Source: Octopus sinensis
Lineage: Eukaryota
DNA length: 64,000 nt
Reading direction: 5' to 3'
Assembly (NCBI RefSeq): GCF_006345805.1
Contig: NW_021833298.1
Location: 1 to 64,000 of the forward strand
Shown here one piece after another: positions 1 through 64,000 of the stretch. The notes beneath the pieces are model-generated. The model worked only from the letters and a program-made list of their open reading frames with translations, did no database searches and was not told the DNA's origin. Position numbers and translations under genes: made by a program. The number at the start of each line of letters is the position of its first letter. Positions within the stretch are counted from its first letter, which is position 1.

Positions 1-13800: not shown

Positions 13801-16800
13801 TTAAGACTTAACTCGATTTCTAAGCATTTCCTCACACCCGTGACTTAGAAAATTTGGATCTTTTCCTTTTGAACGGCAAATGTCAACACAATTTATAGTT
13901 AACTAAACACTTTTAAACTTCGTATACTGGTAGAATGTGTTTATAAAACATCATTTTTTTCTTGGCTTTATTGAGAAAATTCCATACTTCCCTGGGCATG
14001 GACACATTGAAACTCCGACGTCTGGCAGCTGACTTGGCAGACACCCATAAAATTATCAACCATCGCACAAACAATAACTCTGAGCACCTCTTCAAACTCC
14101 ACCCATCTAACACCCGTGGACATATTTACAAAGTAAGAAAACAGCACAGCTCCCATGACTTCAGGAAACATTTTTTCACGCTGAGAGTTGCTGAAGCGTG
14201 GAACAAACTGCCGGCATCGGTTGTTAGTTGTCGGAGCACTGCATCCTTTAAGACTTCCATGCTTCCTGAGATTCGCCAACACTACACTTGATTTTCTCCC
14301 CTCCATACACACACAAGCATGTTCACTTTCCAGACATTTCTACATTACTGCATGTACTTTATATGCACTTTCTGACAAGTTGTGGTGCACTGAGCACTGT
14401 ATACAATAATTTCATTCTTATATTTCCACTTTAAAATCGAGCATTTCGGCAATTTTAACCAATCGCTCACTTCCGTTTGGGGTGAAAAGATTCCGTGCTG
14501 TATGAATATGTCCCTCGTTTAAGAAACAGATAGGGTTTATTTACATTTGCGAAGAAAAAAAGGTACCCTTCCCCACCCCTAACCCTAACCCTAATCCTAA
14601 AATAGATTGCAATGCAATAGATCGATATTAGGGTTATAATTATGGGTGACAATTTTATACGACACCGCTACGGAAAATGGGATTTTTTTCTAGCGGTGTC
14701 AAATGAAAATGTCACCCATAATTATGGCCCTAGTATCGATCTATTGCATTTCAATCTATTTTAGGATTAGGAGTGGGGGAAGGGTACCTTTTTTTCTTCG
14801 CAAATGTAAATAAACCCAATCTGTTTCTTAAACAAGGGACATATTCATACAGCACGGAATCTTTTCACCCAAAATGGAGGTGAGCGATTGGTTAAAATTG
14901 CCGAAATGCTCGAAATTTCAGACGAAATATCTTACAACATATACAATTTTCTCAATATAGCCAAGAAAAAATGATGTTTTATAAACACATTCTACCAGTA
15001 TACGAAGTTTAAAAGTGTTAGTTAACTAGAAATTGTGTTGACATCTGCCGTTCAAAAGGAAAAGATCCGAAAATTTTAATTTTTTGACTTTGTACAAAGT
15101 CTTATGAGCTGTCCACAAGGCTTTGGCTTTGGCGACACGAAACCTTTGATGACTCTAAGTCCAAAATTTTAATATTTGTTGTAATAATTACTACTCTGTT
15201 CTTAAGAGTGTGTTTCTTTTCTGATGTATGTTTTATCGACTGTCTATGATGATATTGGCCCAACTCATCTACATGAATGGTGACAGCCATTTCTTGTATA
15301 TTTTCAATTATAATCTAAGTGAAAAACTTCCAATATTCATAATACAATTTTGGCAGCTTTTTTCAACCCAGTCAACAAAAGGTTTTTCTGATAGTATAGA
15401 ACAAGGACAGTAAACAATAATGAGGATCATTTTATATTTCTTTCTTTATTGCAGAATATCATTTTGGTAAATTCCAAGAATATCAACATCACAAACAACT
15501 AACAAAAAAACATCAACCAACCTTCAGAATTTCTGTGTCTTGAGGATAAACCACAAAGTTTACAACTTTGATCCGGCTTGTATTTTGAATTGAGTAGTTT
15601 TTCACGGCTTCATACATAATTCCGGGTAATTCTTCAATGGGGTACCTCAATTTTCCAGCTCCTAATGTAAGGAAATGCAAGGCTTTTTGCTCCCAATTCC
15701 TCAGCTTTTTCCAGACAAATGGTTATTATTTGAGTCAAGTTTGCCAGAATCTAAAAAAAAAATAATTGTTTTGAAATTGATAATGAATATTTTATTACAG
15801 GAAGGAATCGTTAAGTTGTAATTAAATATTCTTTGATTAACACATTCCATAAAGAATTTTTTGTTCTAAACAGAAATGTTTTAGACATTTGAATAACATA
15901 ATCAACTTCTCGTGATTATTGGATTAACAGATCATGTGGTCATTGGATTAACACAGATCATGTGACAGAAGGATCAACACAGATCATGTGATAGCAGAAA
16001 GTCTGGTCTGAGTGAAGATATGGATGCCATGAATGGAAAGAGAAATGTTCCAAGATTTGGTAGTTGCACAGTGTAATTCAGGTGGAATTTTGTAATTAAC
16101 AAAAAAAAAAAACCAGTAATATGGAAGAGGGGAGATTAATTATTATTTACAAGAGGGAAATCTGGGTGAGAACATACTGCAAGAAGCAACAAAACACCCA
16201 CAAGGCAGGGTGCCACAGGCACAAAAGACTCTACACTGCACACAAGAGACTATGGTTGAGTCGAAATGTTCAGGGAATATCTACAATAGAGTCTACATCA
16301 ATTTCAAACAACCAGAATCCATGCTTTGGAAACTGTACAGAATACCACAACACCAGACTGTCACACTGTAGCCCAAACTGTACATCACTGGACATCAAAG
16401 TACATGCTACTGTCTTGAAGCAGACAGAGGTGTTGTATGACTGGAAAAACAGATCTGTGGATTGTGCATAGTTTTATGGACAATTCCATTCATGCCACAG
16501 GGATGCTGGATCAATGATTACCTAGGGTTGTACAACAACTCTTTCAATAAAACAATATCATATGATTGATACTTACTGAATCGGGGGAATCTTCATTCCA
16601 AAAGCGTAATGCCAGATGAAATACATTCTTACACTTGAGGTTGTATCCTTTAGTGATGGCTATTTCAGATGCAGAAATACCTTGAGGATATTTCTGGTTA
16701 CATTCGCTTTGTATCTGGGGACCAGCAGCATTGAGAATAAATTTGGAGATAGACCCTTTGTCAAGCTGGAGATGTTCATTGGTGCTGTTAACGATGACAT

Positions 16801-19800
16801 CAACCTAGAAAAGTAATTTATGTTAAACAGCTAAGGAACATTCCGTGGAGAGAAGAGAGATACATTGTTGCAGTTGATATTGTTGTTAAGAAAGGCTCTA
16901 CAGAATGGCTGTAGTAAGTTTGAGGTTGTTAAAGTTAGCAAAAGATATACTCAAGATATCAGATGTGAAGGAAATAAAATGTTTGAGTTTGATTGAGAAA
17001 ATGTTTTAATTTACTTTAATGATTCCTCATTTGGAAATGAAATAACAATTAAATATAAATAAGTTACATGAATCTATTTACTCACAGATACATTAGTAAT
17101 TGAACCAATCGTTAGGTTTATTTTAACTCCACCAACATTTTCTGTGGATATCACATTAGTCGTGGATGTTATTGGGGCTGCTTTCTGTTGTGGACCAGGA
17201 AAGGATGGGTTTGGTGATGAGGTATCTGAAAATAAACAAATATCAATGTGCCATCATGATGATGATGATCATCATCGTTTAAAATCTACCTTACATGCTG
17301 GCATTGGTTGGATGGCTTAACAGGAGCTGGCCAGGCAGGTGATGGCACCAGACTGCTGTGTCTGGTGCAGTCTTCTGCCTGGCCACACACCTGCTGGTCC
17401 AAGTTGAACAAAATGACACACAAAGACACATCTGTCATAGCAAAAGTGAGGTCCTAAATGCATTGTGCTTATTCGTGCCCATGCTGGGCCCGACACCCAC
17501 ATCTGTCCCTGTGAAGCATCCCCTTCACCACATCTCATCTTCCTAACACCATCCCTCCATTACTCTTCTAACTACGGTCCTACTTTACTGCTGTAACCAT
17601 TTGAGAGCAGAATCTTCACATATTCATCACCACCACCACCACCACCCTTTCGCTAATACCAGTTGCCTCACTTGCGTCATCATCTCCATCAATCATCCCT
17701 TTCTGTCCCTTCCCTAATCTTTCCCACCCCCCCCTTAGCTACACCTTACTCTGCCAGGCTTCATGTTTAACACTTCTCCTATCTGCAATCATTCTCAACA
17801 CCCTCTCACATCCATTATTAATACCCCCACCAATTTTGTGGCCCCACTCACTATAGCCACCCTCATGTATCTCTAACTCCCATCTCTGTCCCAGTTGATC
17901 ATCATCATCAACCCATCCCCTCCACTGTCACATCTTCTACATCATCTCTGTACTTTCTTATCTATTTATGAAATTATGTTTCTGCTGCTCTTCACTGCTA
18001 CTTGTCACTCCCTCCTACCCAACCTCATCTAACTCTCACTTACCCCACTCCAAATGATATTACCATTGCTTGAGAGTGCAAAACTGGAAGCAAGCAATCT
18101 TCGGTGCAAGAAACAAAGTTTAGTCTTATTTCAGAAAGAACTTTCTGTGAAATGACTTCCTGTTTGCTCCATATGTCTTTATTTCTTGCATTTTATCAAT
18201 TTTTTCTGGATTTTTTTTCTTCTTTCATTCAGGGGAGAATATTTCCAAAGGATAAAGAGTATATTGAAATCCAAACTCACTGGCATGTATATACCATTAC
18301 TGTCATAAACACAAGCGAAGTAGCCATCATCATAAACTGTGATGGAATAATTAGATGGGAAATGGAAGACCTTGAGAACAGAGATGGGAAAACAAGGAAC
18401 CTGCTGACATTCTACACAGTCAAAGATTTATATTTCAAGAGAAAGAATGGAGGGAGAAGACTGTATGGAAATGGAGAAAGAGATTTGTAAGGGAGTATGT
18501 TGTTGAGAGTGTTGTGGTGATGTTGATAGCAGTAAGAGCGGAAAAGGTGTGACTGGAAGAAGAGGAAAAAGAAGCGAAGCTTTTGGAACAAGAAATGTTT
18601 ATTAAAAATCTGAAGGATATTGAGATGAGAAGTCATTTCAGGGAATAAAGAAAGGAATTTTGAAGAAAGAGACAGGGGTTTTTTTCATCCTATCTGTGCA
18701 AGATCAACAAACAGAATAAGATACATCAGGAAGACATCTCAACTAAATGTAGAGAGTGTGTGGTGAAAGTGATGGCTGCAGATGTCGTCCCTGAATGTAA
18801 AGTGCCTGCTCAGGGGGTTTCTAATAACTGGAGACATGACAAGACTGTTACAACCACACATTGGCAAATCTGTAAGAAATTCTGGATTTGAACATGTGGG
18901 AAAATAGTATGGCCATAAAACGGAACACATCCTTGGAGATGGCCATCTGAAGGTACTGTTAGATATGAAACACTATGGAAACCCCCAGGTATTGTTGCAC
19001 TCAATAAGGAGGAACAAGTGTGTTGTTTAATTGATGATGCTTGACTGTTTGGAACAGGAATGGTAGACAAAGAATGTGAGAGAATAAAGGAATAACATGG
19101 CCTAAAATATTTGGAACTGCCATAAAGTTTTTTTTCCCAATTATAATTGGAACCTGAGGGAGGCAAGAAATTAGAATGGTTGGTGAAAGCTGTTGGATAT
19201 CAAGAGGAATGTCCTGATTCTACCAGAAAGAATGTTTGCTTGGCAGAGCAAACAGAAAGGAGTTATAACGATGATGATGATAACAACGACAACAACAACA
19301 ATAATAATAAGTGAAGCTCTTGTGAGCCACGAGCAAATTTACTGAGAGGCATGTGGAGCATATTCACCCAAATATCACAATTATACACAGAGACAAACAT
19401 GGATGGGTCATGATAAACATTGCTGTTCCTGCTGACCAGAATGTTGAACTGGCCGAGGGAAGGAAGGCAGACAAATACCAAGATTTGGTGATCCAGGTAT
19501 CGGAAATACATCAAACTGAACAATCTGGTGTGTTTATTTTAATGACTTACCAATGTGTAGAGAGAGTTGCTTTGCCCTAGGTGTTGGGAAGACATTGGCA
19601 AGAAATGGAAAGAAAATCGAAAGAAGAAAAATAATAATAATGATGGTGATGATATAAATAAGGGATACAAATACCCAGGAATGGTGCAAGATGATAAGAT
19701 AATGGAAGGGGAAATTAGAAAGAAAGCTACTAAAGGGAAGAAAAGGAGAGTTAGGAAGATGAATTGGAGAGAACATCATTAAAGGCAATTCTATATGGGC

Positions 19801-21436
19801 AATACCAATACTGAGACATTTTGCTCCTTTCTGATATGCAGGTACCAGAAAGCACAATGCACTCCATCATCAAGGTAATACCAGTCAATTCTGTCTGCCA
19901 AGAAAGGAAGGTGGCAGAGGAATACGAGGTGCAGAAGACACTGTTGGTACTGTGATACTGGAGCTGAAGAATTGTGTTGTAAAGAAAGAATACTTTTGGC
20001 AGCCAGAGACTCTATTGCTCTCTTTTACTGAACCACTAAGTTAGAGGGACATCTATTTGATGGGGCTCTATCACTTTCCGTCTACTAGATCCACTGGTTA
20101 GGTTTTGCCCAGCTCCAGTTTATAGTAGAAGATACTTGCCCAAGGTGCCAGGCAGTGGGTCTGAAGCGGAAATCATGAATCATGGGGTTGAGAGGCAAAC
20201 GTCTTACTATACAGCTGCACCTGTGTATATATGTGTATGTATATATATATATATATCATCATCATCATCATCATCGTTTAGCATCCGCTTTCCATGCTAG
20301 CATGGGTTGGACGATTCAACTGGGGCCTGGGAAGCCAGAAGGCTGCACCAGGCCCAGTCTGATCTAACAGTGTTTCTACGGCTGGATGCCCTTCCTAATG
20401 CCAACCACTCCGTGAGTGTAGTGGGTGCTTTTTACGTGCCACCGGCACAGGTGCCAGTCGGGGCTGGCAAACAGCCATGATCGGATGCTGCTTTTTACGT
20501 GCCACCGGCATGGAGGCCATTCGGAGCAGCGCTGGCAACAGCCACATTTGGATGGCTCACATACGTGCCACCGCCACTGGTATCATAGCTACAATTTCCA
20601 TTGATGTTGATCGATTTTGATTTTGATTTTCACTTGCCTCAACAGGTCTTCACAAATAGAGTTTTGTGTCCCAAGAAGGAAAGGTATGCATAAGTGGACT
20701 GGCTACATCCCAGGTAGAGGCCACAGGTTTTGGTCTCACTTGTCCTGCCGGATCTTCTCACGCACAGCATACTTCCAAAGGACTCGGTCTCTAGTCATTT
20801 CCTCAGTGAGACCTAAAGTTCGAAGGTAGTGCTTCACCACCTCATCCCAGGTTTTCCTGGGTCTACCTCTTCCACAGGTTCCCTCAACCGCTAGGGTGTG
20901 GCACTTTTTCACACCACTATCATCAATCCATTCTCGTCACATGACCATACCAGCGCAGTCGTCTCTCTTGCACACCACATCTGATGCTTCTTAGGTCCAA
21001 CTTTTCTCTCAAGGTACTTACACTCTGTCGACTATGAACACTGACATTACACATCCATCGGAGCATACTGGCTTCATTTCTTGTGAGCTTACGCATATCC
21101 TCAGCAGTCACAGCCCATGTTTCACTGCCATGTAGCATGGCTGCTCGTACACATGCGTCATACAGTCTGCCTTTTACTCTGAGCAAGAGGCCTTTTGTCA
21201 CCGGCAGAGGTAAGAGCTCTCTGAACTTTGCCCAAACTATTCTTATTCTAGCAGCTATACTTACAGCGCACCCTCCCCTGCTACTGACTTGGTCACTTAG
21301 GTAATGGAAACTATCAACTACTTCTAGTTTTTCTCCCTGGAATGTGGCTGAAATTGTTCTCTGCACATTCTCAGTGTTTATTGTTCCTGAGCATCTGCCA
21401 CATACAAAAACTATCTTCCTAGTGAGCCTTCCTTTG

Positions 21437-21470
<34 letters not shown>

Positions 21471-24400
21471 TTTGTGAAATAGAAAGATGAATAATCTTGT
21501 TGCAGATTAATCAAATGTTTAACCGATACCTTGGTAGCAAAAATCACAGCAGAAGACAGCACGGTTGGAGGTACAACCCTATGGTGTTGCAACCGTGCAT
21601 TGGTGCGGATAATTGAATTTTAATATTATTAGTGAATTGAAGAAATGGAGTTGAACGAAGATTGAACAGAAATCGTTTTATTGCATTCTACATGTGTTTC
21701 GAAAGGCACAATTTACCAAATTCTGATTGAATAAGGAGACCATATTGTGTCTTTCTCTTCAGGAAGAAATAGGAAATCCGTTGGAAAAAACAAAAACAGA
21801 ACAGAGGCAATTTGTTTTGCTCCGCCTCTGTTCTGTTTTTGTTTTTTCCAACGGATTTCCTATTTCTTCCTGAAGAGAAAGACACAATATGGTCTCCTTA
21901 TTCAATCGGAATTTGGTAAATTGTGCCTTTCGAAACACGTGTAGAATGCAATAAAACGATTTCTGTTCAATCTTCATTCAACTCCATTTCTTCAATTCAC
22001 TATATATATATATATCATCATCATCATTACTGGGCACTGCACGCATCCTACGCAAAACACTTTCAATACAGTAACCATCAGAGCATCACAGTAAACTACT
22101 GCACGTAACTAAGGCACACAGAGCTGCACTCGGTTGTGAAGTAAAAGCACGCCATAAAAACAAAACAACTGAATAATAACAACAACAACAACAACAATAA
22201 TAATAATCAGGGATGTTCAGTTGAGAAGACACAACAAAGCACCATAATATTCAATATTAACAAACAAATTGTTTACCTTTTGAATGAAATCCTTCATTTT
22301 TCTGTCTATTTAGATATTCAGTAAATATCTGTGAAAACAAATAACAATGAGAATCATTTTTATGTTTTATTTTCCCATTTTTGCAAAAAGAATAGATTTA
22401 ATTTAACAAAAGACAAACAAAATATTTGAAATATTTAATGAGTTATTTCTATTCTGTAATAAGGAAATGAGGAAAATTACTTTATCACTCAGATCAAAGA
22501 TATTCCATCCATGGCCTTCCTGTCTTCTGGGAGATGTGAGACCTATGTCTATATGGTAACAGAGTGAATGCAGCAGAAAAACCTCCCACACTTTACATGG
22601 CCACCAATGTGGTGTCATTGCAGTTAAACATGTGGTAACGGTGTCTTCATGTAGCTGAAGTTCCACTGTTTTTCCTGTCCAGTTACCATCATGGTTAGAT
22701 CTGTTGGATCTTGTGTTTGCAGTCAAAATGTCTATCAAGAATGTTGAATTTGGGGTTTTTCTTGTTACATCCTGTTTGTCCAAAACTATTTCAGGAACAA
22801 ACAGGAGTACAAGGTAATTATTTTGACATTGTAAGGAAGAATGAGAGGAAACCTGACAATTCAGACCGTGGTCCTTCATGACAAAGAAAAGAGAAAAGAT
22901 TCAAAGAGGAAAAGGTTCACAAACAGTTCGACAGTGGACAGAAATTTCCTTCATCTTTTTGTTACAGTGGAAAGACATAAAGATTATATTTTGGTATTAA
23001 TACTGCTTCTATCATTATTATTTCTAATAGACTTTCTGGCTTAAAATCCTTAAATCCTTAAAAATGTTTTAGCCCGAAGACCGTGGCCATGCTGGGGCAT
23101 CTTTAATAAGCCTTCTGGCTATCAGTTATTTCTAATAAACCTTCTAACTATTAATTACCTCTAATAAGTCTTCTGGCTATTTGCAACATGAATATTCTGA
23201 AATGACGTGAAAGTGTATATATATCGTTGACAGTGAGATTCAGCTATGGTGTCGCTGTTGGATGTCTGTCACTGATGGACCCAGGCAGAGTGAAAATACA
23301 TGATCTGGCAGTTCTGGTGCCAGTAGACAGATGATTGTCATCTGCCAACAATATAAATGTGAGTGCTTTTATGCACCATGTGTTCATAGGAAAGCTCCTC
23401 TCAAGGTAAATAACACAGTAAATAACAGCATCCACATTTTGTTGGATATAAAGATTGCCATTTGGTGTTAATAATGCATCTGTTGCTATTGTTTTTAATT
23501 GCCCTGATTTAGGTTCAGTCTCAATGTATGGCACCTTGGACAAGTCTCTTCGACTACAGCCTTAGGCCAAACAAAGCCCAGTGAATGGGTCTGGTAAGCA
23601 GAAACTGAAAGAAGCCTGTCGTACATATGTGTGCAAGTGTTTTTCTCTGCTTTGACATTGTGTGATAGTTGTAGGCGAGTGCCCCTGTTATGCAAGCAGT
23701 GTCCTTTGTTTCTAATATTTTGTAAAATGGGGAAATAGTTACCTCCCTTGGAACGAGGTGAGGGTTGGTGACAGCAAAGGCATCAAGCCATAGAAAATCC
23801 ACCTCAACAAATTCCATCCAACCCATGCAAGCACAGAAAAGTAGATGCTATGATGATGATGATGGTGATGATACTACAGTATGTTTTTGCTACATTTATT
23901 GTATTTTTTCTAAATCTGTCTCTGAAATAATGATAATGATAATATTAATAAATAATAATAATAATAATAATAATAATGTGGATCATCAAGTGCTTAGATT
24001 TGTTTGGAATTGCAAGAATCTAACATGTTTTCTGAAGAGAGTCGGAAAACTGATTCGACATCCTATGGAAAAAAAAAACCCGGGCCCTCTGGGCACCAGA
24101 AGAGGGTTTTCCAAGGCAATAGCTGATCTCTGTTGTATTTTGTTCTTTGTATGATCCCTCTGACCTTGGCACTCAGGAAAATGAACCTGGGCTTTCAACT
24201 AAAGGGAAAATCTCAAACAGTCAACCACTTCTTCTTCATGGATGATTTGAAGCTGTGTGGCAAGGATGAGGCACATTGGAGTTCTTTGCTGAACATGGTC
24301 CACTGCTTTATCATCATCGTTGTTGTTTAACATCCGCTTTCCATGCTGCCATGGGTTGGACGGTTTGACTCAGGGCTGGCAAGCCAAAAGGCTGTACCAA

Positions 24401-27400
24401 GTTCCAATCTGATCTGGCAAAGTTTCTACAGCTGGATGCCCTTCCTAATGCCAACCACTCTGAGAGTGTAATAGGTGCTATTTAAGTGCCACTGGCACGT
24501 GGACAAGTCAGGTGGCACTGGCAACAACCACTCTCGAATGGTGCTTTTTACACGCTACCATCACTGGAGCCAGTCAGGCAGTACTGGAATCGACCACTCT
24601 TGAATGGTGCTTTTTACATTCCACTGGCACATGAGCCAGTGAGGCAGCACTGGCAACAACCACGCTCGGATGGTGCTTTTAATGTGCCACTTGTACGGGA
24701 CCAGTCAGCCGGCAGTGACATCGACTACACTCGAATGATGCTTTTTATGTGCTACCAGCACAGGAGCCAGTGAGGTGGCACTGGCCATAATCACGCTCAA
24801 ATGGTGCTTTTAATGTGCCACCATCATGGGTGCAAATCAGGCAGCACTGTCATTGGCCACGTCAACGATTTCGCTTACTTCAACAGGTCTTCTCAAACAC
24901 AGTTTATTGCCCAATGATTGAAGGGTACTCTTAAATGGGCTGGTTATGCTGCACTGGCATAGGCCACGGTTACAGTCTCACTTGGCACACCTGGTCTTCT
25001 CAAGCACAGTGTATCTCCAAAGGTCTCGGTCACTTGTCATCACCTCCGTCAGGCCCAACGTTTGATGGTTGTGCTTCACCACCTCATCTCAGGTCTTCCT
25101 GGGTCTACTACTTCCACAGGTTCCCTCCACTGTTAGAGTGTGACACTTTTTCACACAACTGACCTCATCAGTGTCTCATGACCATACCAGTCGTCTCTCT
25201 TGCACACCACATCTGATGCTTCTTAAGTCCAACTCTTCTCTTAGGCCACTTACACTGTTGTGTATGCACACTGACATTACACATCCAGTGGAGCATACAA
25301 CCTTCATTTATTGCAAGCTTACACATGTCCTCAGCAGTCACATCCCATGTTCCACTGCCATGTAGCATCGCTGTTCATACACATGCGTCATACAGTCTAC
25401 CTTTCACTCTGAGAGAGACCCTTTGTTACCAGCAGAGGTAGGAGCTTTCTGAACTTTGCCCAGGATATGCTTATTCTAACAGTTATGCTCTCGGAGCATT
25501 CACCCCCTACTACTGGGTTGGTCACCTAGGTAACAGAAGCTATCAACTACTTCTAGTTTTTCACCCTGGAATGTGATGTAAATTGTTTTCTGCACATCTT
25601 CAGTGTTTATTGCTCCTGAGCATCTGCCACACACAAAAACTATCTTCCCAGTTAGCCCCACCCCTTTGATATTGCTGCTTCTCTCATGTGTCTATATCTT
25701 ATACCGGGTACATCTTATGGAGTTTCTATCTACACATTTCCTACAAATTGAGCAGGGCCATCTATCTGAAGGGATTTGTGGGATGTCTGCCTTCTTACTA
25801 AGGCTTTGGTTTTTGCTAGATCGACTCTAAGGCCCTTCAATTTTTAGACCTTGCTTCCGCACCTGAAATGTCTTCTCTAGTTCTGGTAGTGACTCAGCTA
25901 TTAGAGCAAGGTCATCAGCATAGAGAAGCTCCCAAGGGCAGACTGTCTTGAATTCCTCTTTTATTGTCTGGACGACTATGAAAGGGGCCTGAAGACCAAT
26001 CCTTAGTGAACCTCTACTTCTACCTGGAATTCTTCACTAGACTCATTGCCGACCCTTATCTTACTGACAGCATCCCTGTACATGGCTTGCACAGCTCTCA
26101 CTAACCATTCATCTATCCCTAGTTTCCTCATTGACCACCAGATAAAGGATTGGGGCACCCTGTCAAAGGCTTTCTCCATATCAACAAAAGCCAGATACAG
26201 AAGTTTATGTTTGGCTAGGTATTTCTCTTGCAGCTGTCTTACCAGAAATATAGCATCAGTGGTGCTTTTCCACGGCACAAACCCAAACTGTATCTTGTCT
26301 AAACTGACTCTCTCCCTAATTAGTTGGGCTACAACCCTCTCTGTGACTTTCATTACTTGATCCAACAACTTGATACCTCTGTAATTATAGTATCTAATGC
26401 ATCACCTTTACCTTTGTAGCAGTTGACTATGGTGCTGCTACACCAGTCACTGGGTATGACTCCTTCATGTATCACCTCATTGACTATACAAGTGACTAGA
26501 CTATAGCCTACACCGCCAGATATTTTAAGCACCTCTGCAGTGATTCCTGATGGACTGGGGCTTTCCCTGTCTTCATACTCTTAATTGCTTTATCTACCAA
26601 GGTACTGTAAATTTAGATAGCTGGTCCCTATGTTGGGTCGACATTTGGCAGACTCTCTTTCTCCCATTCATTCTCTTCATTTGGCAACCTTTCATAGTGA
26701 TGTCACCAAGTCTCTCTCTTTGCAGCATCATTAAATGCAAGTGAGCCATCCTCCATGCAGACACATTTCTCTCCTATGACATCACGATTCTCTCTCACAC
26801 ACTGTCTTGCAACATGAAGCACCTCAAGTCTTTGGTCCTCACTACGCAAAACATTGGCAAATTTTTTCCTTTAGTGCTGTTAAAATGTCCAACCCATGCC
26901 AGCATGGAAACCAGATGTTAAATGATGATGATGATAATTCCATGTTTTATTTTGTTTTCTATTTCCTTTGTGTATTTCAAAATACATTTTTTGTAAATTC
27001 TAAAAATTTCAACATAAAACAACAAATACAGCAACCAACCTTTATTATTTTTGTCTCTGTAGGAAAAACAACAAAGTAAACGTCTTTGATCTGGCTTGAA
27101 TTTTGATTTGAGTAGTTTTTCACTGCTTCATACATAATTCCAGGTAGTTCTTCAATGGGGTACCTCATTTTTCCAGTCCCTAATATAGGAAATGCCAGGC
27201 TTTTTGCTCCCATTCTCTCAGCAGTTTTTAGACAATTGGTTATTATTTGAGTCAAGTTTGCTAAAATCTATAAAAATAATTGTTTAGTAATTGATAATGA
27301 ACATTTTATTAAATTATTTTCTTACTACAGGAAGGAATCATTAAGTTGTATTAAATATAATCCCCCTTCAGTTAGATGGCCCTGCTCGATCTGTAGAAAA

Positions 27401-30400
27401 GGCGTAGGGAGAAACTCCATAAGATGTACCCAGTCTAAGCTATGGACACATAAGAGGGGCAGAGGTATCAGAGGAAAGTTATCTGGGAAAATATTTTTTG
27501 TGTGTGGAAGGTGTAATAAACAGTAGAAATGTACAGAAAAGAGACTCCATCAAGTGACAGTGGGGAAAGTTAGAAGTAGTTGATAGCTCCTATTATCTAG
27601 GTGACCAAGTTAGTAGCGGAGGTGGATGCTCTGAAAGAATAGCTACTAGAATAAGACGAGGCCAGGCAAAGTGCAGAGAGCTTCTACTTCTGCTGGTAAC
27701 AAAAGACCATGAAGTTAGTGTGCTACACTGGATGTGCAATGCCATTGTGCGTGTACAACAGAGAGTAAGTGTCATGAGAGTCGAGAGAAAAAAATGGCCA
27801 TAAGAGGCATCAGATGTGGTGGTGGTGCAAGAGACACAACTGCATTGGTATGTGATGTGCACGGACAGGGACGGCTGTGTGAAGAAGTGATGATATCTAA
27901 CTTTGGAGGGAACCTGTGGAAGACCCAGGAAAACATGGGATGAGGTGGTGAAGCATGACCTTTGAATGTTTGGGCCTCACAGAGGCAATCACAACTGACC
28001 AAGACTTTTGGCAATATACTGTGTGTGAGGGGACTAATCAGGTCTAGTGGAATCGTAGCTGAAGCCATGCCAGTGTCATGTAAAGGCTAGCTGTGAATGG
28101 TCATCGTGGTCACTGCCATATACATAACACCCATGCATCATACTTGTGCTCATTGATGGTGCCATGTAAATTGGGACGTGGGAATCATGACCAATGGTGA
28201 TGCCGTGCAAATGGCACCTATGCATTGTGGTCATAGTCACTGTCGGTGCCATGTAAATTGCACCCATCCACGAATCATAGTTGTGGCTGTGGTCGGTCTC
28301 ATGTGAATGGCGCCCATACTGGTGGTATGTAAAGGTACCCATTACACTCCTGGAATGGTTAGCGTTAGCAAGAACATCCAGCTGTAGAAACCATGCCAAA
28401 TCAGACTGGAACCTGGTGCAGCTCCTCAGCTTATCATCCCCCAGTTAAAATGTCCAACCCATGCCAGCATGGAAAGCAGACGTTAAAATATGATGATGAT
28501 TTTGTTGTTCTAAACAGAAATGTTTTACAGATTTGAATAATAATAAACAACTTCTAGTGACTATTGGATTAACAGATCATGTGGTCATTGGATTAACACA
28601 GATCATGTGGTCATTGGATTAACACAGATCATGTGACAGAAGGATCAACACAGATCATGTGATAGCAGGAAGTCTGGTCTGAGTGAAGATATGGATGCCA
28701 TGAATGGAAAGAGAAATGTTCCAAGATTTGGTAGTTGCACAGTGTAATTCAGGTGGAATTTTGTAATTAACAAAAAAAAAAAAAACAGTAATATGGAAGA
28801 GGGGAGATTAATTATTATTTACAAGAGGGAAATCTGGGTGAGAACATACTGCAAGAAGCAACAAAACCACCCACAAGGCAGGGTGCCACAGGCACAAAAG
28901 ACTCTACACTGCACACAAGAGACTATGGTTGAGTCGAAATGTTCAGGGAATATCTACAATAGAGTCTACATCAATTTCAAACAACCAGAATCCATGCTTT
29001 GGAAACTGTACAGAATACCACAACACCAGACTGTCACACTGTAGCCCAAACTGCACATCACTGGACATCAAAGTACATGCTACTGTCTTGAAGCAGACGG
29101 AGGTGTTGTATGACTGGAAAAACATATCTGTGGATTGTGCATAGTTTTATGGACAATTCCATTCATGCCACAGGGATGCTGGATCAATGATTACCTAGGG
29201 TTGTACAACAACTCTTTCAATAAAACAATATCATATGATTGATACTTACTGAATCGGGGGAATCGTCATTCCAAAAGCGTAATGCCAGATGAAATACATT
29301 CTTACACTTGAGGTTGTATCCTTTAGTGATGGCTATTTCAGATGCAGAAATACCTCGAGGATATTTCTGGTTACATTCGCTTTGTATCTCTGAACCAGCA
29401 GCATTGAGAATAAATTTGGAGACAGCACCTCTCTGAAGCTGGAGCTGTTTATTGCTGCTGTTAACGATGACATCAACCTAGAAAAGTAATTAATGGTAAA
29501 CAACTAAGGAACATTCCGTAGAGAGAAGAGAGATACATTGTTGCAGTTGATATTGTTGTTAAGAAAGGCTCTACAGAATGGCTGTAGTAAGTTTGAGGTT
29601 GTTAAAGTTAGCAAAAGATATACTCAAGATATCAGATGTGAAGGAAATAAAATGTTTGAGTTTGATTGAGAAAATGTTTTAATTAACTTTAATGATTCCT
29701 CATTTGGAAATGAAATAACAATTAAATATAAATAAGTTACATGAATCTATTTACTCACAGATGCATTAGAAATTGAATCAATCAATAGTTGTATTTTGAT
29801 GCCAGCATTTTCTCTGGATGTCACAGTAGTTCTGTATAACATGGAGGATAATTTCTGTAGTGAACCAGGAAAGGATGGGTTTGGTGATGGGGTATCTGAA
29901 AATAAACAAATAGCAATATATATGTAAAACAACTCTCCTTTACAACTGTACACCTGTTTCTGTTCTATTTCTTGTTATCTCTCTCTCTCCCTCTTCCCCT
30001 ATCTCTCAGGCCAGGTAACCTTGTACCTCCTCCTCAGCAAGGCACATGTTTCTATCTCTCCATCTCACTCTAACATTTTATCATCTGACACAAGAACCTC
30101 TCCTGCAATGCCCCCTCTCCTCTCAAAGGATTCTTGTCTTGCAAGGTACTTGGTGACCCTGCCAGTGCTGGTGCCACTTAAAAAGCATCCACTCCACACT
30201 GTAAAGTGGTTGGTGTTTGGAAGGGCATCCAACAGTAGAAACCTTGCCAAAACTGACCTTGCCTGTGCTGGTGTCACATAAAAAGCAGTCAATCCACTCT
30301 GTGGGGTGGTTGGTGTTGGGAAGAGCATCCAGCCATAAAAACCATGTCAAAACAGACACAGATGTTTGGTGCGGTCTTCTTTCTGGCTAGCCCTGGTCAG

Positions 30401-33400
30401 ACCATCCAACCCATGCCAGCAGGGAAAAAAGCTGTTAAATGACAAAGAAGATGATGGCGATGATATATATATTATCATCATCATCATCATTTAGCATCTG
30501 TTGTCCAAGCTGGCATGGGTTGGACAGTTTGACCAGGTCTGGAAGGCTGCACCAGACCCCAATCTGATCTGGCATGGTGTCTACAGCTGGATGCCCTTCC
30601 TAATGCCAACCAATCCAAGAGTGTAGTGGGTGCTTTTACGTGCCACCAGCATGGGTGCCATTTGCACGACACTGGTATCTGCCCCGACTGCCATTTTACT
30701 TGGCTTCATGGCTCTTCTTCTTAAGCACGACATAATGCCAAAGCACTCTGTCATTACTTCTGTGAGGCCCAACATTTGAAAGGTTGGCACGTGTGCCAGT
30801 TATGTGACACCAGCATCAACCACGACCATGATTTCACTTGGCTTCACAGGTCCTCTCAAGCACAGGACATTGCCAAAGGTCTTGATCACTAGTCAATACC
30901 TCTGTGAGGCCCAAAGTTTGAAGATCATGCTTCACAACGTCGTCCCGTGTCTACCTCTACCACAGGTTCCCTCCACAGTTAGAAACCAGCACTTATTTAC
31001 ACAGCTGTCCTTGTCCAAACGCATCACATGACCATACCAGTGCAGGCTTCTCTCTTGCACCACCACATCTGATGCCTCTTACACCCAGCTTTTCTCTAAA
31101 GATGTTTACACTCTGTTGAACATGCACATGGACATTGCACAGCCAATGAAGCATACAAGCTTCATTTCTTTCAACCCTATGCATATCCTCAGCTGTAACA
31201 GTCCATGTTTCACTGCCATGTAGCATAGCCATTCACACACAATCTGCCTTTCACACACACACATGTATACACAAAACTTAAAGAATGGTATAGATAAGAT
31301 CCGGGCTACAAGCGGAATATCAGAAGTGGTAAATCTCCAAGCGAGGTGTATACTGCAGCCTACTCATCAGGCTGAGGGTATCTTGATTAAATAAATGTTT
31401 ACATTGTAATAAGGAGGTACACGTTAACACATGGAAGACTCAGTCAGAATGAATAGAGAGCACAGAAGGAGAGGAGAACATAAATGGGGAGAGAAAGAAG
31501 AAGAAAAGAAAAAAAACATGTGAAGTGAGAGGAGTGAGGAATATAAATAAGGTCATTTGTCCAGTAGTATTCAATAAAGCTGCTAAGGTGGTATTTCATC
31601 TGTCTGTACGTTCTGAGTTCAAATTCCGCCGAGGTCGACTTTGCCTTTCATCCTTTCGGGGTCGATTAAATAAGTACCAGTTACGCACAGGGGTCGATAT
31701 AATCGACTTAATCCATTTGTCTGTCCTTGTTTGTCCTCTCTGTGTTTAGCCCCTTGTGGGTAGTAAAGAAATAGGTATTTCGTCTGTTTTTACATTCTGA
31801 GTTCAAACTCCAGTGAGGTCGACTTTGCATTTCATCCTTCCGGGGTCAATAAATTAAGTACCAGTTGTGTACTGGGGTCGATCTAATTGATTGGCCCCCT
31901 TCCACAAAAAATTTGGGCCTTGTGCCTAGAGTAGAAAGGATTATTCAATAGGGCTGCTTTGGTCGAATTGCAGAAGGGGAGAGGTATTAGAAAGGTAATG
32001 TGTGGGGAAGAGGGTGGGGAAATGTTTTTAGTGAAGAGGGAGACAAAAGTATGAAGAAAGCAAGAGAGAATGGAGAAGAATCATGGCGGCTACCACATGT
32101 GTCCAATTCGTGAATGTATATTGTGTGCTGGGAGCATGTTTACAGTATGAAGTAGGGGAGGTGTCTGTTGGCGGCTGTACCTGTAAGGTTATGAGCAGGA
32201 GTGGGGCGGCAGGTGAGATAATAGGAAAAAATGTTTAAATGGTATGGGAAAAATACAGAGAGAAGCAAGTAAATGGTAACATGGAATTAAAGGGAAGACA
32301 TATTGCCGGTTTAATAATATGGCAGTAGTAAGGGGGGCATAAGAGGGAAAATTTATGAAGGCTGGGGGGGATGCGGAGTGTGGTTGTTGTGTTTAGAAAA
32401 TGGATTTGGTGATCAAGTTTTCTCAAATAAGAGACGGAGATTGGTTTGTTGGGGTAGGATGTGTGAAAAGTTTTCTTGTTAGGTGTGGGTGGAGCACACA
32501 GATCTGGGGCTAGGGGATAGCAGTGAGACAGGGCCAGGAGGACAGGACTGGGGAGTGGGAGGTAAGACTAGTGCATGAAGGAGGAGATGTGAGGAAGAGA
32601 TGTAGTTTGGTTTGTTGTGGTAGGGCGTGCGAGAAGTTTTCATTTTAAGTGTGGGTGGAGCACACAGATCTGGGGCTAGGGGATAGCAGTGAGACAGGGC
32701 CAGGAGGACAGGACTGGGGAGTGGGAGGTAAGCCTAGTGTATGAAGGAGGAGATGTGAGGAAGAGATGTAGTTTGGTTTGTTGGGGTAGGGCGTGCGAGA
32801 AGTTTTCTTGTTAGGTGTGGGTGGAGCACACAGATCAGGGGCTAGGGGATAGCAGTGAGACAGGGCCAGGAGGACAGGACTGGGGAGTGGGAGGTAAGCC
32901 TAGTGCATGAAGGAGGAGATGTGAGGAAGAGATGTAGTTTGGTTTGTTGTGGTAGGGCGTGCGAGAAGTTTTCATTTTAAGTGTGGGTGGAGCACACAGA
33001 TCTGGGGCTAGGGGATAGCAGTGAGACAGGGCCAGGAGGACAGGACTAGGGAGTGGGAGGTAAGCCTAGTGCATGAAGGAGGAGATGTGAGGAAGAGATG
33101 TAGTTTGGTTTGTTGGGGTAGGGCGTTCGAGAAGTTTTCTTGTTAGGTGTGGGTGGAGCACACAGATCTGGGGCTAGGGGATAGCAGTGAGACAGGGCCA
33201 GGAGGACAGGACTGGGGAGTGGGAGGTAAGCCTAGTGCATGAAGAGGAGATGTGAGGAAGAGATGTAGTTTGGTTTGTTGTGGTAGGGCATGCGACAAGT
33301 TTTCTTGTTAGGTGTGTGGGTGGAGCACACAGATCTGGGGCTAGGGGATAGCAGTGAGACAGGGCCAGGAGGACAGGACTTGGGAGTGGGAGGTAAGCCT

Positions 33401-36400
33401 AGATTATGAAGGAGGAGATGTGAGGAAGAGATGTAGTTTGGTTTGTTGTGGTAGGGCATGCAAGAAGTTTCCGTGTTAAGTGTGGGTGGAGCACACAGAT
33501 CTGGGGCTAGGGGATAGCAGTGAGACAGGGCCAGGAGGACAGGACTGGGGAGTGGGAGGTAAGCCTAGATTATGAAGGAGGAGATGTGAGGAAGAGATGT
33601 AGTTTGGTTTGTTGTGGTAGGGCATGCGAGAAGTTTCCGTGTTAAGTGTGGGTGGAGAACACAGATCTGGGGCTAGGGGATAGCAGTGAGACGGGCCAGG
33701 AGGACAGGACTGGGGAGTGGGAGGTAAGCCTAGAGTATGAAGGAGGAGATGTGAGGAAGAGATGTAGTTTGGTTTGTTGTGGTAGGGCATGCGAGAAGTT
33801 TTCGTGTTAAGTGTGGGTGGAGCACACAGATCTGGGGCTAGGGGATAGCAGTGAGACCGGGCCAGGAGGACAGGACTGGGAAGTGGGAGGTAAGCCTAGA
33901 GTATGAAGGAGGAGATGTGAGGAAGAGATGTAGTTTGGTTTGTTGTGGTAGGGCATGCGAGAAGTTTCCGTGTTAAGTGTGGGTGGAGACACACAGATCT
34001 GGGGCTAGGGGGTAGCAGTGAGACAGGGCCAGGAGGACAGGACTGGGGAGTGGGAGGTAAGCCTAGAGCATGAAGGAGGAGATGTGAGGAAGAGATGTAG
34101 TTTGGTTTGTTGTGGTAGGGCATTCGAGAAGTTTTCATGTTAAGTGTGGATGGAGCACACAAATCGGGGGCTAGGGGATAGCAGTGAGACAGGCCAGGAG
34201 TACAGGACTGGGGAGTGGGATGTAAGCCTAGAGCATGAAGGAGGAGATGTGAGGAAGAGATGTAGTTTGGTTTGTTGTGGTAGGGCATGCGAGAAGTTTC
34301 CGTGTTAGTGTGGGTGGAGCACACAGATCTGGGGCTAGGGGATAGCAGTGAGACAGGGCCAGGAGGACAGGACTGGGGAGTGGGAGGTAAGCCTAGAGCA
34401 TGAAGGAGGAGAGGTGAGGAAGAGATGTAGTTTGGTTTGTGGTGGTAGGGCATGCGAGAAGTTTTCGTGTTAAGTGTGGGTGGAGCACACAGATCTGGGG
34501 CTAGGGGATAGCAGTGAGTCAGGGCCAGGAGGACAGGACTGGGGAGTGGGAGGTAAGCCTAGAGCATGAAGGAGGAGATGTGAAGAAGAGATGTAGTTTG
34601 GTTTGTTGTGGTAGGGCATGCGAGAAGTTTCCGTGTTAAATGTGGGTGGAGCACACAGATCTGGGGCTAGGGGATAGCAGTGAGACAGGGCCAGGAGGAC
34701 AGGACTGGGGAGTGGGAGGGAAGCCTAGAGCATGAGGAGGAGAGGTGAGGAAGAGATGTAGTTTGGTTGTGGTGGTAGGGCATGCGAGAAGTTTCCGTGT
34801 TAAATGTGGGTGGAGCACACAGATCTGGGGCTAGGGGATAGCAGTGAGTCAGGGCCAGGAGGACAGGACTGGGGAGTGGGAGGTAAGCCTAGAGCATGAA
34901 GGAGGAGATGTGAAGAAGAGATGTAGTTTGTTTGTTGTGGTAGGGCATGCGAGAAGTTTCCATGTTAAATGTGGGTGGAGCACACAGATCTGGGGCTAGG
35001 GGATAGCAGTGAGACAGGGCCAGGAGGACAGGACTGGGGAGTGGGAGGTAAGCCTAGAGCATGAAGGAGGAGATGTGAAGAAGAGATGTAGTTTGTTTGT
35101 TGTGGTAGGGCATGCGAGAAGTTTCCGTGTTAAGTGTGGGTGGAGCACACAGATCTGGGGCTAGGGGATAGCAGTGAGACAGGGCCAGGAGGACAGGACT
35201 GGGGAGTGGGAGGTAAGCCTAGTGCATGAAGGAGGAGATGTGAGGAAGAGATATAGTTTGGTTTGTTGTGGTAGGGTAGGGCGTTTGAGAAGTTTCCGTG
35301 TTAAGTGTGGGTGGAGCACACAAATGAGGGGCTAGGGGATAGCAGTGAGACAGGTCCAGGAGGACAGGACTGGGGAGTGGGATGTAAGCCTAGAGCATGA
35401 AGGAGGAGATGTGAGGAAGAGATGTAGTTTGGTTTGGGTGGTAGGGCATGCGAGAAGTTTCGTGTTAAGTGTGGGTGGAGCACACAGACCTGGGGCTAGG
35501 GGATAGCAGTGAGTCAGGGCCAGGAGGACAGGACTGGGGAGTGGGATGTAAGCCTAGAGCATGAAGGAGGAGATGTGAGGAAAGATGTAGTTTGGTTTTT
35601 GGTGGTAGGGCGTGCGAGAAGTTCTCTTGTTAGGTGTGGGTGGAGCACAAGATCTGGGGCTAGGGGATAGCAGTGAGACAGGCCAGGAGGACAGGACTGG
35701 GGAGTGGGAGGTAAGCCTAGTGCATGAAGGAGGAGATGTGAGGAAGAGATATAGTTTGGTTTGTTGTGGTAGGGCGTTCGAGAAGTTTTCCGTGTTAGGT
35801 GTGGGTGGAGCACACAGATCGGGGCTAGGGGATAGCAGTGAGACAGGGCCAGGAGGACAGGACTTGGGAGTGGGAGGTAAGCCTAGATTATGAAGGAGGA
35901 GATGGAGGAAGAGATGTAGTTTGGTTTGTTGTGGTAGGGCGTGCAGAAGTTTCCGTGTTAAGTGTGGGTTGGAGAACACAGATCTGGGGCTAGGGGATAG
36001 CAGTGAGACAGGGCCAGAGGACAGGACTGGGGTTGAGAGTAAGCCTAGTGCAGAAGGAGGAGATGTGAGGAAGAGATATAGTTTTGTGTGGTTGTGGTAG
36101 GGCGTTCGAGAAGTTTCCGTGTTAGGTGTGGGTGGAGCACACAAATCAGGGGCTAGGGGATAGCAGTGAGACAGGGCCAGGAGGACAGTATTGGGGAGTG
36201 GGAGGTAAGCCTAGTGCATGAAGGAGGAGATGTGAGGAAGAGATGTAGTTTGGTTTGTTGGGGTAGGGCATGCGAGAAGTTTTCTTGTTAGGTGTGGGTG
36301 GAGCACACAGATCTGGGGCTAGGGGATAGCTGAGACAGGGCCAGGTGGACAGGATTGGGGAGTGGGAGGTAAGCCTAGTGCATGAAGGAGGAGATGTGAG

Positions 36401-39400
36401 GAAGAGATGTAGTTTGGTTTGTTGTGGTAGGGCATGCGAGAAGTTTTCTTGTTAGGTGTGGTGGAGCACACAGATCAGGGGCTAGGGTATAGCAGTGAGA
36501 CAGGGCCAGGAGGACAGGACTGGGGAGTGGGAGGTAAGCCTAGAGCATGAAGGAGGAGATGTGAGGAAGAGATGTAGTTTGGTTTGTTGTGGTAGGGCGT
36601 GCGAGAAGTTTTCGTGTTAAGTGTGGGTGGAGAACACAGATCAGGGGCTAGGGAATAGCAGTGAGACGGGCCAGGGGACAGGATTGGGGAGTGGGAGGTA
36701 AGCCTAGTGCATGAAGGAGGAGATGTGAGGAAGAGATGTAGTTTGGTTTGTTGTGGTAGGGCATGCGAGAAGTTTTCTTGTTAGGTGTGGGTGGAGCACA
36801 CAGATCAGGGGCTAGGGTATAGCAGTGAGACAGGGCCAGGAGGACAGGACTGGGGAGTGGGAGGTAAGCCTAGAGCATGAAGGAGGAGATGTGAGGAAGA
36901 GATGTAGTTTGGTTTGTTGTGGTAGGGCGTGCGAGAAGTTTTCGTGTTAAGTGTGGGTGGAGAACACAGATCAGGGGCTAGGGAATAGCAGTGAGACAGG
37001 GCCAGGAGGACAGGATTGGGGAGTGGGAGGTAAGCCTAGTGCATGAAGGAGGAGATGTGAGGAAGAGATGTAGTTTGGTTTGTTGTGGTAGGGCGTGCGA
37101 GAAGTTTTCTTGTTAAGTGTGGGTGGAGCACACAGACCTGGGGCTAGGGGATAGCAGTGAGTCAGGGCCAGGAGGACAGGACTGGGGAGTGGGATGTAAG
37201 CCTAGAGCATGAAGGAGGAGATGTGAGGAAGAGATGTAGTTTGGTTTGTGGTGGTAGGGCGTGCGAGAAGTTCTCTTGTTAGGTGTGGGTGGAGCACACA
37301 GATCTGGGGCTAGGGGATAGCAGTGAGACAGGGCCAGGAGGACAGGACTGGGGAGTGGGAGGTAAGCCTAGTGCATGAAGGAGGAGATGTGAGGAAGAGA
37401 TATAGTTTGGTTTGTTGTGGTAGGGCGTTCGAGAAGTTTCCGTGTTAGGTGTGGGTGGAGCACACAGATCTGGGACTAGGGGATAGCAGTGAGACAGGGC
37501 CAGGAGGACAGGACTTGGGAGTGGGAGGTAAGCCTAGATTATGAAGGAGGAGATGTGAGGAAGAGATGTAGTTTGGTTTGTGTGGTAGGGCGTGCGAGAA
37601 GTTTCCGTGTTAAGTGTGGGTGGAGAACACAGATCTGGGGCTAGGGGATAGCAGTGAGACAGGGCCAGGAGGACAGGACTGGGGAGTGAGAGGTAAGCCT
37701 AGTGCATGAAGGAGGAGATGTGAGGAAGAGATATAGTTTGGTTTGTTGTGGTAGGGCGTTTGAGAAGTTTCCGTGTTAAGTGTGGGTGGAGCACACAAAT
37801 GAGGGGCTAGGGGATAGCAGTGAGACAGGTCCAGGAGGACAGGACTGGGGAGTGGGATGTAAGCCTAGAGCATGAAGGAGGAGATGTGAGGAAGTGATGT
37901 AGTTTGGTTTGTTGTGGTAGGGCGTGCGAGAAGTTCTCTTGTTAGGTGTGGGTGGAGCACACAGATCTGGGGCTAGGCGATAGCAGTGAGACAGGGCCAA
38001 GAGGACAGGACTGGGGAGTGGGAGGTAAGCCTAGTGCATGAAGGAGGAGATGTGAGGAAGAGATATAGTTTGGTTGTTGTGGTAGGGCGTTCGAGAAGTT
38101 TCCGTGTTAGGTGTGGGTGGAGCACACAAATCAGGGGCTAGGGGATAGCAGTGAGACAGGGCCAGGAGGACAGGACTGGGGAGTGGGATGTAAGCCTAGA
38201 GCATGAAGGAGGAGATTTGAGGAAGAGATGTAGTTTGGTTTGTTGTGGTAGGGCGTGCGAGAAGTTCTCTTGTTAGGTGTGGGTGGAGCACACAGATCTG
38301 GGGCTAGGCGATAGCAGTGAGAGAGGGCCAGGAGGACAGGACTGGGGAGTGGGAGGTAAGCCTAGTGCATGAAGGAGGCGATGTGAGGAAGAGATATAGT
38401 TTGGTTTGTTGTGGTAGGGCGTTCGAGAAGTTTCCGTGTTAAGTGTGGGTGGAGCACACAGATCAGGGGCTCGGGGATAGCAGTGAGACAGGGCCAGGAG
38501 GACAGGACTGGGGAGTGGGAGTTAAGCCTAGTGCATGAAGGAGGAGATGTGAGGAAGAGATGTAGTTTGGTTTGTTGTGGTAGGGCGTTCGAGAAGTTTC
38601 CGTGTTAAGTGTGGGTGGAGCACACAGATCAGGGGCTCGGGGATAGCAGTGAGACAGGGCCAGGAGGACAGGACTGGGGAGTGGGATGTAAGCCTAGTGC
38701 ATGAAGGAGGAGATGTGAGGAAGAGATGTAGTTTGGTTTGTTGTGGTAGGGCGTTCGAGAAGTTTCTGTGTTAAGTGTGGGTGGGACACAGAGCACTTCC
38801 AGAATTCAGTTTTTACTGATGTGGCTGGGTCTTCTGAAGAACTTCATATCGCCAGACATCTTGGTAAATTGTCATTTCCTCCACGAGGCCCATCTTCCTG
38901 AGATCGGTCCTCACCATTTCATCCTGCATCTTCCTCGGTCTTCCTCTTTAACAGGTACCATCCACTTTCAGTGATCTGCACATCTTTATTCCAGCTGTCC
39001 TCATTCATACACCTCACATCTCCAAACCAATGTAGTCTTCTTGCAAGCTACATTTGAGTCCTGTTATGCCCAACTTTTCTCTCAATACATTTGCACTTTG
39101 CCGTACATGAACTTATGAAAAGAAGCGGTGTCAGTCAGAAGCAAACATCTGTTTGCTGTTCTCACTGAAAATACTGAAGAAATTTTGGGCCATATATCTC
39201 CTTAATATAAGAGTACGAACCCTTGGCATCATTTCTGTCAGCTGCTTCTTGTGCCCCTTTTGCTCTATCATTCTACCATTCCTGTTTAATTTTCTTTGGA
39301 GCAGTCTTCACTTTCCCTTTCAGCTTTCTGTAAGCTTTGAGTTGGGGTTCAAGGACTGAGAAAGAAGTGTATTGCCTAAGTTTTTTTTTCTAAAAGTAGA

Positions 39401-40139
39401 TCATGAATTTCTGCTGATCTGAGAACCAGTCACTGGACATATGTGATTTAAATCCCACTGACAAACTTTTGTTTTGAAATCTTCCCATAGATTGTTTGGG
39501 CCAAGATTGATACTTTCTATAGCATTACTCTTTTACTCTTTTACTTGTTTCAGTCATTCGACTGCAGCCATGCTGGAGCACCGCCTTTAGTCGAGCAAAT
39601 CAACCCCGGGACTTATTCTTTGTAAGCCCAGTACTTATTCTATCGGTCTCTTTTGCCGAAGCGCTAAGTGACGGGAACGTAAACACACCAGAATCGGTTG
39701 TCAAGCAATGCTAGGGGAACAAACACAAACACACATACATACACATATATACGACAGGCTTCTTTCAGTTTCCGTCTACCAAATCCACTCACAAGGCATT
39801 GGTCAGCCCGGGGCTATAGCAGAAGACACTTGCCCAAGATGCCACGCAGTGGGACTGAACCCGGAACCATGTAGTTGGTTAGCAAGCTACTTACCACACA
39901 GCCACTCCTGCGCCTATATGGAATCTTTGCAAGTTGCTTGGTAATTAGAAGTTTGCAACATTTAACTTTTTGGGTACCTTAGGACCAGACTGTCGACTTT
40001 TAGACATTATGAAAAATTCCTTTTTCCACACACTAGACGATGGTCAGTCCAGCTCTCTGTTCCTCTCATGGCCCAAATCCAGGTTGTGCTGGATTACATG
40101 TTACCAGCAGCACTCAAGAGCAACCTGACATATATATAT

Positions 40140-40181
<42 letters not shown>

Positions 40182-40714
40182 CTTTATATATAAAAGAGAG
40201 GTTGTGTGCTGTCTGTCTCCTACGATTTAGATTCCTAACTACTCCCACATTTTGCGGTGCAGTTTAACCAAAACCGGGTATCTTATAGTCGTGATTCATA
40301 TCGAGCCCTTCTGGGTATTAGCGCGCGTCTACGATGAGTCTACGATTTAAAAAAAAATTTACCATAATTTTTCCTCATTTTTAATGCATTTTCGCTCGGT
40401 TTATATAAGGGAAGTAACTCTCTATAAATGCTTATATAGTTATTTCCCTTACAAACCCGAGCAACGCCGGGCGATACTGCTAGTATAAAATAAAACAGGA
40501 AACTGAAAATTTTTTGTCTCCATTTCAAACAATCCAACCCAAACCAGCATGGAAAACAGACATTAAACAACGATGATGATGATGATGATGGGTAAAAGTT
40601 TTATTGTTTTATTTCTGTAAATTTTCACAAGTATTATTTTTGAAACTTTAAATCCAAAAAAGAAAATTTTATATAAATGTGATTAAAAAATAAATAAATA
40701 CCTCTCTTTTCCAT
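10..40714 (-). CDS. PARP15-like: Macrodomain mono-ADP-ribosyltransferase (macro-macro-PARP catalytic; PARP14/PARP15 family). Model: complement join(40702-40714, 29759-29895, 29250-29477, 27040-27267, 22277-22328, 17086-17225, 16577-16804, 15522-15750, 12651-12705, 11274-11339, 7003-7136, 6449-6626, 10-278), ~651 aa if the extra base at 15669-15670 is removed
   Basis: All exons are bounded by GT/AG with matching phases. Macro motifs DVIVNSxN, AAG and SLAFPxLGxG; catalytic motifs LWHGT, GFNRSYCGKNATAFGEGVYFA and AYPNYLITF. Family assignment is from motif recognition; exact orthology untested. Confidence 0.9.
490..1870 (+). mobile_element. Penelope-like element terminal remnants
   Basis: AT-rich, flanked by (TA)n, carries a hammerhead-like motif with palindromic stem III typical of Penelope pseudo-LTRs; no ORF left. 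Confidence 0.45.
1604..1712 (+). ncRNA. Hammerhead ribozyme-like motif (type I, Penelope style)
   Basis: CTGAAGA 1606-1612; stem II GCCGTGAGAC/GTCTTCACGGC; GAAA 1699-1702; palindromic ACAGCTGT; GTC cleavage triplet ending 1710; stem I only 2 bp (CT/AG). Confidence 0.55.
2026..2830 (+). mobile_element. Degraded RTE-clade LINE RT fragment
   Basis: GVHQGSVLSP-like start, GRWPYSIGRKGVGRNSILC and KGRLYDVC..LHGNEMW; homologous to the copy at 3878-4987; frameshifted. Confidence 0.85.
3077..5240 (-). mobile_element. 5'-truncated RTE-clade LINE with RT ORF, 3'UTR and (GAT)n tail
   Basis: ORF 3878-4987 (369 aa) with QGSVLSPLLF and LLYADY (YADD motif mutated); upstream RT coding to ~5240; tail at 3077-3098; lies between TA tracts. 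Confidence 0.95.
3245..3832. repeat. ~61-bp tandem repeat (9-10 units, alternating A/B variants) inside the RTE 3'UTR
   Basis: Recurrent cacgaacggatggtgcttttacgtg(t/c)cacc at ~61-62 bp spacing. Confidence 0.9.
5334..5418. repeat. (TA)n microsatellite
   Basis: Read directly. Confidence 0.95.
5473..5510 (+). ncRNA. Minimal hammerhead-like motif with variant core, in a short (TA)n-flanked element (~5418-5610)
   Basis: TCTTT-CTGTCGA-A-GAGC-ATAG-GCTT-GAAA-CGT-A-AAAGA: 5-bp stem I, 4-bp stem II, A6 replaced by U. Confidence 0.55.
6449..6626 (-). CDS. PARP15-like: PARP catalytic exon (IERIQNKTLY...LWHGTAEGAVRGINKSGFNRSYCGKN)
   Basis: Acceptor AG at 6628-6627, donor GTAAGT at 6448; phase 0-1; HGT motif. 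Confidence 0.95.
7003..7136 (-). CDS. PARP15-like: Exon at the start of the catalytic domain (ESVPVTWSPM...SYRIIK)
   Basis: Acceptor cctctAG at 7138-7137, donor GT at 7002-7001; phase 1-0; PxxW motif as in PARP14/15. Confidence 0.9.
7380..8470. mobile_element. Cluster of RTE fragments (+ strand 3' tail ~7380-7480; - strand pieces ~7500-7980 and ~8050-8470)
   Basis: ALREKLGIRGIRCSVQERR and GRPR motifs; shared 3'UTR sequence. Confidence 0.8.
8560..9700 (-). mobile_element. Penelope-like element fragment with GIY-YIG endonuclease
   Basis: ORF 8683-9069: C-S-F-R..CPL..C...VYQCTV...YYIG...W.II...C.LCL.E, followed by an LLNK-like C-terminus. Confidence 0.8.
9713..11165. repeat. ~1.45-kb compound (AAT)n/AATATT microsatellite array
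   Basis: Read directly. Confidence 0.98.
11274..11339 (-). CDS. PARP15-like: Candidate 66-nt symmetric exon (ASTKSQPGKSQKKKFRHRNVKK)
   Basis: Strong donor AAG|GTGAG; pyrimidine tract followed by an AAG acceptor at 11341-11340 (in-frame alternative TAG 21 nt upstream); phase 1-1 fits both neighbours; open frame. Confidence 0.65.
11876..12215 (-). repeat. Four 56-bp tandem units running into an RTE 3'UTR fragment
   Basis: cagttccctagggatgct at ~11876, 11932, 11988 and 12044. Confidence 0.85.
12367..12620 (-). mobile_element. RTE 3' end fragment with (GAT)n tail
   Basis: Same sequence family as 3077-3300. Confidence 0.85.
12651..12705 (-). CDS. PARP15-like: 55-nt exon ending the C-terminal macrodomain (KFKEYFQEISTDGSTASS)
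   Basis: Acceptor ctaacAG at 12707-12706, donor GTAAAT at 12650; phase 0-1; positional paralog of 22277-22328. Confidence 0.85.
13075..13195 (-). mobile_element. CR1/L2-type 3' tail fragment
   Basis: Reverse complement of 14330-14412, with an (ATT)n tail. Confidence 0.75.
13410..13650. mobile_element. Single diverged arm of the fold-back element family at 13856-15068
   Basis: Similar to 14825-15068 (gggacatattcatac...ttctaccagtat...aaaagatc). Confidence 0.7.
13856..15068. mobile_element. Fold-back/MITE-like palindromic element (arms ~385 bp, centre ~14675), left arm interrupted by a CR1 fragment
   Basis: gatcttttccttttgaacggca...tgccgttcaaaaggaaaagatc ends; gacaccgcta/tagcggtgtc centre; short ccctaa repeats in the arm. 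Confidence 0.8.
13982..14412 (+). mobile_element. CR1/L2-clade LINE 3' fragment
   Basis: LDTLKLRRLAADL...TRGH.YK...RKHFFTLRVAEAWNKLP motif (ORF 13962-14291). Confidence 0.9.
15522..15750 (-). CDS. PARP15-like: Second half of the C-terminal macrodomain, 229 nt with a +1 frameshift
   Basis: ILANLTQIITICLEKAEELGAKSLAFP[+T]TLGAGKLRYPIEELP...TEILK; acceptor at 15752-15751, donor GTTGG at 15521; the paralogous exon 27040-27267 is 228 nt. Confidence 0.9.
16577..16804 (-). CDS. PARP15-like: First half of the C-terminal macrodomain (VDVIVNSTNEHLQLDKGSISKFILNAAGPQ...DSPDS)
   Basis: 228 nt, phase 0-0, ttttctAG acceptor and GTAAGT donor. Confidence 0.95.
17086..17225 (-). CDS. PARP15-like: Linker and first strand of the C-terminal macrodomain (DTSSPNPSFPG...GGVKINLTIGSITNVS)
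   Basis: 140 nt, phase 1-0, tttcAG acceptor and GTGAGT donor. Confidence 0.9.
18560..19980 (+). mobile_element. Degraded R4/Dong-like (restriction-like endonuclease) non-LTR remnants
   Basis: HPNITII.RDK...MINIAVPADQNV....K.DKYQDL motif at 19353-19520 and a (TAA)n-type tract. Confidence 0.55.
20030..20225 (-). mobile_element. tRNA-derived SINE fragment
   Basis: Similar to 39750-39915. Confidence 0.7.
20255..21450 (-). mobile_element. 5'-truncated RTE LINE with (GAT)n tail
   Basis: ORF 20923-21450 is close to the C-terminus of ORF 3878-4987. Confidence 0.92.
21630..22002. repeat. Near-perfect hairpin: two 179-bp arms, 15-nt loop, 3 mismatches
   Basis: 21630-21808 is the reverse complement of 21824-22002. 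Confidence 0.97.
21867..21946 (+). ncRNA. Type I hammerhead ribozyme with full consensus core (mirror copy on the - strand at ~21686-21765)
   Basis: TTC-CTGAAGA(21870-21876)-GAAAGACACAAT...ATTGTGCCTTTC-GAAA(21932-21935)-CACGTG-T-A(21943)-GAA. Confidence 0.75.
22277..22328 (-). CDS. PARP15-like: 52-nt exon ending the N-terminal macrodomain (IFTEYLNRQKNEGFHSK)
   Basis: ttgttttcacAG acceptor, AAG|GTAAAC donor; phase 0-1 joins 27040 to 17225. Confidence 0.88.
23480..23760 (+). mobile_element. tRNA-derived SINE
   Basis: ggttcagtc...ggcaccttggacaagtc; same family as 39750-39915. Confidence 0.7.
23975..24300 (+). mobile_element. R4-like RT fragment
   Basis: VNHFFFMDDLKLCGK motif (RT FMDD). Confidence 0.65.
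24310..26400 (-). mobile_element. Degraded RTE LINE with tandemly repeated 3'UTR
   Basis: ORF 26003-26368 (FGFVPWKSTTDAIF...DMEKAFDRV); ~62-bp repeats at 24470-24860. Confidence 0.92.
27040..27267 (-). CDS. PARP15-like: Second half of the N-terminal macrodomain (ILANLTQIITNCLKTAERMGAKSLAFPILGTGKMRYP...TKIIK)
   Basis: 228 nt, phase 0-0, tttatAG acceptor and GTTGG donor; open frame. Confidence 0.95.
27360..28500 (+). mobile_element. Decayed RTE fragment with (GAT)n tail, present in only one copy of the duplicated intron
   Basis: RT C-terminal motifs; the paralogous intron (15751-15870) lacks it. Confidence 0.85.
29250..29477 (-). CDS. PARP15-like: First half of the N-terminal macrodomain (VDVIVNSSNKQLQLQRGAVSKFILNAAGSE...DSPDS)
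   Basis: 228 nt, phase 0-0, canonical splice sites. Confidence 0.95.
29759..29895 (-). CDS. PARP15-like: Linker and first strand of the N-terminal macrodomain (DTPSPNPSFPG...GIKIQLLIDSISNAS)
   Basis: 137 nt, phase 1-0; paralog of 17086-17225. Confidence 0.9.
30130..31255. mobile_element. Two RTE fragments tail-to-tail (+ ~30130-30450; - ~30475-31255)
   Basis: Shared 3'UTR; LHGSETW and REKLGVRGIRCG motifs. Confidence 0.85.
31560..31950 (+). mobile_element. Two tandem short interspersed repeats (gagttcaaattccgccgaggtcgac family); inverted copy at ~49270-49490
   Basis: Repeated B-box-like gagttcaaa followed by ggggtcgat...aagtaccag. Confidence 0.65.
32452..38785. repeat. 166-bp satellite array, ~38 copies, G/purine-rich + strand
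   Basis: gtgggtggagcacacagatc at 32485, 32651 and 32817 (period 166). Confidence 0.98.
38790..39380 (-). mobile_element. RTE fragments, including a BovB-like linker region (39170-39380)
   Basis: Minus frame KQEW*NDRAKGAQEAADRNDAKGSYSYIKEIYGP. Confidence 0.65.
39530..39915 (-). mobile_element. tRNA-derived SINE, near full length
   Basis: Minus strand begins aggcgcaggagtggctgtgtggtaag...ggttccgggttcagtccc (A- and B-box-like). Confidence 0.85.
40181..40483 (+). mobile_element. Non-autonomous Helitron
   Basis: 5' TC, 3' hairpin cccgagcaacgccggg then CTAG, inserted between A and T. Confidence 0.88.
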
Positions 40715-40736
40715 GATTTCAACATGTATTTTTGCT
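40702..40736 (-). CDS. PARP15-like: Candidate 35-nt exon carrying the start codon (ATG at 40714-40712, MEKR)
   Basis: Strong acceptor tttttcctaattattttattttcatttgcAG; donor GAG|GTATTT; phase 1 matches 29895; context AATCATGG. Confidence 0.6.
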
Positions 40737-41339
40737 CTGCAAATGAAAATAAAATAATTAGGAAAAACATTGTTAAGGTATTAAATACATCATTTGTTGT
40801 CAAAGTAAATTCTCTCTCTCTCTCTCTCTCCCATATAATTACAGTTAAGAGAGAGATCAGAACAACTGGGCAGAATTCAGACAGGAATCCATCTCCCCCC
40901 TTTACCATTCAGATTCCTCAGCCAAATGCAATGCTTGTCTATTCACATTGTTTTGAATCGATGCCATTATCTCATAGCTTAAACATTGTGATAACGTGAT
41001 TATCTTTTTAGCATGACATTGTAGGGTAAGTGTTACAAAGGCTGGATCTTTCCAGTTTAAATATAAAACAAGTTATATGATTGGGCCAGATTTGGCCAGT
41101 CTAAACGCTAAAAGGTTAATTGACCACATTGTGCAAGGTAATAAGGTTTACGTGTGTGTTTTTGAGTCCTACTACAGTGCAACACTCCCAAAAAGCACAC
41201 AAGAATAAACTCATACAGGAAATGCACAATAAAATGAACAAAGCCCAACAACATGTACAAAAGAGGCCCAGTAACCATCAGAAGAACACAACTACGCTAC
41301 ACACACAACACACAATACAAACACTGATACAAGAAAAGA

Positions 41340-41960
41340 CTTAGTTCAAACCTCATAACAAGCACGCGGAATTCTGTTCTTGATTCGACGGTCATTCGGA
41401 ATGCTCACAGCAGCCATATTCCTACCGCTCTATGTCACGCTGGTGAGACCCATATTGGAGTACGGGATTCAAGCCTCTTCTCCTTATCTCCTCAAAGACA
41501 TACAGCATCTCGAAAGAGTCCAGAAGCTGGCTACCCGCATGGTTCTTGGTCTCAAGAATTTGTCTTATGAAGAAAGGCTGAAGACGCTCGACCTTTATTC
41601 TCTAGAAAAACGACGACGCCGTGGAGATCTCATTCTTGCTCACAACATCATAAGTGGAAAGTGTAACCTCTCGAAAGAGCTGTTCTTCACTCCTGCTCCA
41701 GAGCGTCGGCTGCGGGGTCATTCCGAAAAGCTCTATCTGCGACGATTTCATCTCAATCGAAGGAGAGGGGCTTTCTCCGCCTGGGTTGCGGATCCGTGGA
41801 ATAAGCTGCCAGACGAGATGGTGAAGATGCCGACGACCGCTCAGTTCAAAGTCTCCCTTGACCTCAAGTGGCCTGAACTCTTTACATGAACACCACCCTG
41901 TACATAACTCCATGCCCCCCTACATGGCCTTGGTTTTTGCTTTTTGAGCCAAAAAAAATA
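41340..41960 (+). mobile_element. CR1/L2-clade LINE 3' fragment
   Basis: ORF 41380-41889: LVRPILEY...LERVQKLATRMV.GL..LSYEERL..LDLYSLEKRRRRGDLI...WNKLP. Confidence 0.92.
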
Positions 41961-42039
41961 ACTAAAAGAAAGGGCTATAGAAAAGGGATTTCAACGCTTT
42001 GGGTAGAGAAGGGTTTGTTTAAAGTGACTGAGCACACAA

Positions 42040-43215
42040 GTTAGTTGATCAAGCTAATGTTTATAGAAGAAAGTGGATGACAGAATTGGAGGTGGAAGGG
42101 ATCACGAGAGAACTGGAAAAGAAAGACCAGGCAGTGGGAAAGACAAACAACAACATAAGAGATACAGCTCAAACCAAAGAAGAACCTAAAGAAAAAAATA
42201 ACAATAGTGCTACCAATAAGGAAGGGACAACTGGCACCAGTGATTTAAGTGAGGAAGATCAGAAGATTTTAGATGTGTTGCAGGAATTCATGAGTAAAGA
42301 AGTAAGAAAAAGATTGCTCTCTTTAAAGGGTACCAACAGAAGAATGTTGCTAGATATGACTAAGAAAGTAGATTCTGTTATCAGTAGGATAGATACTAAA
42401 ATACAGAAGACACTCATTGATCTCTGCCGGAGGAGTAGTAGTTACTAAAAGATTAGATATTCCACAAGGACAAATTAGAAAAAAGCAAGTGTGAAAAAGG
42501 AAATTACAAAATAAGGAGAAGACTTTAAGACAAGATCTGAGTAGAATAGAAACCTGGAAACTGAACAAGATAGGAAACACAAGATTCAAATCTTCTCTTG
42601 GGAAAAGATACTTAGTCAAAGAGAAAGAAGGATTTGGGACAATAATAAAAGATTTGAAACAATGTGTAACAACAATAGCAGGCAAGCTCTCCAGATATCA
42701 GAAAACAAACAGATCAGTATCAACAGAATAAATGACTTGAGACAGACCAGAAGAGATTTTATAACCAAATAAATAGTGGAGAAGAAAGTACTGAAGATGA
42801 GGAACCTAATGCAGAAGAAGCTAGAATGTTCTGGAGTAATATTTGGTGTAAGCCAGACAATCAAAAGGAGATGCAGGGTAGTTAAAGAAAACAAAGGAAG
42901 AAGTAGCTAGATCTAAGATTAACTAGCGCATTAATGAGTAATGTGTTAGGAAGAATGCTAAATTGGAAGGGCCCAGGACCAGAAGGCATCCAATTACCTA
43001 ATGGCCAGATATAAAAATCATTAAAAGAAGGAGAGAGTTATAAGTATCTTGGAGTATTAGGATCTGACTACAGAAATGAAAAGGAAAATTGAGAAGGAGG
43101 AGGAAGCTAATGAAGTCAAAACTAAATGGTCGGAATCTAGTGAAGGCTGTAAATACTTGGGCAGTATTTTTACTTAGCAGCTTTTGTGATAAAAAGTGAA
43201 CTAGCAAAGCTAGAC
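42040..43215 (+). mobile_element. Degraded R4/Dong-like element pieces
   Basis: NWKGPGPEGIQ, ESYKYLGVL and LNGRNLVKAVNTWAV motifs. Confidence 0.7.
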
Positions 43216-43920
43216 AGAAGAACTAGGGTCTCCCTCTTCCACAGGTACCATCCATTTTTAGTGATCAGCACTTCTTTATGCAGCTGTCCTCATTCATGTA
43301 CATCACATGTCCAAACCAAAGTAGTCTTCTCTCTTGCATACTACATTTGATATGCCCAACTTTTCTCTCAACACATTTGCACTTTGCCGTACATGTGCAC
43401 TGTTGTTGCACATCCAACGGTGCATACCACCTTAATTTCTCTCCAGTCTACACGTCTTCTGTATTCAGAGCCCATGTCTCACTACCATGGAGTATAGCCA
43501 TTCGCACACAAGCACCATATAGTCTACCTTTCACTCTGAGAGAGAGGGTCCTTTTTGTTGCTAACAGAGGTAATAGTTCTCTGAACTTCACCCACCCAAT
43601 TCTTATTCTAGAAACAATATTTTCAGAGCATCCTCCACCATTGCTAATTTGGTCACCTAGGTAACAGAAACTATCTACAACCTCAAGAGAACCTCCTGGG
43701 TTTTTGAGAGAATCTAAGTCCCGTGTGCTCTTAGTGCTTATTGTTCCTGCACATCTGCCACATACAAAGACAATTTTATCTCTTAATCTACCTGTGATTC
43801 CACTGCCCACAGTTTACACTGGATACAGTACAAGGAATTTCTTCCAACTCCTTTCCTTCTTATGGAGCGGCACCATTTACCTGAAGGAAAGAGAGTTTTA
43901 TCTTCCTTCTTACTAACAAC
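43216..43920 (-). mobile_element. RTE RT fragment
   Basis: ORF 43448-43810 motifs. Confidence 0.88.
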
Positions 43921-44477
43921 CACTTTGGTTTTAATAATAATAATAATAATAATTCTTTCATTTATTTGCCACAAGTGTGAAGGATGAGGGGAATAATACA
44001 AAGATAGACATAAAGTGCTGGGGTATACATATAATGGAATTGTAGGGAATACGACCGTATGTTGAGGTTGGTGACATAGGTAAGTCACACGGTCGCATTC
44101 CTAGCGAAATAAGATAAGCCATAAATACAATTTTATACAATGCAGTGCCAACAGAATTTAGATGAATTGACGACAAGCCGTTCCACTGTTTGAGGGATAG
44201 ATATTATTTTATTTACAATGGGTTAATGTTAGAAGGTTGTGAGGGCTAGCAAGCATTGTGTATGTGTGCGTACAACACGTGTTTGTGTCTGTGTGTTCGT
44301 GTGTGTGACAGATACAATAAGGGTGAATGCGTGTGGCATAGTAGGTACAGAGCATAGAGTTAATAATAGATTTACTGTTCATGAGGTACACGAAGTGTAA
44401 GAGCTCAATATCAAGATGTTGTGTCTCGGAGCTGAGATTAGTTGAATCACTTGTTGTGCTTATCTTTTGATATAGAT

Positions 44478-45990
44478 ATTCTTTCAGATATATATACTGC
44501 AACTGGTTTTCCGTGGTGAGATTTTCACCTAACAGCATGAGTTGAATCTATAGTTATCTTGTGTACAAGTTAAATCTTCGTAGATAGAGACGATGTTGGC
44601 GATGACGTTATGTCTGTCGCTTGGTTTACTATAGCGTCTTCATATCATGTTTTGCTTGGTTATTTTTCTCTTGATATAGATATTGTTGTGAATAGTTCAG
44701 TTCACGGTACTTCTTGACCTACTTTGCTGGCTTGGAGACTGAAAGTCTACAATACAAAGTTATAGTCCTTTGTTTTAGAAAGAGTAATGAGCTTTTAGGG
44801 GACCTTTGGCCTTTTGCCAGTCAGGGAGAGTTCGTTGTAAACACCCCTTAAAAATAAGCAGTTCAGTTTGTGAGTGGCAGTCGGCATTTGGGATTCAGGG
44901 CAAGCAGTTGGTAGTTTGGATTTAGCAGTGGCTGTTCTGCTGGTGACAGTGTACTGAGAGATGACAGGAAGACAGTCATGAGAGAGTGAACAGTTGGGAT
45001 TGTACAGCGAGTTAGTAATGGTTTGTTCTGCTGTGACAGAGAGAGATATACAGCGGATTAGGCGGCCAATAGAGATGGACTACAATGTGAGGCATTGGCT
45101 GATGTAACGGTATGTGTTAATTGTATGTTTTGATATGTGAAGAAAAAGAATCGATGTATTGAAATGTAAAAGAAATGAACATTGTGTTACAGAACTGTTA
45201 AAGAAAGAGAGAGACTCTGTTGTAGTCTTTAATGAACATTGAACTGTATATGCCTTTAATGTGATTTGAACTGTAACGTTAATGTGATTTGAAACAGAAC
45301 TGTTTTCTCCGGACTGTATATTGCATCAATCTGAACTGATATTGTACCCGGATGCTGTTGTTATATTGTATCTGCATGTTTAAATGCTTTGATCTGTTGT
45401 ATACCTATTTCTTGCATGTGCTATCTTTAAATGTACTTGATGTTGTAATAGTCATATAAACTAGTAGGTTAAATGTAAGCCAATTGCCTTCCGCTGTATT
45501 TCTTTGTGTCTCTCTCGGTTGCCTCTGTGTCTTTTCCTGCTGTTGTTGTTGTTGTCTCTCTCCTCTCTGAGTTCCGTGGCGAACATTCGACGATCGATCG
45601 GGCCTGGTCAATCATCGTCGCTTGACTTGTTGGGATCCCGGGTTCGAGTTCGGGCGACGGCAGGTGGGATTCCGTAGCAACTTTCGGGGGTCCCGTATTC
45701 TTTCAGATATATATACTGCAACTGTTTTTCCGTGGTGAGATTTTCACCTAACAGCATGAGTTGAATCTGTAGTTATCTTGTGTACAAGTTAAATCTTCGT
45801 AGATAGAGACGATGTTGGCGATGACGTTATGTCTGTCGCTTGGTTTACTATAGCGTCTTCATATCATGTTTTGCTTGGTTATTTTTCTCTTGATATAGAT
45901 ATTCTTTCAGATATATATACTGCAACTGTTTTTCCGTGGTGAGATTTTCACACTAACAGTATGAGTTGAATCTGTGAAGTTGGTGTGTAC
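44478..45990. repeat. ~204-bp direct repeats (44478-44683, 45697-45900, partial from 45901) split by an LTR-like insert
   Basis: attctttcagatatatatactgcaactg starts each unit. Confidence 0.9.
44684..45585 (+). mobile_element. LTR-like element (TGTTG...GAACA), related to 57918-58723
   Basis: TG...CA termini; long internal similarity to the second copy; ~110 bp of extra GC-rich sequence to 45696. Confidence 0.6.
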
Positions 45991-46519
45991 ATGTCTGAAG
46001 TGGACGATGGTGATGGCGACTTGAAGTTGGTACAATGATGGTGACGACGGCGGCGGAGATAGAAATTGGTTTTCTGTTGCGGGTGTACATTAGCGTCGTC
46101 GTGGCTGATCGTCTGTCGCTGTGACTGGAACATGTTGAGTAGCTCTGTGGTCAGAGGTTAGCCCTTATAAGGACTGGAACCAAAGATGCAAGTATACTGA
46201 AAACACTCCCTTATATAGAAGTAAGGTGACTCAACAGAGCCTAGGAAATGGGACCTTAACCAAAGGCCGTGATTGGTTGGCTTTGGCCAGTGGCACGAAA
46301 TAAGTAGGGAGAAAGACCGCGCTTAGATGCCAACCAATCAAAATAGTGGACACAACAAGGTTAAACTAGCCAAAGATGTTTGTAATCTCAAACGAGATCA
46401 TTCCTAATATTTCTCTCAAACAGTGAAGATAGCAATGAAGAAAACAATATTGCTACAGAATGATAAAAAAAAGGAAAGAAATTAAGTATACATGACATAC
46501 ACTGAAAAAGAAGGGACAT

Positions 46520-47545
46520 CTGCATAGCATACAAGGGTTTAAAAAAAAAGCGGCAGGGAGGATGATACAGGAAGGCCTCTAGGGATAATCAAGGAACCCC
46601 ACTGTCCGAGATTTCCATGAAACCCCTCTCCAGTTCCTTCTCTCCGACTCACAGGTCTACACTTAGAGACCATCCACTGTTGCCATTTTTGCAACTTTCA
46701 CCCACCTTTCAATAAACTCACTCGAGGACAGCCCTTCTCTCTTCACTCTCACTTTCCTTTTCAAGTGAAACTTGAGGAAGTCAATGAGAGCTCTGCCAAA
46801 GAGGAATGGATCTGTCCTCAGGCCTTTCAGCCTTGTCCACCAAACAACCTCTTTTGCCATAGCCACCAGACAAAGGAAAACTGCCTTGCCTACTTGATTG
46901 AAGGAGGACGGTAGTGCAATCATCACTACAGACTCGGCTGACAGATGGATCCGTCCCACACGTTACAGCAGCTGTTCAACATAACTCCACAAGTCAGCAA
47001 TGCCTGGACACTAAACAAGAGCATGCAAAATGGTTTCGTCACTCTGCATGCACCTCGGACAAGCCCGTCTGACAGCACATCTGAGCCTGCAGAGTTTATC
47101 TTGAACTGGTAGTGCCCCCCTCCCCAGTAGCACTGCCAGGCCAAGGACAACTGAAAATTACCCATGATAGTTCCCGACCGGAAAGTCCTCCGTAACAGAC
47201 TAGTCAGTTCATTCTCATCAGTGCACAGAGTCTCCCTGAGAACATTGTTGCACTTCCCCACCACTAATCCTGAATAAATTTTCAAGGCAGAACATCCACC
47301 AATCCCATTGTCTGACATTCTGGGTGCCAGGTGCCCACTCTCAGTCTTTTCTTCACCCTGGGCTGTTGCTCTGTGATGGAGACAAGCCTCACAAACGGAG
47401 CCCACACACACTCAGTGTCTAGGAATCCTTGCAGATGGTGTAACCTAAGAGTATGTCTGTGTATTAGGAAGGCATACCTAATCTGCCACCGAGAGGATAG
47501 TGACAACAGGCCAACCGCCTGAACAGTGGAATATACCTCTTCCAC
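46520..47545 (-). mobile_element. L1/Tx1-clade LINE 3' fragment
   Basis: CPRCMQSDETILHALV*C zinc knuckle followed by AKEVVWWTR; in-frame stops. Confidence 0.75.
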
Positions 47546-47559
47546 AAGAATTTAAATAA

Positions 47560-48420
47560 GAGAGAACTATCAGGCTAATGGTTCTTTAAAAAATAGTACT
47601 GACCTTAAATGCAGATTCTGCAACACATTTCCTGAAACAGTCAACCATCTCGTTTCAGGATGTCCTCAGTTGACACAAAATAAATACAAAAACTGCCATG
47701 ATAGGGTTAGAGTAGTATTTACATTGGATAATATGTAAACACTACAAAATCAGCACTTGCCTGCTTACTGGTATGAACATCATCCAAAACTAGTCATTAA
47801 GGATAAAAATATCACTATCCTCTGGGATTTCACAAACAGAATGATCCATGCAAATCAACCGGACATAATTATTAAAGACAGAGAAGAAAATACTTTAGGA
47901 CTAATAGATGCAAGTGTTCCCACTGATAAAAATATATCATCATCATCATCGTTTAACGTCCGTTTTCCATGCTAGCATGGGTTGGACGGTTCAACTGGGG
48001 TCTGGAAAGCCAGAAGGCTGCACCAGGCCCAGTCTGATCTGGCAGTGTTTCCACAGCTGGATGCCCTTCCTAACGCCAACCACTCCGTGAGTGTAGAGGG
48101 TGCTTTTTACGTGCCACCGGCATAGGTGCCAGGGGAGTCTGGCATCGGTCAAGAAATTTGACGAATTAAGTAAATATAAGGAGCTGTTAATTGAAATAGA
48201 AAGGATGTGGAATCTTAAAACGAGAACTGTTCCTGTTATTGTAGGTGCCCTAGGTATAATAAAAAAAAATGGGATGTCAGAAACATCTAGATAAGATCCC
48301 AGAAGAACCATGTCTCAGAGAAATCCATAAGATTGTGTTGGCAAGTACTGCTGACATCCTTAGAAAAACCCAATCAATTTAAATGTCTGTGTTGTATTAC
48401 ATGAGGCTATTTCACTACTG
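47560..48420 (+). mobile_element. R4/Dong-like restriction-like endonuclease 3' fragment with a nested RTE tail (47938-48147, - strand)
   Basis: ILWDF...ANQPDII..D...LIDASVPTDKNI resumes after the insert as KFDELSKYKELLIEIERMW...PVIVGALG. Confidence 0.88.
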
Positions 48421-48666
48421 CCCTTGCCTCTTCCCCTCCTCACGTTTTCAGTTATTCTGTAACATCTCATCTCTACTAGAAACAGAGAAACTTTCAAAAA
48501 AAACAAAGATCTAGAAAAGAGGTAACTTGAATGTGGCATCTGAAACCAGGAACAATTCCTATCATAATAGGCGCATTAGGTATGATGAAAGAACATTCAG
48601 ACAAATGCATAAGACAGAGCTGTGCTGGGGAGTGAAGTGAAAGCATGTGATAAAAATAAAACTACA

Positions 48667-48713
<47 letters not shown>

Positions 48714-48730
48714 TAATAATAATAATATTA
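48667..48730. repeat. (AAT)n tail of a second R4-like 3' fragment (~48500-48730)
   Basis: PIIIGALG-like coding sequence followed by (AAT)n. Confidence 0.7.
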
Positions 48731-50306
48731 ATGGTTTCAAATTTTGCCGTAAGGGCAGCCATTTTGGTGAGGGGGAAGGATCAATTTCATTGACCTCAGT
48801 GATGATAATAATAATAATAATTGTTGACACCCTTTTGTCTCGGGAGACAATGGAGTTGCGCATAAACTAATCCAGTCTGGTTTTTACATTTCATGTCCTC
48901 TCCAGTTTCCTCTCCAATTTTGCGCAGGCCTGGGCTAGATGTAAGAAAATCCTGGGTAGCCCAATCGTCAGGATTCCTCTCTCGACCTTGCTGATGTAGT
49001 CCAAAGGAATGCAGAGCATTACGTTTGGCACCGGCTTGGTTGCAGGAGCTGCCGGAAGAGTGTCAAGTCAAACACTAAACCACCTATGGGGCTCCACTCC
49101 GGATTTCTTTGAAAGTTGTCTCCTTTCCGTAACCCTGGATAGGGGCCCATACTGGGTACTGTCAGCCGGAGCCAGCTGAGCCCGAGACTCGTGTCAGGCA
49201 GGATCGTAACTCCCTGAAGTAGTGGAGAAAATCGCTACCCACTACCTATAATAATAATAACAACAATAATCATTTCTACTAAAGGCACAATGCCTCAAAT
49301 TTCTAGGGAGGGGAAGTAGTCGATTACATTGACCCCCAGTGCGTAACTGGTACTTAATTTATCGACCTCCAAAAGGATGAAAGGCAAAGTTGACCTCACC
49401 GGAATTTGAACTAAGAATGTCACAATGGGTGAAATACCGTTACGCATTTCATCCAGCATGCTAACGATTCTGCCAGCTCGCCACTTCATAATAATAGTAA
49501 TAATAATAAGTCACAGGCAGTGGCTCTCATGGCTTCTGATCTTAACTGATTGGAAGTGTTATCATGTACATTGTTTTGTCTTGGTATGAAAGATGGGCTA
49601 CAGCAAATATTCTGCTCAATACCAGAGATTTGCTTGTCAGTTGTTGGACCTTAACCAGTTGAGCATGTCCCTTCGTGGCTGACGATATGTGCATCTCTGA
49701 TCACGAGCAGACGTAGTGGGGGAGCATTATAGCCATGTGTTGAGAGGGATTCTTTGGGGTTTGGCTAACTCACCTTCGGAACATGGGTGTTTCATTCAAC
49801 ATCCTTAAACAACCCTTATTCAGGGACCTTTTGAGCAGGATGGGCTACTCGACCTGAAGAAAACTCTGAGCCTCCACCTGCAAGGGTCATGCAACGTTTA
49901 TCTTGATATGAGATCACCATGTCGCGCACATGTGGTTGTGATGTATGGGCCTGGTGTACCCTTATCAGACGGGTAGTCATGATGGGTATAGTGGGCTTTC
50001 TATATTTTACCCCAGTGTCACTTTGATAGCATGCACTGTTCTCTCACTGAAGAAGGAGGAGGAGGAGGAGGAGGAGAAGAAGAAGGAGGAGAAGGAAAAG
50101 AGGAAGAAGAAGAGGTGGAAAAGGAAGAAGAAAATAGTGAATAAAAAAACTAATAAATGTGTCAAGTCAAGATCCTTCATGCTTCACCAAAAATGTCAAA
50201 ATGAAAGCAAGAAAACCCGAAACAGAAAATTAATCGCAGCCAAAACAGCTGACGTTCTTTTCGAAACGCACCTCTCCAACAAAATGATGCCTAATTTTTT
50301 TTTTTT

Positions 50307-51046
50307 GGCGATCTTTCGTTTGTAGTAGCACGTTTCCGTCGATGATTTCCGTAAAAAACTTTTATTTTTTTGCATATAGGCTTGCGGGAACATTTGAAGT
50401 AATGAGAGCGAAAGAGACTAAGAGGAAGCGATTTTATGACGAGGGAATTTCTTTCTGAAGTTACCGAAGCACATATACACATACACCGAGTAAAAAATTA
50501 CACTGAATCGGCCATACATACATACACACACACATACTTACACACACACACATACATTCAGACATACATATACACATACACCGAATAAAAAATTACACTG
50601 AATCGGCCATACATACATACACACACACATACATAGATACATACACACACACACACATACATAGATACATACACATACATGCATACATACATATACATGC
50701 ATACACATACATGCATACATACATATACACATACACCGAGTAAAAAATTTCAGTTATCTCTCTCTTTCACACATTACTCTGTCTCTTCACACACACTAAC
50801 AGAAGCACTTCACTTACACAACATACTGTCTGTCTCCCACACCCCATCAAACACACACACACACACACACATGTACATCAATGCTTCGGTAACTTCAAAA
50901 AGAAATTCCCTCGTCATAAAATCGCTTCCTCTTAGTCTCTTTCGCTCTCATTACTTCAAATGTTCCCGCAAGCCTATATGTAAAAAAATAAAAGTTTTTT
51001 ACGGAAATCATCGACGGAAACGTGCTACTACAAACGAAAGATCGCC
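50307..51046. mobile_element. MITE-like element with ~165-bp inverted termini and a CA-rich interior; partial relative at ~57500-57900
   Basis: ggcgatctttcgtttgtagtagc...(50307-50471) versus its reverse complement at 50882-51046. Confidence 0.85.
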
Positions 51047-51610
51047 TTTTTTTTTTTTAATATGAAAATGGGAAATATATCCAAAATGAATGAAGTATGC
51101 AAAAAATTTTTTTAATATTTTAAAATATTTTATACTAAAAACTAAAAGAAACGGAAATATACGCGAATATTAAGAAACATGGGGAGGTAACTTACTTTAC
51201 CAGTCGTTAATGATACGAGGGGCGAAATAACCACTGAGTTATGTTTTGTCATTTATTTTCTCTGTAAACTGATAACAAAACTTGCATACGACTTAAACAT
51301 ATTTATTTCTGTCGTTTATCAGAACATCATAAAATGGGCGAAAGTAAAGCGAGTTCACACCACCGAACTAACCAGTTTGCGCAGTAAAAAAATCTGGTTA
51401 AAAGCAATCAAGAATTTACAAAACGATATTGTCGGTGTGTGGGGACCCTCTTGCCGCCCTTTTTCCGAACCAAAATAAGGGATTTGCTGCATATTAGGAA
51501 GTCGGGGTACCTGATCGCAAGCAAAAAATCGTTTTTTTATTTTGTCTTAGTGAAAATCGTGCGGGTATTAATATAGAAATATACCCTTACATACGCACGA
51601 ACGTTTATAC

Positions 51611-51799
51611 CAGTGGGTTTCAACCAGGGTTCCGCCAGTATAGTCCAGGGGTTCCGCAAGAAGTTACAAAACTGCTAAAATCAGAAGTAATTTTTAATTC
51701 ACCTGTGCATGAGACAATTAAATTATTGCACAGGGGTTCCTCGAGCCAGTGGAATGTTTCCTTGGGGTTCCGCTCCAGCAAAAAGTTTGAAAAGCACTG
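51611..51799. mobile_element. hAT-type MITE
   Basis: CAGTG...CACTG imperfect TIRs; perfect 8-bp TSD GTTTATAC at 51603-51610 and 51800-51807. Confidence 0.92.
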
Positions 51800-51918
51800 G
51801 TTTATACAGACACATAAATGAAATCACGTAAATACATATACACATACATTATATATACACACACAAAAAAACATGTACATACGTACACACACATACATAC
51901 ATACAAAAAATGCATGTA

Positions 51919-53195
51919 CGAGGGGCGTTCAATAAGTAATGCCCCTGACCCACTTCCCATAGCAGTAGAGCAACGAAACTTGGCACAGTCTTTTTCTACA
52001 TAGGAACCACCCAGAGTTACGCATTTCTCCCATCGTTTGATGTGGCTCTGGAGACCGTTTTTGTAGAAGAACCCAGCTTGGTCCTCCAACCTCAACGTGA
52101 CTTCAGAAATCAAGGCTGCATCATCTGGGAAACGCTTTCCTTTCAAAAACAACTTCATGATTGGGAAGAGGTGAAAATCAGAGGGTGCAAGGTCAGGAAA
52201 GTATGGGGAGGAGTTCATAGCCATACGCCTGTGCTTCTGATCTGGCGACAAGCGAGATGTGGACCGGAGCGTTGTCCTGCAGGAGGAGGATGCCTTTGCT
52301 GATCTTGCCCCGCCTCTTGATTTTGATAACTTCTCTTAATTTCCTCAAAAGTGAAGCATAATAGGCTCCTGCAATTGTGGTACCCTTTGCCAGGAAATCT
52401 GTCATCACTACTTTGTCCTGGTCCCAGAAGACTGTGAGCATGACCTTTCCAGCGGAGGGCTGCACCCTTGCCTTCTTTGGAGGGGGTGAGTCGCGGTGCT
52501 TCCACTGCATTGACTGGGCTTTGGTCTCTGGATCATCGTGATGGACCCAGGTTTCATCCTGTGTAATCAGTCTTATGAAATATTTTGACTCATCTTCTTG
52601 GCACATCTTCAAATTCACCCTCGAGCACTCGACGCGTTCTTGCTTCTGGAAAGGCGTGAGCAACCTGGGAATCCAACTGGCAGACACCTTTTGCATATGC
52701 AAATGGTCATGAATGATAGTTTCCACAGACCCGGTACTAATCTTGACCTCATGGGCTATTTGGCGAATAGTTATGCGTCGATCTTCCAAAATGGCAGCCT
52801 CAACTTGACGGACAGATGCCTCATCAATGGCAGAAGGGGTCGACCAGATCTGGGAGCTGTTTCCACAGAGTTCCGACCATGTTTGAATTCACGATGCCAG
52901 CGTTTTACAAGGTCATATGATGGGGCATCATTACCATAAGTTACTTTCATTTCATCAAAAGTCTCCCGTGGTGTGCGTCCTTTCAAATACAAAAACCGGA
53001 TCACTGCTCGACACTCAACAGGCTCCATTTCACACTTGACTTGGTTCAAACACCTGTAAATCAGAAACCACAATTAATTCAGTGCTGTAATTTGCCACTT
53101 CCTCTATAGAGATATAAATGATTGCACATGCAAAATTTCAGCTAGATCAAACAGCTGCAAGTGGGTCAGAGGCATTACTTATTGAACGTCCCTCG
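51919..53195 (-). mobile_element. Full-length mariner (DD34D) element, transposase disrupted by two frameshifts
   Basis: TIRs cgaggggcgttcaataagtaatgcc, TA TSD; ATG at 53028; DETW, LLQDNAPVH and PDLAPSDFHLF motifs across three ORFs. Confidence 0.97.
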
Positions 53196-53391
53196 TATAT
53201 ATTCTTTTATTTATTTCATTCATTTAACAGCGCTCATGCTGGAGCACTGCCTTTAGTCGAAGAAGTCGATCCCAGGACTTATTCTTTGTAAGCCTAGTAC
53301 TTATTCTATCGTTTTCCTTTGCTGAACCGCTAAGTAACGGGGATGTAAACACACCATCAACGGTTGTGAAGCGATGGTGGTGGGGAGACAA

Positions 53392-53428
<37 letters not shown>

Positions 53429-53432
53429 CATT

Positions 53433-53895
53433 ATTTACATTTGACGGATATTTGTTCCTCATCTTGTTTCTTGTTAACATGCTTCGGCTGATATACCCTC
53501 CAACCTTCTTCAGGTGTCTTGGGGAAATTTCAAACCTGACTTCTCATTCCTAAGGTATTTTGTTATGTTGTTGTTATTATTATTAATAAGGTCACTGCCT
53601 GAAATCGAACTCGAAATCTTGGGCTTAGTAGCCCGCGCTCTGAACCACTACGCCCGTGGCATGTGGTGTAGTGGTTCAGAGCGCGGGCTATTAACCCCAA
53701 GATTCCGGGTTCGATTCCAGGCAGTGACCATAATAATAATAACAATAACTACAATAACAACATCGAAAAATACCTTAGGAATGAGAACACAGGTTCGAAA
53801 TTCCCCAAGACACCTGAAGAAGGTTGGAGGGTATATCAGCCGAAACATGTTAACAACAAACAAAATGAGGGACAAATATCCGTCAAATGTAAATA
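53433..53895. mobile_element. Palindromic head-to-head element: tRNA-like head, (TAA)n spacer and hammerhead-like tail in each arm
   Basis: 10-nt loop at 53655-53664; tggtgtagtggtt and ggttcgattcc A/B boxes; CTGAAGA-A-GGTTG...CAGCC-GAAAC at 53814-53846. Confidence 0.85.
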
Positions 53896-53918
53896 TATAC
53901 ATAATTCCTCAATATATC

Positions 53919-55576
53919 TCTTATTATAAAAGGCAGATTTTATCTGCCTCCTTTGTCACTTATAGAAATCTACAATATAGGATTTCTTCAATTACAATTT
54001 ACCTAGCATTTTTAAGAGTAGAATGCATCGGGTCATGCCAGGTCCAGTTTTTAAAATTTAAACTCCAATTAAGCAAAATTTACAGAAAAGTCACATTCTA
54101 GTGTGTATGTCAAATGCTTTACTTAATGTGGTTTACACCACACGCATACGCACACACACAGTGTGCAACGAATAAAATGAAAGTAAATAGCGACAGAGTG
54201 ATTTGAGGAAGACTAAACTGAAAGTATTTAAACCACTACTCAAAAAATAAAAAAACACAGCAAACAGAAACAAATAAATACATAACGATTTACTCCTCAC
54301 ACAATTTCTTCAATTAGAGTTTACCTAAGATTTTTCAAAGTACTCCATTCGGTCATGCCATAATATATTTCTTTCAATTTCACCCCCAATTAAGACAAAA
54401 TTCGAGAAAACTCAATATTTTAACATTTCACTCCGAAAGCATTGATGTACATGTGTGCGTGCGTGAGTGTGTGTGTGTGAGTGTGTGTTTGATGGGTTGT
54501 GCGACACAGAAAGTGTGGTGTGTAAGTGAAGTGCTTTTGTTAGTGTGTGTAAAGAGACAGAGAGAGTGAAAGACAGAAATAACTGAACTTTTTTTATTCA
54601 CTTTTTGTAGTGAGTGACTGAGAGAGAAAAGAGAGAGAGAGGTTATGTATGTATATATGTATGTATGGCTTCAGTGACACACACACAAAAAAACACATAC
54701 CTACGTACACCTAAAGCACGCACACACACACACACAAGCGGAGCGCGAACTTCAAAATTTTGGTAGTATTAATTTGCGAGCGTACTTCTAAGCGCGCGTA
54801 ATTGAAAGTTTTCACTATGATATCATCACGTGCGAAAAAATTCGAAGGGTTTTGAACAATTGAGATACAGATGTCACGCCTGTATTGAAACCATTGCTAA
54901 GCTGCCGTAATTGCTTAATTAAGACTTTGTTTAAATTGAAAGGGGCAAATATGTGACGAGGTTGAAAAAAAATACCCCAGAAAAAAATGTACTGCTGGTA
55001 TTTATATAATTCACTACTATTTTGCTACAATGTCATGAAAAAGAAAAAATTTAGGTATGTAAATCGAATTCGCCACCCCCTTTTCCCCGTTCGCGTTTGT
55101 GTAAAAAAAATTATTATTTAAGTTTTAAAAATTATTTACTTTGTTCAAAAAATATTAATATTAATTAATTTTCAAGAATTATTTAATTTTATTCTGTAAA
55201 ATAGTAATTAATTAATTTATCTGTAAATCCGCGAGGTTGTTACTCAGGCACCTAGAATGGTAACCTTCAACTAACACTATCTCCTCCGAGACCCTGCGGC
55301 GCAAGTTGACCAAAATTGAGAGTATGGTAGAAGAAGGGTTGCTCTTCCTTCCGTAGAACATAAAATTCAAATCGGACCATGTTAACACCAAAAATTATTT
55401 ACATCAAAAAGATGCTTTTTTCTATGAAAATCCCTATTTTTTACGATTTTTTCACTGCTGTGTCGCCACTTTTCGGTGTATTTCGACCAGAAAAATGTTC
55501 ACAAAATTTTTACTTTTCAAAATTACAATTCCAGCGGGTCGAAACAAACCCGAGCAACGCCGGGCGATACTGCTAG
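53919..55576 (+). mobile_element. Non-autonomous Helitron, unit 1 of a tandem array
   Basis: 5' TCttattataaaagg; 3' cccgagcaacgccgggcgatactgCTAG. Confidence 0.85.
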
Positions 55577-56414
55577 TCTTATTATAAAAGGCAGATTTTA
55601 TCTGCCTCCCTTTGTCTCTTATAGAAATCTACAATATAGGATTTCTTCAATTACAATTTACCTAGCGTTTTTAAGAGTAGAATGCATCGGGTCATGCCAG
55701 GTCCAGTTTTTAAAATTTCAACCCCAATTAAGCAAAATTTAGAGAAAACTCACATTGTGGTGTGTAAGTCAAATGCTTTTCTTAGTGTGGGCTATAGCAC
55801 ACGCACACGCACACAAACGGAGCTAACTGTTTCACTGACGCTATCACCCTAATTTCTCCTCCTTTCTCTTTGCAAGTGTGCAACGATTAAAGTGAAAGTA
55901 ATTCACTTTTTGTAGTGAGTGACTCTTTCACTCTGCATTCCCACTTCCTATTTACACACAGACACGCAAATATATAAATAAAATTGTAAGCTAACGTGTG
56001 CGTGTGTGTGTGTGTGTGAGGGTGCGTGTGTTGTGTGTGTGCGGGTGTGCGAGTGTGTGACAGGAAAGTTTTTTAGGACGAATATAAGACCTAAAGTATA
56101 TCCAAGTAGCAGAAAGATCGCCCAAAGTGTATATAGATATTTAAATGTATTTATATATTCATCTATACACAGATGTATGTATAATGTGTGTGTATATATT
56201 TCCATAGAGGTAACCTTTCACTCCATACAAAGTTTTTTAGGACGAATATAAGATCTAAAGTTATCTCTAAGTAGCACAAAGATCGCCCAAAGTGTATATA
56301 GATATTTAAATGTATTTATATATTCATCTATACACACATGTATGTATAACGTGTGTATATATATTTCCATAGAGGTAACCATTCAACCCATACAAAGTTT
56401 TTTAGGACGAAAAT
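55577..56414 (+). mobile_element. Helitron unit 2 (same 5' end as unit 1, 3' end missing)
   Basis: Starts immediately after the CTAG; first ~190 bp nearly identical to 53919 onward. Confidence 0.8.
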
Positions 56415-57258
56415 ATTTATATATAAAAGAAAGGTTGTGTGTCTGTCTACTCCGATTTAGATTCCTAACTACTCCCACATTTTGCGATGCAGTTTAACCA
56501 AAACCGAGTATCTTATAGTCGTGATTCATATCGAGCCATTCTGGGTATTAGCGCGCGTCTACGATGAGTCTACGATTTTACAAATAATTTACCATCATAT
56601 TTTTCCATTTTAATGCATATTTTTTTTAATAAAGAGAAGTAACTCTCAAACTTCACACCAATATGCATGCTCATATGCGACGTAATATCACATCAGCAGC
56701 ATTTCCTCACACCCTCCTTGCACTTGGCGAAGGCAAAATACCAGGGGATGAAAATGGTAATATTGCCATCGATTCCATTTGTACCATTGTTAAGACGCCT
56801 TCTGATCTCAGAGATGCAGTGTTCCCAGATCTACAAGCTAATTATCAGAATATGGATTGGATTGGCAAAAAGGCTATACTGGCCCCGCGGAATAAAACTG
56901 TTCACCATATTAATGATGAAATGCTAAAACACATTCCTGAGGAAGTCTATGTATATCAGTCTATCGATACAACTCCTGACCCAGAGGACGTCATCAACTA
57001 TCCAATAGAGGTACTCAATTCCTTTGAGCACCCCGGACTACCACCACACTTTCTCAAACTTAAAGTTGGTGCCCCTATAATGTTCATCAGAAATTTGGTT
57101 CCCCCAAAACAATGCAATGGCACACGTTTGATCGTTAAGTCCTTATCTCCCACCGTAAACTTATATCAATATTTGCCTGAATAATCATCATAATTCAGTG
57201 CAATCATTAACAGTACTTTCAAGCAATTCAGCCCCGAGCAACGCCGGGCAATTCTGCT

Positions 57259-57260
<2 letters not shown>
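56415..57260 (+). mobile_element. Internally deleted Helitron with a Pif1 helicase fragment (ORF 56663-57184)
   Basis: AILAPRN...SID...GLPPH.LKLKVGAPIMFIRNL....CNGTRLIV; 5' end shared with 40181; 3' hairpin then CTGG. Confidence 0.93.

Positions 57261-57353
<93 letters not shown>
57261..57353. repeat. (TA)n microsatellite followed by a tRNA-SINE fragment (to ~57500)
   Basis: Read directly. Confidence 0.9.
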
Positions 57354-57357
<4 letters not shown>

Positions 57358-57917
57358 GACGGACTTCTTTTCGTTTCCGTCTACCAAATCCACTTACATG
57401 GCTTTGGTCGGCCCGAAACGATAGTAGAAGGCACCTGCCCAAGGTACCACGCTGTGGGACTGAACCTGGAACCATGTGGTTATGAAGGAAGCTTCTTGTA
57501 TGTAAATGTATATGAAAGATAATGGGTGTACGGGCGATCTTTCGTCTCTAGTAGACCTTTCCGTCGATTTCCGTAAAAAACTTCTTTTTTTTTACATATG
57601 GGCTTGCGGGAACTTTTGAAGTAATGAGAGCGAAAGAGACTAAGAGAAAGCGATTGTATGACGAGGGAAGTTCTTTTGAAGTTACCGTGCATGGCAAGCA
57701 TTGATGTACATGTGTGTGTATGTGTTTGATGGGGTGTGGGAGACAGAAAGTATGTTGTGTAAGTGAAGTGCTTCAGTTAGTGTGTGTGAAGAGACAGAGA
57801 GAGTAATGTGTGAAAGAGAGAGATAATTGAAATTTTTTACTCGGTTTTTGTAGTGCGTGCGTGTGTATGCATGTATGTGTATATGTATGTATGTGTGTGT
57901 GGTGTGTGTGTATGTAT

Positions 57918-58723
57918 TGTTATGGTTCAATTTAAGGACAGAGCCGGCGACCTACTTTTGGCAATGAATCCATTGTTCTGCCAGATGCGGGTTGACTAAT
58001 TAGCTCTGGGGAAACTCCCCGACCCCTTCGGGTGAATTAGGGTTCATTTGAGGGCTGCCCCCTTAAGTAAGCAGTTCAGTTGTGAGTGTGAGAGACAGTC
58101 AGGATTTGGTATTCGAGGTAAGCGGTTGGCGGTTGGATTTAGCGGTTGGCAGTTGGATTTAGCAGTGCTAAGAGAGATGAACTACAATGTAAGACATTGG
58201 CTGATGTAACGGTACGTGAATTGTTGTATTGATATGTGAATTGAGTAAAGGACTTGTCGATGTGTTATAAAGGCTGGAAAAGAAATGAGACAGTAAAAAG
58301 AACAATGTGAACTGTGTTGATATGTGTTACAGAACTGTTAAAGCAATAGAGAGACTCTGTTGTAGTCTTTAATGAACATTGAACTGTATATGCCTTTAAT
58401 GTCCTTTGAACTGTAACGTTAATGTGATTTGAAACAGAACTGTTGTCTCCGGACTGTATAATGTATTGACTTGTTGTTTAATTCGACGTGTACTCTTTAA
58501 ATGCTGTTGTTATTGCATTTGATGTGTTGTTACTTGCATGTATTTCCTCTTTGATGTATCTGATATGTATTTGATGTTGTAACAATTATAAAGTGTTATA
58601 AACTAGTACGTTAAATGTAAGCCAATTGCCTTCTTTGTGTCTCTCTCGATTGCCTGTGTCTCTTCTTGCGGCTGTTGTTGTAGTTGTTGTATCTCTCTCC
58701 TCTCCGAGTTTCCGTGGCGAACA
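57918..58723 (+). mobile_element. Solo LTR-like element (TGTTA...GAACA, 806 bp)
   Basis: TG...CA termini; homologous to 44684-45585; TSD not clean. Confidence 0.6.
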
Positions 58724-59249
58724 TTATTTCGAGTTAAAACGAAAGATTACCTTTGCCTGTTTATGTAACGGTCTGCTATGTAGAAAATAATGAGGTTGAC
58801 TCAATAGAATAATGACAGTGATCGAAGATATAGACAAAATTGCTAAGCCCAGAAGTGTCCTTACAATCCAAAAGCAACCCAAGGGATAAATCCCTTGCTC
58901 CCAATCTCCAGCCCACAAATAGCTGGTCTAGGAGAGATAACCCACCCATCCTCACTGATGCTGGACTATTTATTTTTTGATGACCAAATGACCAATAACC
59001 GTAACAGATTTCTGTCTCCCAAAAGCAATGAGTTAAATTTGTCTTCAGACAAGTCTGATGAGTCTTCTGCAAGGCTACAGTCTACGTGGGTGCAAAACCA
59101 TTGGTCACAATGACCAAACATGAGCTTTATTTCTTTAATACTTTACTGCTCTATAGGTAAGAGTGTGCTTCTTTTTACAGATATATGATACATTGACTAT
59201 CTTTCAAGCGTTGGGCCTACCGGAGGCCAAGTGGCTGAGTTCCTTTCAA

Positions 59250-60391
59250 ACTTTGAACAGTGAAACACTCGCACAATGCTTGTATGTATTAAAGTATGTA
59301 TGTGTATAAGAAAGATAATGGAGTGTACGTGTGTGTGTGTGTGTCCTGCTTTATGTATTTGAACTCACACACAAACACGCCCACCCGGCAATCTTTCGTC
59401 TCTAGTAGACCTTTCCGTCGATAGACAAAATTCTTTTTATCTAATCGTTATACATGCCTTGTCGACTGCTACTGTGCAGCCTTAATGTCTCTGTTGATGT
59501 GACGATGGTGAAATGGTAAGAAAAAGACGGGAGAGTTATAAAATGAGGAGGAGATATTCTTCTCATGAGAAAAGAGTTGCATGCAAAGGAAAAGGCTTTG
59601 AGCAAAAGGCTTCGTTTCACGTTACTACGATCGACACAGTTTTAAATGGGCAACCCCACCCGTCTAGCCTCAGGGTGGCATCACTCAGAAGCTACAACAA
59701 TGCGAGGAAGCGCATTGTGACCAGCGATATGTAGCAACATCCGACAGTCTAGTCGGTACAGTGATTTGTGTTGTTTTGAGACGAAGGGACAGTTCCGAAA
59801 GTCCAAATTCCTCTTCTCCCCCACGGCACCCGAACTCATCTTAACTTAAGAATCAACATGGCTTTGCTAAGTCAATTGATGTGTTTTCCGTTTGACTTTA
59901 AACTTTTGCTACATATCGCTAGTCACAATGCGCTTCCTCGCATTGTTGTAGCTTCTGAGTGATGCCACCCAGAGGCTAGACGGGTGGGGTTGCCCATTTA
60001 AAACTGTGCCGATCGTAGTAACGTGAAACGAAGCCTTTTGCTCAAAGCCTTTTCCTTTGCATGCAACTCTTTTCTCATGAGAAGAATATCTCCTCCTCAT
60101 TTTATAACTCTCCCGTCTTTTTCTTACCATTTCACCATCGTCACATCAACAGAGACATTAAGGCTGCACAGTAGCAGTCGACAAGGCATGTATAACGATT
60201 AGATAAAAAAAATTTTATCTATCGACGGAAAGGTCTACTAGAGACGAAAGATTGCCGGGTGGGCGTGTTTGTGTGTGAGTTCAAATACATAAAGCAGGAC
60301 ACACACACACACACACACACACGTACACTCCATTATCTTTCATATACTTTAATACATACAAGCATTGTGCGAGTGTTTCACTGTTCAAAGT
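59250..60391. repeat. Long inverted repeat: ~487-bp arms, 168-bp spacer
   Basis: 59250-59737 versus reverse complement of 59906-60391, a few substitutions and indels; mirrored ORFs 59513+ and 59909-. Confidence 0.97.
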
Positions 60392-60791
60392 CAGTCGGTG
60401 GGGGGCGGTGCGCGCTATCATGTGTTTCACTTCTCATCTCCCTCACCGACTTCAAAGCAAATGTCACCTTCCACCGGACATGAAAATAAAGGTAAATTAA
60501 AAACAGAAATTCTTTGCGGAAATTACCGAACAACCAGCTGGAATTAAAAAAAAAAAAATACTGACCAAAAATGAAATTATGCCCTCATACGTAAGTTTCA
60601 TGCCAATATTTAAGACGGGAGCGTTGTCTATCAAATGACTGCTCCAGGAGAATGAAAACAGCAAATCCGGGTAAGATTTGAACTCGAGTTGTGGTGAGGA
60701 GCATAAAAGAATTGAAAGCGACTTTGTAAAGCAATGGAGAGACGGGATCAAAGAAATTAAATTAGGAAGATGTAAAACTTAAAAAACTTAC

Positions 60792-60935
60792 CTCGTCACA
60801 GCTCTGAGCAAAAGTGAAACTTGGTGGTTTTTAAGCTGTTCATTGGTTTAACAACTTTGTATGACATCAGTGTTTCTCAGAGAAAAACACTTCTCCTCTG
60901 CCCTCTTTTAACACAATTTACTTCCACGAACACTT
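60792..60935 (-). promoter_or_regulatory. Probable promoter and non-coding first exon of the PARP gene, with IRF-E/ISRE-, CCAAT-, CRE- and GAS-like motifs
   Basis: Donor GAG|GTAAGT at 60792/60791; AGTTTCACTTTT (60821-60810), CCAAT (60846-60842), TGACATCA (60862-60869), TTCCACGAA (60922-60930). Link to the gene is inferred. Confidence 0.5.
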
Positions 60936-60985
60936 TGTGATAAAAGTTTATTATTATCATTTACAACTAACAAAATGGGAAGAAA

Positions 60986-61019
<34 letters not shown>

Positions 61020-61094
61020 CGTTTGTAGAAATATATAAATCCAGAGGAAAAGCAAACTCTAAAGATGTAGAGCAGTTAAAATTATAGTGTGTTA

Positions 61095-61190
61095 GGCCGG
61101 TTTATGGGGTTAGCGAGGTCTCAGGCCAGCAGCAGTGTTTGGGGTCTGAAGATATGAGCGAGAAACCCAGAGTAACCCCATAAACCGGCC
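61095..61190 (+). other. 18-bp perfect inverted repeat enclosing a hammerhead-like motif
   Basis: GGCCGGTTTATGGGGTTA (61095-61112) and TAACCCCATAAACCGGCC (61173-61190). Confidence 0.7.
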
Positions 61191-61486
61191 CACTCCACCA
61201 TAATATATATATAAATAAATTTAAAATGAGGGTGAGAAATTGGATATTAATTTAATTAACATCAATTTAACACCAGTGGTCTAGTATATTAAAATCTGAA
61301 GGTTCAGTAAATTGTATTATATACACATGAGAGGGATGACCGCTATGTGGACAACCCTTATGCTAGAAGTAGAGCAGCTATGGTCTTACCACTAAGAAAT
61401 GTTCTTAAGAAGAATTTAGCAAACACCAGAACTTTTCATTTGTTTTGCTCGCTTACGCTCTGGTGTTTGCTAAATTCTTCTCATAT

Positions 61487-61596
<110 letters not shown>

Positions 61597-62904
61597 TGAA
61601 CGAAAGCGCTAATATATGTTACATGATGTATAAAAACATGTAATATACAAATGAATATCTGTAGCTATAAAACCATCCGAACTTCTGAGTATCTCATTTC
61701 TTCTAATATAAAATAGCTGTACATCATCTCCAAACCTTCTAATATATATATGTGTGTGTATGTAAGTATATATGTACAAAAGGAAGTAACTGATAAAGAA
61801 AGAAAGAAAGTTTTAAGGGGAAATACACGGTGAAAGTAAGGTAGGATTTCACTCTCAGTGTTTTGTCAATCGCCTCGCTGAAACTTATCTGATTTTCCCC
61901 AATGGTGGCCACTGATTGGCGTGTCGACCCCTCCCCGCCTCAAACCTTCAATTTGTGGCTACACGCGTATACACACACACACACACACACACAAACTAGC
62001 CCTCCGCCGGTTGAAACCGACGGAGGTTCCAGCTAATCCGATCAACGGAACATCCTGTTCGTGAAATTCACACGCGTAGCCTTAATGTATTTCTCAGGTT
62101 CTCCTCATTTTCTGCCAGTTGACTGAAATGGACCGACTTAAAATAAGGGCAATCAATCGGAATAAGTCCGAGACTTGTCCAGATTCGTTCGTTTGCTTCC
62201 GTCTACGTGACAGCACGTTCTTGTCAACTGCAGGCATGAAATATTGTCACTAATACGGATTTTTCGACGTCGATCTCGTTTTCTTCTTGGAAATTTACAG
62301 ATTTTACATATACAAATGAAGGAGGTAAGGACGAGCCCTAGCCGCATACACATACACGCCGCACAAAAGGGTATACGTACATACATACATACATACAAAA
62401 ATACCCTGTTGTTGATGTTGAAATTCCAATGAAGGAACTTTGGATCTAGGTTAGAAACTGGTTCTTTCTCTATTGGCAAGAAATCTTGGAATGAACTGAA
62501 TAATGACCTTATAAATAGGCAAGGCTTTTCTCAAGCTTCGAATGCTACATTGTATCTGTTATCGACATCCCACATGCATACATACAGAAGACAAGTGTGT
62601 ATATGTATGTGCATCGAAAAAGCCGTATTAGTGATACTATTCAATGGGTTTACTGTTGACGGCACGTGCTGTCACGCATACGGAAACTAACGAACGAATC
62701 TTGTCGAGTCTGAGACTTATTCCGATCGATTGCCAAAATGAAATAAGGTGTCTTGCTCAAGGACAACGCTCCAACAGGATTCGAACTCAAGACCTTACGA
62801 TCGTGAGCCGAATGCCTTAAGCACGAAGCCATGTGGTATATACACATATATAATACATGTGTAGCGTGGTTACTACAAACACTTGGTGTCAGTTTATATG
62901 CATA

Positions 62905-64000
62905 TAGTCAACACCATCATCATCATCATCGTCGTCGTCGTCGTTTAACGTCCGCTTTCCATGCTGGCATGGGTTGGACAGCTTGTCTGGGGACTGGCAA
63001 GCCAGGAGGCTGCACCAGGCTCCAGTCTGATCTGGCAGAGTTTCTACAGCTGGATGCCCTTCCTAACGTCAATCACTCCAAGAGTGTAGTGGGTGCTTTT
63101 AATGTGCCACCGGTGCGGAGGCCAGTTAGGTGGCACTGGCATCAACCACACTCAAAGGGTGCTTTTTATGTGCACCAGGCACGGGAGCCAGTCAGGCAGC
63201 ACAAGCAATAACTACACTTGAATAATGCTTTTTACATGCCACCAGCATGGGTACCAGTCGCGGGACTGGCATCTGCCACGTCAACGATTTCACTTAACTC
63301 ATCAAGTTTTCTCAAGCATAATGCTCAATGATTGAAGGGTACTCTTAAATGGGCCAGTTCTGTGACACTGACATAGGCCATAGCTATGGGCTCACTTGGC
63401 ATGCCTGTTCTTCTCAAGCACAGCGTATCTCCAAAGGTCTCGGTCACTTGTCATCACCTCCGTGAGGCCCAACGTTTGATGGTTGTGCTTCACCACCTCA
63501 TCTCAGGTCTTCCTGGGTCTACTACTTCCACAGGTTCCCTCCACTGTTAGAGTGTGACACTTTTTCACACAACTGACCTCATCCATTAGTGTCTCATGAC
63601 CATACCAGTCGTCTCTCTTGCACACCACATCTGATGCTTCTTAAGTCCAACTCTTCTCTTAGGCCACTTACACTCTGTTGTGTATGCACACTGACATTAC
63701 ACATCCAGTGGAGCATACAAGCTTCATTTATTGCAAGCTTACGCATGTCCTCAGCAGTCACATCCCATGTAGCATGACTGTTCACATGCATGCGTCATAC
63801 AGTCTGCCTTTCACTCTGAGTGAGAGGCCCTTTGTTACCAGCAGAGGTAGGAGCTTTCTGAACTTTGCCCAGGATATGCTTATTCTAACAGTTATGCTCT
63901 CAGAGCATTCACCCCCTACTACTGGGTTGGTCACCTAGGTAACAGAAGCTGTCAACTACTTCTAGTTTTTCACCCTGGAATGTGATGTAATTTGTTTTCT
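62905..64000 (-). mobile_element. RTE LINE 3' portion running off the window
   Basis: 3'UTR and RT C-terminus; close to 24310-25590. Confidence 0.92.

What the first reader, a model, noticed from the sequence alone, without database searches (positions are those of the whole stretch)
16577..29477. Duplicated macrodomains look homogenised except at the ADP-ribose-binding loop
Hand count: the intron between linker and first macro exon is 281 nt in both copies with 5 differences. Codons 31-76 of the exon differ at 2 nt. Codons 8-30 differ at 12 nt, giving 9 amino-acid changes (NSTNEHLQLDKGSIS vs NSSNKQLQLQRGAVS). Across the exon, 11 of 12 changed codons are replacements. The flanking linker and second-half exons are more diverged (18/76 aa in the latter). 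Established: this segment is the loop before the first helix that binds the diphosphate and distal ribose, and primate macro-PARPs evolve under positive selection. Inference: gene conversion over ~1.1 kb (15960-17085 vs 28620-29760) is opposed by selection keeping the two binding pockets different, suggesting an immune arms race in a mollusc.
Basis: partly seen in the sequence, partly recalled or inferred. Interest (0 to 1): 0.8.

Follow-up and report, generated by a model that had tools for sequence, protein, structure and literature searches.

The report
Octopus macro-PARP repeats, mosaic by conversion
Two neighbouring ADP-ribose-reader (macro) repeats of an octopus PARP14-like gene really are near-identical except around the binding loop, but the loop shows ordinary between-copy divergence and it is the rest that was copied, so selection on the loop is not shown.

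Summary
The counts are exact: 281-nt intron with 5 differences, codons 31-76 with 2, codons 8-30 with 12. The clustering is not chance (P<5e-5). The gene lies on the minus strand and is a macro-PARP: unit B, a spacer exon, unit A, tail exons, then a PARP catalytic domain.

The inference does not hold as stated.
- The 281-nt intron is nearly identical in every family member sampled. A-B is 98.2%, the same as A versus an O. sinensis paralogue on another scaffold. It is therefore not evidence for an A-B event.
- Codons 8-30 differ by 17.4%, against a family norm of 15.7%.
- The only A-B-specific tract is codons 45-76, at 1% against 12%, probably running on into intron 2.
- The replacement:silent ratio of 10:2 fits neutrality (P=0.46).
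- Most loop variants are shared with other paralogues in a mosaic pattern.
- Unit A has a +1 frameshift in its second-half exon.
- The O. sinensis orthologue carries the same A mosaic, so A is not an assembly chimera, and the event predates that split.

Family-wide, the introns inside the unit are less diverse than fourfold-degenerate exon sites. That suggests concerted evolution confined to the introns. This broader pattern is the more interesting result.

The parts
29759..29895 (-). Unit B linker exon (137 nt). It ends with the first strand of the macro domain (...IDSISNAS).
   Evidence: tblastn of octopus PARP14-like proteins. Acceptor TTTTCAG| and donor |GTGAGT read.
29478..29758 (-). Unit B intron 1 (281 nt). 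This intron is near-identical across the whole family.
   Evidence: 98.2% to A and 93-98.6% to all other units.
29250..29477 (-). Unit B macro N-half exon (76 codons, phase 0 at both ends), open.
27040..27267 (-). Unit B macro C-half exon (76 codons), open.
22277..22328 (-). Spacer exon (IFTEYLNRQKNEGFHSK plus 1 nt) joining unit B to unit A.
   Evidence: Transcript-derived P0001 shows the same order: macro, spacer, next linker.
17086..17225 (-). Unit A linker exon (140 nt), 79-81% identical to B's.
16805..17085 (-). Unit A intron 1 (281 nt). The distal 238 nt is conserved family-wide. The proximal 43 nt is variable family-wide.
   Evidence: No Rfam hit and no unusual folding energy, z = -0.17.
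16577..16804 (-). Unit A macro N-half exon (76 codons).
   Evidence: Identical in the O. sinensis orthologue apart from a 1-nt deletion there.
16715..16783 (-). There are 12 A-B differences. For 8 of them both states also occur in other paralogues, at a ninth only A's state does, and 3 are unique to B.
   Evidence: Alignment to PARP14 macro2.
16577..16672 (-). Codons 45-76, the only stretch that is similar specifically between A and B (1 difference in 96 nt; the nearest other unit differs at 14-15). It carries the shared derived sequence ALRFWN(E/D)DSPDS. This is the minimal exonic conversion tract. Its 5' end lies between 16673 and 16716.
   Evidence: Run of 25 concordant polymorphic sites, P=0.008.
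15952..16576 (-). The part of unit A intron 2 that is 99% identical to B (28623-29249) and also to paralogue S of O. sinensis. It ends distally at a 26-nt tandem repeat.
15522..15750 (-). Unit A macro C-half exon (229 nt) with a +1 frameshift, an extra T at about 15670 (CCTTAC). The frameshift is absent from B, from the O. sinensis orthologue and from paralogue S.
12651..12705 (-). Tail exon 1 (KFKEYFQEISTDGSTASS).
   Evidence: matches O. sinensis model P0014.
11274..11339 (-). Tail exon 2 (ASTKSQPGKSQKKKFRHRNVKK).
7000..7137 (-). PARP catalytic domain, first exon (approximate ends).
   Evidence: PF00644 at 76.7 bits.
6447..6641 (-). PARP catalytic domain, second exon (contains LWHGT; approximate ends).
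13..279 (-). PARP catalytic domain, last exon (GVYFA ... YPNYLITF; approximate 5' end).

Best explanation
The window carries the 3' part of a PARP14/15-like macro-PARP gene on the minus strand. It comes from an octopus of the O. vulgaris/sinensis complex. The gene has two tandem macro2-type units, B upstream and A downstream, each split into a linker exon, an N-half exon and a C-half exon.

The units belong to an octopus family with three features. The two introns inside the unit are kept nearly identical among paralogues, which is concerted evolution limited to the introns. The exons stay 10-20% diverged. The exons are also mosaics of shared variants shuffled by short-tract exchange.

On that background, one non-allelic gene conversion copied the 3' part of the N-half exon from one unit to the other. 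The direction was probably B to A. The tract covers codons 45-76 at least and codons 31-76 at most, and probably runs into intron 2. It happened before the split from O. sinensis.

The 'island' at the ADP-ribose-binding loop is the unconverted ancestral remainder of the exon. It is bounded 3' by the conversion end-point and 5' by an intron that is alike in all units anyway. Nothing in the two copies requires selection on the loop.

What is shown: the anatomy, the counts, the family profile, the mosaicism, and the same A mosaic in the orthologue.
What is inferred: the direction of conversion, conversion as the cause of the intron homogeneity, and the species assignment.
For: Anatomy:
- Macro exons and PARP exons are mapped.
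- O. sinensis model P0014 splices the unit-A C-half exon to the tail exons and the PARP domain.

Orthologue:
- L007 is collinear with window 1-21466 at 96-98.7%.
- Its unit A' has the identical N-half exon, including both the A-type loop and ALRFWN.

A-B divergence compared with the diversity of six other units, segment by segment:
- linker exon 20.7% vs 16.1%
- intron 1 distal 0.5% vs 3.4% (nearest other unit differs at 1-2 sites)
- intron 1 proximal 9.5% vs 8.7%
- codons 8-30 17.4% vs 15.7%
- codons 31-44 2.4% vs 8.7% (A-L004 differ at 1 site)
- codons 45-76 1.0% vs 12.3% (nearest other unit differs at 14-15 sites)

Introns:
- Intron 1 identity is 98.2% for A-B, A-L004 and A-S alike.
- Both introns are 96-98% identical among other paralogues whose exons are 82-92% identical.
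- Fourfold-degenerate sites have pi of 0.09-0.18, against 0.038 for intron 1 (Fisher P=5e-4).
- The one O. bimaculoides unit is 6.8% from the others in intron 1, against 2.8% among the others. In the exons it is no more distant than they are from each other.

Mosaicism:
- 88 of 210 site pairs fail the four-gamete test, and Rm is at least 12 in 228 nt.
- A's patch is closest to L004 (6 differences) and S (8). B's states are shared with L004, L002, L003b and S.

Direction:
- P0001, a B-like transcript, has B's loop together with ALRFWNEDSPDS.
- S, which is closest to A in the loop and the C-half exon, has the family-typical VLPPWDEN.
Against: - No orthologue or independent assembly of unit B was obtained. 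O. sinensis synteny breaks at window 21466, inside a repeat and next to an assembly gap.
- P0001 carries R41 like B while A has Q41, so the tract's 5' end or its direction is uncertain.
- The species effect in the introns rests on a single O. bimaculoides unit.
- The average omega of about 1 in the N-half exon, against 0.6 in the C-half exon, together with several hypervariable loop positions (11, 15, 16), leaves room for diversifying selection that eight sequences cannot detect.
- A conversion end-point and selection against converting the loop predict the same two-copy pattern.
Confidence: 0.6

Rival explanations
1. Conversion repeatedly sweeps the whole 1.1 kb, and natural selection removes converted alleles at the ADP-ribose-binding loop because the two pockets must stay different, as in an immune arms race.
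For: - Differences cluster at loop 1 and the first helix.
- Family-wide, the most variable codons are 11, 15, 16, 22, 25, 29 and 33 in that segment, plus 68.
- N-half exon pN/pS is about 1, against 0.6 in the C-half exon.
- Exons stay diverse while introns are homogenised.
- All five B-unique changes in the exon are replacements.
- Primate PARP9/14/15 are under positive selection (PMC4038475).
Against: - The N:S ratio of 10:2 is the neutral expectation (P=0.46).
- The patch divergence equals the family norm.
- The patch includes 43 nt of intron.
- Intron 1 identity is not specific to A and B.
- The number of codons with 4 or more residues among 8 units is about what uniform neutral change would give (my rough Poisson estimate).
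- Loop variants are exchanged among paralogues rather than kept private.
- Unit A is frameshifted here, and its orthologue is frameshifted elsewhere.
Confidence: 0.22
2. The introns are not homogenised but functionally constrained, for example by splicing control of a repeated exon array or by an embedded RNA element. Under this view the exon/intron contrast says nothing about conversion.
For: - Intron 1 is 93-98% identical in all nine units from three species, with a sharp drop at the exon borders.
- Intron 2 behaves the same way within each of its two length classes.
Against: - No Rfam match.
- Folding energy is no better than shuffles, z = -0.17.
- Constraint would have to cover almost every base of 281 + 580 nt.
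- The O. bimaculoides unit is 2.4 times more distant in intron 1 than the sinensis/vulgaris units are from each other, yet it is not more distant in the exons. That is expected from species-wise homogenisation and not from constraint.
Confidence: 0.1
3. Assembly artefact. The near-identical tracts were produced by collapse, chimeric joining or mis-polishing between repeated units, and the frameshift is an indel error of the same origin.
For: - The family sits in repeat-rich sequence. Several O. sinensis members lie on unplaced scaffolds.
- Both assemblies carry single-base indels in short T runs in unit A.
- B has no independent confirmation.
Against: - The independent O. sinensis assembly has the same unit-A mosaic base for base across the exon.
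- The A-B tract is 0.8% diverged, not identical.
- Paralogue S shows the same pattern of identical introns around a diverged exon.
- P0001, which is transcript-derived, confirms a B-type loop joined to ALRFWN and the unit order.
Confidence: 0.06

Closest known systems
Human PARP14 macrodomain 2 (PDB 3Q71, 5O2D; 3VFQ for macro1-2)
   Same: - It is the best solved relative (E=5e-24 alone, 3e-36 in the tandem construct).
- It has the same VDVxVNS strand.
- Loop 1 is degenerate, L-x-R/K-G-x-x-S in place of GGG.
- Loop 2 reads AFPxxGTG.
- It lies upstream of a PARP catalytic domain.
   Different: - The octopus units are repeated macro2-type modules only. No macro1-type exon is present in the window.
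- No WWE domain is recorded in the orthologous model P0014.
- Binding has not been tested.
Rapidly evolving vertebrate macro-PARPs (PARP9/14/15; Daugherty et al. 2014, PMC4038475)
   Same: It is a macro-PARP family with lineage-specific turnover and fast protein evolution. N-half exon pN/pS is about 1.
   Different: There the evidence is site-model positive selection among orthologues. Here no test reaches significance, and the signal is confounded by exchange between paralogues.
MHC class I/II genes: introns homogenised by recombination while peptide-binding exons stay diverse (recalled from the literature, not checked here)
   Same: Intron diversity is lower than synonymous diversity of the adjacent exons. 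The exons are mosaics of shared motifs. The transition at exon borders is sharp.
   Different: In MHC the pattern is among alleles under demonstrated balancing selection. Here it is among paralogous repeat units, and selection has not been demonstrated.
Venom phospholipase A2 and conotoxin genes: introns more conserved than mature-peptide exons, 'accelerated exon evolution' (recalled, not checked here)
   Same: Introns are 3-4 times less diverged than exons. Exon dN is about equal to dS.
   Different: Those are secreted toxins with dN/dS often well above 1. Here omega is about 1, and there is evidence for species-wise intron homogenisation.

Membership tests
Macro domain (Pfam PF01661), PARP14-macro2-like | Scores above the Pfam gathering threshold | tested here: met
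   B 72 bits and A 66 bits (A with X at the frameshift) against a cut-off of 22.
Macro domain (Pfam PF01661), PARP14-macro2-like | Closest solved structure is PARP14 macrodomain 2, aligned over the whole domain | tested here: met
   3q71/5o2d, residues 1-171 of the query, E about 1e-23.
Macro domain (Pfam PF01661), PARP14-macro2-like | Open reading frame through both half-exons | tested here: inconclusive
   B is open. A has a +1 frameshift at about 15670. Whether that is an assembly error or real cannot be told without reads.
Macro domain (Pfam PF01661), PARP14-macro2-like | Binds ADP-ribose | not testable with these tools
   Needs protein and a binding assay. The AF2 model is of low confidence (pLDDT 50).
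Macro-PARP (PARP9/14/15 type) | Macro domain(s) and a PARP catalytic domain in one transcript | tested here: met
   O. sinensis model P0014 joins the C-half exon of the orthologous unit A to the tail exons and PF00644. All of these exons are collinear in the window.
Macro-PARP (PARP9/14/15 type) | WWE domain before the catalytic domain (PARP14 but not PARP15) | tested here: inconclusive
   Only PF00644 is recorded for P0014 and its relatives. The window was not scanned exhaustively because the Pfam tool refuses frames that contain stops.
Non-allelic (interparalogue) gene conversion tract | A stretch far more alike than the flanks and than any other pair in the family | tested here: met
   Codons 45-76 show 1 difference, against 14-15 to the nearest other unit. 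Concordant-site run P=0.008, not corrected for 28 pairs.
Non-allelic (interparalogue) gene conversion tract | The whole 1.1-kb identical tract is specific to the A-B pair | tested here: not met
   Intron 1 is 98.2% for A-B, A-L004 and A-S alike. Intron 2 is 99.0% for A-S and 98.6% for B-S.
Non-allelic (interparalogue) gene conversion tract | The mosaic is reproduced in an independent assembly | tested here: inconclusive
   Met for A (O. sinensis L007). B's orthologue was not obtained.
Positive or diversifying selection on the binding loop | dN/dS significantly above 1 in codons 8-30 | tested here: not met
   For A-B, Sd=2 and Nd=10, omega 1.5, binomial P=0.46. Family pN/pS is 1.06-1.16.
Positive or diversifying selection on the binding loop | Site-model support from orthologues of several species | not testable with these tools
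   Only one orthologue (A') could be fetched, and it is identical in the exon.
Concerted evolution restricted to introns (MHC-like pattern) | Intron diversity below synonymous diversity of the adjacent exons | tested here: met
   Intron 1 pi is 0.038, against 0.089 and 0.184 at fourfold sites. Variable sites are 29/255 against 13/37, P=5e-4. Intron 2 is 96% identical against 86-91% for the exons.
Concerted evolution restricted to introns (MHC-like pattern) | Introns group by species while exons do not | tested here: inconclusive
   The direction is as predicted: L002 is 6.8% against 2.8% in intron 1, and 13.6% against 12.2% in the exon. This rests on a single O. bimaculoides unit. Attempts to fetch more failed.

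The most novel reading that the evidence does not exclude
The octopus macro-PARP family may be organised as a diversity-maintaining cassette system. In it, near-identical introns would act as homology anchors for frequent short-tract exchange, and the macro2 exons, including the ADP-ribose-binding loop, would be held diverse and continually reshuffled by selection. That would be an MHC- or var-like architecture in an invertebrate antiviral ADP-ribose reader.
Probability: 0.18. Interest if true: 0.75.

Novelty: new member of a known kind. Interest (0 to 1): 0.4.

Why it matters
Macro-PARPs are interferon-linked antiviral factors in vertebrates, and almost nothing is known about them in cephalopods.

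The specific claim, that selection keeps two binding pockets apart against gene conversion, would have been direct evidence of an immune arms race in a mollusc. The data do not support it beyond a plain conversion end-point.

The broader pattern found here is worth recording: a lineage-specific family of macro2 units whose introns are homogenised while the exons remain diverse and mosaic. It gives a concrete test set for asking whether invertebrate ADP-ribose readers diversify like immune receptors. It also warns that near-identical introns in this family cannot be read as evidence of recent exchange between any particular pair of units.

Tried and rejected
- L001 (O. sinensis unit S) was first taken as the orthologue of A because 1.8 kb aligns at 94%. 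This was rejected. The true orthologue is L007, 465 kb away and 99% identical, so S is a paralogue.
- Rfam scan of 15300-17400 found only sub-threshold miRNA noise outside the unit.
- RNA folding of intron 1 gave z = -0.17, so no structure signal.
- The intron tracts are not dispersed repeats. Copies occur only inside macro units in the roughly 300 kb sampled.
ORF filtering plus targeted Pfam calls were used instead.
A family member gave only pLDDT 50, so no fold search was run.
- More O. bimaculoides units were sought through P0012, P0013 and P0019. Two are not on record, and the third locus has no macro unit within 10 kb and many gaps.
- The O. vulgaris loci for P0004 and P0010 were too long to fetch. 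L006 is a paralogue.
- RNA-editing-like or hypermutation spectra were considered for the exon excess and rejected. The 12 patch differences are 4 transitions and 8 transversions of mixed types (read).
- Literature search found no paper on octopus macro-PARP evolution.

Full report
WHAT IS THERE

The feature lies on the minus strand. tblastn with octopus 'PARP14-like' proteins, plus reading of the splice sites, defines two macro units. Each unit is split into a linker exon, an N-half exon and a C-half exon.
- Unit B: 29759-29895, 29250-29477 and 27040-27267.
- Unit A: 17086-17225, 16577-16804 and 15522-15750.
- A 52-nt spacer exon at 22277-22328 joins them.

Downstream come two tail exons (12651-12705 and 11274-11339) and three exons of a PARP catalytic domain (about 7000-7137, 6447-6641 and 13-279). 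The catalytic domain scores PF00644 at 76.7 bits.

The O. sinensis gene model P0014 splices the C-half exon of the orthologous unit A to these tail and PARP exons. This is therefore a genuine macro-PARP.

Both units pass the Pfam Macro threshold. Their best solved relative is human PARP14 macrodomain 2. A low-confidence AF2 model of a family member gives the same order of strand, loop and helix.

OBSERVATION

- Intron 16805-17085 is 281 nt in both copies, with 5 mismatches.
- Codons 31-76 have 2 mismatches.
- Codons 8-30 have 12 mismatches and 9 replacements.
- The high-identity tract is 15952-17089 against 28623-29762.
- The second-half exons differ at 18 of 76 residues.

The clustering is far beyond chance: 12 of 24 differences fall within 69 nt, and none of 20000 random placements reached this.

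Two facts were missed. First, the divergent patch extends 43 nt into the intron, with four of the five intron differences at 16819-16847. Second, unit A's C-half exon has an extra T at about 15670 that shifts the frame (AFPYIRSWKIEVPH*).

ORTHOLOGUE AND PARALOGUES

The PARP exons led to O. sinensis locus L007. It is collinear with window 1-21466 at 96-98.7% identity, with 0.8-4% mismatches. From this I infer that the window comes from a very close relative of O. sinensis, probably O. vulgaris.

The orthologous unit A' is 99% identical to A.
- Its N-half exon is identical base for base, including both the A-type loop and the ALRFWN tract.
- The one exception is its own 1-nt deletion in a TTTT run.
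- It lacks the window's frameshift.

So the A mosaic is not an artefact of this assembly, and it predates the species split.

Synteny with O. sinensis ends at window 21466, inside a repeat and next to an assembly gap. No orthologue of B was obtained.

Seven further units were fetched:
- S on L001, a paralogue 465 kb from L007 on the same chromosome;
- two units on L003, plus L004 and L005 (O. sinensis);
- L002 (O. bimaculoides);
- L006 (O. vulgaris).

THE FAMILY PROFILE CHANGES THE READING

Intron 1 is nearly the same in every unit. Mean pairwise identity is 95.5%. A-B is 98.2%, and so are A-L004 and A-S; B-S is 98.6%. By contrast the flanking linker exon averages 82% and the N-half exon 88%.

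The same holds for intron 2 within each of its two length classes.
- A, B and S are 98.6-99.2% identical over 625 nt.
- L004, L005 and L006 are 96% identical over 580 nt.
- The exons of those same units are 82-92% identical.

A-B divergence compared with the diversity of the six other units, segment by segment:

| Segment | A-B | Six other units | Note |
|---|---|---|---|
| Linker exon | 20.7% | 16.1% | |
| Intron 1, distal | 0.5% | 3.4% | nearest other unit differs at 1-2 sites |
| Intron 1, proximal | 9.5% | 8.7% | |
| Codons 8-30 | 17.4% | 15.7% | |
| Codons 31-44 | 2.4% | 8.7% | A-L004 differ at 1 site |
| Codons 45-76 | 1.0% | 12.3% | nearest other unit differs at 14-15 sites |

The divergent loop segment is therefore ordinary for this family. 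The A-B distance of 12 sits inside a family range of 6-15. What is exceptional is the identity of codons 45-76, which carry the shared derived motif ALRFWN(E/D)DSPDS found in no other genomic unit.

A permutation test on polymorphic sites gives a run of 25 concordant sites for A-B in that stretch (P=0.008 for the pair). Similar significant fragments appear in other pairs.

SELECTION TESTS

In the patch, Sd=2 and Nd=10 on 15.7 synonymous and 53.3 non-synonymous sites. Omega is 1.5, and the binomial probability of at least 10 replacements among 12 changes is 0.46. 'Eleven of twelve changed codons are replacements' is what neutrality predicts.

Family-wide pN/pS values:
- codons 8-30: 1.06-1.16
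- codons 31-60: 0.85-0.89
- codons 61-76: 0.85-1.01
- C-half exon: 0.61

Several loop codons (11, 15, 16) have 4-5 residues among eight units. By my rough Poisson estimate from the synonymous tree length, that number of hypervariable codons is about what uniform neutral change would give. Thirty-five invariant codons indicate some constraint elsewhere. Diversifying selection at a few sites is therefore neither shown nor excluded.

MOSAICISM

For 8 of the 12 patch differences, both states occur in other units. At a ninth (16772) only A's state does, and three are unique to B.
- A's patch is closest to L004 (6 differences) and S (8).
- L004's loop is B-like in its 5' half and A-like in its 3' half.
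- Across the N-half exon, 88 of 210 pairs of informative sites fail the four-gamete test, and Rm is at least 12 in 228 nt. Neighbouring sites are more compatible than distant ones (P=0.04).
- Between A and A', a cluster of four changes in six bases (15523-15528) makes A' match paralogue S. This looks like a recent micro-conversion.

The exons do exchange short patches. They are not shielded from conversion.

INTRONS AGAINST SILENT SITES

Fourfold-degenerate sites in codons whose first two bases are invariant have pi of 0.089 (N-half) and 0.184 (C-half). Intron 1 has pi of 0.038. Variable sites number 13/37 against 29/255 (P=5e-4). The exon excess is therefore not only amino-acid replacement.

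The single O. bimaculoides unit is 6.8% from the other units in intron 1, whereas those units differ by 2.8% among themselves. In the N-half exon the figures are 13.6% and 12.2%. The introns carry a species signal and the exons do not. That is the signature of concerted evolution confined to the introns. It rests on one sequence from the outgroup species.

Intron 1 has no Rfam match and no unusual folding energy. Its copies occur only inside units.

MOST LIKELY MECHANISM

One non-allelic conversion copied the 3' part of the N-half exon, and probably intron 2, between B and A before the O. sinensis split.

The direction B to A is inferred from two observations. P0001, a B-like transcript-derived protein at 90% identity, combines B's loop with ALRFWNEDSPDS. 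S, the closest relative of A in the loop and the C-half exon, keeps the family-typical VLPPWDEN.

The 5' end-point lies between codons 30 and 45. The apparent resumption of identity upstream is the family-wide intron.

Why the introns stay alike while the exons do not is open. There are three possibilities.
- Selection against homogenising functionally distinct exons.
- A neutral, self-reinforcing barrier. Conversion needs long perfect matches and is aborted in mismatch-dense exons.
- Constraint on the introns. This is the least likely given the species signal.

CAVEATS

- B is unconfirmed by any second source at the DNA level.
- Polishing between repeated units could have removed differences.
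- Both assemblies carry a single-base indel in unit A, at different places. Either both are long-read errors in short T runs, or unit A is decaying. If A is decaying, present-day selection on A's pocket is moot.
- Eight sequences from a recombining family give little power for site tests.

COMPARISON AND NOVELTY

The domain is a member of the macro family and is PARP14-macro2-like. The gene is of the PARP14/15 type. Fast evolution of macro-PARPs is known in primates (PMC4038475). No paper on octopus macro-PARPs was found.

Conversion mosaics among tandem paralogues are a known kind of event. The intron/exon contrast resembles MHC genes and some venom gene families (recalled from the literature, not checked here).

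The finding is a real feature that is more ordinary than proposed, sitting inside a family-level pattern that deserves a proper multi-species analysis.

Noticed in passing
window 15669-15670 (minus-strand exon 15522-15750): There is a +1 frameshift (extra T, CCTTAC) in the C-half exon of macro unit A. It is absent from unit B, from the O. sinensis orthologue and from paralogue S. If real, it truncates the macro domain and puts the downstream PARP domain out of frame.
   Followed up: partly
L007 about 8999 (O. sinensis orthologue; corresponds to window 16621): The orthologous unit A' has its own 1-nt deletion in a TTTT run of the N-half exon. This probably explains why NCBI's model P0014 starts at an internal Met in the C-half exon. 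There are two independent indels in the same unit in two assemblies.
   Followed up: partly
window 15523-15528 and 15433-15436 vs L007: Clusters of 4 substitutions within 6 and 4 bases separate A from its orthologue. In both clusters the orthologue matches paralogue S. This looks like a recent micro-conversion in one lineage.
   Followed up: no
window 15927-15978 and 28572-28661: A 26-nt tandem repeat (ACAGATCATGTGGTCATTGGATTAAC) lies exactly at the distal end of the A-B high-identity tract. A has two copies and B has three.
   Followed up: partly
window 32429-38792: A 166-bp satellite with 38 copies at 93% identity. GC skew is very strong (+0.6) and GC content is 50-53%. It lies upstream of unit B, inside or beside the gene.
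   Followed up: no
window 9712-11162: A 1.45-kb (AAT)n microsatellite (GC 18%) lies in the intron between tail exon 2 and the PARP exons.
   Followed up: no
window 52196-53073 (minus strand): A mariner/Tc1-type transposase ORF (PF01359, E=3e-22), with an N-terminal HTH-like part in an adjacent frame. It is interrupted.
   Followed up: partly
window 21623-22009: A perfect-looking hairpin element: inverted repeat with 186-nt arms, 97% complementary, separated by 15 nt. It is MITE-like or a foldback element.
   Followed up: no
window 3805-5244, 20613-21450, 24867-26770, 63319-64000: Four copies of a non-LTR retrotransposon fragment with reverse-transcriptase ORFs (PF00078). Synteny with O. sinensis stops inside the copy ending at 21466.
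   Followed up: partly
window 27312-28499: Intron 2 of unit B carries about 1.2 kb of repeat-derived insertion that unit A lacks, including SINE-like pieces also found at 12.4, 20.3, 24.4, 30.5 and 48 kb.
   Followed up: no
L003 4862-5611: A second macro unit in this O. sinensis scaffold has indels in its N-half exon (a pseudo-unit), while its intron 1 is still 93.5% identical to A's.
   Followed up: no

What the first reader, a model, noticed from the sequence alone, without database searches (positions are those of the whole stretch)
60792..60935. Interferon-stimulated-gene-like promoter (ISRE/IRF-E plus GAS) on an invertebrate macro-PARP
Seen within 140 bp of non-repetitive sequence: a consensus donor GAG|GTAAGT in the gene's orientation, AGTTTCACTTTT, CCAAT, TGACATCA and TTCCACGAA, with a second IRF-E-like site at 60424-60435. 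Established: vertebrate PARP9/14 are IRF/STAT-induced, and molluscs have IRF and STAT proteins but no recognised interferon. Inference: a conserved or convergent IRF/STAT regulon controlling this enzyme. Short motifs arise by chance, so the clustering is the only support.
Basis: partly seen in the sequence, partly recalled or inferred. Interest (0 to 1): 0.7.

Follow-up and report, generated by a model that had tools for sequence, protein, structure and literature searches.

The report
Octopus macro-PARP leader exon, IRF-like sites
The flagged 140 bases are most likely the non-coding first exon, and perhaps the start region, of an octopus PARP14/15-like gene; interferon-factor-like DNA motifs do occur around it, but only some show more than chance support and none has been tested.

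Summary
The window is octopus DNA (94-98.7% identical to an O. sinensis locus).

The splice donor at 60792 is real in context. Exon 1, a 35-nt exon 2 (40736-40702, ATG at 40714) and eleven further AG/GT-bounded exons give a macro-macro-PARP reading frame. An annotated O. vulgaris paralogue (P0060) aligns without a break across both 5' junctions.

About 270 bp around the donor form a 5' module found in two other PARP paralogue loci and nowhere else in 382 kb of octopus DNA.

- **Invariant in all three copies:** the donor, TGATGTCA and a 22-nt intronic element.
- **Not conserved:** the ISRE-like site is kept only in the close paralogue, whose identity (92-93%) equals background. The GAS is in neither copy, and CCAAT is lost in the distant one.

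The ISRE-like site lies 18 nt from the donor, so it is probably inside the transcribed leader.

IRF-type AAGTGAAA sites are nevertheless locally enriched, both here and independently in the diverged paralogue (empirical p about 0.01).

As assembled, the gene carries a one-base frameshift.

Verdict: the exon and module are supported, IRF input is plausible but unproven, and STAT input is unsupported.

The parts
60792..60921 (-). Non-coding leader exon (exon 1). The 3' end is firm; the 5' end and start site are unknown.
   Evidence: Consensus donor. 123/130 aligned nt identical in L002 and 94/130 in L008. The P0060 protein aligns across the exon 1-exon 2 junction. In-frame stops upstream make it untranslated here.
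60786..60794 (-). Splice donor GAG|GTAAGT; last exon base 60792
   Evidence: Part of a 15-nt run (60796-60782) invariant in three paralogue copies.
60810..60821 (-). ISRE/IRF-E-like AGTTTCACTTTT (plus strand AAAAGTGAAACT), 18 nt upstream of the donor
   Evidence: Identical in L002 (12/12). Core lost in L008 (AATTACAGTTTT, 9/12). RAAANNGAAACT occurs only 3 times in 382 kb.
60842..60846 (-). CCAAT (extended AACCAATGA, an NF-Y-like context)
   Evidence: Kept in L002, CTAAT in L008. 115 CCAAT sites in the window.
60862..60869 (.). bZIP/CRE-like TGATGTCA, one base off TGACGTCA
   Evidence: The 10-nt TGATGTCATA is invariant in all three copies, while the flanking exon sequence is about 72% identical.
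60922..60930 (.). GAS-like palindrome TTCCACGAA / TTCGTGGAA
   Evidence: The homologous positions read TATTTCAAG in L002 and TTCGTAGGA in L008, neither a GAS. L002 has a different TTCTCGGAA inside the exon.
60750..60771 (-). 22-nt intronic element ATCTTCCTAATTTAATTTCTTT, 21-42 nt after the donor
   Evidence: Longest invariant run in the three-way alignment. Found only in these three places in 382 kb. Function unknown.
60424..60435 (-). Second IRF-E-like site, GAGAAGTGAAAC on the gene strand, in intron 1
   Evidence: One of two direct repeats GTGTTTCACT (60373-60387 and 60422-60436). Lies about 10 nt beyond an intronic stretch shared with L008, which carries AAAAAGTGAAAG at the equivalent place.
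60446..60531 (-). Intron-1 stretch homologous to L008 6171-6246
   Evidence: Homology ends at TTTGAAGTC(G/A)G, just before the IRF-like sites of both copies.
61047..61058 (+). Weak ISRE-like GAAAAGCAAACT, about 255 nt upstream of the donor
   Evidence: The second half-site core is CAAA rather than GAAA, so it is probably not functional.
40737..60791 (-). Intron 1, about 20 kb and rich in transposon remains
   Evidence: Mariner-type transposase pieces at 51802-53073 and a Pif1 2B-domain fragment at 56663-57184.
40702..40736 (-). Exon 2, 35 nt, with the start codon at 40714-40712 (MEKR)
   Evidence: AG acceptor after a pyrimidine tract and a GT donor. The phase fits the next exon. Homologous to RAKIPVEIMAEKG of P0060.
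10..29895 (-). Eleven coding exons: macro A (29895-29759, 29477-29250, 27267-27040); linker (22328-22277); macro B (17225-17086, 16804-16577, 15750-15522); linkers (12705-12651, 11339-11274); PARP catalytic (7136-7003, 6626-6449, 278-10)
   Evidence: All exons are bounded by AG/GT. Pfam finds Macro twice and PARP. The top hit P0002 is 95% identical (O. sinensis, named PARP15-like).
15669..15670 (-). One extra T (CCTTACATT) that shifts the frame in macro B exon 3
   Evidence: Absent from L001, L002, L004, L005 and from macro unit A. The spliced CDS is 1957 nt (3n+1) and stops after 380 codons.

Best explanation
Window 60792-60921 is the untranslated leader exon, probably with the adjoining start region, of a PARP14/15-like macro-macro-PARP gene on the minus strand. 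It splices across a 20-kb transposon-filled intron to a 35-nt exon 2 that carries the ATG.

The leader belongs to a 5' module of about 270 bp that this PARP family has kept through its duplications. The parts under evident constraint are the splice donor, a bZIP/CRE-like TGATGTCA and a 22-nt element just inside the intron.

IRF-type sites (core AAGTGAAA) lie in and around the module, and their positions differ between paralogues. The likeliest regulatory reading is that an IRF-family factor binds these sites and raises transcription on immune stimulation. BLIMP-1/PRDM1, which reads the same core, is an alternative. The leader-exon site and the intron-1 sites would then act as elements downstream of the start site. 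The GAS and CCAAT strings are most likely chance.

- **Shown:** the strings, the exon chain, the paralogue conservation pattern and the motif enrichment.
- **Inferred:** use of the exon in this gene, the start-site position, and any factor binding or induction.

Sub-probabilities: leader exon of this gene 0.75; start site within about 250 bp 0.5; IRF-type sites functional 0.4; STAT/GAS functional 0.1.
For: Exon and junction:
- Consensus donor, and a 13-exon AG/GT model that is open apart from one inserted base.
- Macro x2 plus PARP by Pfam.
- The annotated O. vulgaris protein P0060 aligns without a break over exon 1 | exon 2 | macro exon.

Module:
- Homologous copies lie in gene orientation upstream of the annotated coding sequences in L002 (O. 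sinensis) and L008.
- No other copy exists in 382 kb of octopus DNA, so it is not a dispersed repeat.
- No Rfam family matches.
- The invariant runs are listed.

IRF-type input:
- RAAANNGAAACT occurs 3 times in 382 kb. Two of those are this site and its L002 homologue.
- AGTGAAAC occurs 9 times in the window, 3 of them within 60375-60820.
- L008 independently has GAAAGTGAAA 284 nt upstream of its donor, AAGTGAAA 528 nt downstream, and AAAAAGTGAAAG next to the shared intronic stretch.
- Only 1.1% of 1-kb windows in 382 kb hold two or more AAGTGAAA, and both modules are among them.
- In L002 a 12-nt insertion adds a further GAAACT half-site next to the site.

Background from the literature:
- Oyster CgIRF2 and CgIRF8 activate mammalian ISRE and IFN-beta reporters (PMC5557890).
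- PARP14 is listed among antiviral effector genes differentially expressed in virus-challenged oysters (PMC12803857).
- The figure legends of an O. vulgaris haemocyte transcriptome paper list IRF3, IRF7 and Stat-1 among pathway components (PMC4199593).
Against: - No transcript, CAGE or expression data were reachable, so use of exon 1 rests on a paralogue's annotation whose own evidence base is unknown.
- The leader-exon ISRE-like site is not conserved beyond a 95%-identical copy whose background identity is already 92-93%.
- In L008 and (inferred from the protein) in P0060 that site is gone.
- Its first half-site is AAAA, not GAAA.
- Its place, 18 nt from the donor, is unusual for an ISRE.
- The AAGTGAAA enrichment test was framed after seeing the data, and only one truly independent paralogue was available.
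- An AG lies at the 5' edge of the highly conserved block, so the exon could be internal with the promoter elsewhere.
- The reading frame is broken in this assembly, so the locus could be a decaying copy.
Confidence: 0.45

Rival explanations
1. The segment is the leader exon and 5' module, but the immune-looking motifs are incidental. Expression would then be driven by other factors, for example a bZIP protein on the invariant TGATGTCA or whatever reads the 22-nt intronic element. The ISRE-like, GAS and CCAAT strings are chance products of AT-rich sequence.
For: - Only TGATGTCA, the donor and the intronic 22-mer are invariant.
- ISRE-like, CCAAT and GAS each fail in at least one paralogue.
- Window-wide counts of the ISRE core and of GAS are at expectation.
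- ISRE-like plus GAS pairs occur at five loci in 64 kb.
- Identity over the ISRE in L008 (9/12) equals the exon average (94/130).
Against: - The strict ISRE-like string is very rare (3 in 382 kb), yet it sits in the independently validated module.
- AAGTGAAA is enriched around the module of the diverged paralogue as well (p about 0.01).
- Vertebrate relatives of this gene are IFN-induced, and mollusc IRFs read ISRE (PMC5557890).
Confidence: 0.35
2. The block is an internal 5'-UTR exon. The true promoter lies further upstream, possibly outside the window, so none of the listed motifs is promoter sequence.
For: - An AG dinucleotide sits at the 5' edge of the highly conserved block in the window (60922-60921), and one base away in L002.
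- Identity drops upstream of that point: 39/61 in L008 and 30/48 with a 16-nt gap in L002.
- P0060 has 25 further N-terminal residues with no counterpart in the window's translation.
Against: - The AG is not in register between copies, and the window lacks a pyrimidine tract there.
- Homology, though weaker, continues about 65 nt upstream, including an invariant GTTGTAAA.
- No upstream exon candidate was found in 61-64 kb, which is microsatellite and retroelement debris.
Confidence: 0.2
3. The block is not an exon of this gene at all. It would be a leftover of segmental duplication that happens to carry a consensus donor, with the gene's transcripts starting elsewhere. Alternatively the gene is a dead copy.
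For: - The frame is broken by one inserted T.
- The O. sinensis model for the orthologous locus (P0002) starts only inside macro B.
- No exon 2 homologue was found in L001-L009.
Against: - The P0060 alignment runs over both junctions.
- The 15-nt donor run is invariant at about 72% background identity.
- The module is always in gene orientation upstream of the annotated PARP-family coding sequence.
- Exon 2 has an acceptor and so needs an upstream exon.
Confidence: 0.1

Closest known systems
Interferon-inducible promoters of vertebrate PARP9/DTX3L and PARP14 (ISRE/GAS-driven ISGs)
   Same: The gene is a macro-domain mono-ART-type PARP (Macro x2 plus PARP). An IRF-E/ISRE-like string and a TTCNNNGAA string lie at its 5' end. 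PARP14's links to IFN signalling are reviewed in PMC13224862.
   Different: No interferon is recognised in cephalopods. The ISRE-like site is probably inside the leader exon, and its first half-site is AAAA. The GAS is not conserved in any paralogue. No induction data exist. No divergent partner gene is visible in 61-64 kb.
Oyster IRF / ISRE axis (CgIRF2 and CgIRF8 activating ISRE and IFN-beta reporters; CgIFNLP pathway)
   Same: Mollusc IRFs recognise the vertebrate ISRE/PRDI core (PMC5557890; PMC8218723). PARP14 is listed among antiviral effector genes differentially expressed in virus-challenged oysters (PMC12803857).
   Different: Those studies used mammalian reporter elements, not native mollusc promoters. 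Nothing is known for cephalopod IRFs or for this gene.
PRDI-type element of the IFN-beta enhancer and the PRDM1/BLIMP-1 site (AAGTGAAAGT core; from general knowledge)
   Same: The sites here share AAGTGAAA(C). The intronic one reads GAGAAGTGAAAC, close to PRDI GAGAAGTGAAAGTG.
   Different: They are isolated or loosely spaced rather than a compact enhanceosome. A repressor reading (PRDM1) is as compatible with the sequence as an activator reading.
CRE/ATF bZIP site (TGACGTCA) in core promoters
   Same: TGATGTCA differs by one base and is the only listed motif invariant in all three module copies.
   Different: The central CG is absent. Its position relative to the start site is unknown, and it may lie in the transcribed leader.

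Membership tests
ISRE / IRF-E | Two GAAA half-sites two bases apart (GAAANNGAAACT); minimal IRF core AANNGAAA | tested here: inconclusive
   The site reads AAAAGTGAAACT. The second half-site and the ACT tail are perfect, but the first half-site is AAAA. The strict consensus has 0 matches in the window, while AANNGAAA is met.
ISRE / IRF-E | Lies in the proximal promoter, usually within about 200 bp upstream of the start site | not testable with these tools
   The start site is unknown. Geometry (18 nt from the donor) and the P0060 alignment suggest the site is transcribed.
ISRE / IRF-E | Conserved at the homologous position in related promoters | tested here: not met
   12/12 in L002, but there background identity is 92-95%. 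In L008 it reads AATTACAGTTTT with the GAAAC core lost. The P0060 peptide EQHPNL cannot encode it (inference).
ISRE / IRF-E | IRF-type sites enriched around related promoters, allowing for turnover | tested here: met
   Two or more AAGTGAAA per kb occur in 1.1% of windows across 382 kb, and both the window and L008 modules qualify. L008 has GAAAGTGAAA at -284. The test was framed after seeing the data and has one independent paralogue.
ISRE / IRF-E | Bound by IRF/ISGF3 and confers induction | not testable with these tools
   Needs EMSA, ChIP, reporter and induction experiments.
GAS (STAT site) | Palindrome TTCNNNGAA | tested here: met
   TTCCACGAA at 60922-60930. There are 15 such sites in the window against 20.6 expected.
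GAS (STAT site) | Conserved in related promoters | tested here: not met
   The homologous positions read TATTTCAAG in L002 and TTCGTAGGA in L008.
NF-Y CCAAT box | CCAAT pentamer, typically 60-100 bp upstream of the start site, and conserved | tested here: not met
   It reads CTAAT in L008. It is only 50 nt upstream of the donor, so a start site 60-100 nt downstream of it would fall in the intron.
Macro-PARP (PARP9/14/15 type) | One or more macro domains followed by a PARP catalytic domain in one gene | tested here: met
   Pfam finds Macro (two stretches, E 4.9e-38) and PARP (E 4.6e-19) on the spliced model. Octopus relatives are named PARP14-like or PARP15-like by NCBI.
Macro-PARP (PARP9/14/15 type) | Intact reading frame joining the macro and PARP domains | tested here: not met
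   One extra T at 15669-15670 makes the CDS 3n+1 and stops translation in macro B. It is absent from five homologous sequences. It could be an assembly error.
First exon / promoter of the gene | Donor used and spliced to the first coding exon | tested here: inconclusive
   Supported by the phase-compatible model and the P0060 alignment over the junctions. No transcript of this locus could be examined.
First exon / promoter of the gene | Mapped transcription start site | not testable with these tools
   No CAGE, RACE or RNA-seq access. 

The most novel reading that the evidence does not exclude
An IRF-to-macro-PARP regulatory link may exist in cephalopods despite the lack of a recognised interferon. 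On this reading, several octopus PARP14/15-like paralogues share a duplicated leader-exon module, and IRF-type sites around it are maintained by turnover rather than positional conservation. That would place macro-PARPs in an ancestral IRF regulon that vertebrate interferon later took over.
Probability: 0.3. Interest if true: 0.6.

Novelty: new member of a known kind. Interest (0 to 1): 0.35.

Why it matters
If the IRF-type sites work, this would be a native cephalopod cis-element tying an ISG-type effector to IRF control. That would support the view that the IRF-driven antiviral gene set predates interferon itself.

It would also give a concrete, short DNA target (60810-60821, 60424-60435 and their L008 counterparts) for binding and reporter tests. 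Such targets are scarce for molluscs, where the work I found (PMC5557890) used mammalian reporter elements.

If the sites are inert, the result is still useful for annotation. It defines a shared leader exon and a 20-kb first intron for a gene family whose public models are truncated.

Tried and rejected
- **Dispersed repeat or transposon promoter:** rejected. Only three copies exist in 382 kb, each in gene orientation upstream of an annotated PARP-family coding sequence.
- **Non-coding RNA gene:** rejected. No Rfam match reaches a gathering score; the only hits are microsatellite-driven miRNA look-alikes.
- **Conservation in L002 as evidence for the ISRE:** rejected. The paralogues are 92-93% identical even in introns.
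- **Exon 2 homologue in other loci:** none found by DNA or peptide pattern.
- **DNA of the P0060 and P0066 loci**, which would show a further paralogous leader: not delivered because the gene ranges exceed 100 kb. P0060 exons are not in any fetched locus.
- **Orthologous promoter from O. bimaculoides or more distant octopods:** The annotated relatives are too far downstream for a 10-kb flank.
- **Literature:** searches found no paper on cephalopod PARP14 regulation.
- **Bacterial promoter/terminator scan:** not used, because it does not apply to this genome.

Full report
**What is there.** The window is octopus nuclear DNA. It aligns to an O. sinensis chromosome segment (L001) at 98.7% over 9.6 kb and at about 94-96% elsewhere. 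Its PARP exons are 95% identical to an O. sinensis protein named PARP15-like (P0002). Read on the minus strand, which is the gene's strand, the order is:
- TTCGTGGAA (60930-60922)
- TGATGTCA (60869-60862)
- CCAAT (60846-60842)
- AGTTTCACTTTT (60821-60810)
- GAG|GTAAGT, with the exon ending at 60792

The second IRF-E-like string GTTTCACTTCTC is at 60424-60435. The 60331-60980 segment is single-copy and lies between two (CA)n microsatellites.

**The gene.** Downstream on the minus strand I could chain 13 exons, every one bounded by AG and GT.
- Exon 2 is 40736-40702, only 35 nt, with ATG at 40714 in a good context.
- Three exons form macro domain A (29895-27040), followed by a linker.
- Three exons form macro domain B (17225-15522), followed by two linkers.
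- Three exons form the PARP catalytic domain, ending with a stop at position 10.

Pfam finds Macro twice and PARP. The spliced coding sequence is 1957 nt, one more than a multiple of three. The cause is a single extra T at 15669-15670, which is absent from the O. sinensis orthologue, from three paralogues and from the window's own macro unit A. As assembled, translation stops inside macro B. This is either an assembly error or a recent inactivating change.

**Is 60792 really a used donor?** Exon 2 has an acceptor after a pyrimidine tract, so it needs an upstream exon. The best evidence comes from an annotated O. vulgaris macro protein, P0060. Its N-terminal part NIYMKTEQHPNLARVVT|RAKIPVEIMAEKG|TES aligns without a break to the conceptual translation of window exon 1 | exon 2 | macro exon (NEQLKNHQVSLLLRAVT|RAKIHVEIMEKR|DTPS). 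So a paralogue is annotated with the same exon chain. In the window, stop codons precede the junction in that frame, so exon 1 is untranslated. I could not see the DNA of the P0060 locus because its gene range is 225 kb. I also could not reach any transcript data, so use of the exon in this gene remains inferred.

**A conserved 5' module.** The region around the donor recurs in two other loci, and in both it lies in gene orientation upstream of the annotated coding sequence.
- **L002 (O. sinensis):** the copy lies 4.6 kb upstream of the P0057 macro gene. Identity is 189/199 aligned nt, with two indels.
- **L008:** the copy lies 5.5 kb upstream of the P0006 PARP gene, with an assembly gap in between. 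Identity is about 72%.

No other copy exists in 382 kb of octopus DNA sampled (window plus L001-L009), so this is not a dispersed repeat. No Rfam family matches.

In the three-way alignment the invariant runs are:
- a 22-nt intronic element ATCTTCCTAATTTAATTTCTTT (60771-60750)
- 15 nt spanning the donor
- TGATGTCATA (60869-60860)
- CTTTACAAA
- GTTGTAAA

The GAS is absent in both copies. CCAAT becomes CTAAT in L008. The ISRE-like string is identical in L002 but reads AATTACAGTTTT in L008. The L002 identity carries no weight, because these paralogues are 92-93% identical even through introns. The P0060 peptide over that stretch (EQHPNL) cannot be encoded by the ISRE-like string either.

**Geometry.** The ISRE-like site ends 18 nt before the donor, and CCAAT ends 50 nt before it. 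Unless exon 1 is only a few bases long, these motifs lie inside the transcribed leader rather than upstream of the start site. The highly conserved block is about 130 nt, which is a plausible leader length. The start site could be near 60921 or up to about 61000. An AG at the block's 5' edge keeps open the possibility of an internal exon with a promoter elsewhere. However, that AG is out of register between copies and lacks a pyrimidine tract in the window.

**Chance.**
- The core AAANNGAAACT occurs once in the window against 1.04 expected, so only its position counts.
- GAS strings are at expectation (15 against 20.6).
- ISRE-like sites with at most one mismatch pair with a GAS within 140 bp at five separate loci in the window.
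- The four-motif cluster is unique (0 of 200 shuffles), but the motif set was chosen after the fact.
The chance of such a site falling in the independently validated module is therefore a few in a thousand before allowing for the many motif families a reader might have accepted.

**An unexpected point in favour of IRF-type input.**
- The 8-mer AGTGAAAC occurs nine times in the window, three of them within 60375-60820.
- The two intronic copies are a 15-nt direct repeat 49 nt apart.
- The diverged paralogue L008, which lost the leader-exon site, has three sites of its own: a canonical GAAAGTGAAA 284 nt upstream of its donor, another AAGTGAAA 528 nt downstream, and AAAAAGTGAAAG immediately after an intronic stretch homologous to window 60531-60446. 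In the window the second IRF-E-like site sits about 10 nt beyond that same stretch.
- Across all 382 kb, only 1.1% of 1-kb windows contain two or more AAGTGAAA. The modules of the window and of L008 are two of the seven such regions.
- In L002 a 12-nt insertion adds another GAAACT half-site beside the conserved one.

This looks like site turnover around a shared module. It rests on one independent paralogue and on a test framed after seeing the data.

**Context from the literature.**
- Oyster CgIRF2 and CgIRF8 activate mammalian ISRE and IFN-beta reporters (PMC5557890).
- An IFN-like pathway through cGAS/STING-TBK1-IRF has been described in oyster (PMC8218723).
- PARP14 is listed among antiviral effector genes differentially expressed in virus-challenged oysters (PMC12803857).
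- The figure legends of an O. vulgaris haemocyte transcriptome paper list IRF3, IRF7 and Stat-1 among pathway components (PMC4199593).
- I found no paper on cephalopod PARP14 regulation.

The idea is thus an extension of a known theme, not a new kind of system.

**Verdict.**
- The exon, the long first intron and the macro-PARP identity hold up.
- The segment is part of a conserved 5' module.
- The specific ISRE-plus-GAS promoter picture does not hold. The GAS and CCAAT are most likely chance, the ISRE-like site is probably in the leader and is not positionally conserved, and the only listed motif under clear constraint is the bZIP-like TGATGTCA.
- IRF-type (or PRDM1-type) regulation through scattered AAGTGAAA sites is plausible, at roughly 0.4. 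STAT input is unlikely, at about 0.1.

Start-site mapping and an induction experiment would settle it.

Noticed in passing
window 15669-15670 (minus-strand exon 15750-15522): A single extra T shifts the frame in the third exon of macro domain B and stops translation before the PARP domain. The O. sinensis orthologue, three paralogues and the window's own macro unit A lack it. It is either an assembly error or a recent pseudogenising change.
   Followed up: partly
window 60750-60771: A 22-nt intronic element ATCTTCCTAATTTAATTTCTTT lies 21-42 nt after the leader's donor. It is invariant in all three paralogue copies at about 72% background identity, which makes it better conserved than the exon. 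Its function is unknown; a splicing or downstream regulatory element is possible.
   Followed up: partly
window 15396-17250 and 26956-29917: The macro-domain unit (three exons plus introns) is tandemly duplicated inside the gene. The O. sinensis counterpart of unit B is 93.5% identical to the window's unit A at the DNA level, so the duplication is recent.
   Followed up: partly
window 32429-38792: A 6.4-kb satellite of 38 copies of a 166-bp unit (93% matches) with very strong GC skew (about +0.6) sits in intron 2 of the PARP gene.
   Followed up: no
window 9712-11162: A 1.45-kb (AAT)n microsatellite lies within an intron. GC content drops to 18.5% there.
   Followed up: no
window 51802-53073 and 56663-57184: Intron 1 carries mariner/Mos1-type transposase remains (HTH_48 and the partial DDE domain) and a Pif1 helicase 2B-domain fragment suggestive of a Helitron. 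Several reverse-transcriptase fragments lie elsewhere (3878-4987, 26003-26368).
   Followed up: partly
window 61094-61189: A perfect 18-nt inverted repeat GGCCGGTTTATGGGGTTA ... TAACCCCATAAACCGGCC has arms about 60 nt apart and lies about 300 bp upstream of the leader. It is unique in the 382 kb sampled. It could be a small hairpin element or a MITE remnant.
   Followed up: partly
L007 (O. sinensis CM016859.1, 206.66 Mb): A 1275-residue gene model with PARP14-type RRM domains, Macro and PARP spans this locus and contains the short PARP15-like model P0004. The family therefore includes full PARP14-like members, and many public models in these clusters are fragments.
   Followed up: no
L009 12851-13301: Six copies of AGTGAAAC fall within 450 bp at the 3' end of the P0009 PARP gene, probably a short tandem array. 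It was not examined.
   Followed up: no
L002 5201-5209: The close paralogue has its own GAS-like TTCTCGGAA inside the leader exon, where the window reads TTCTCTGAG. This shows how easily this palindrome comes and goes.
   Followed up: yes
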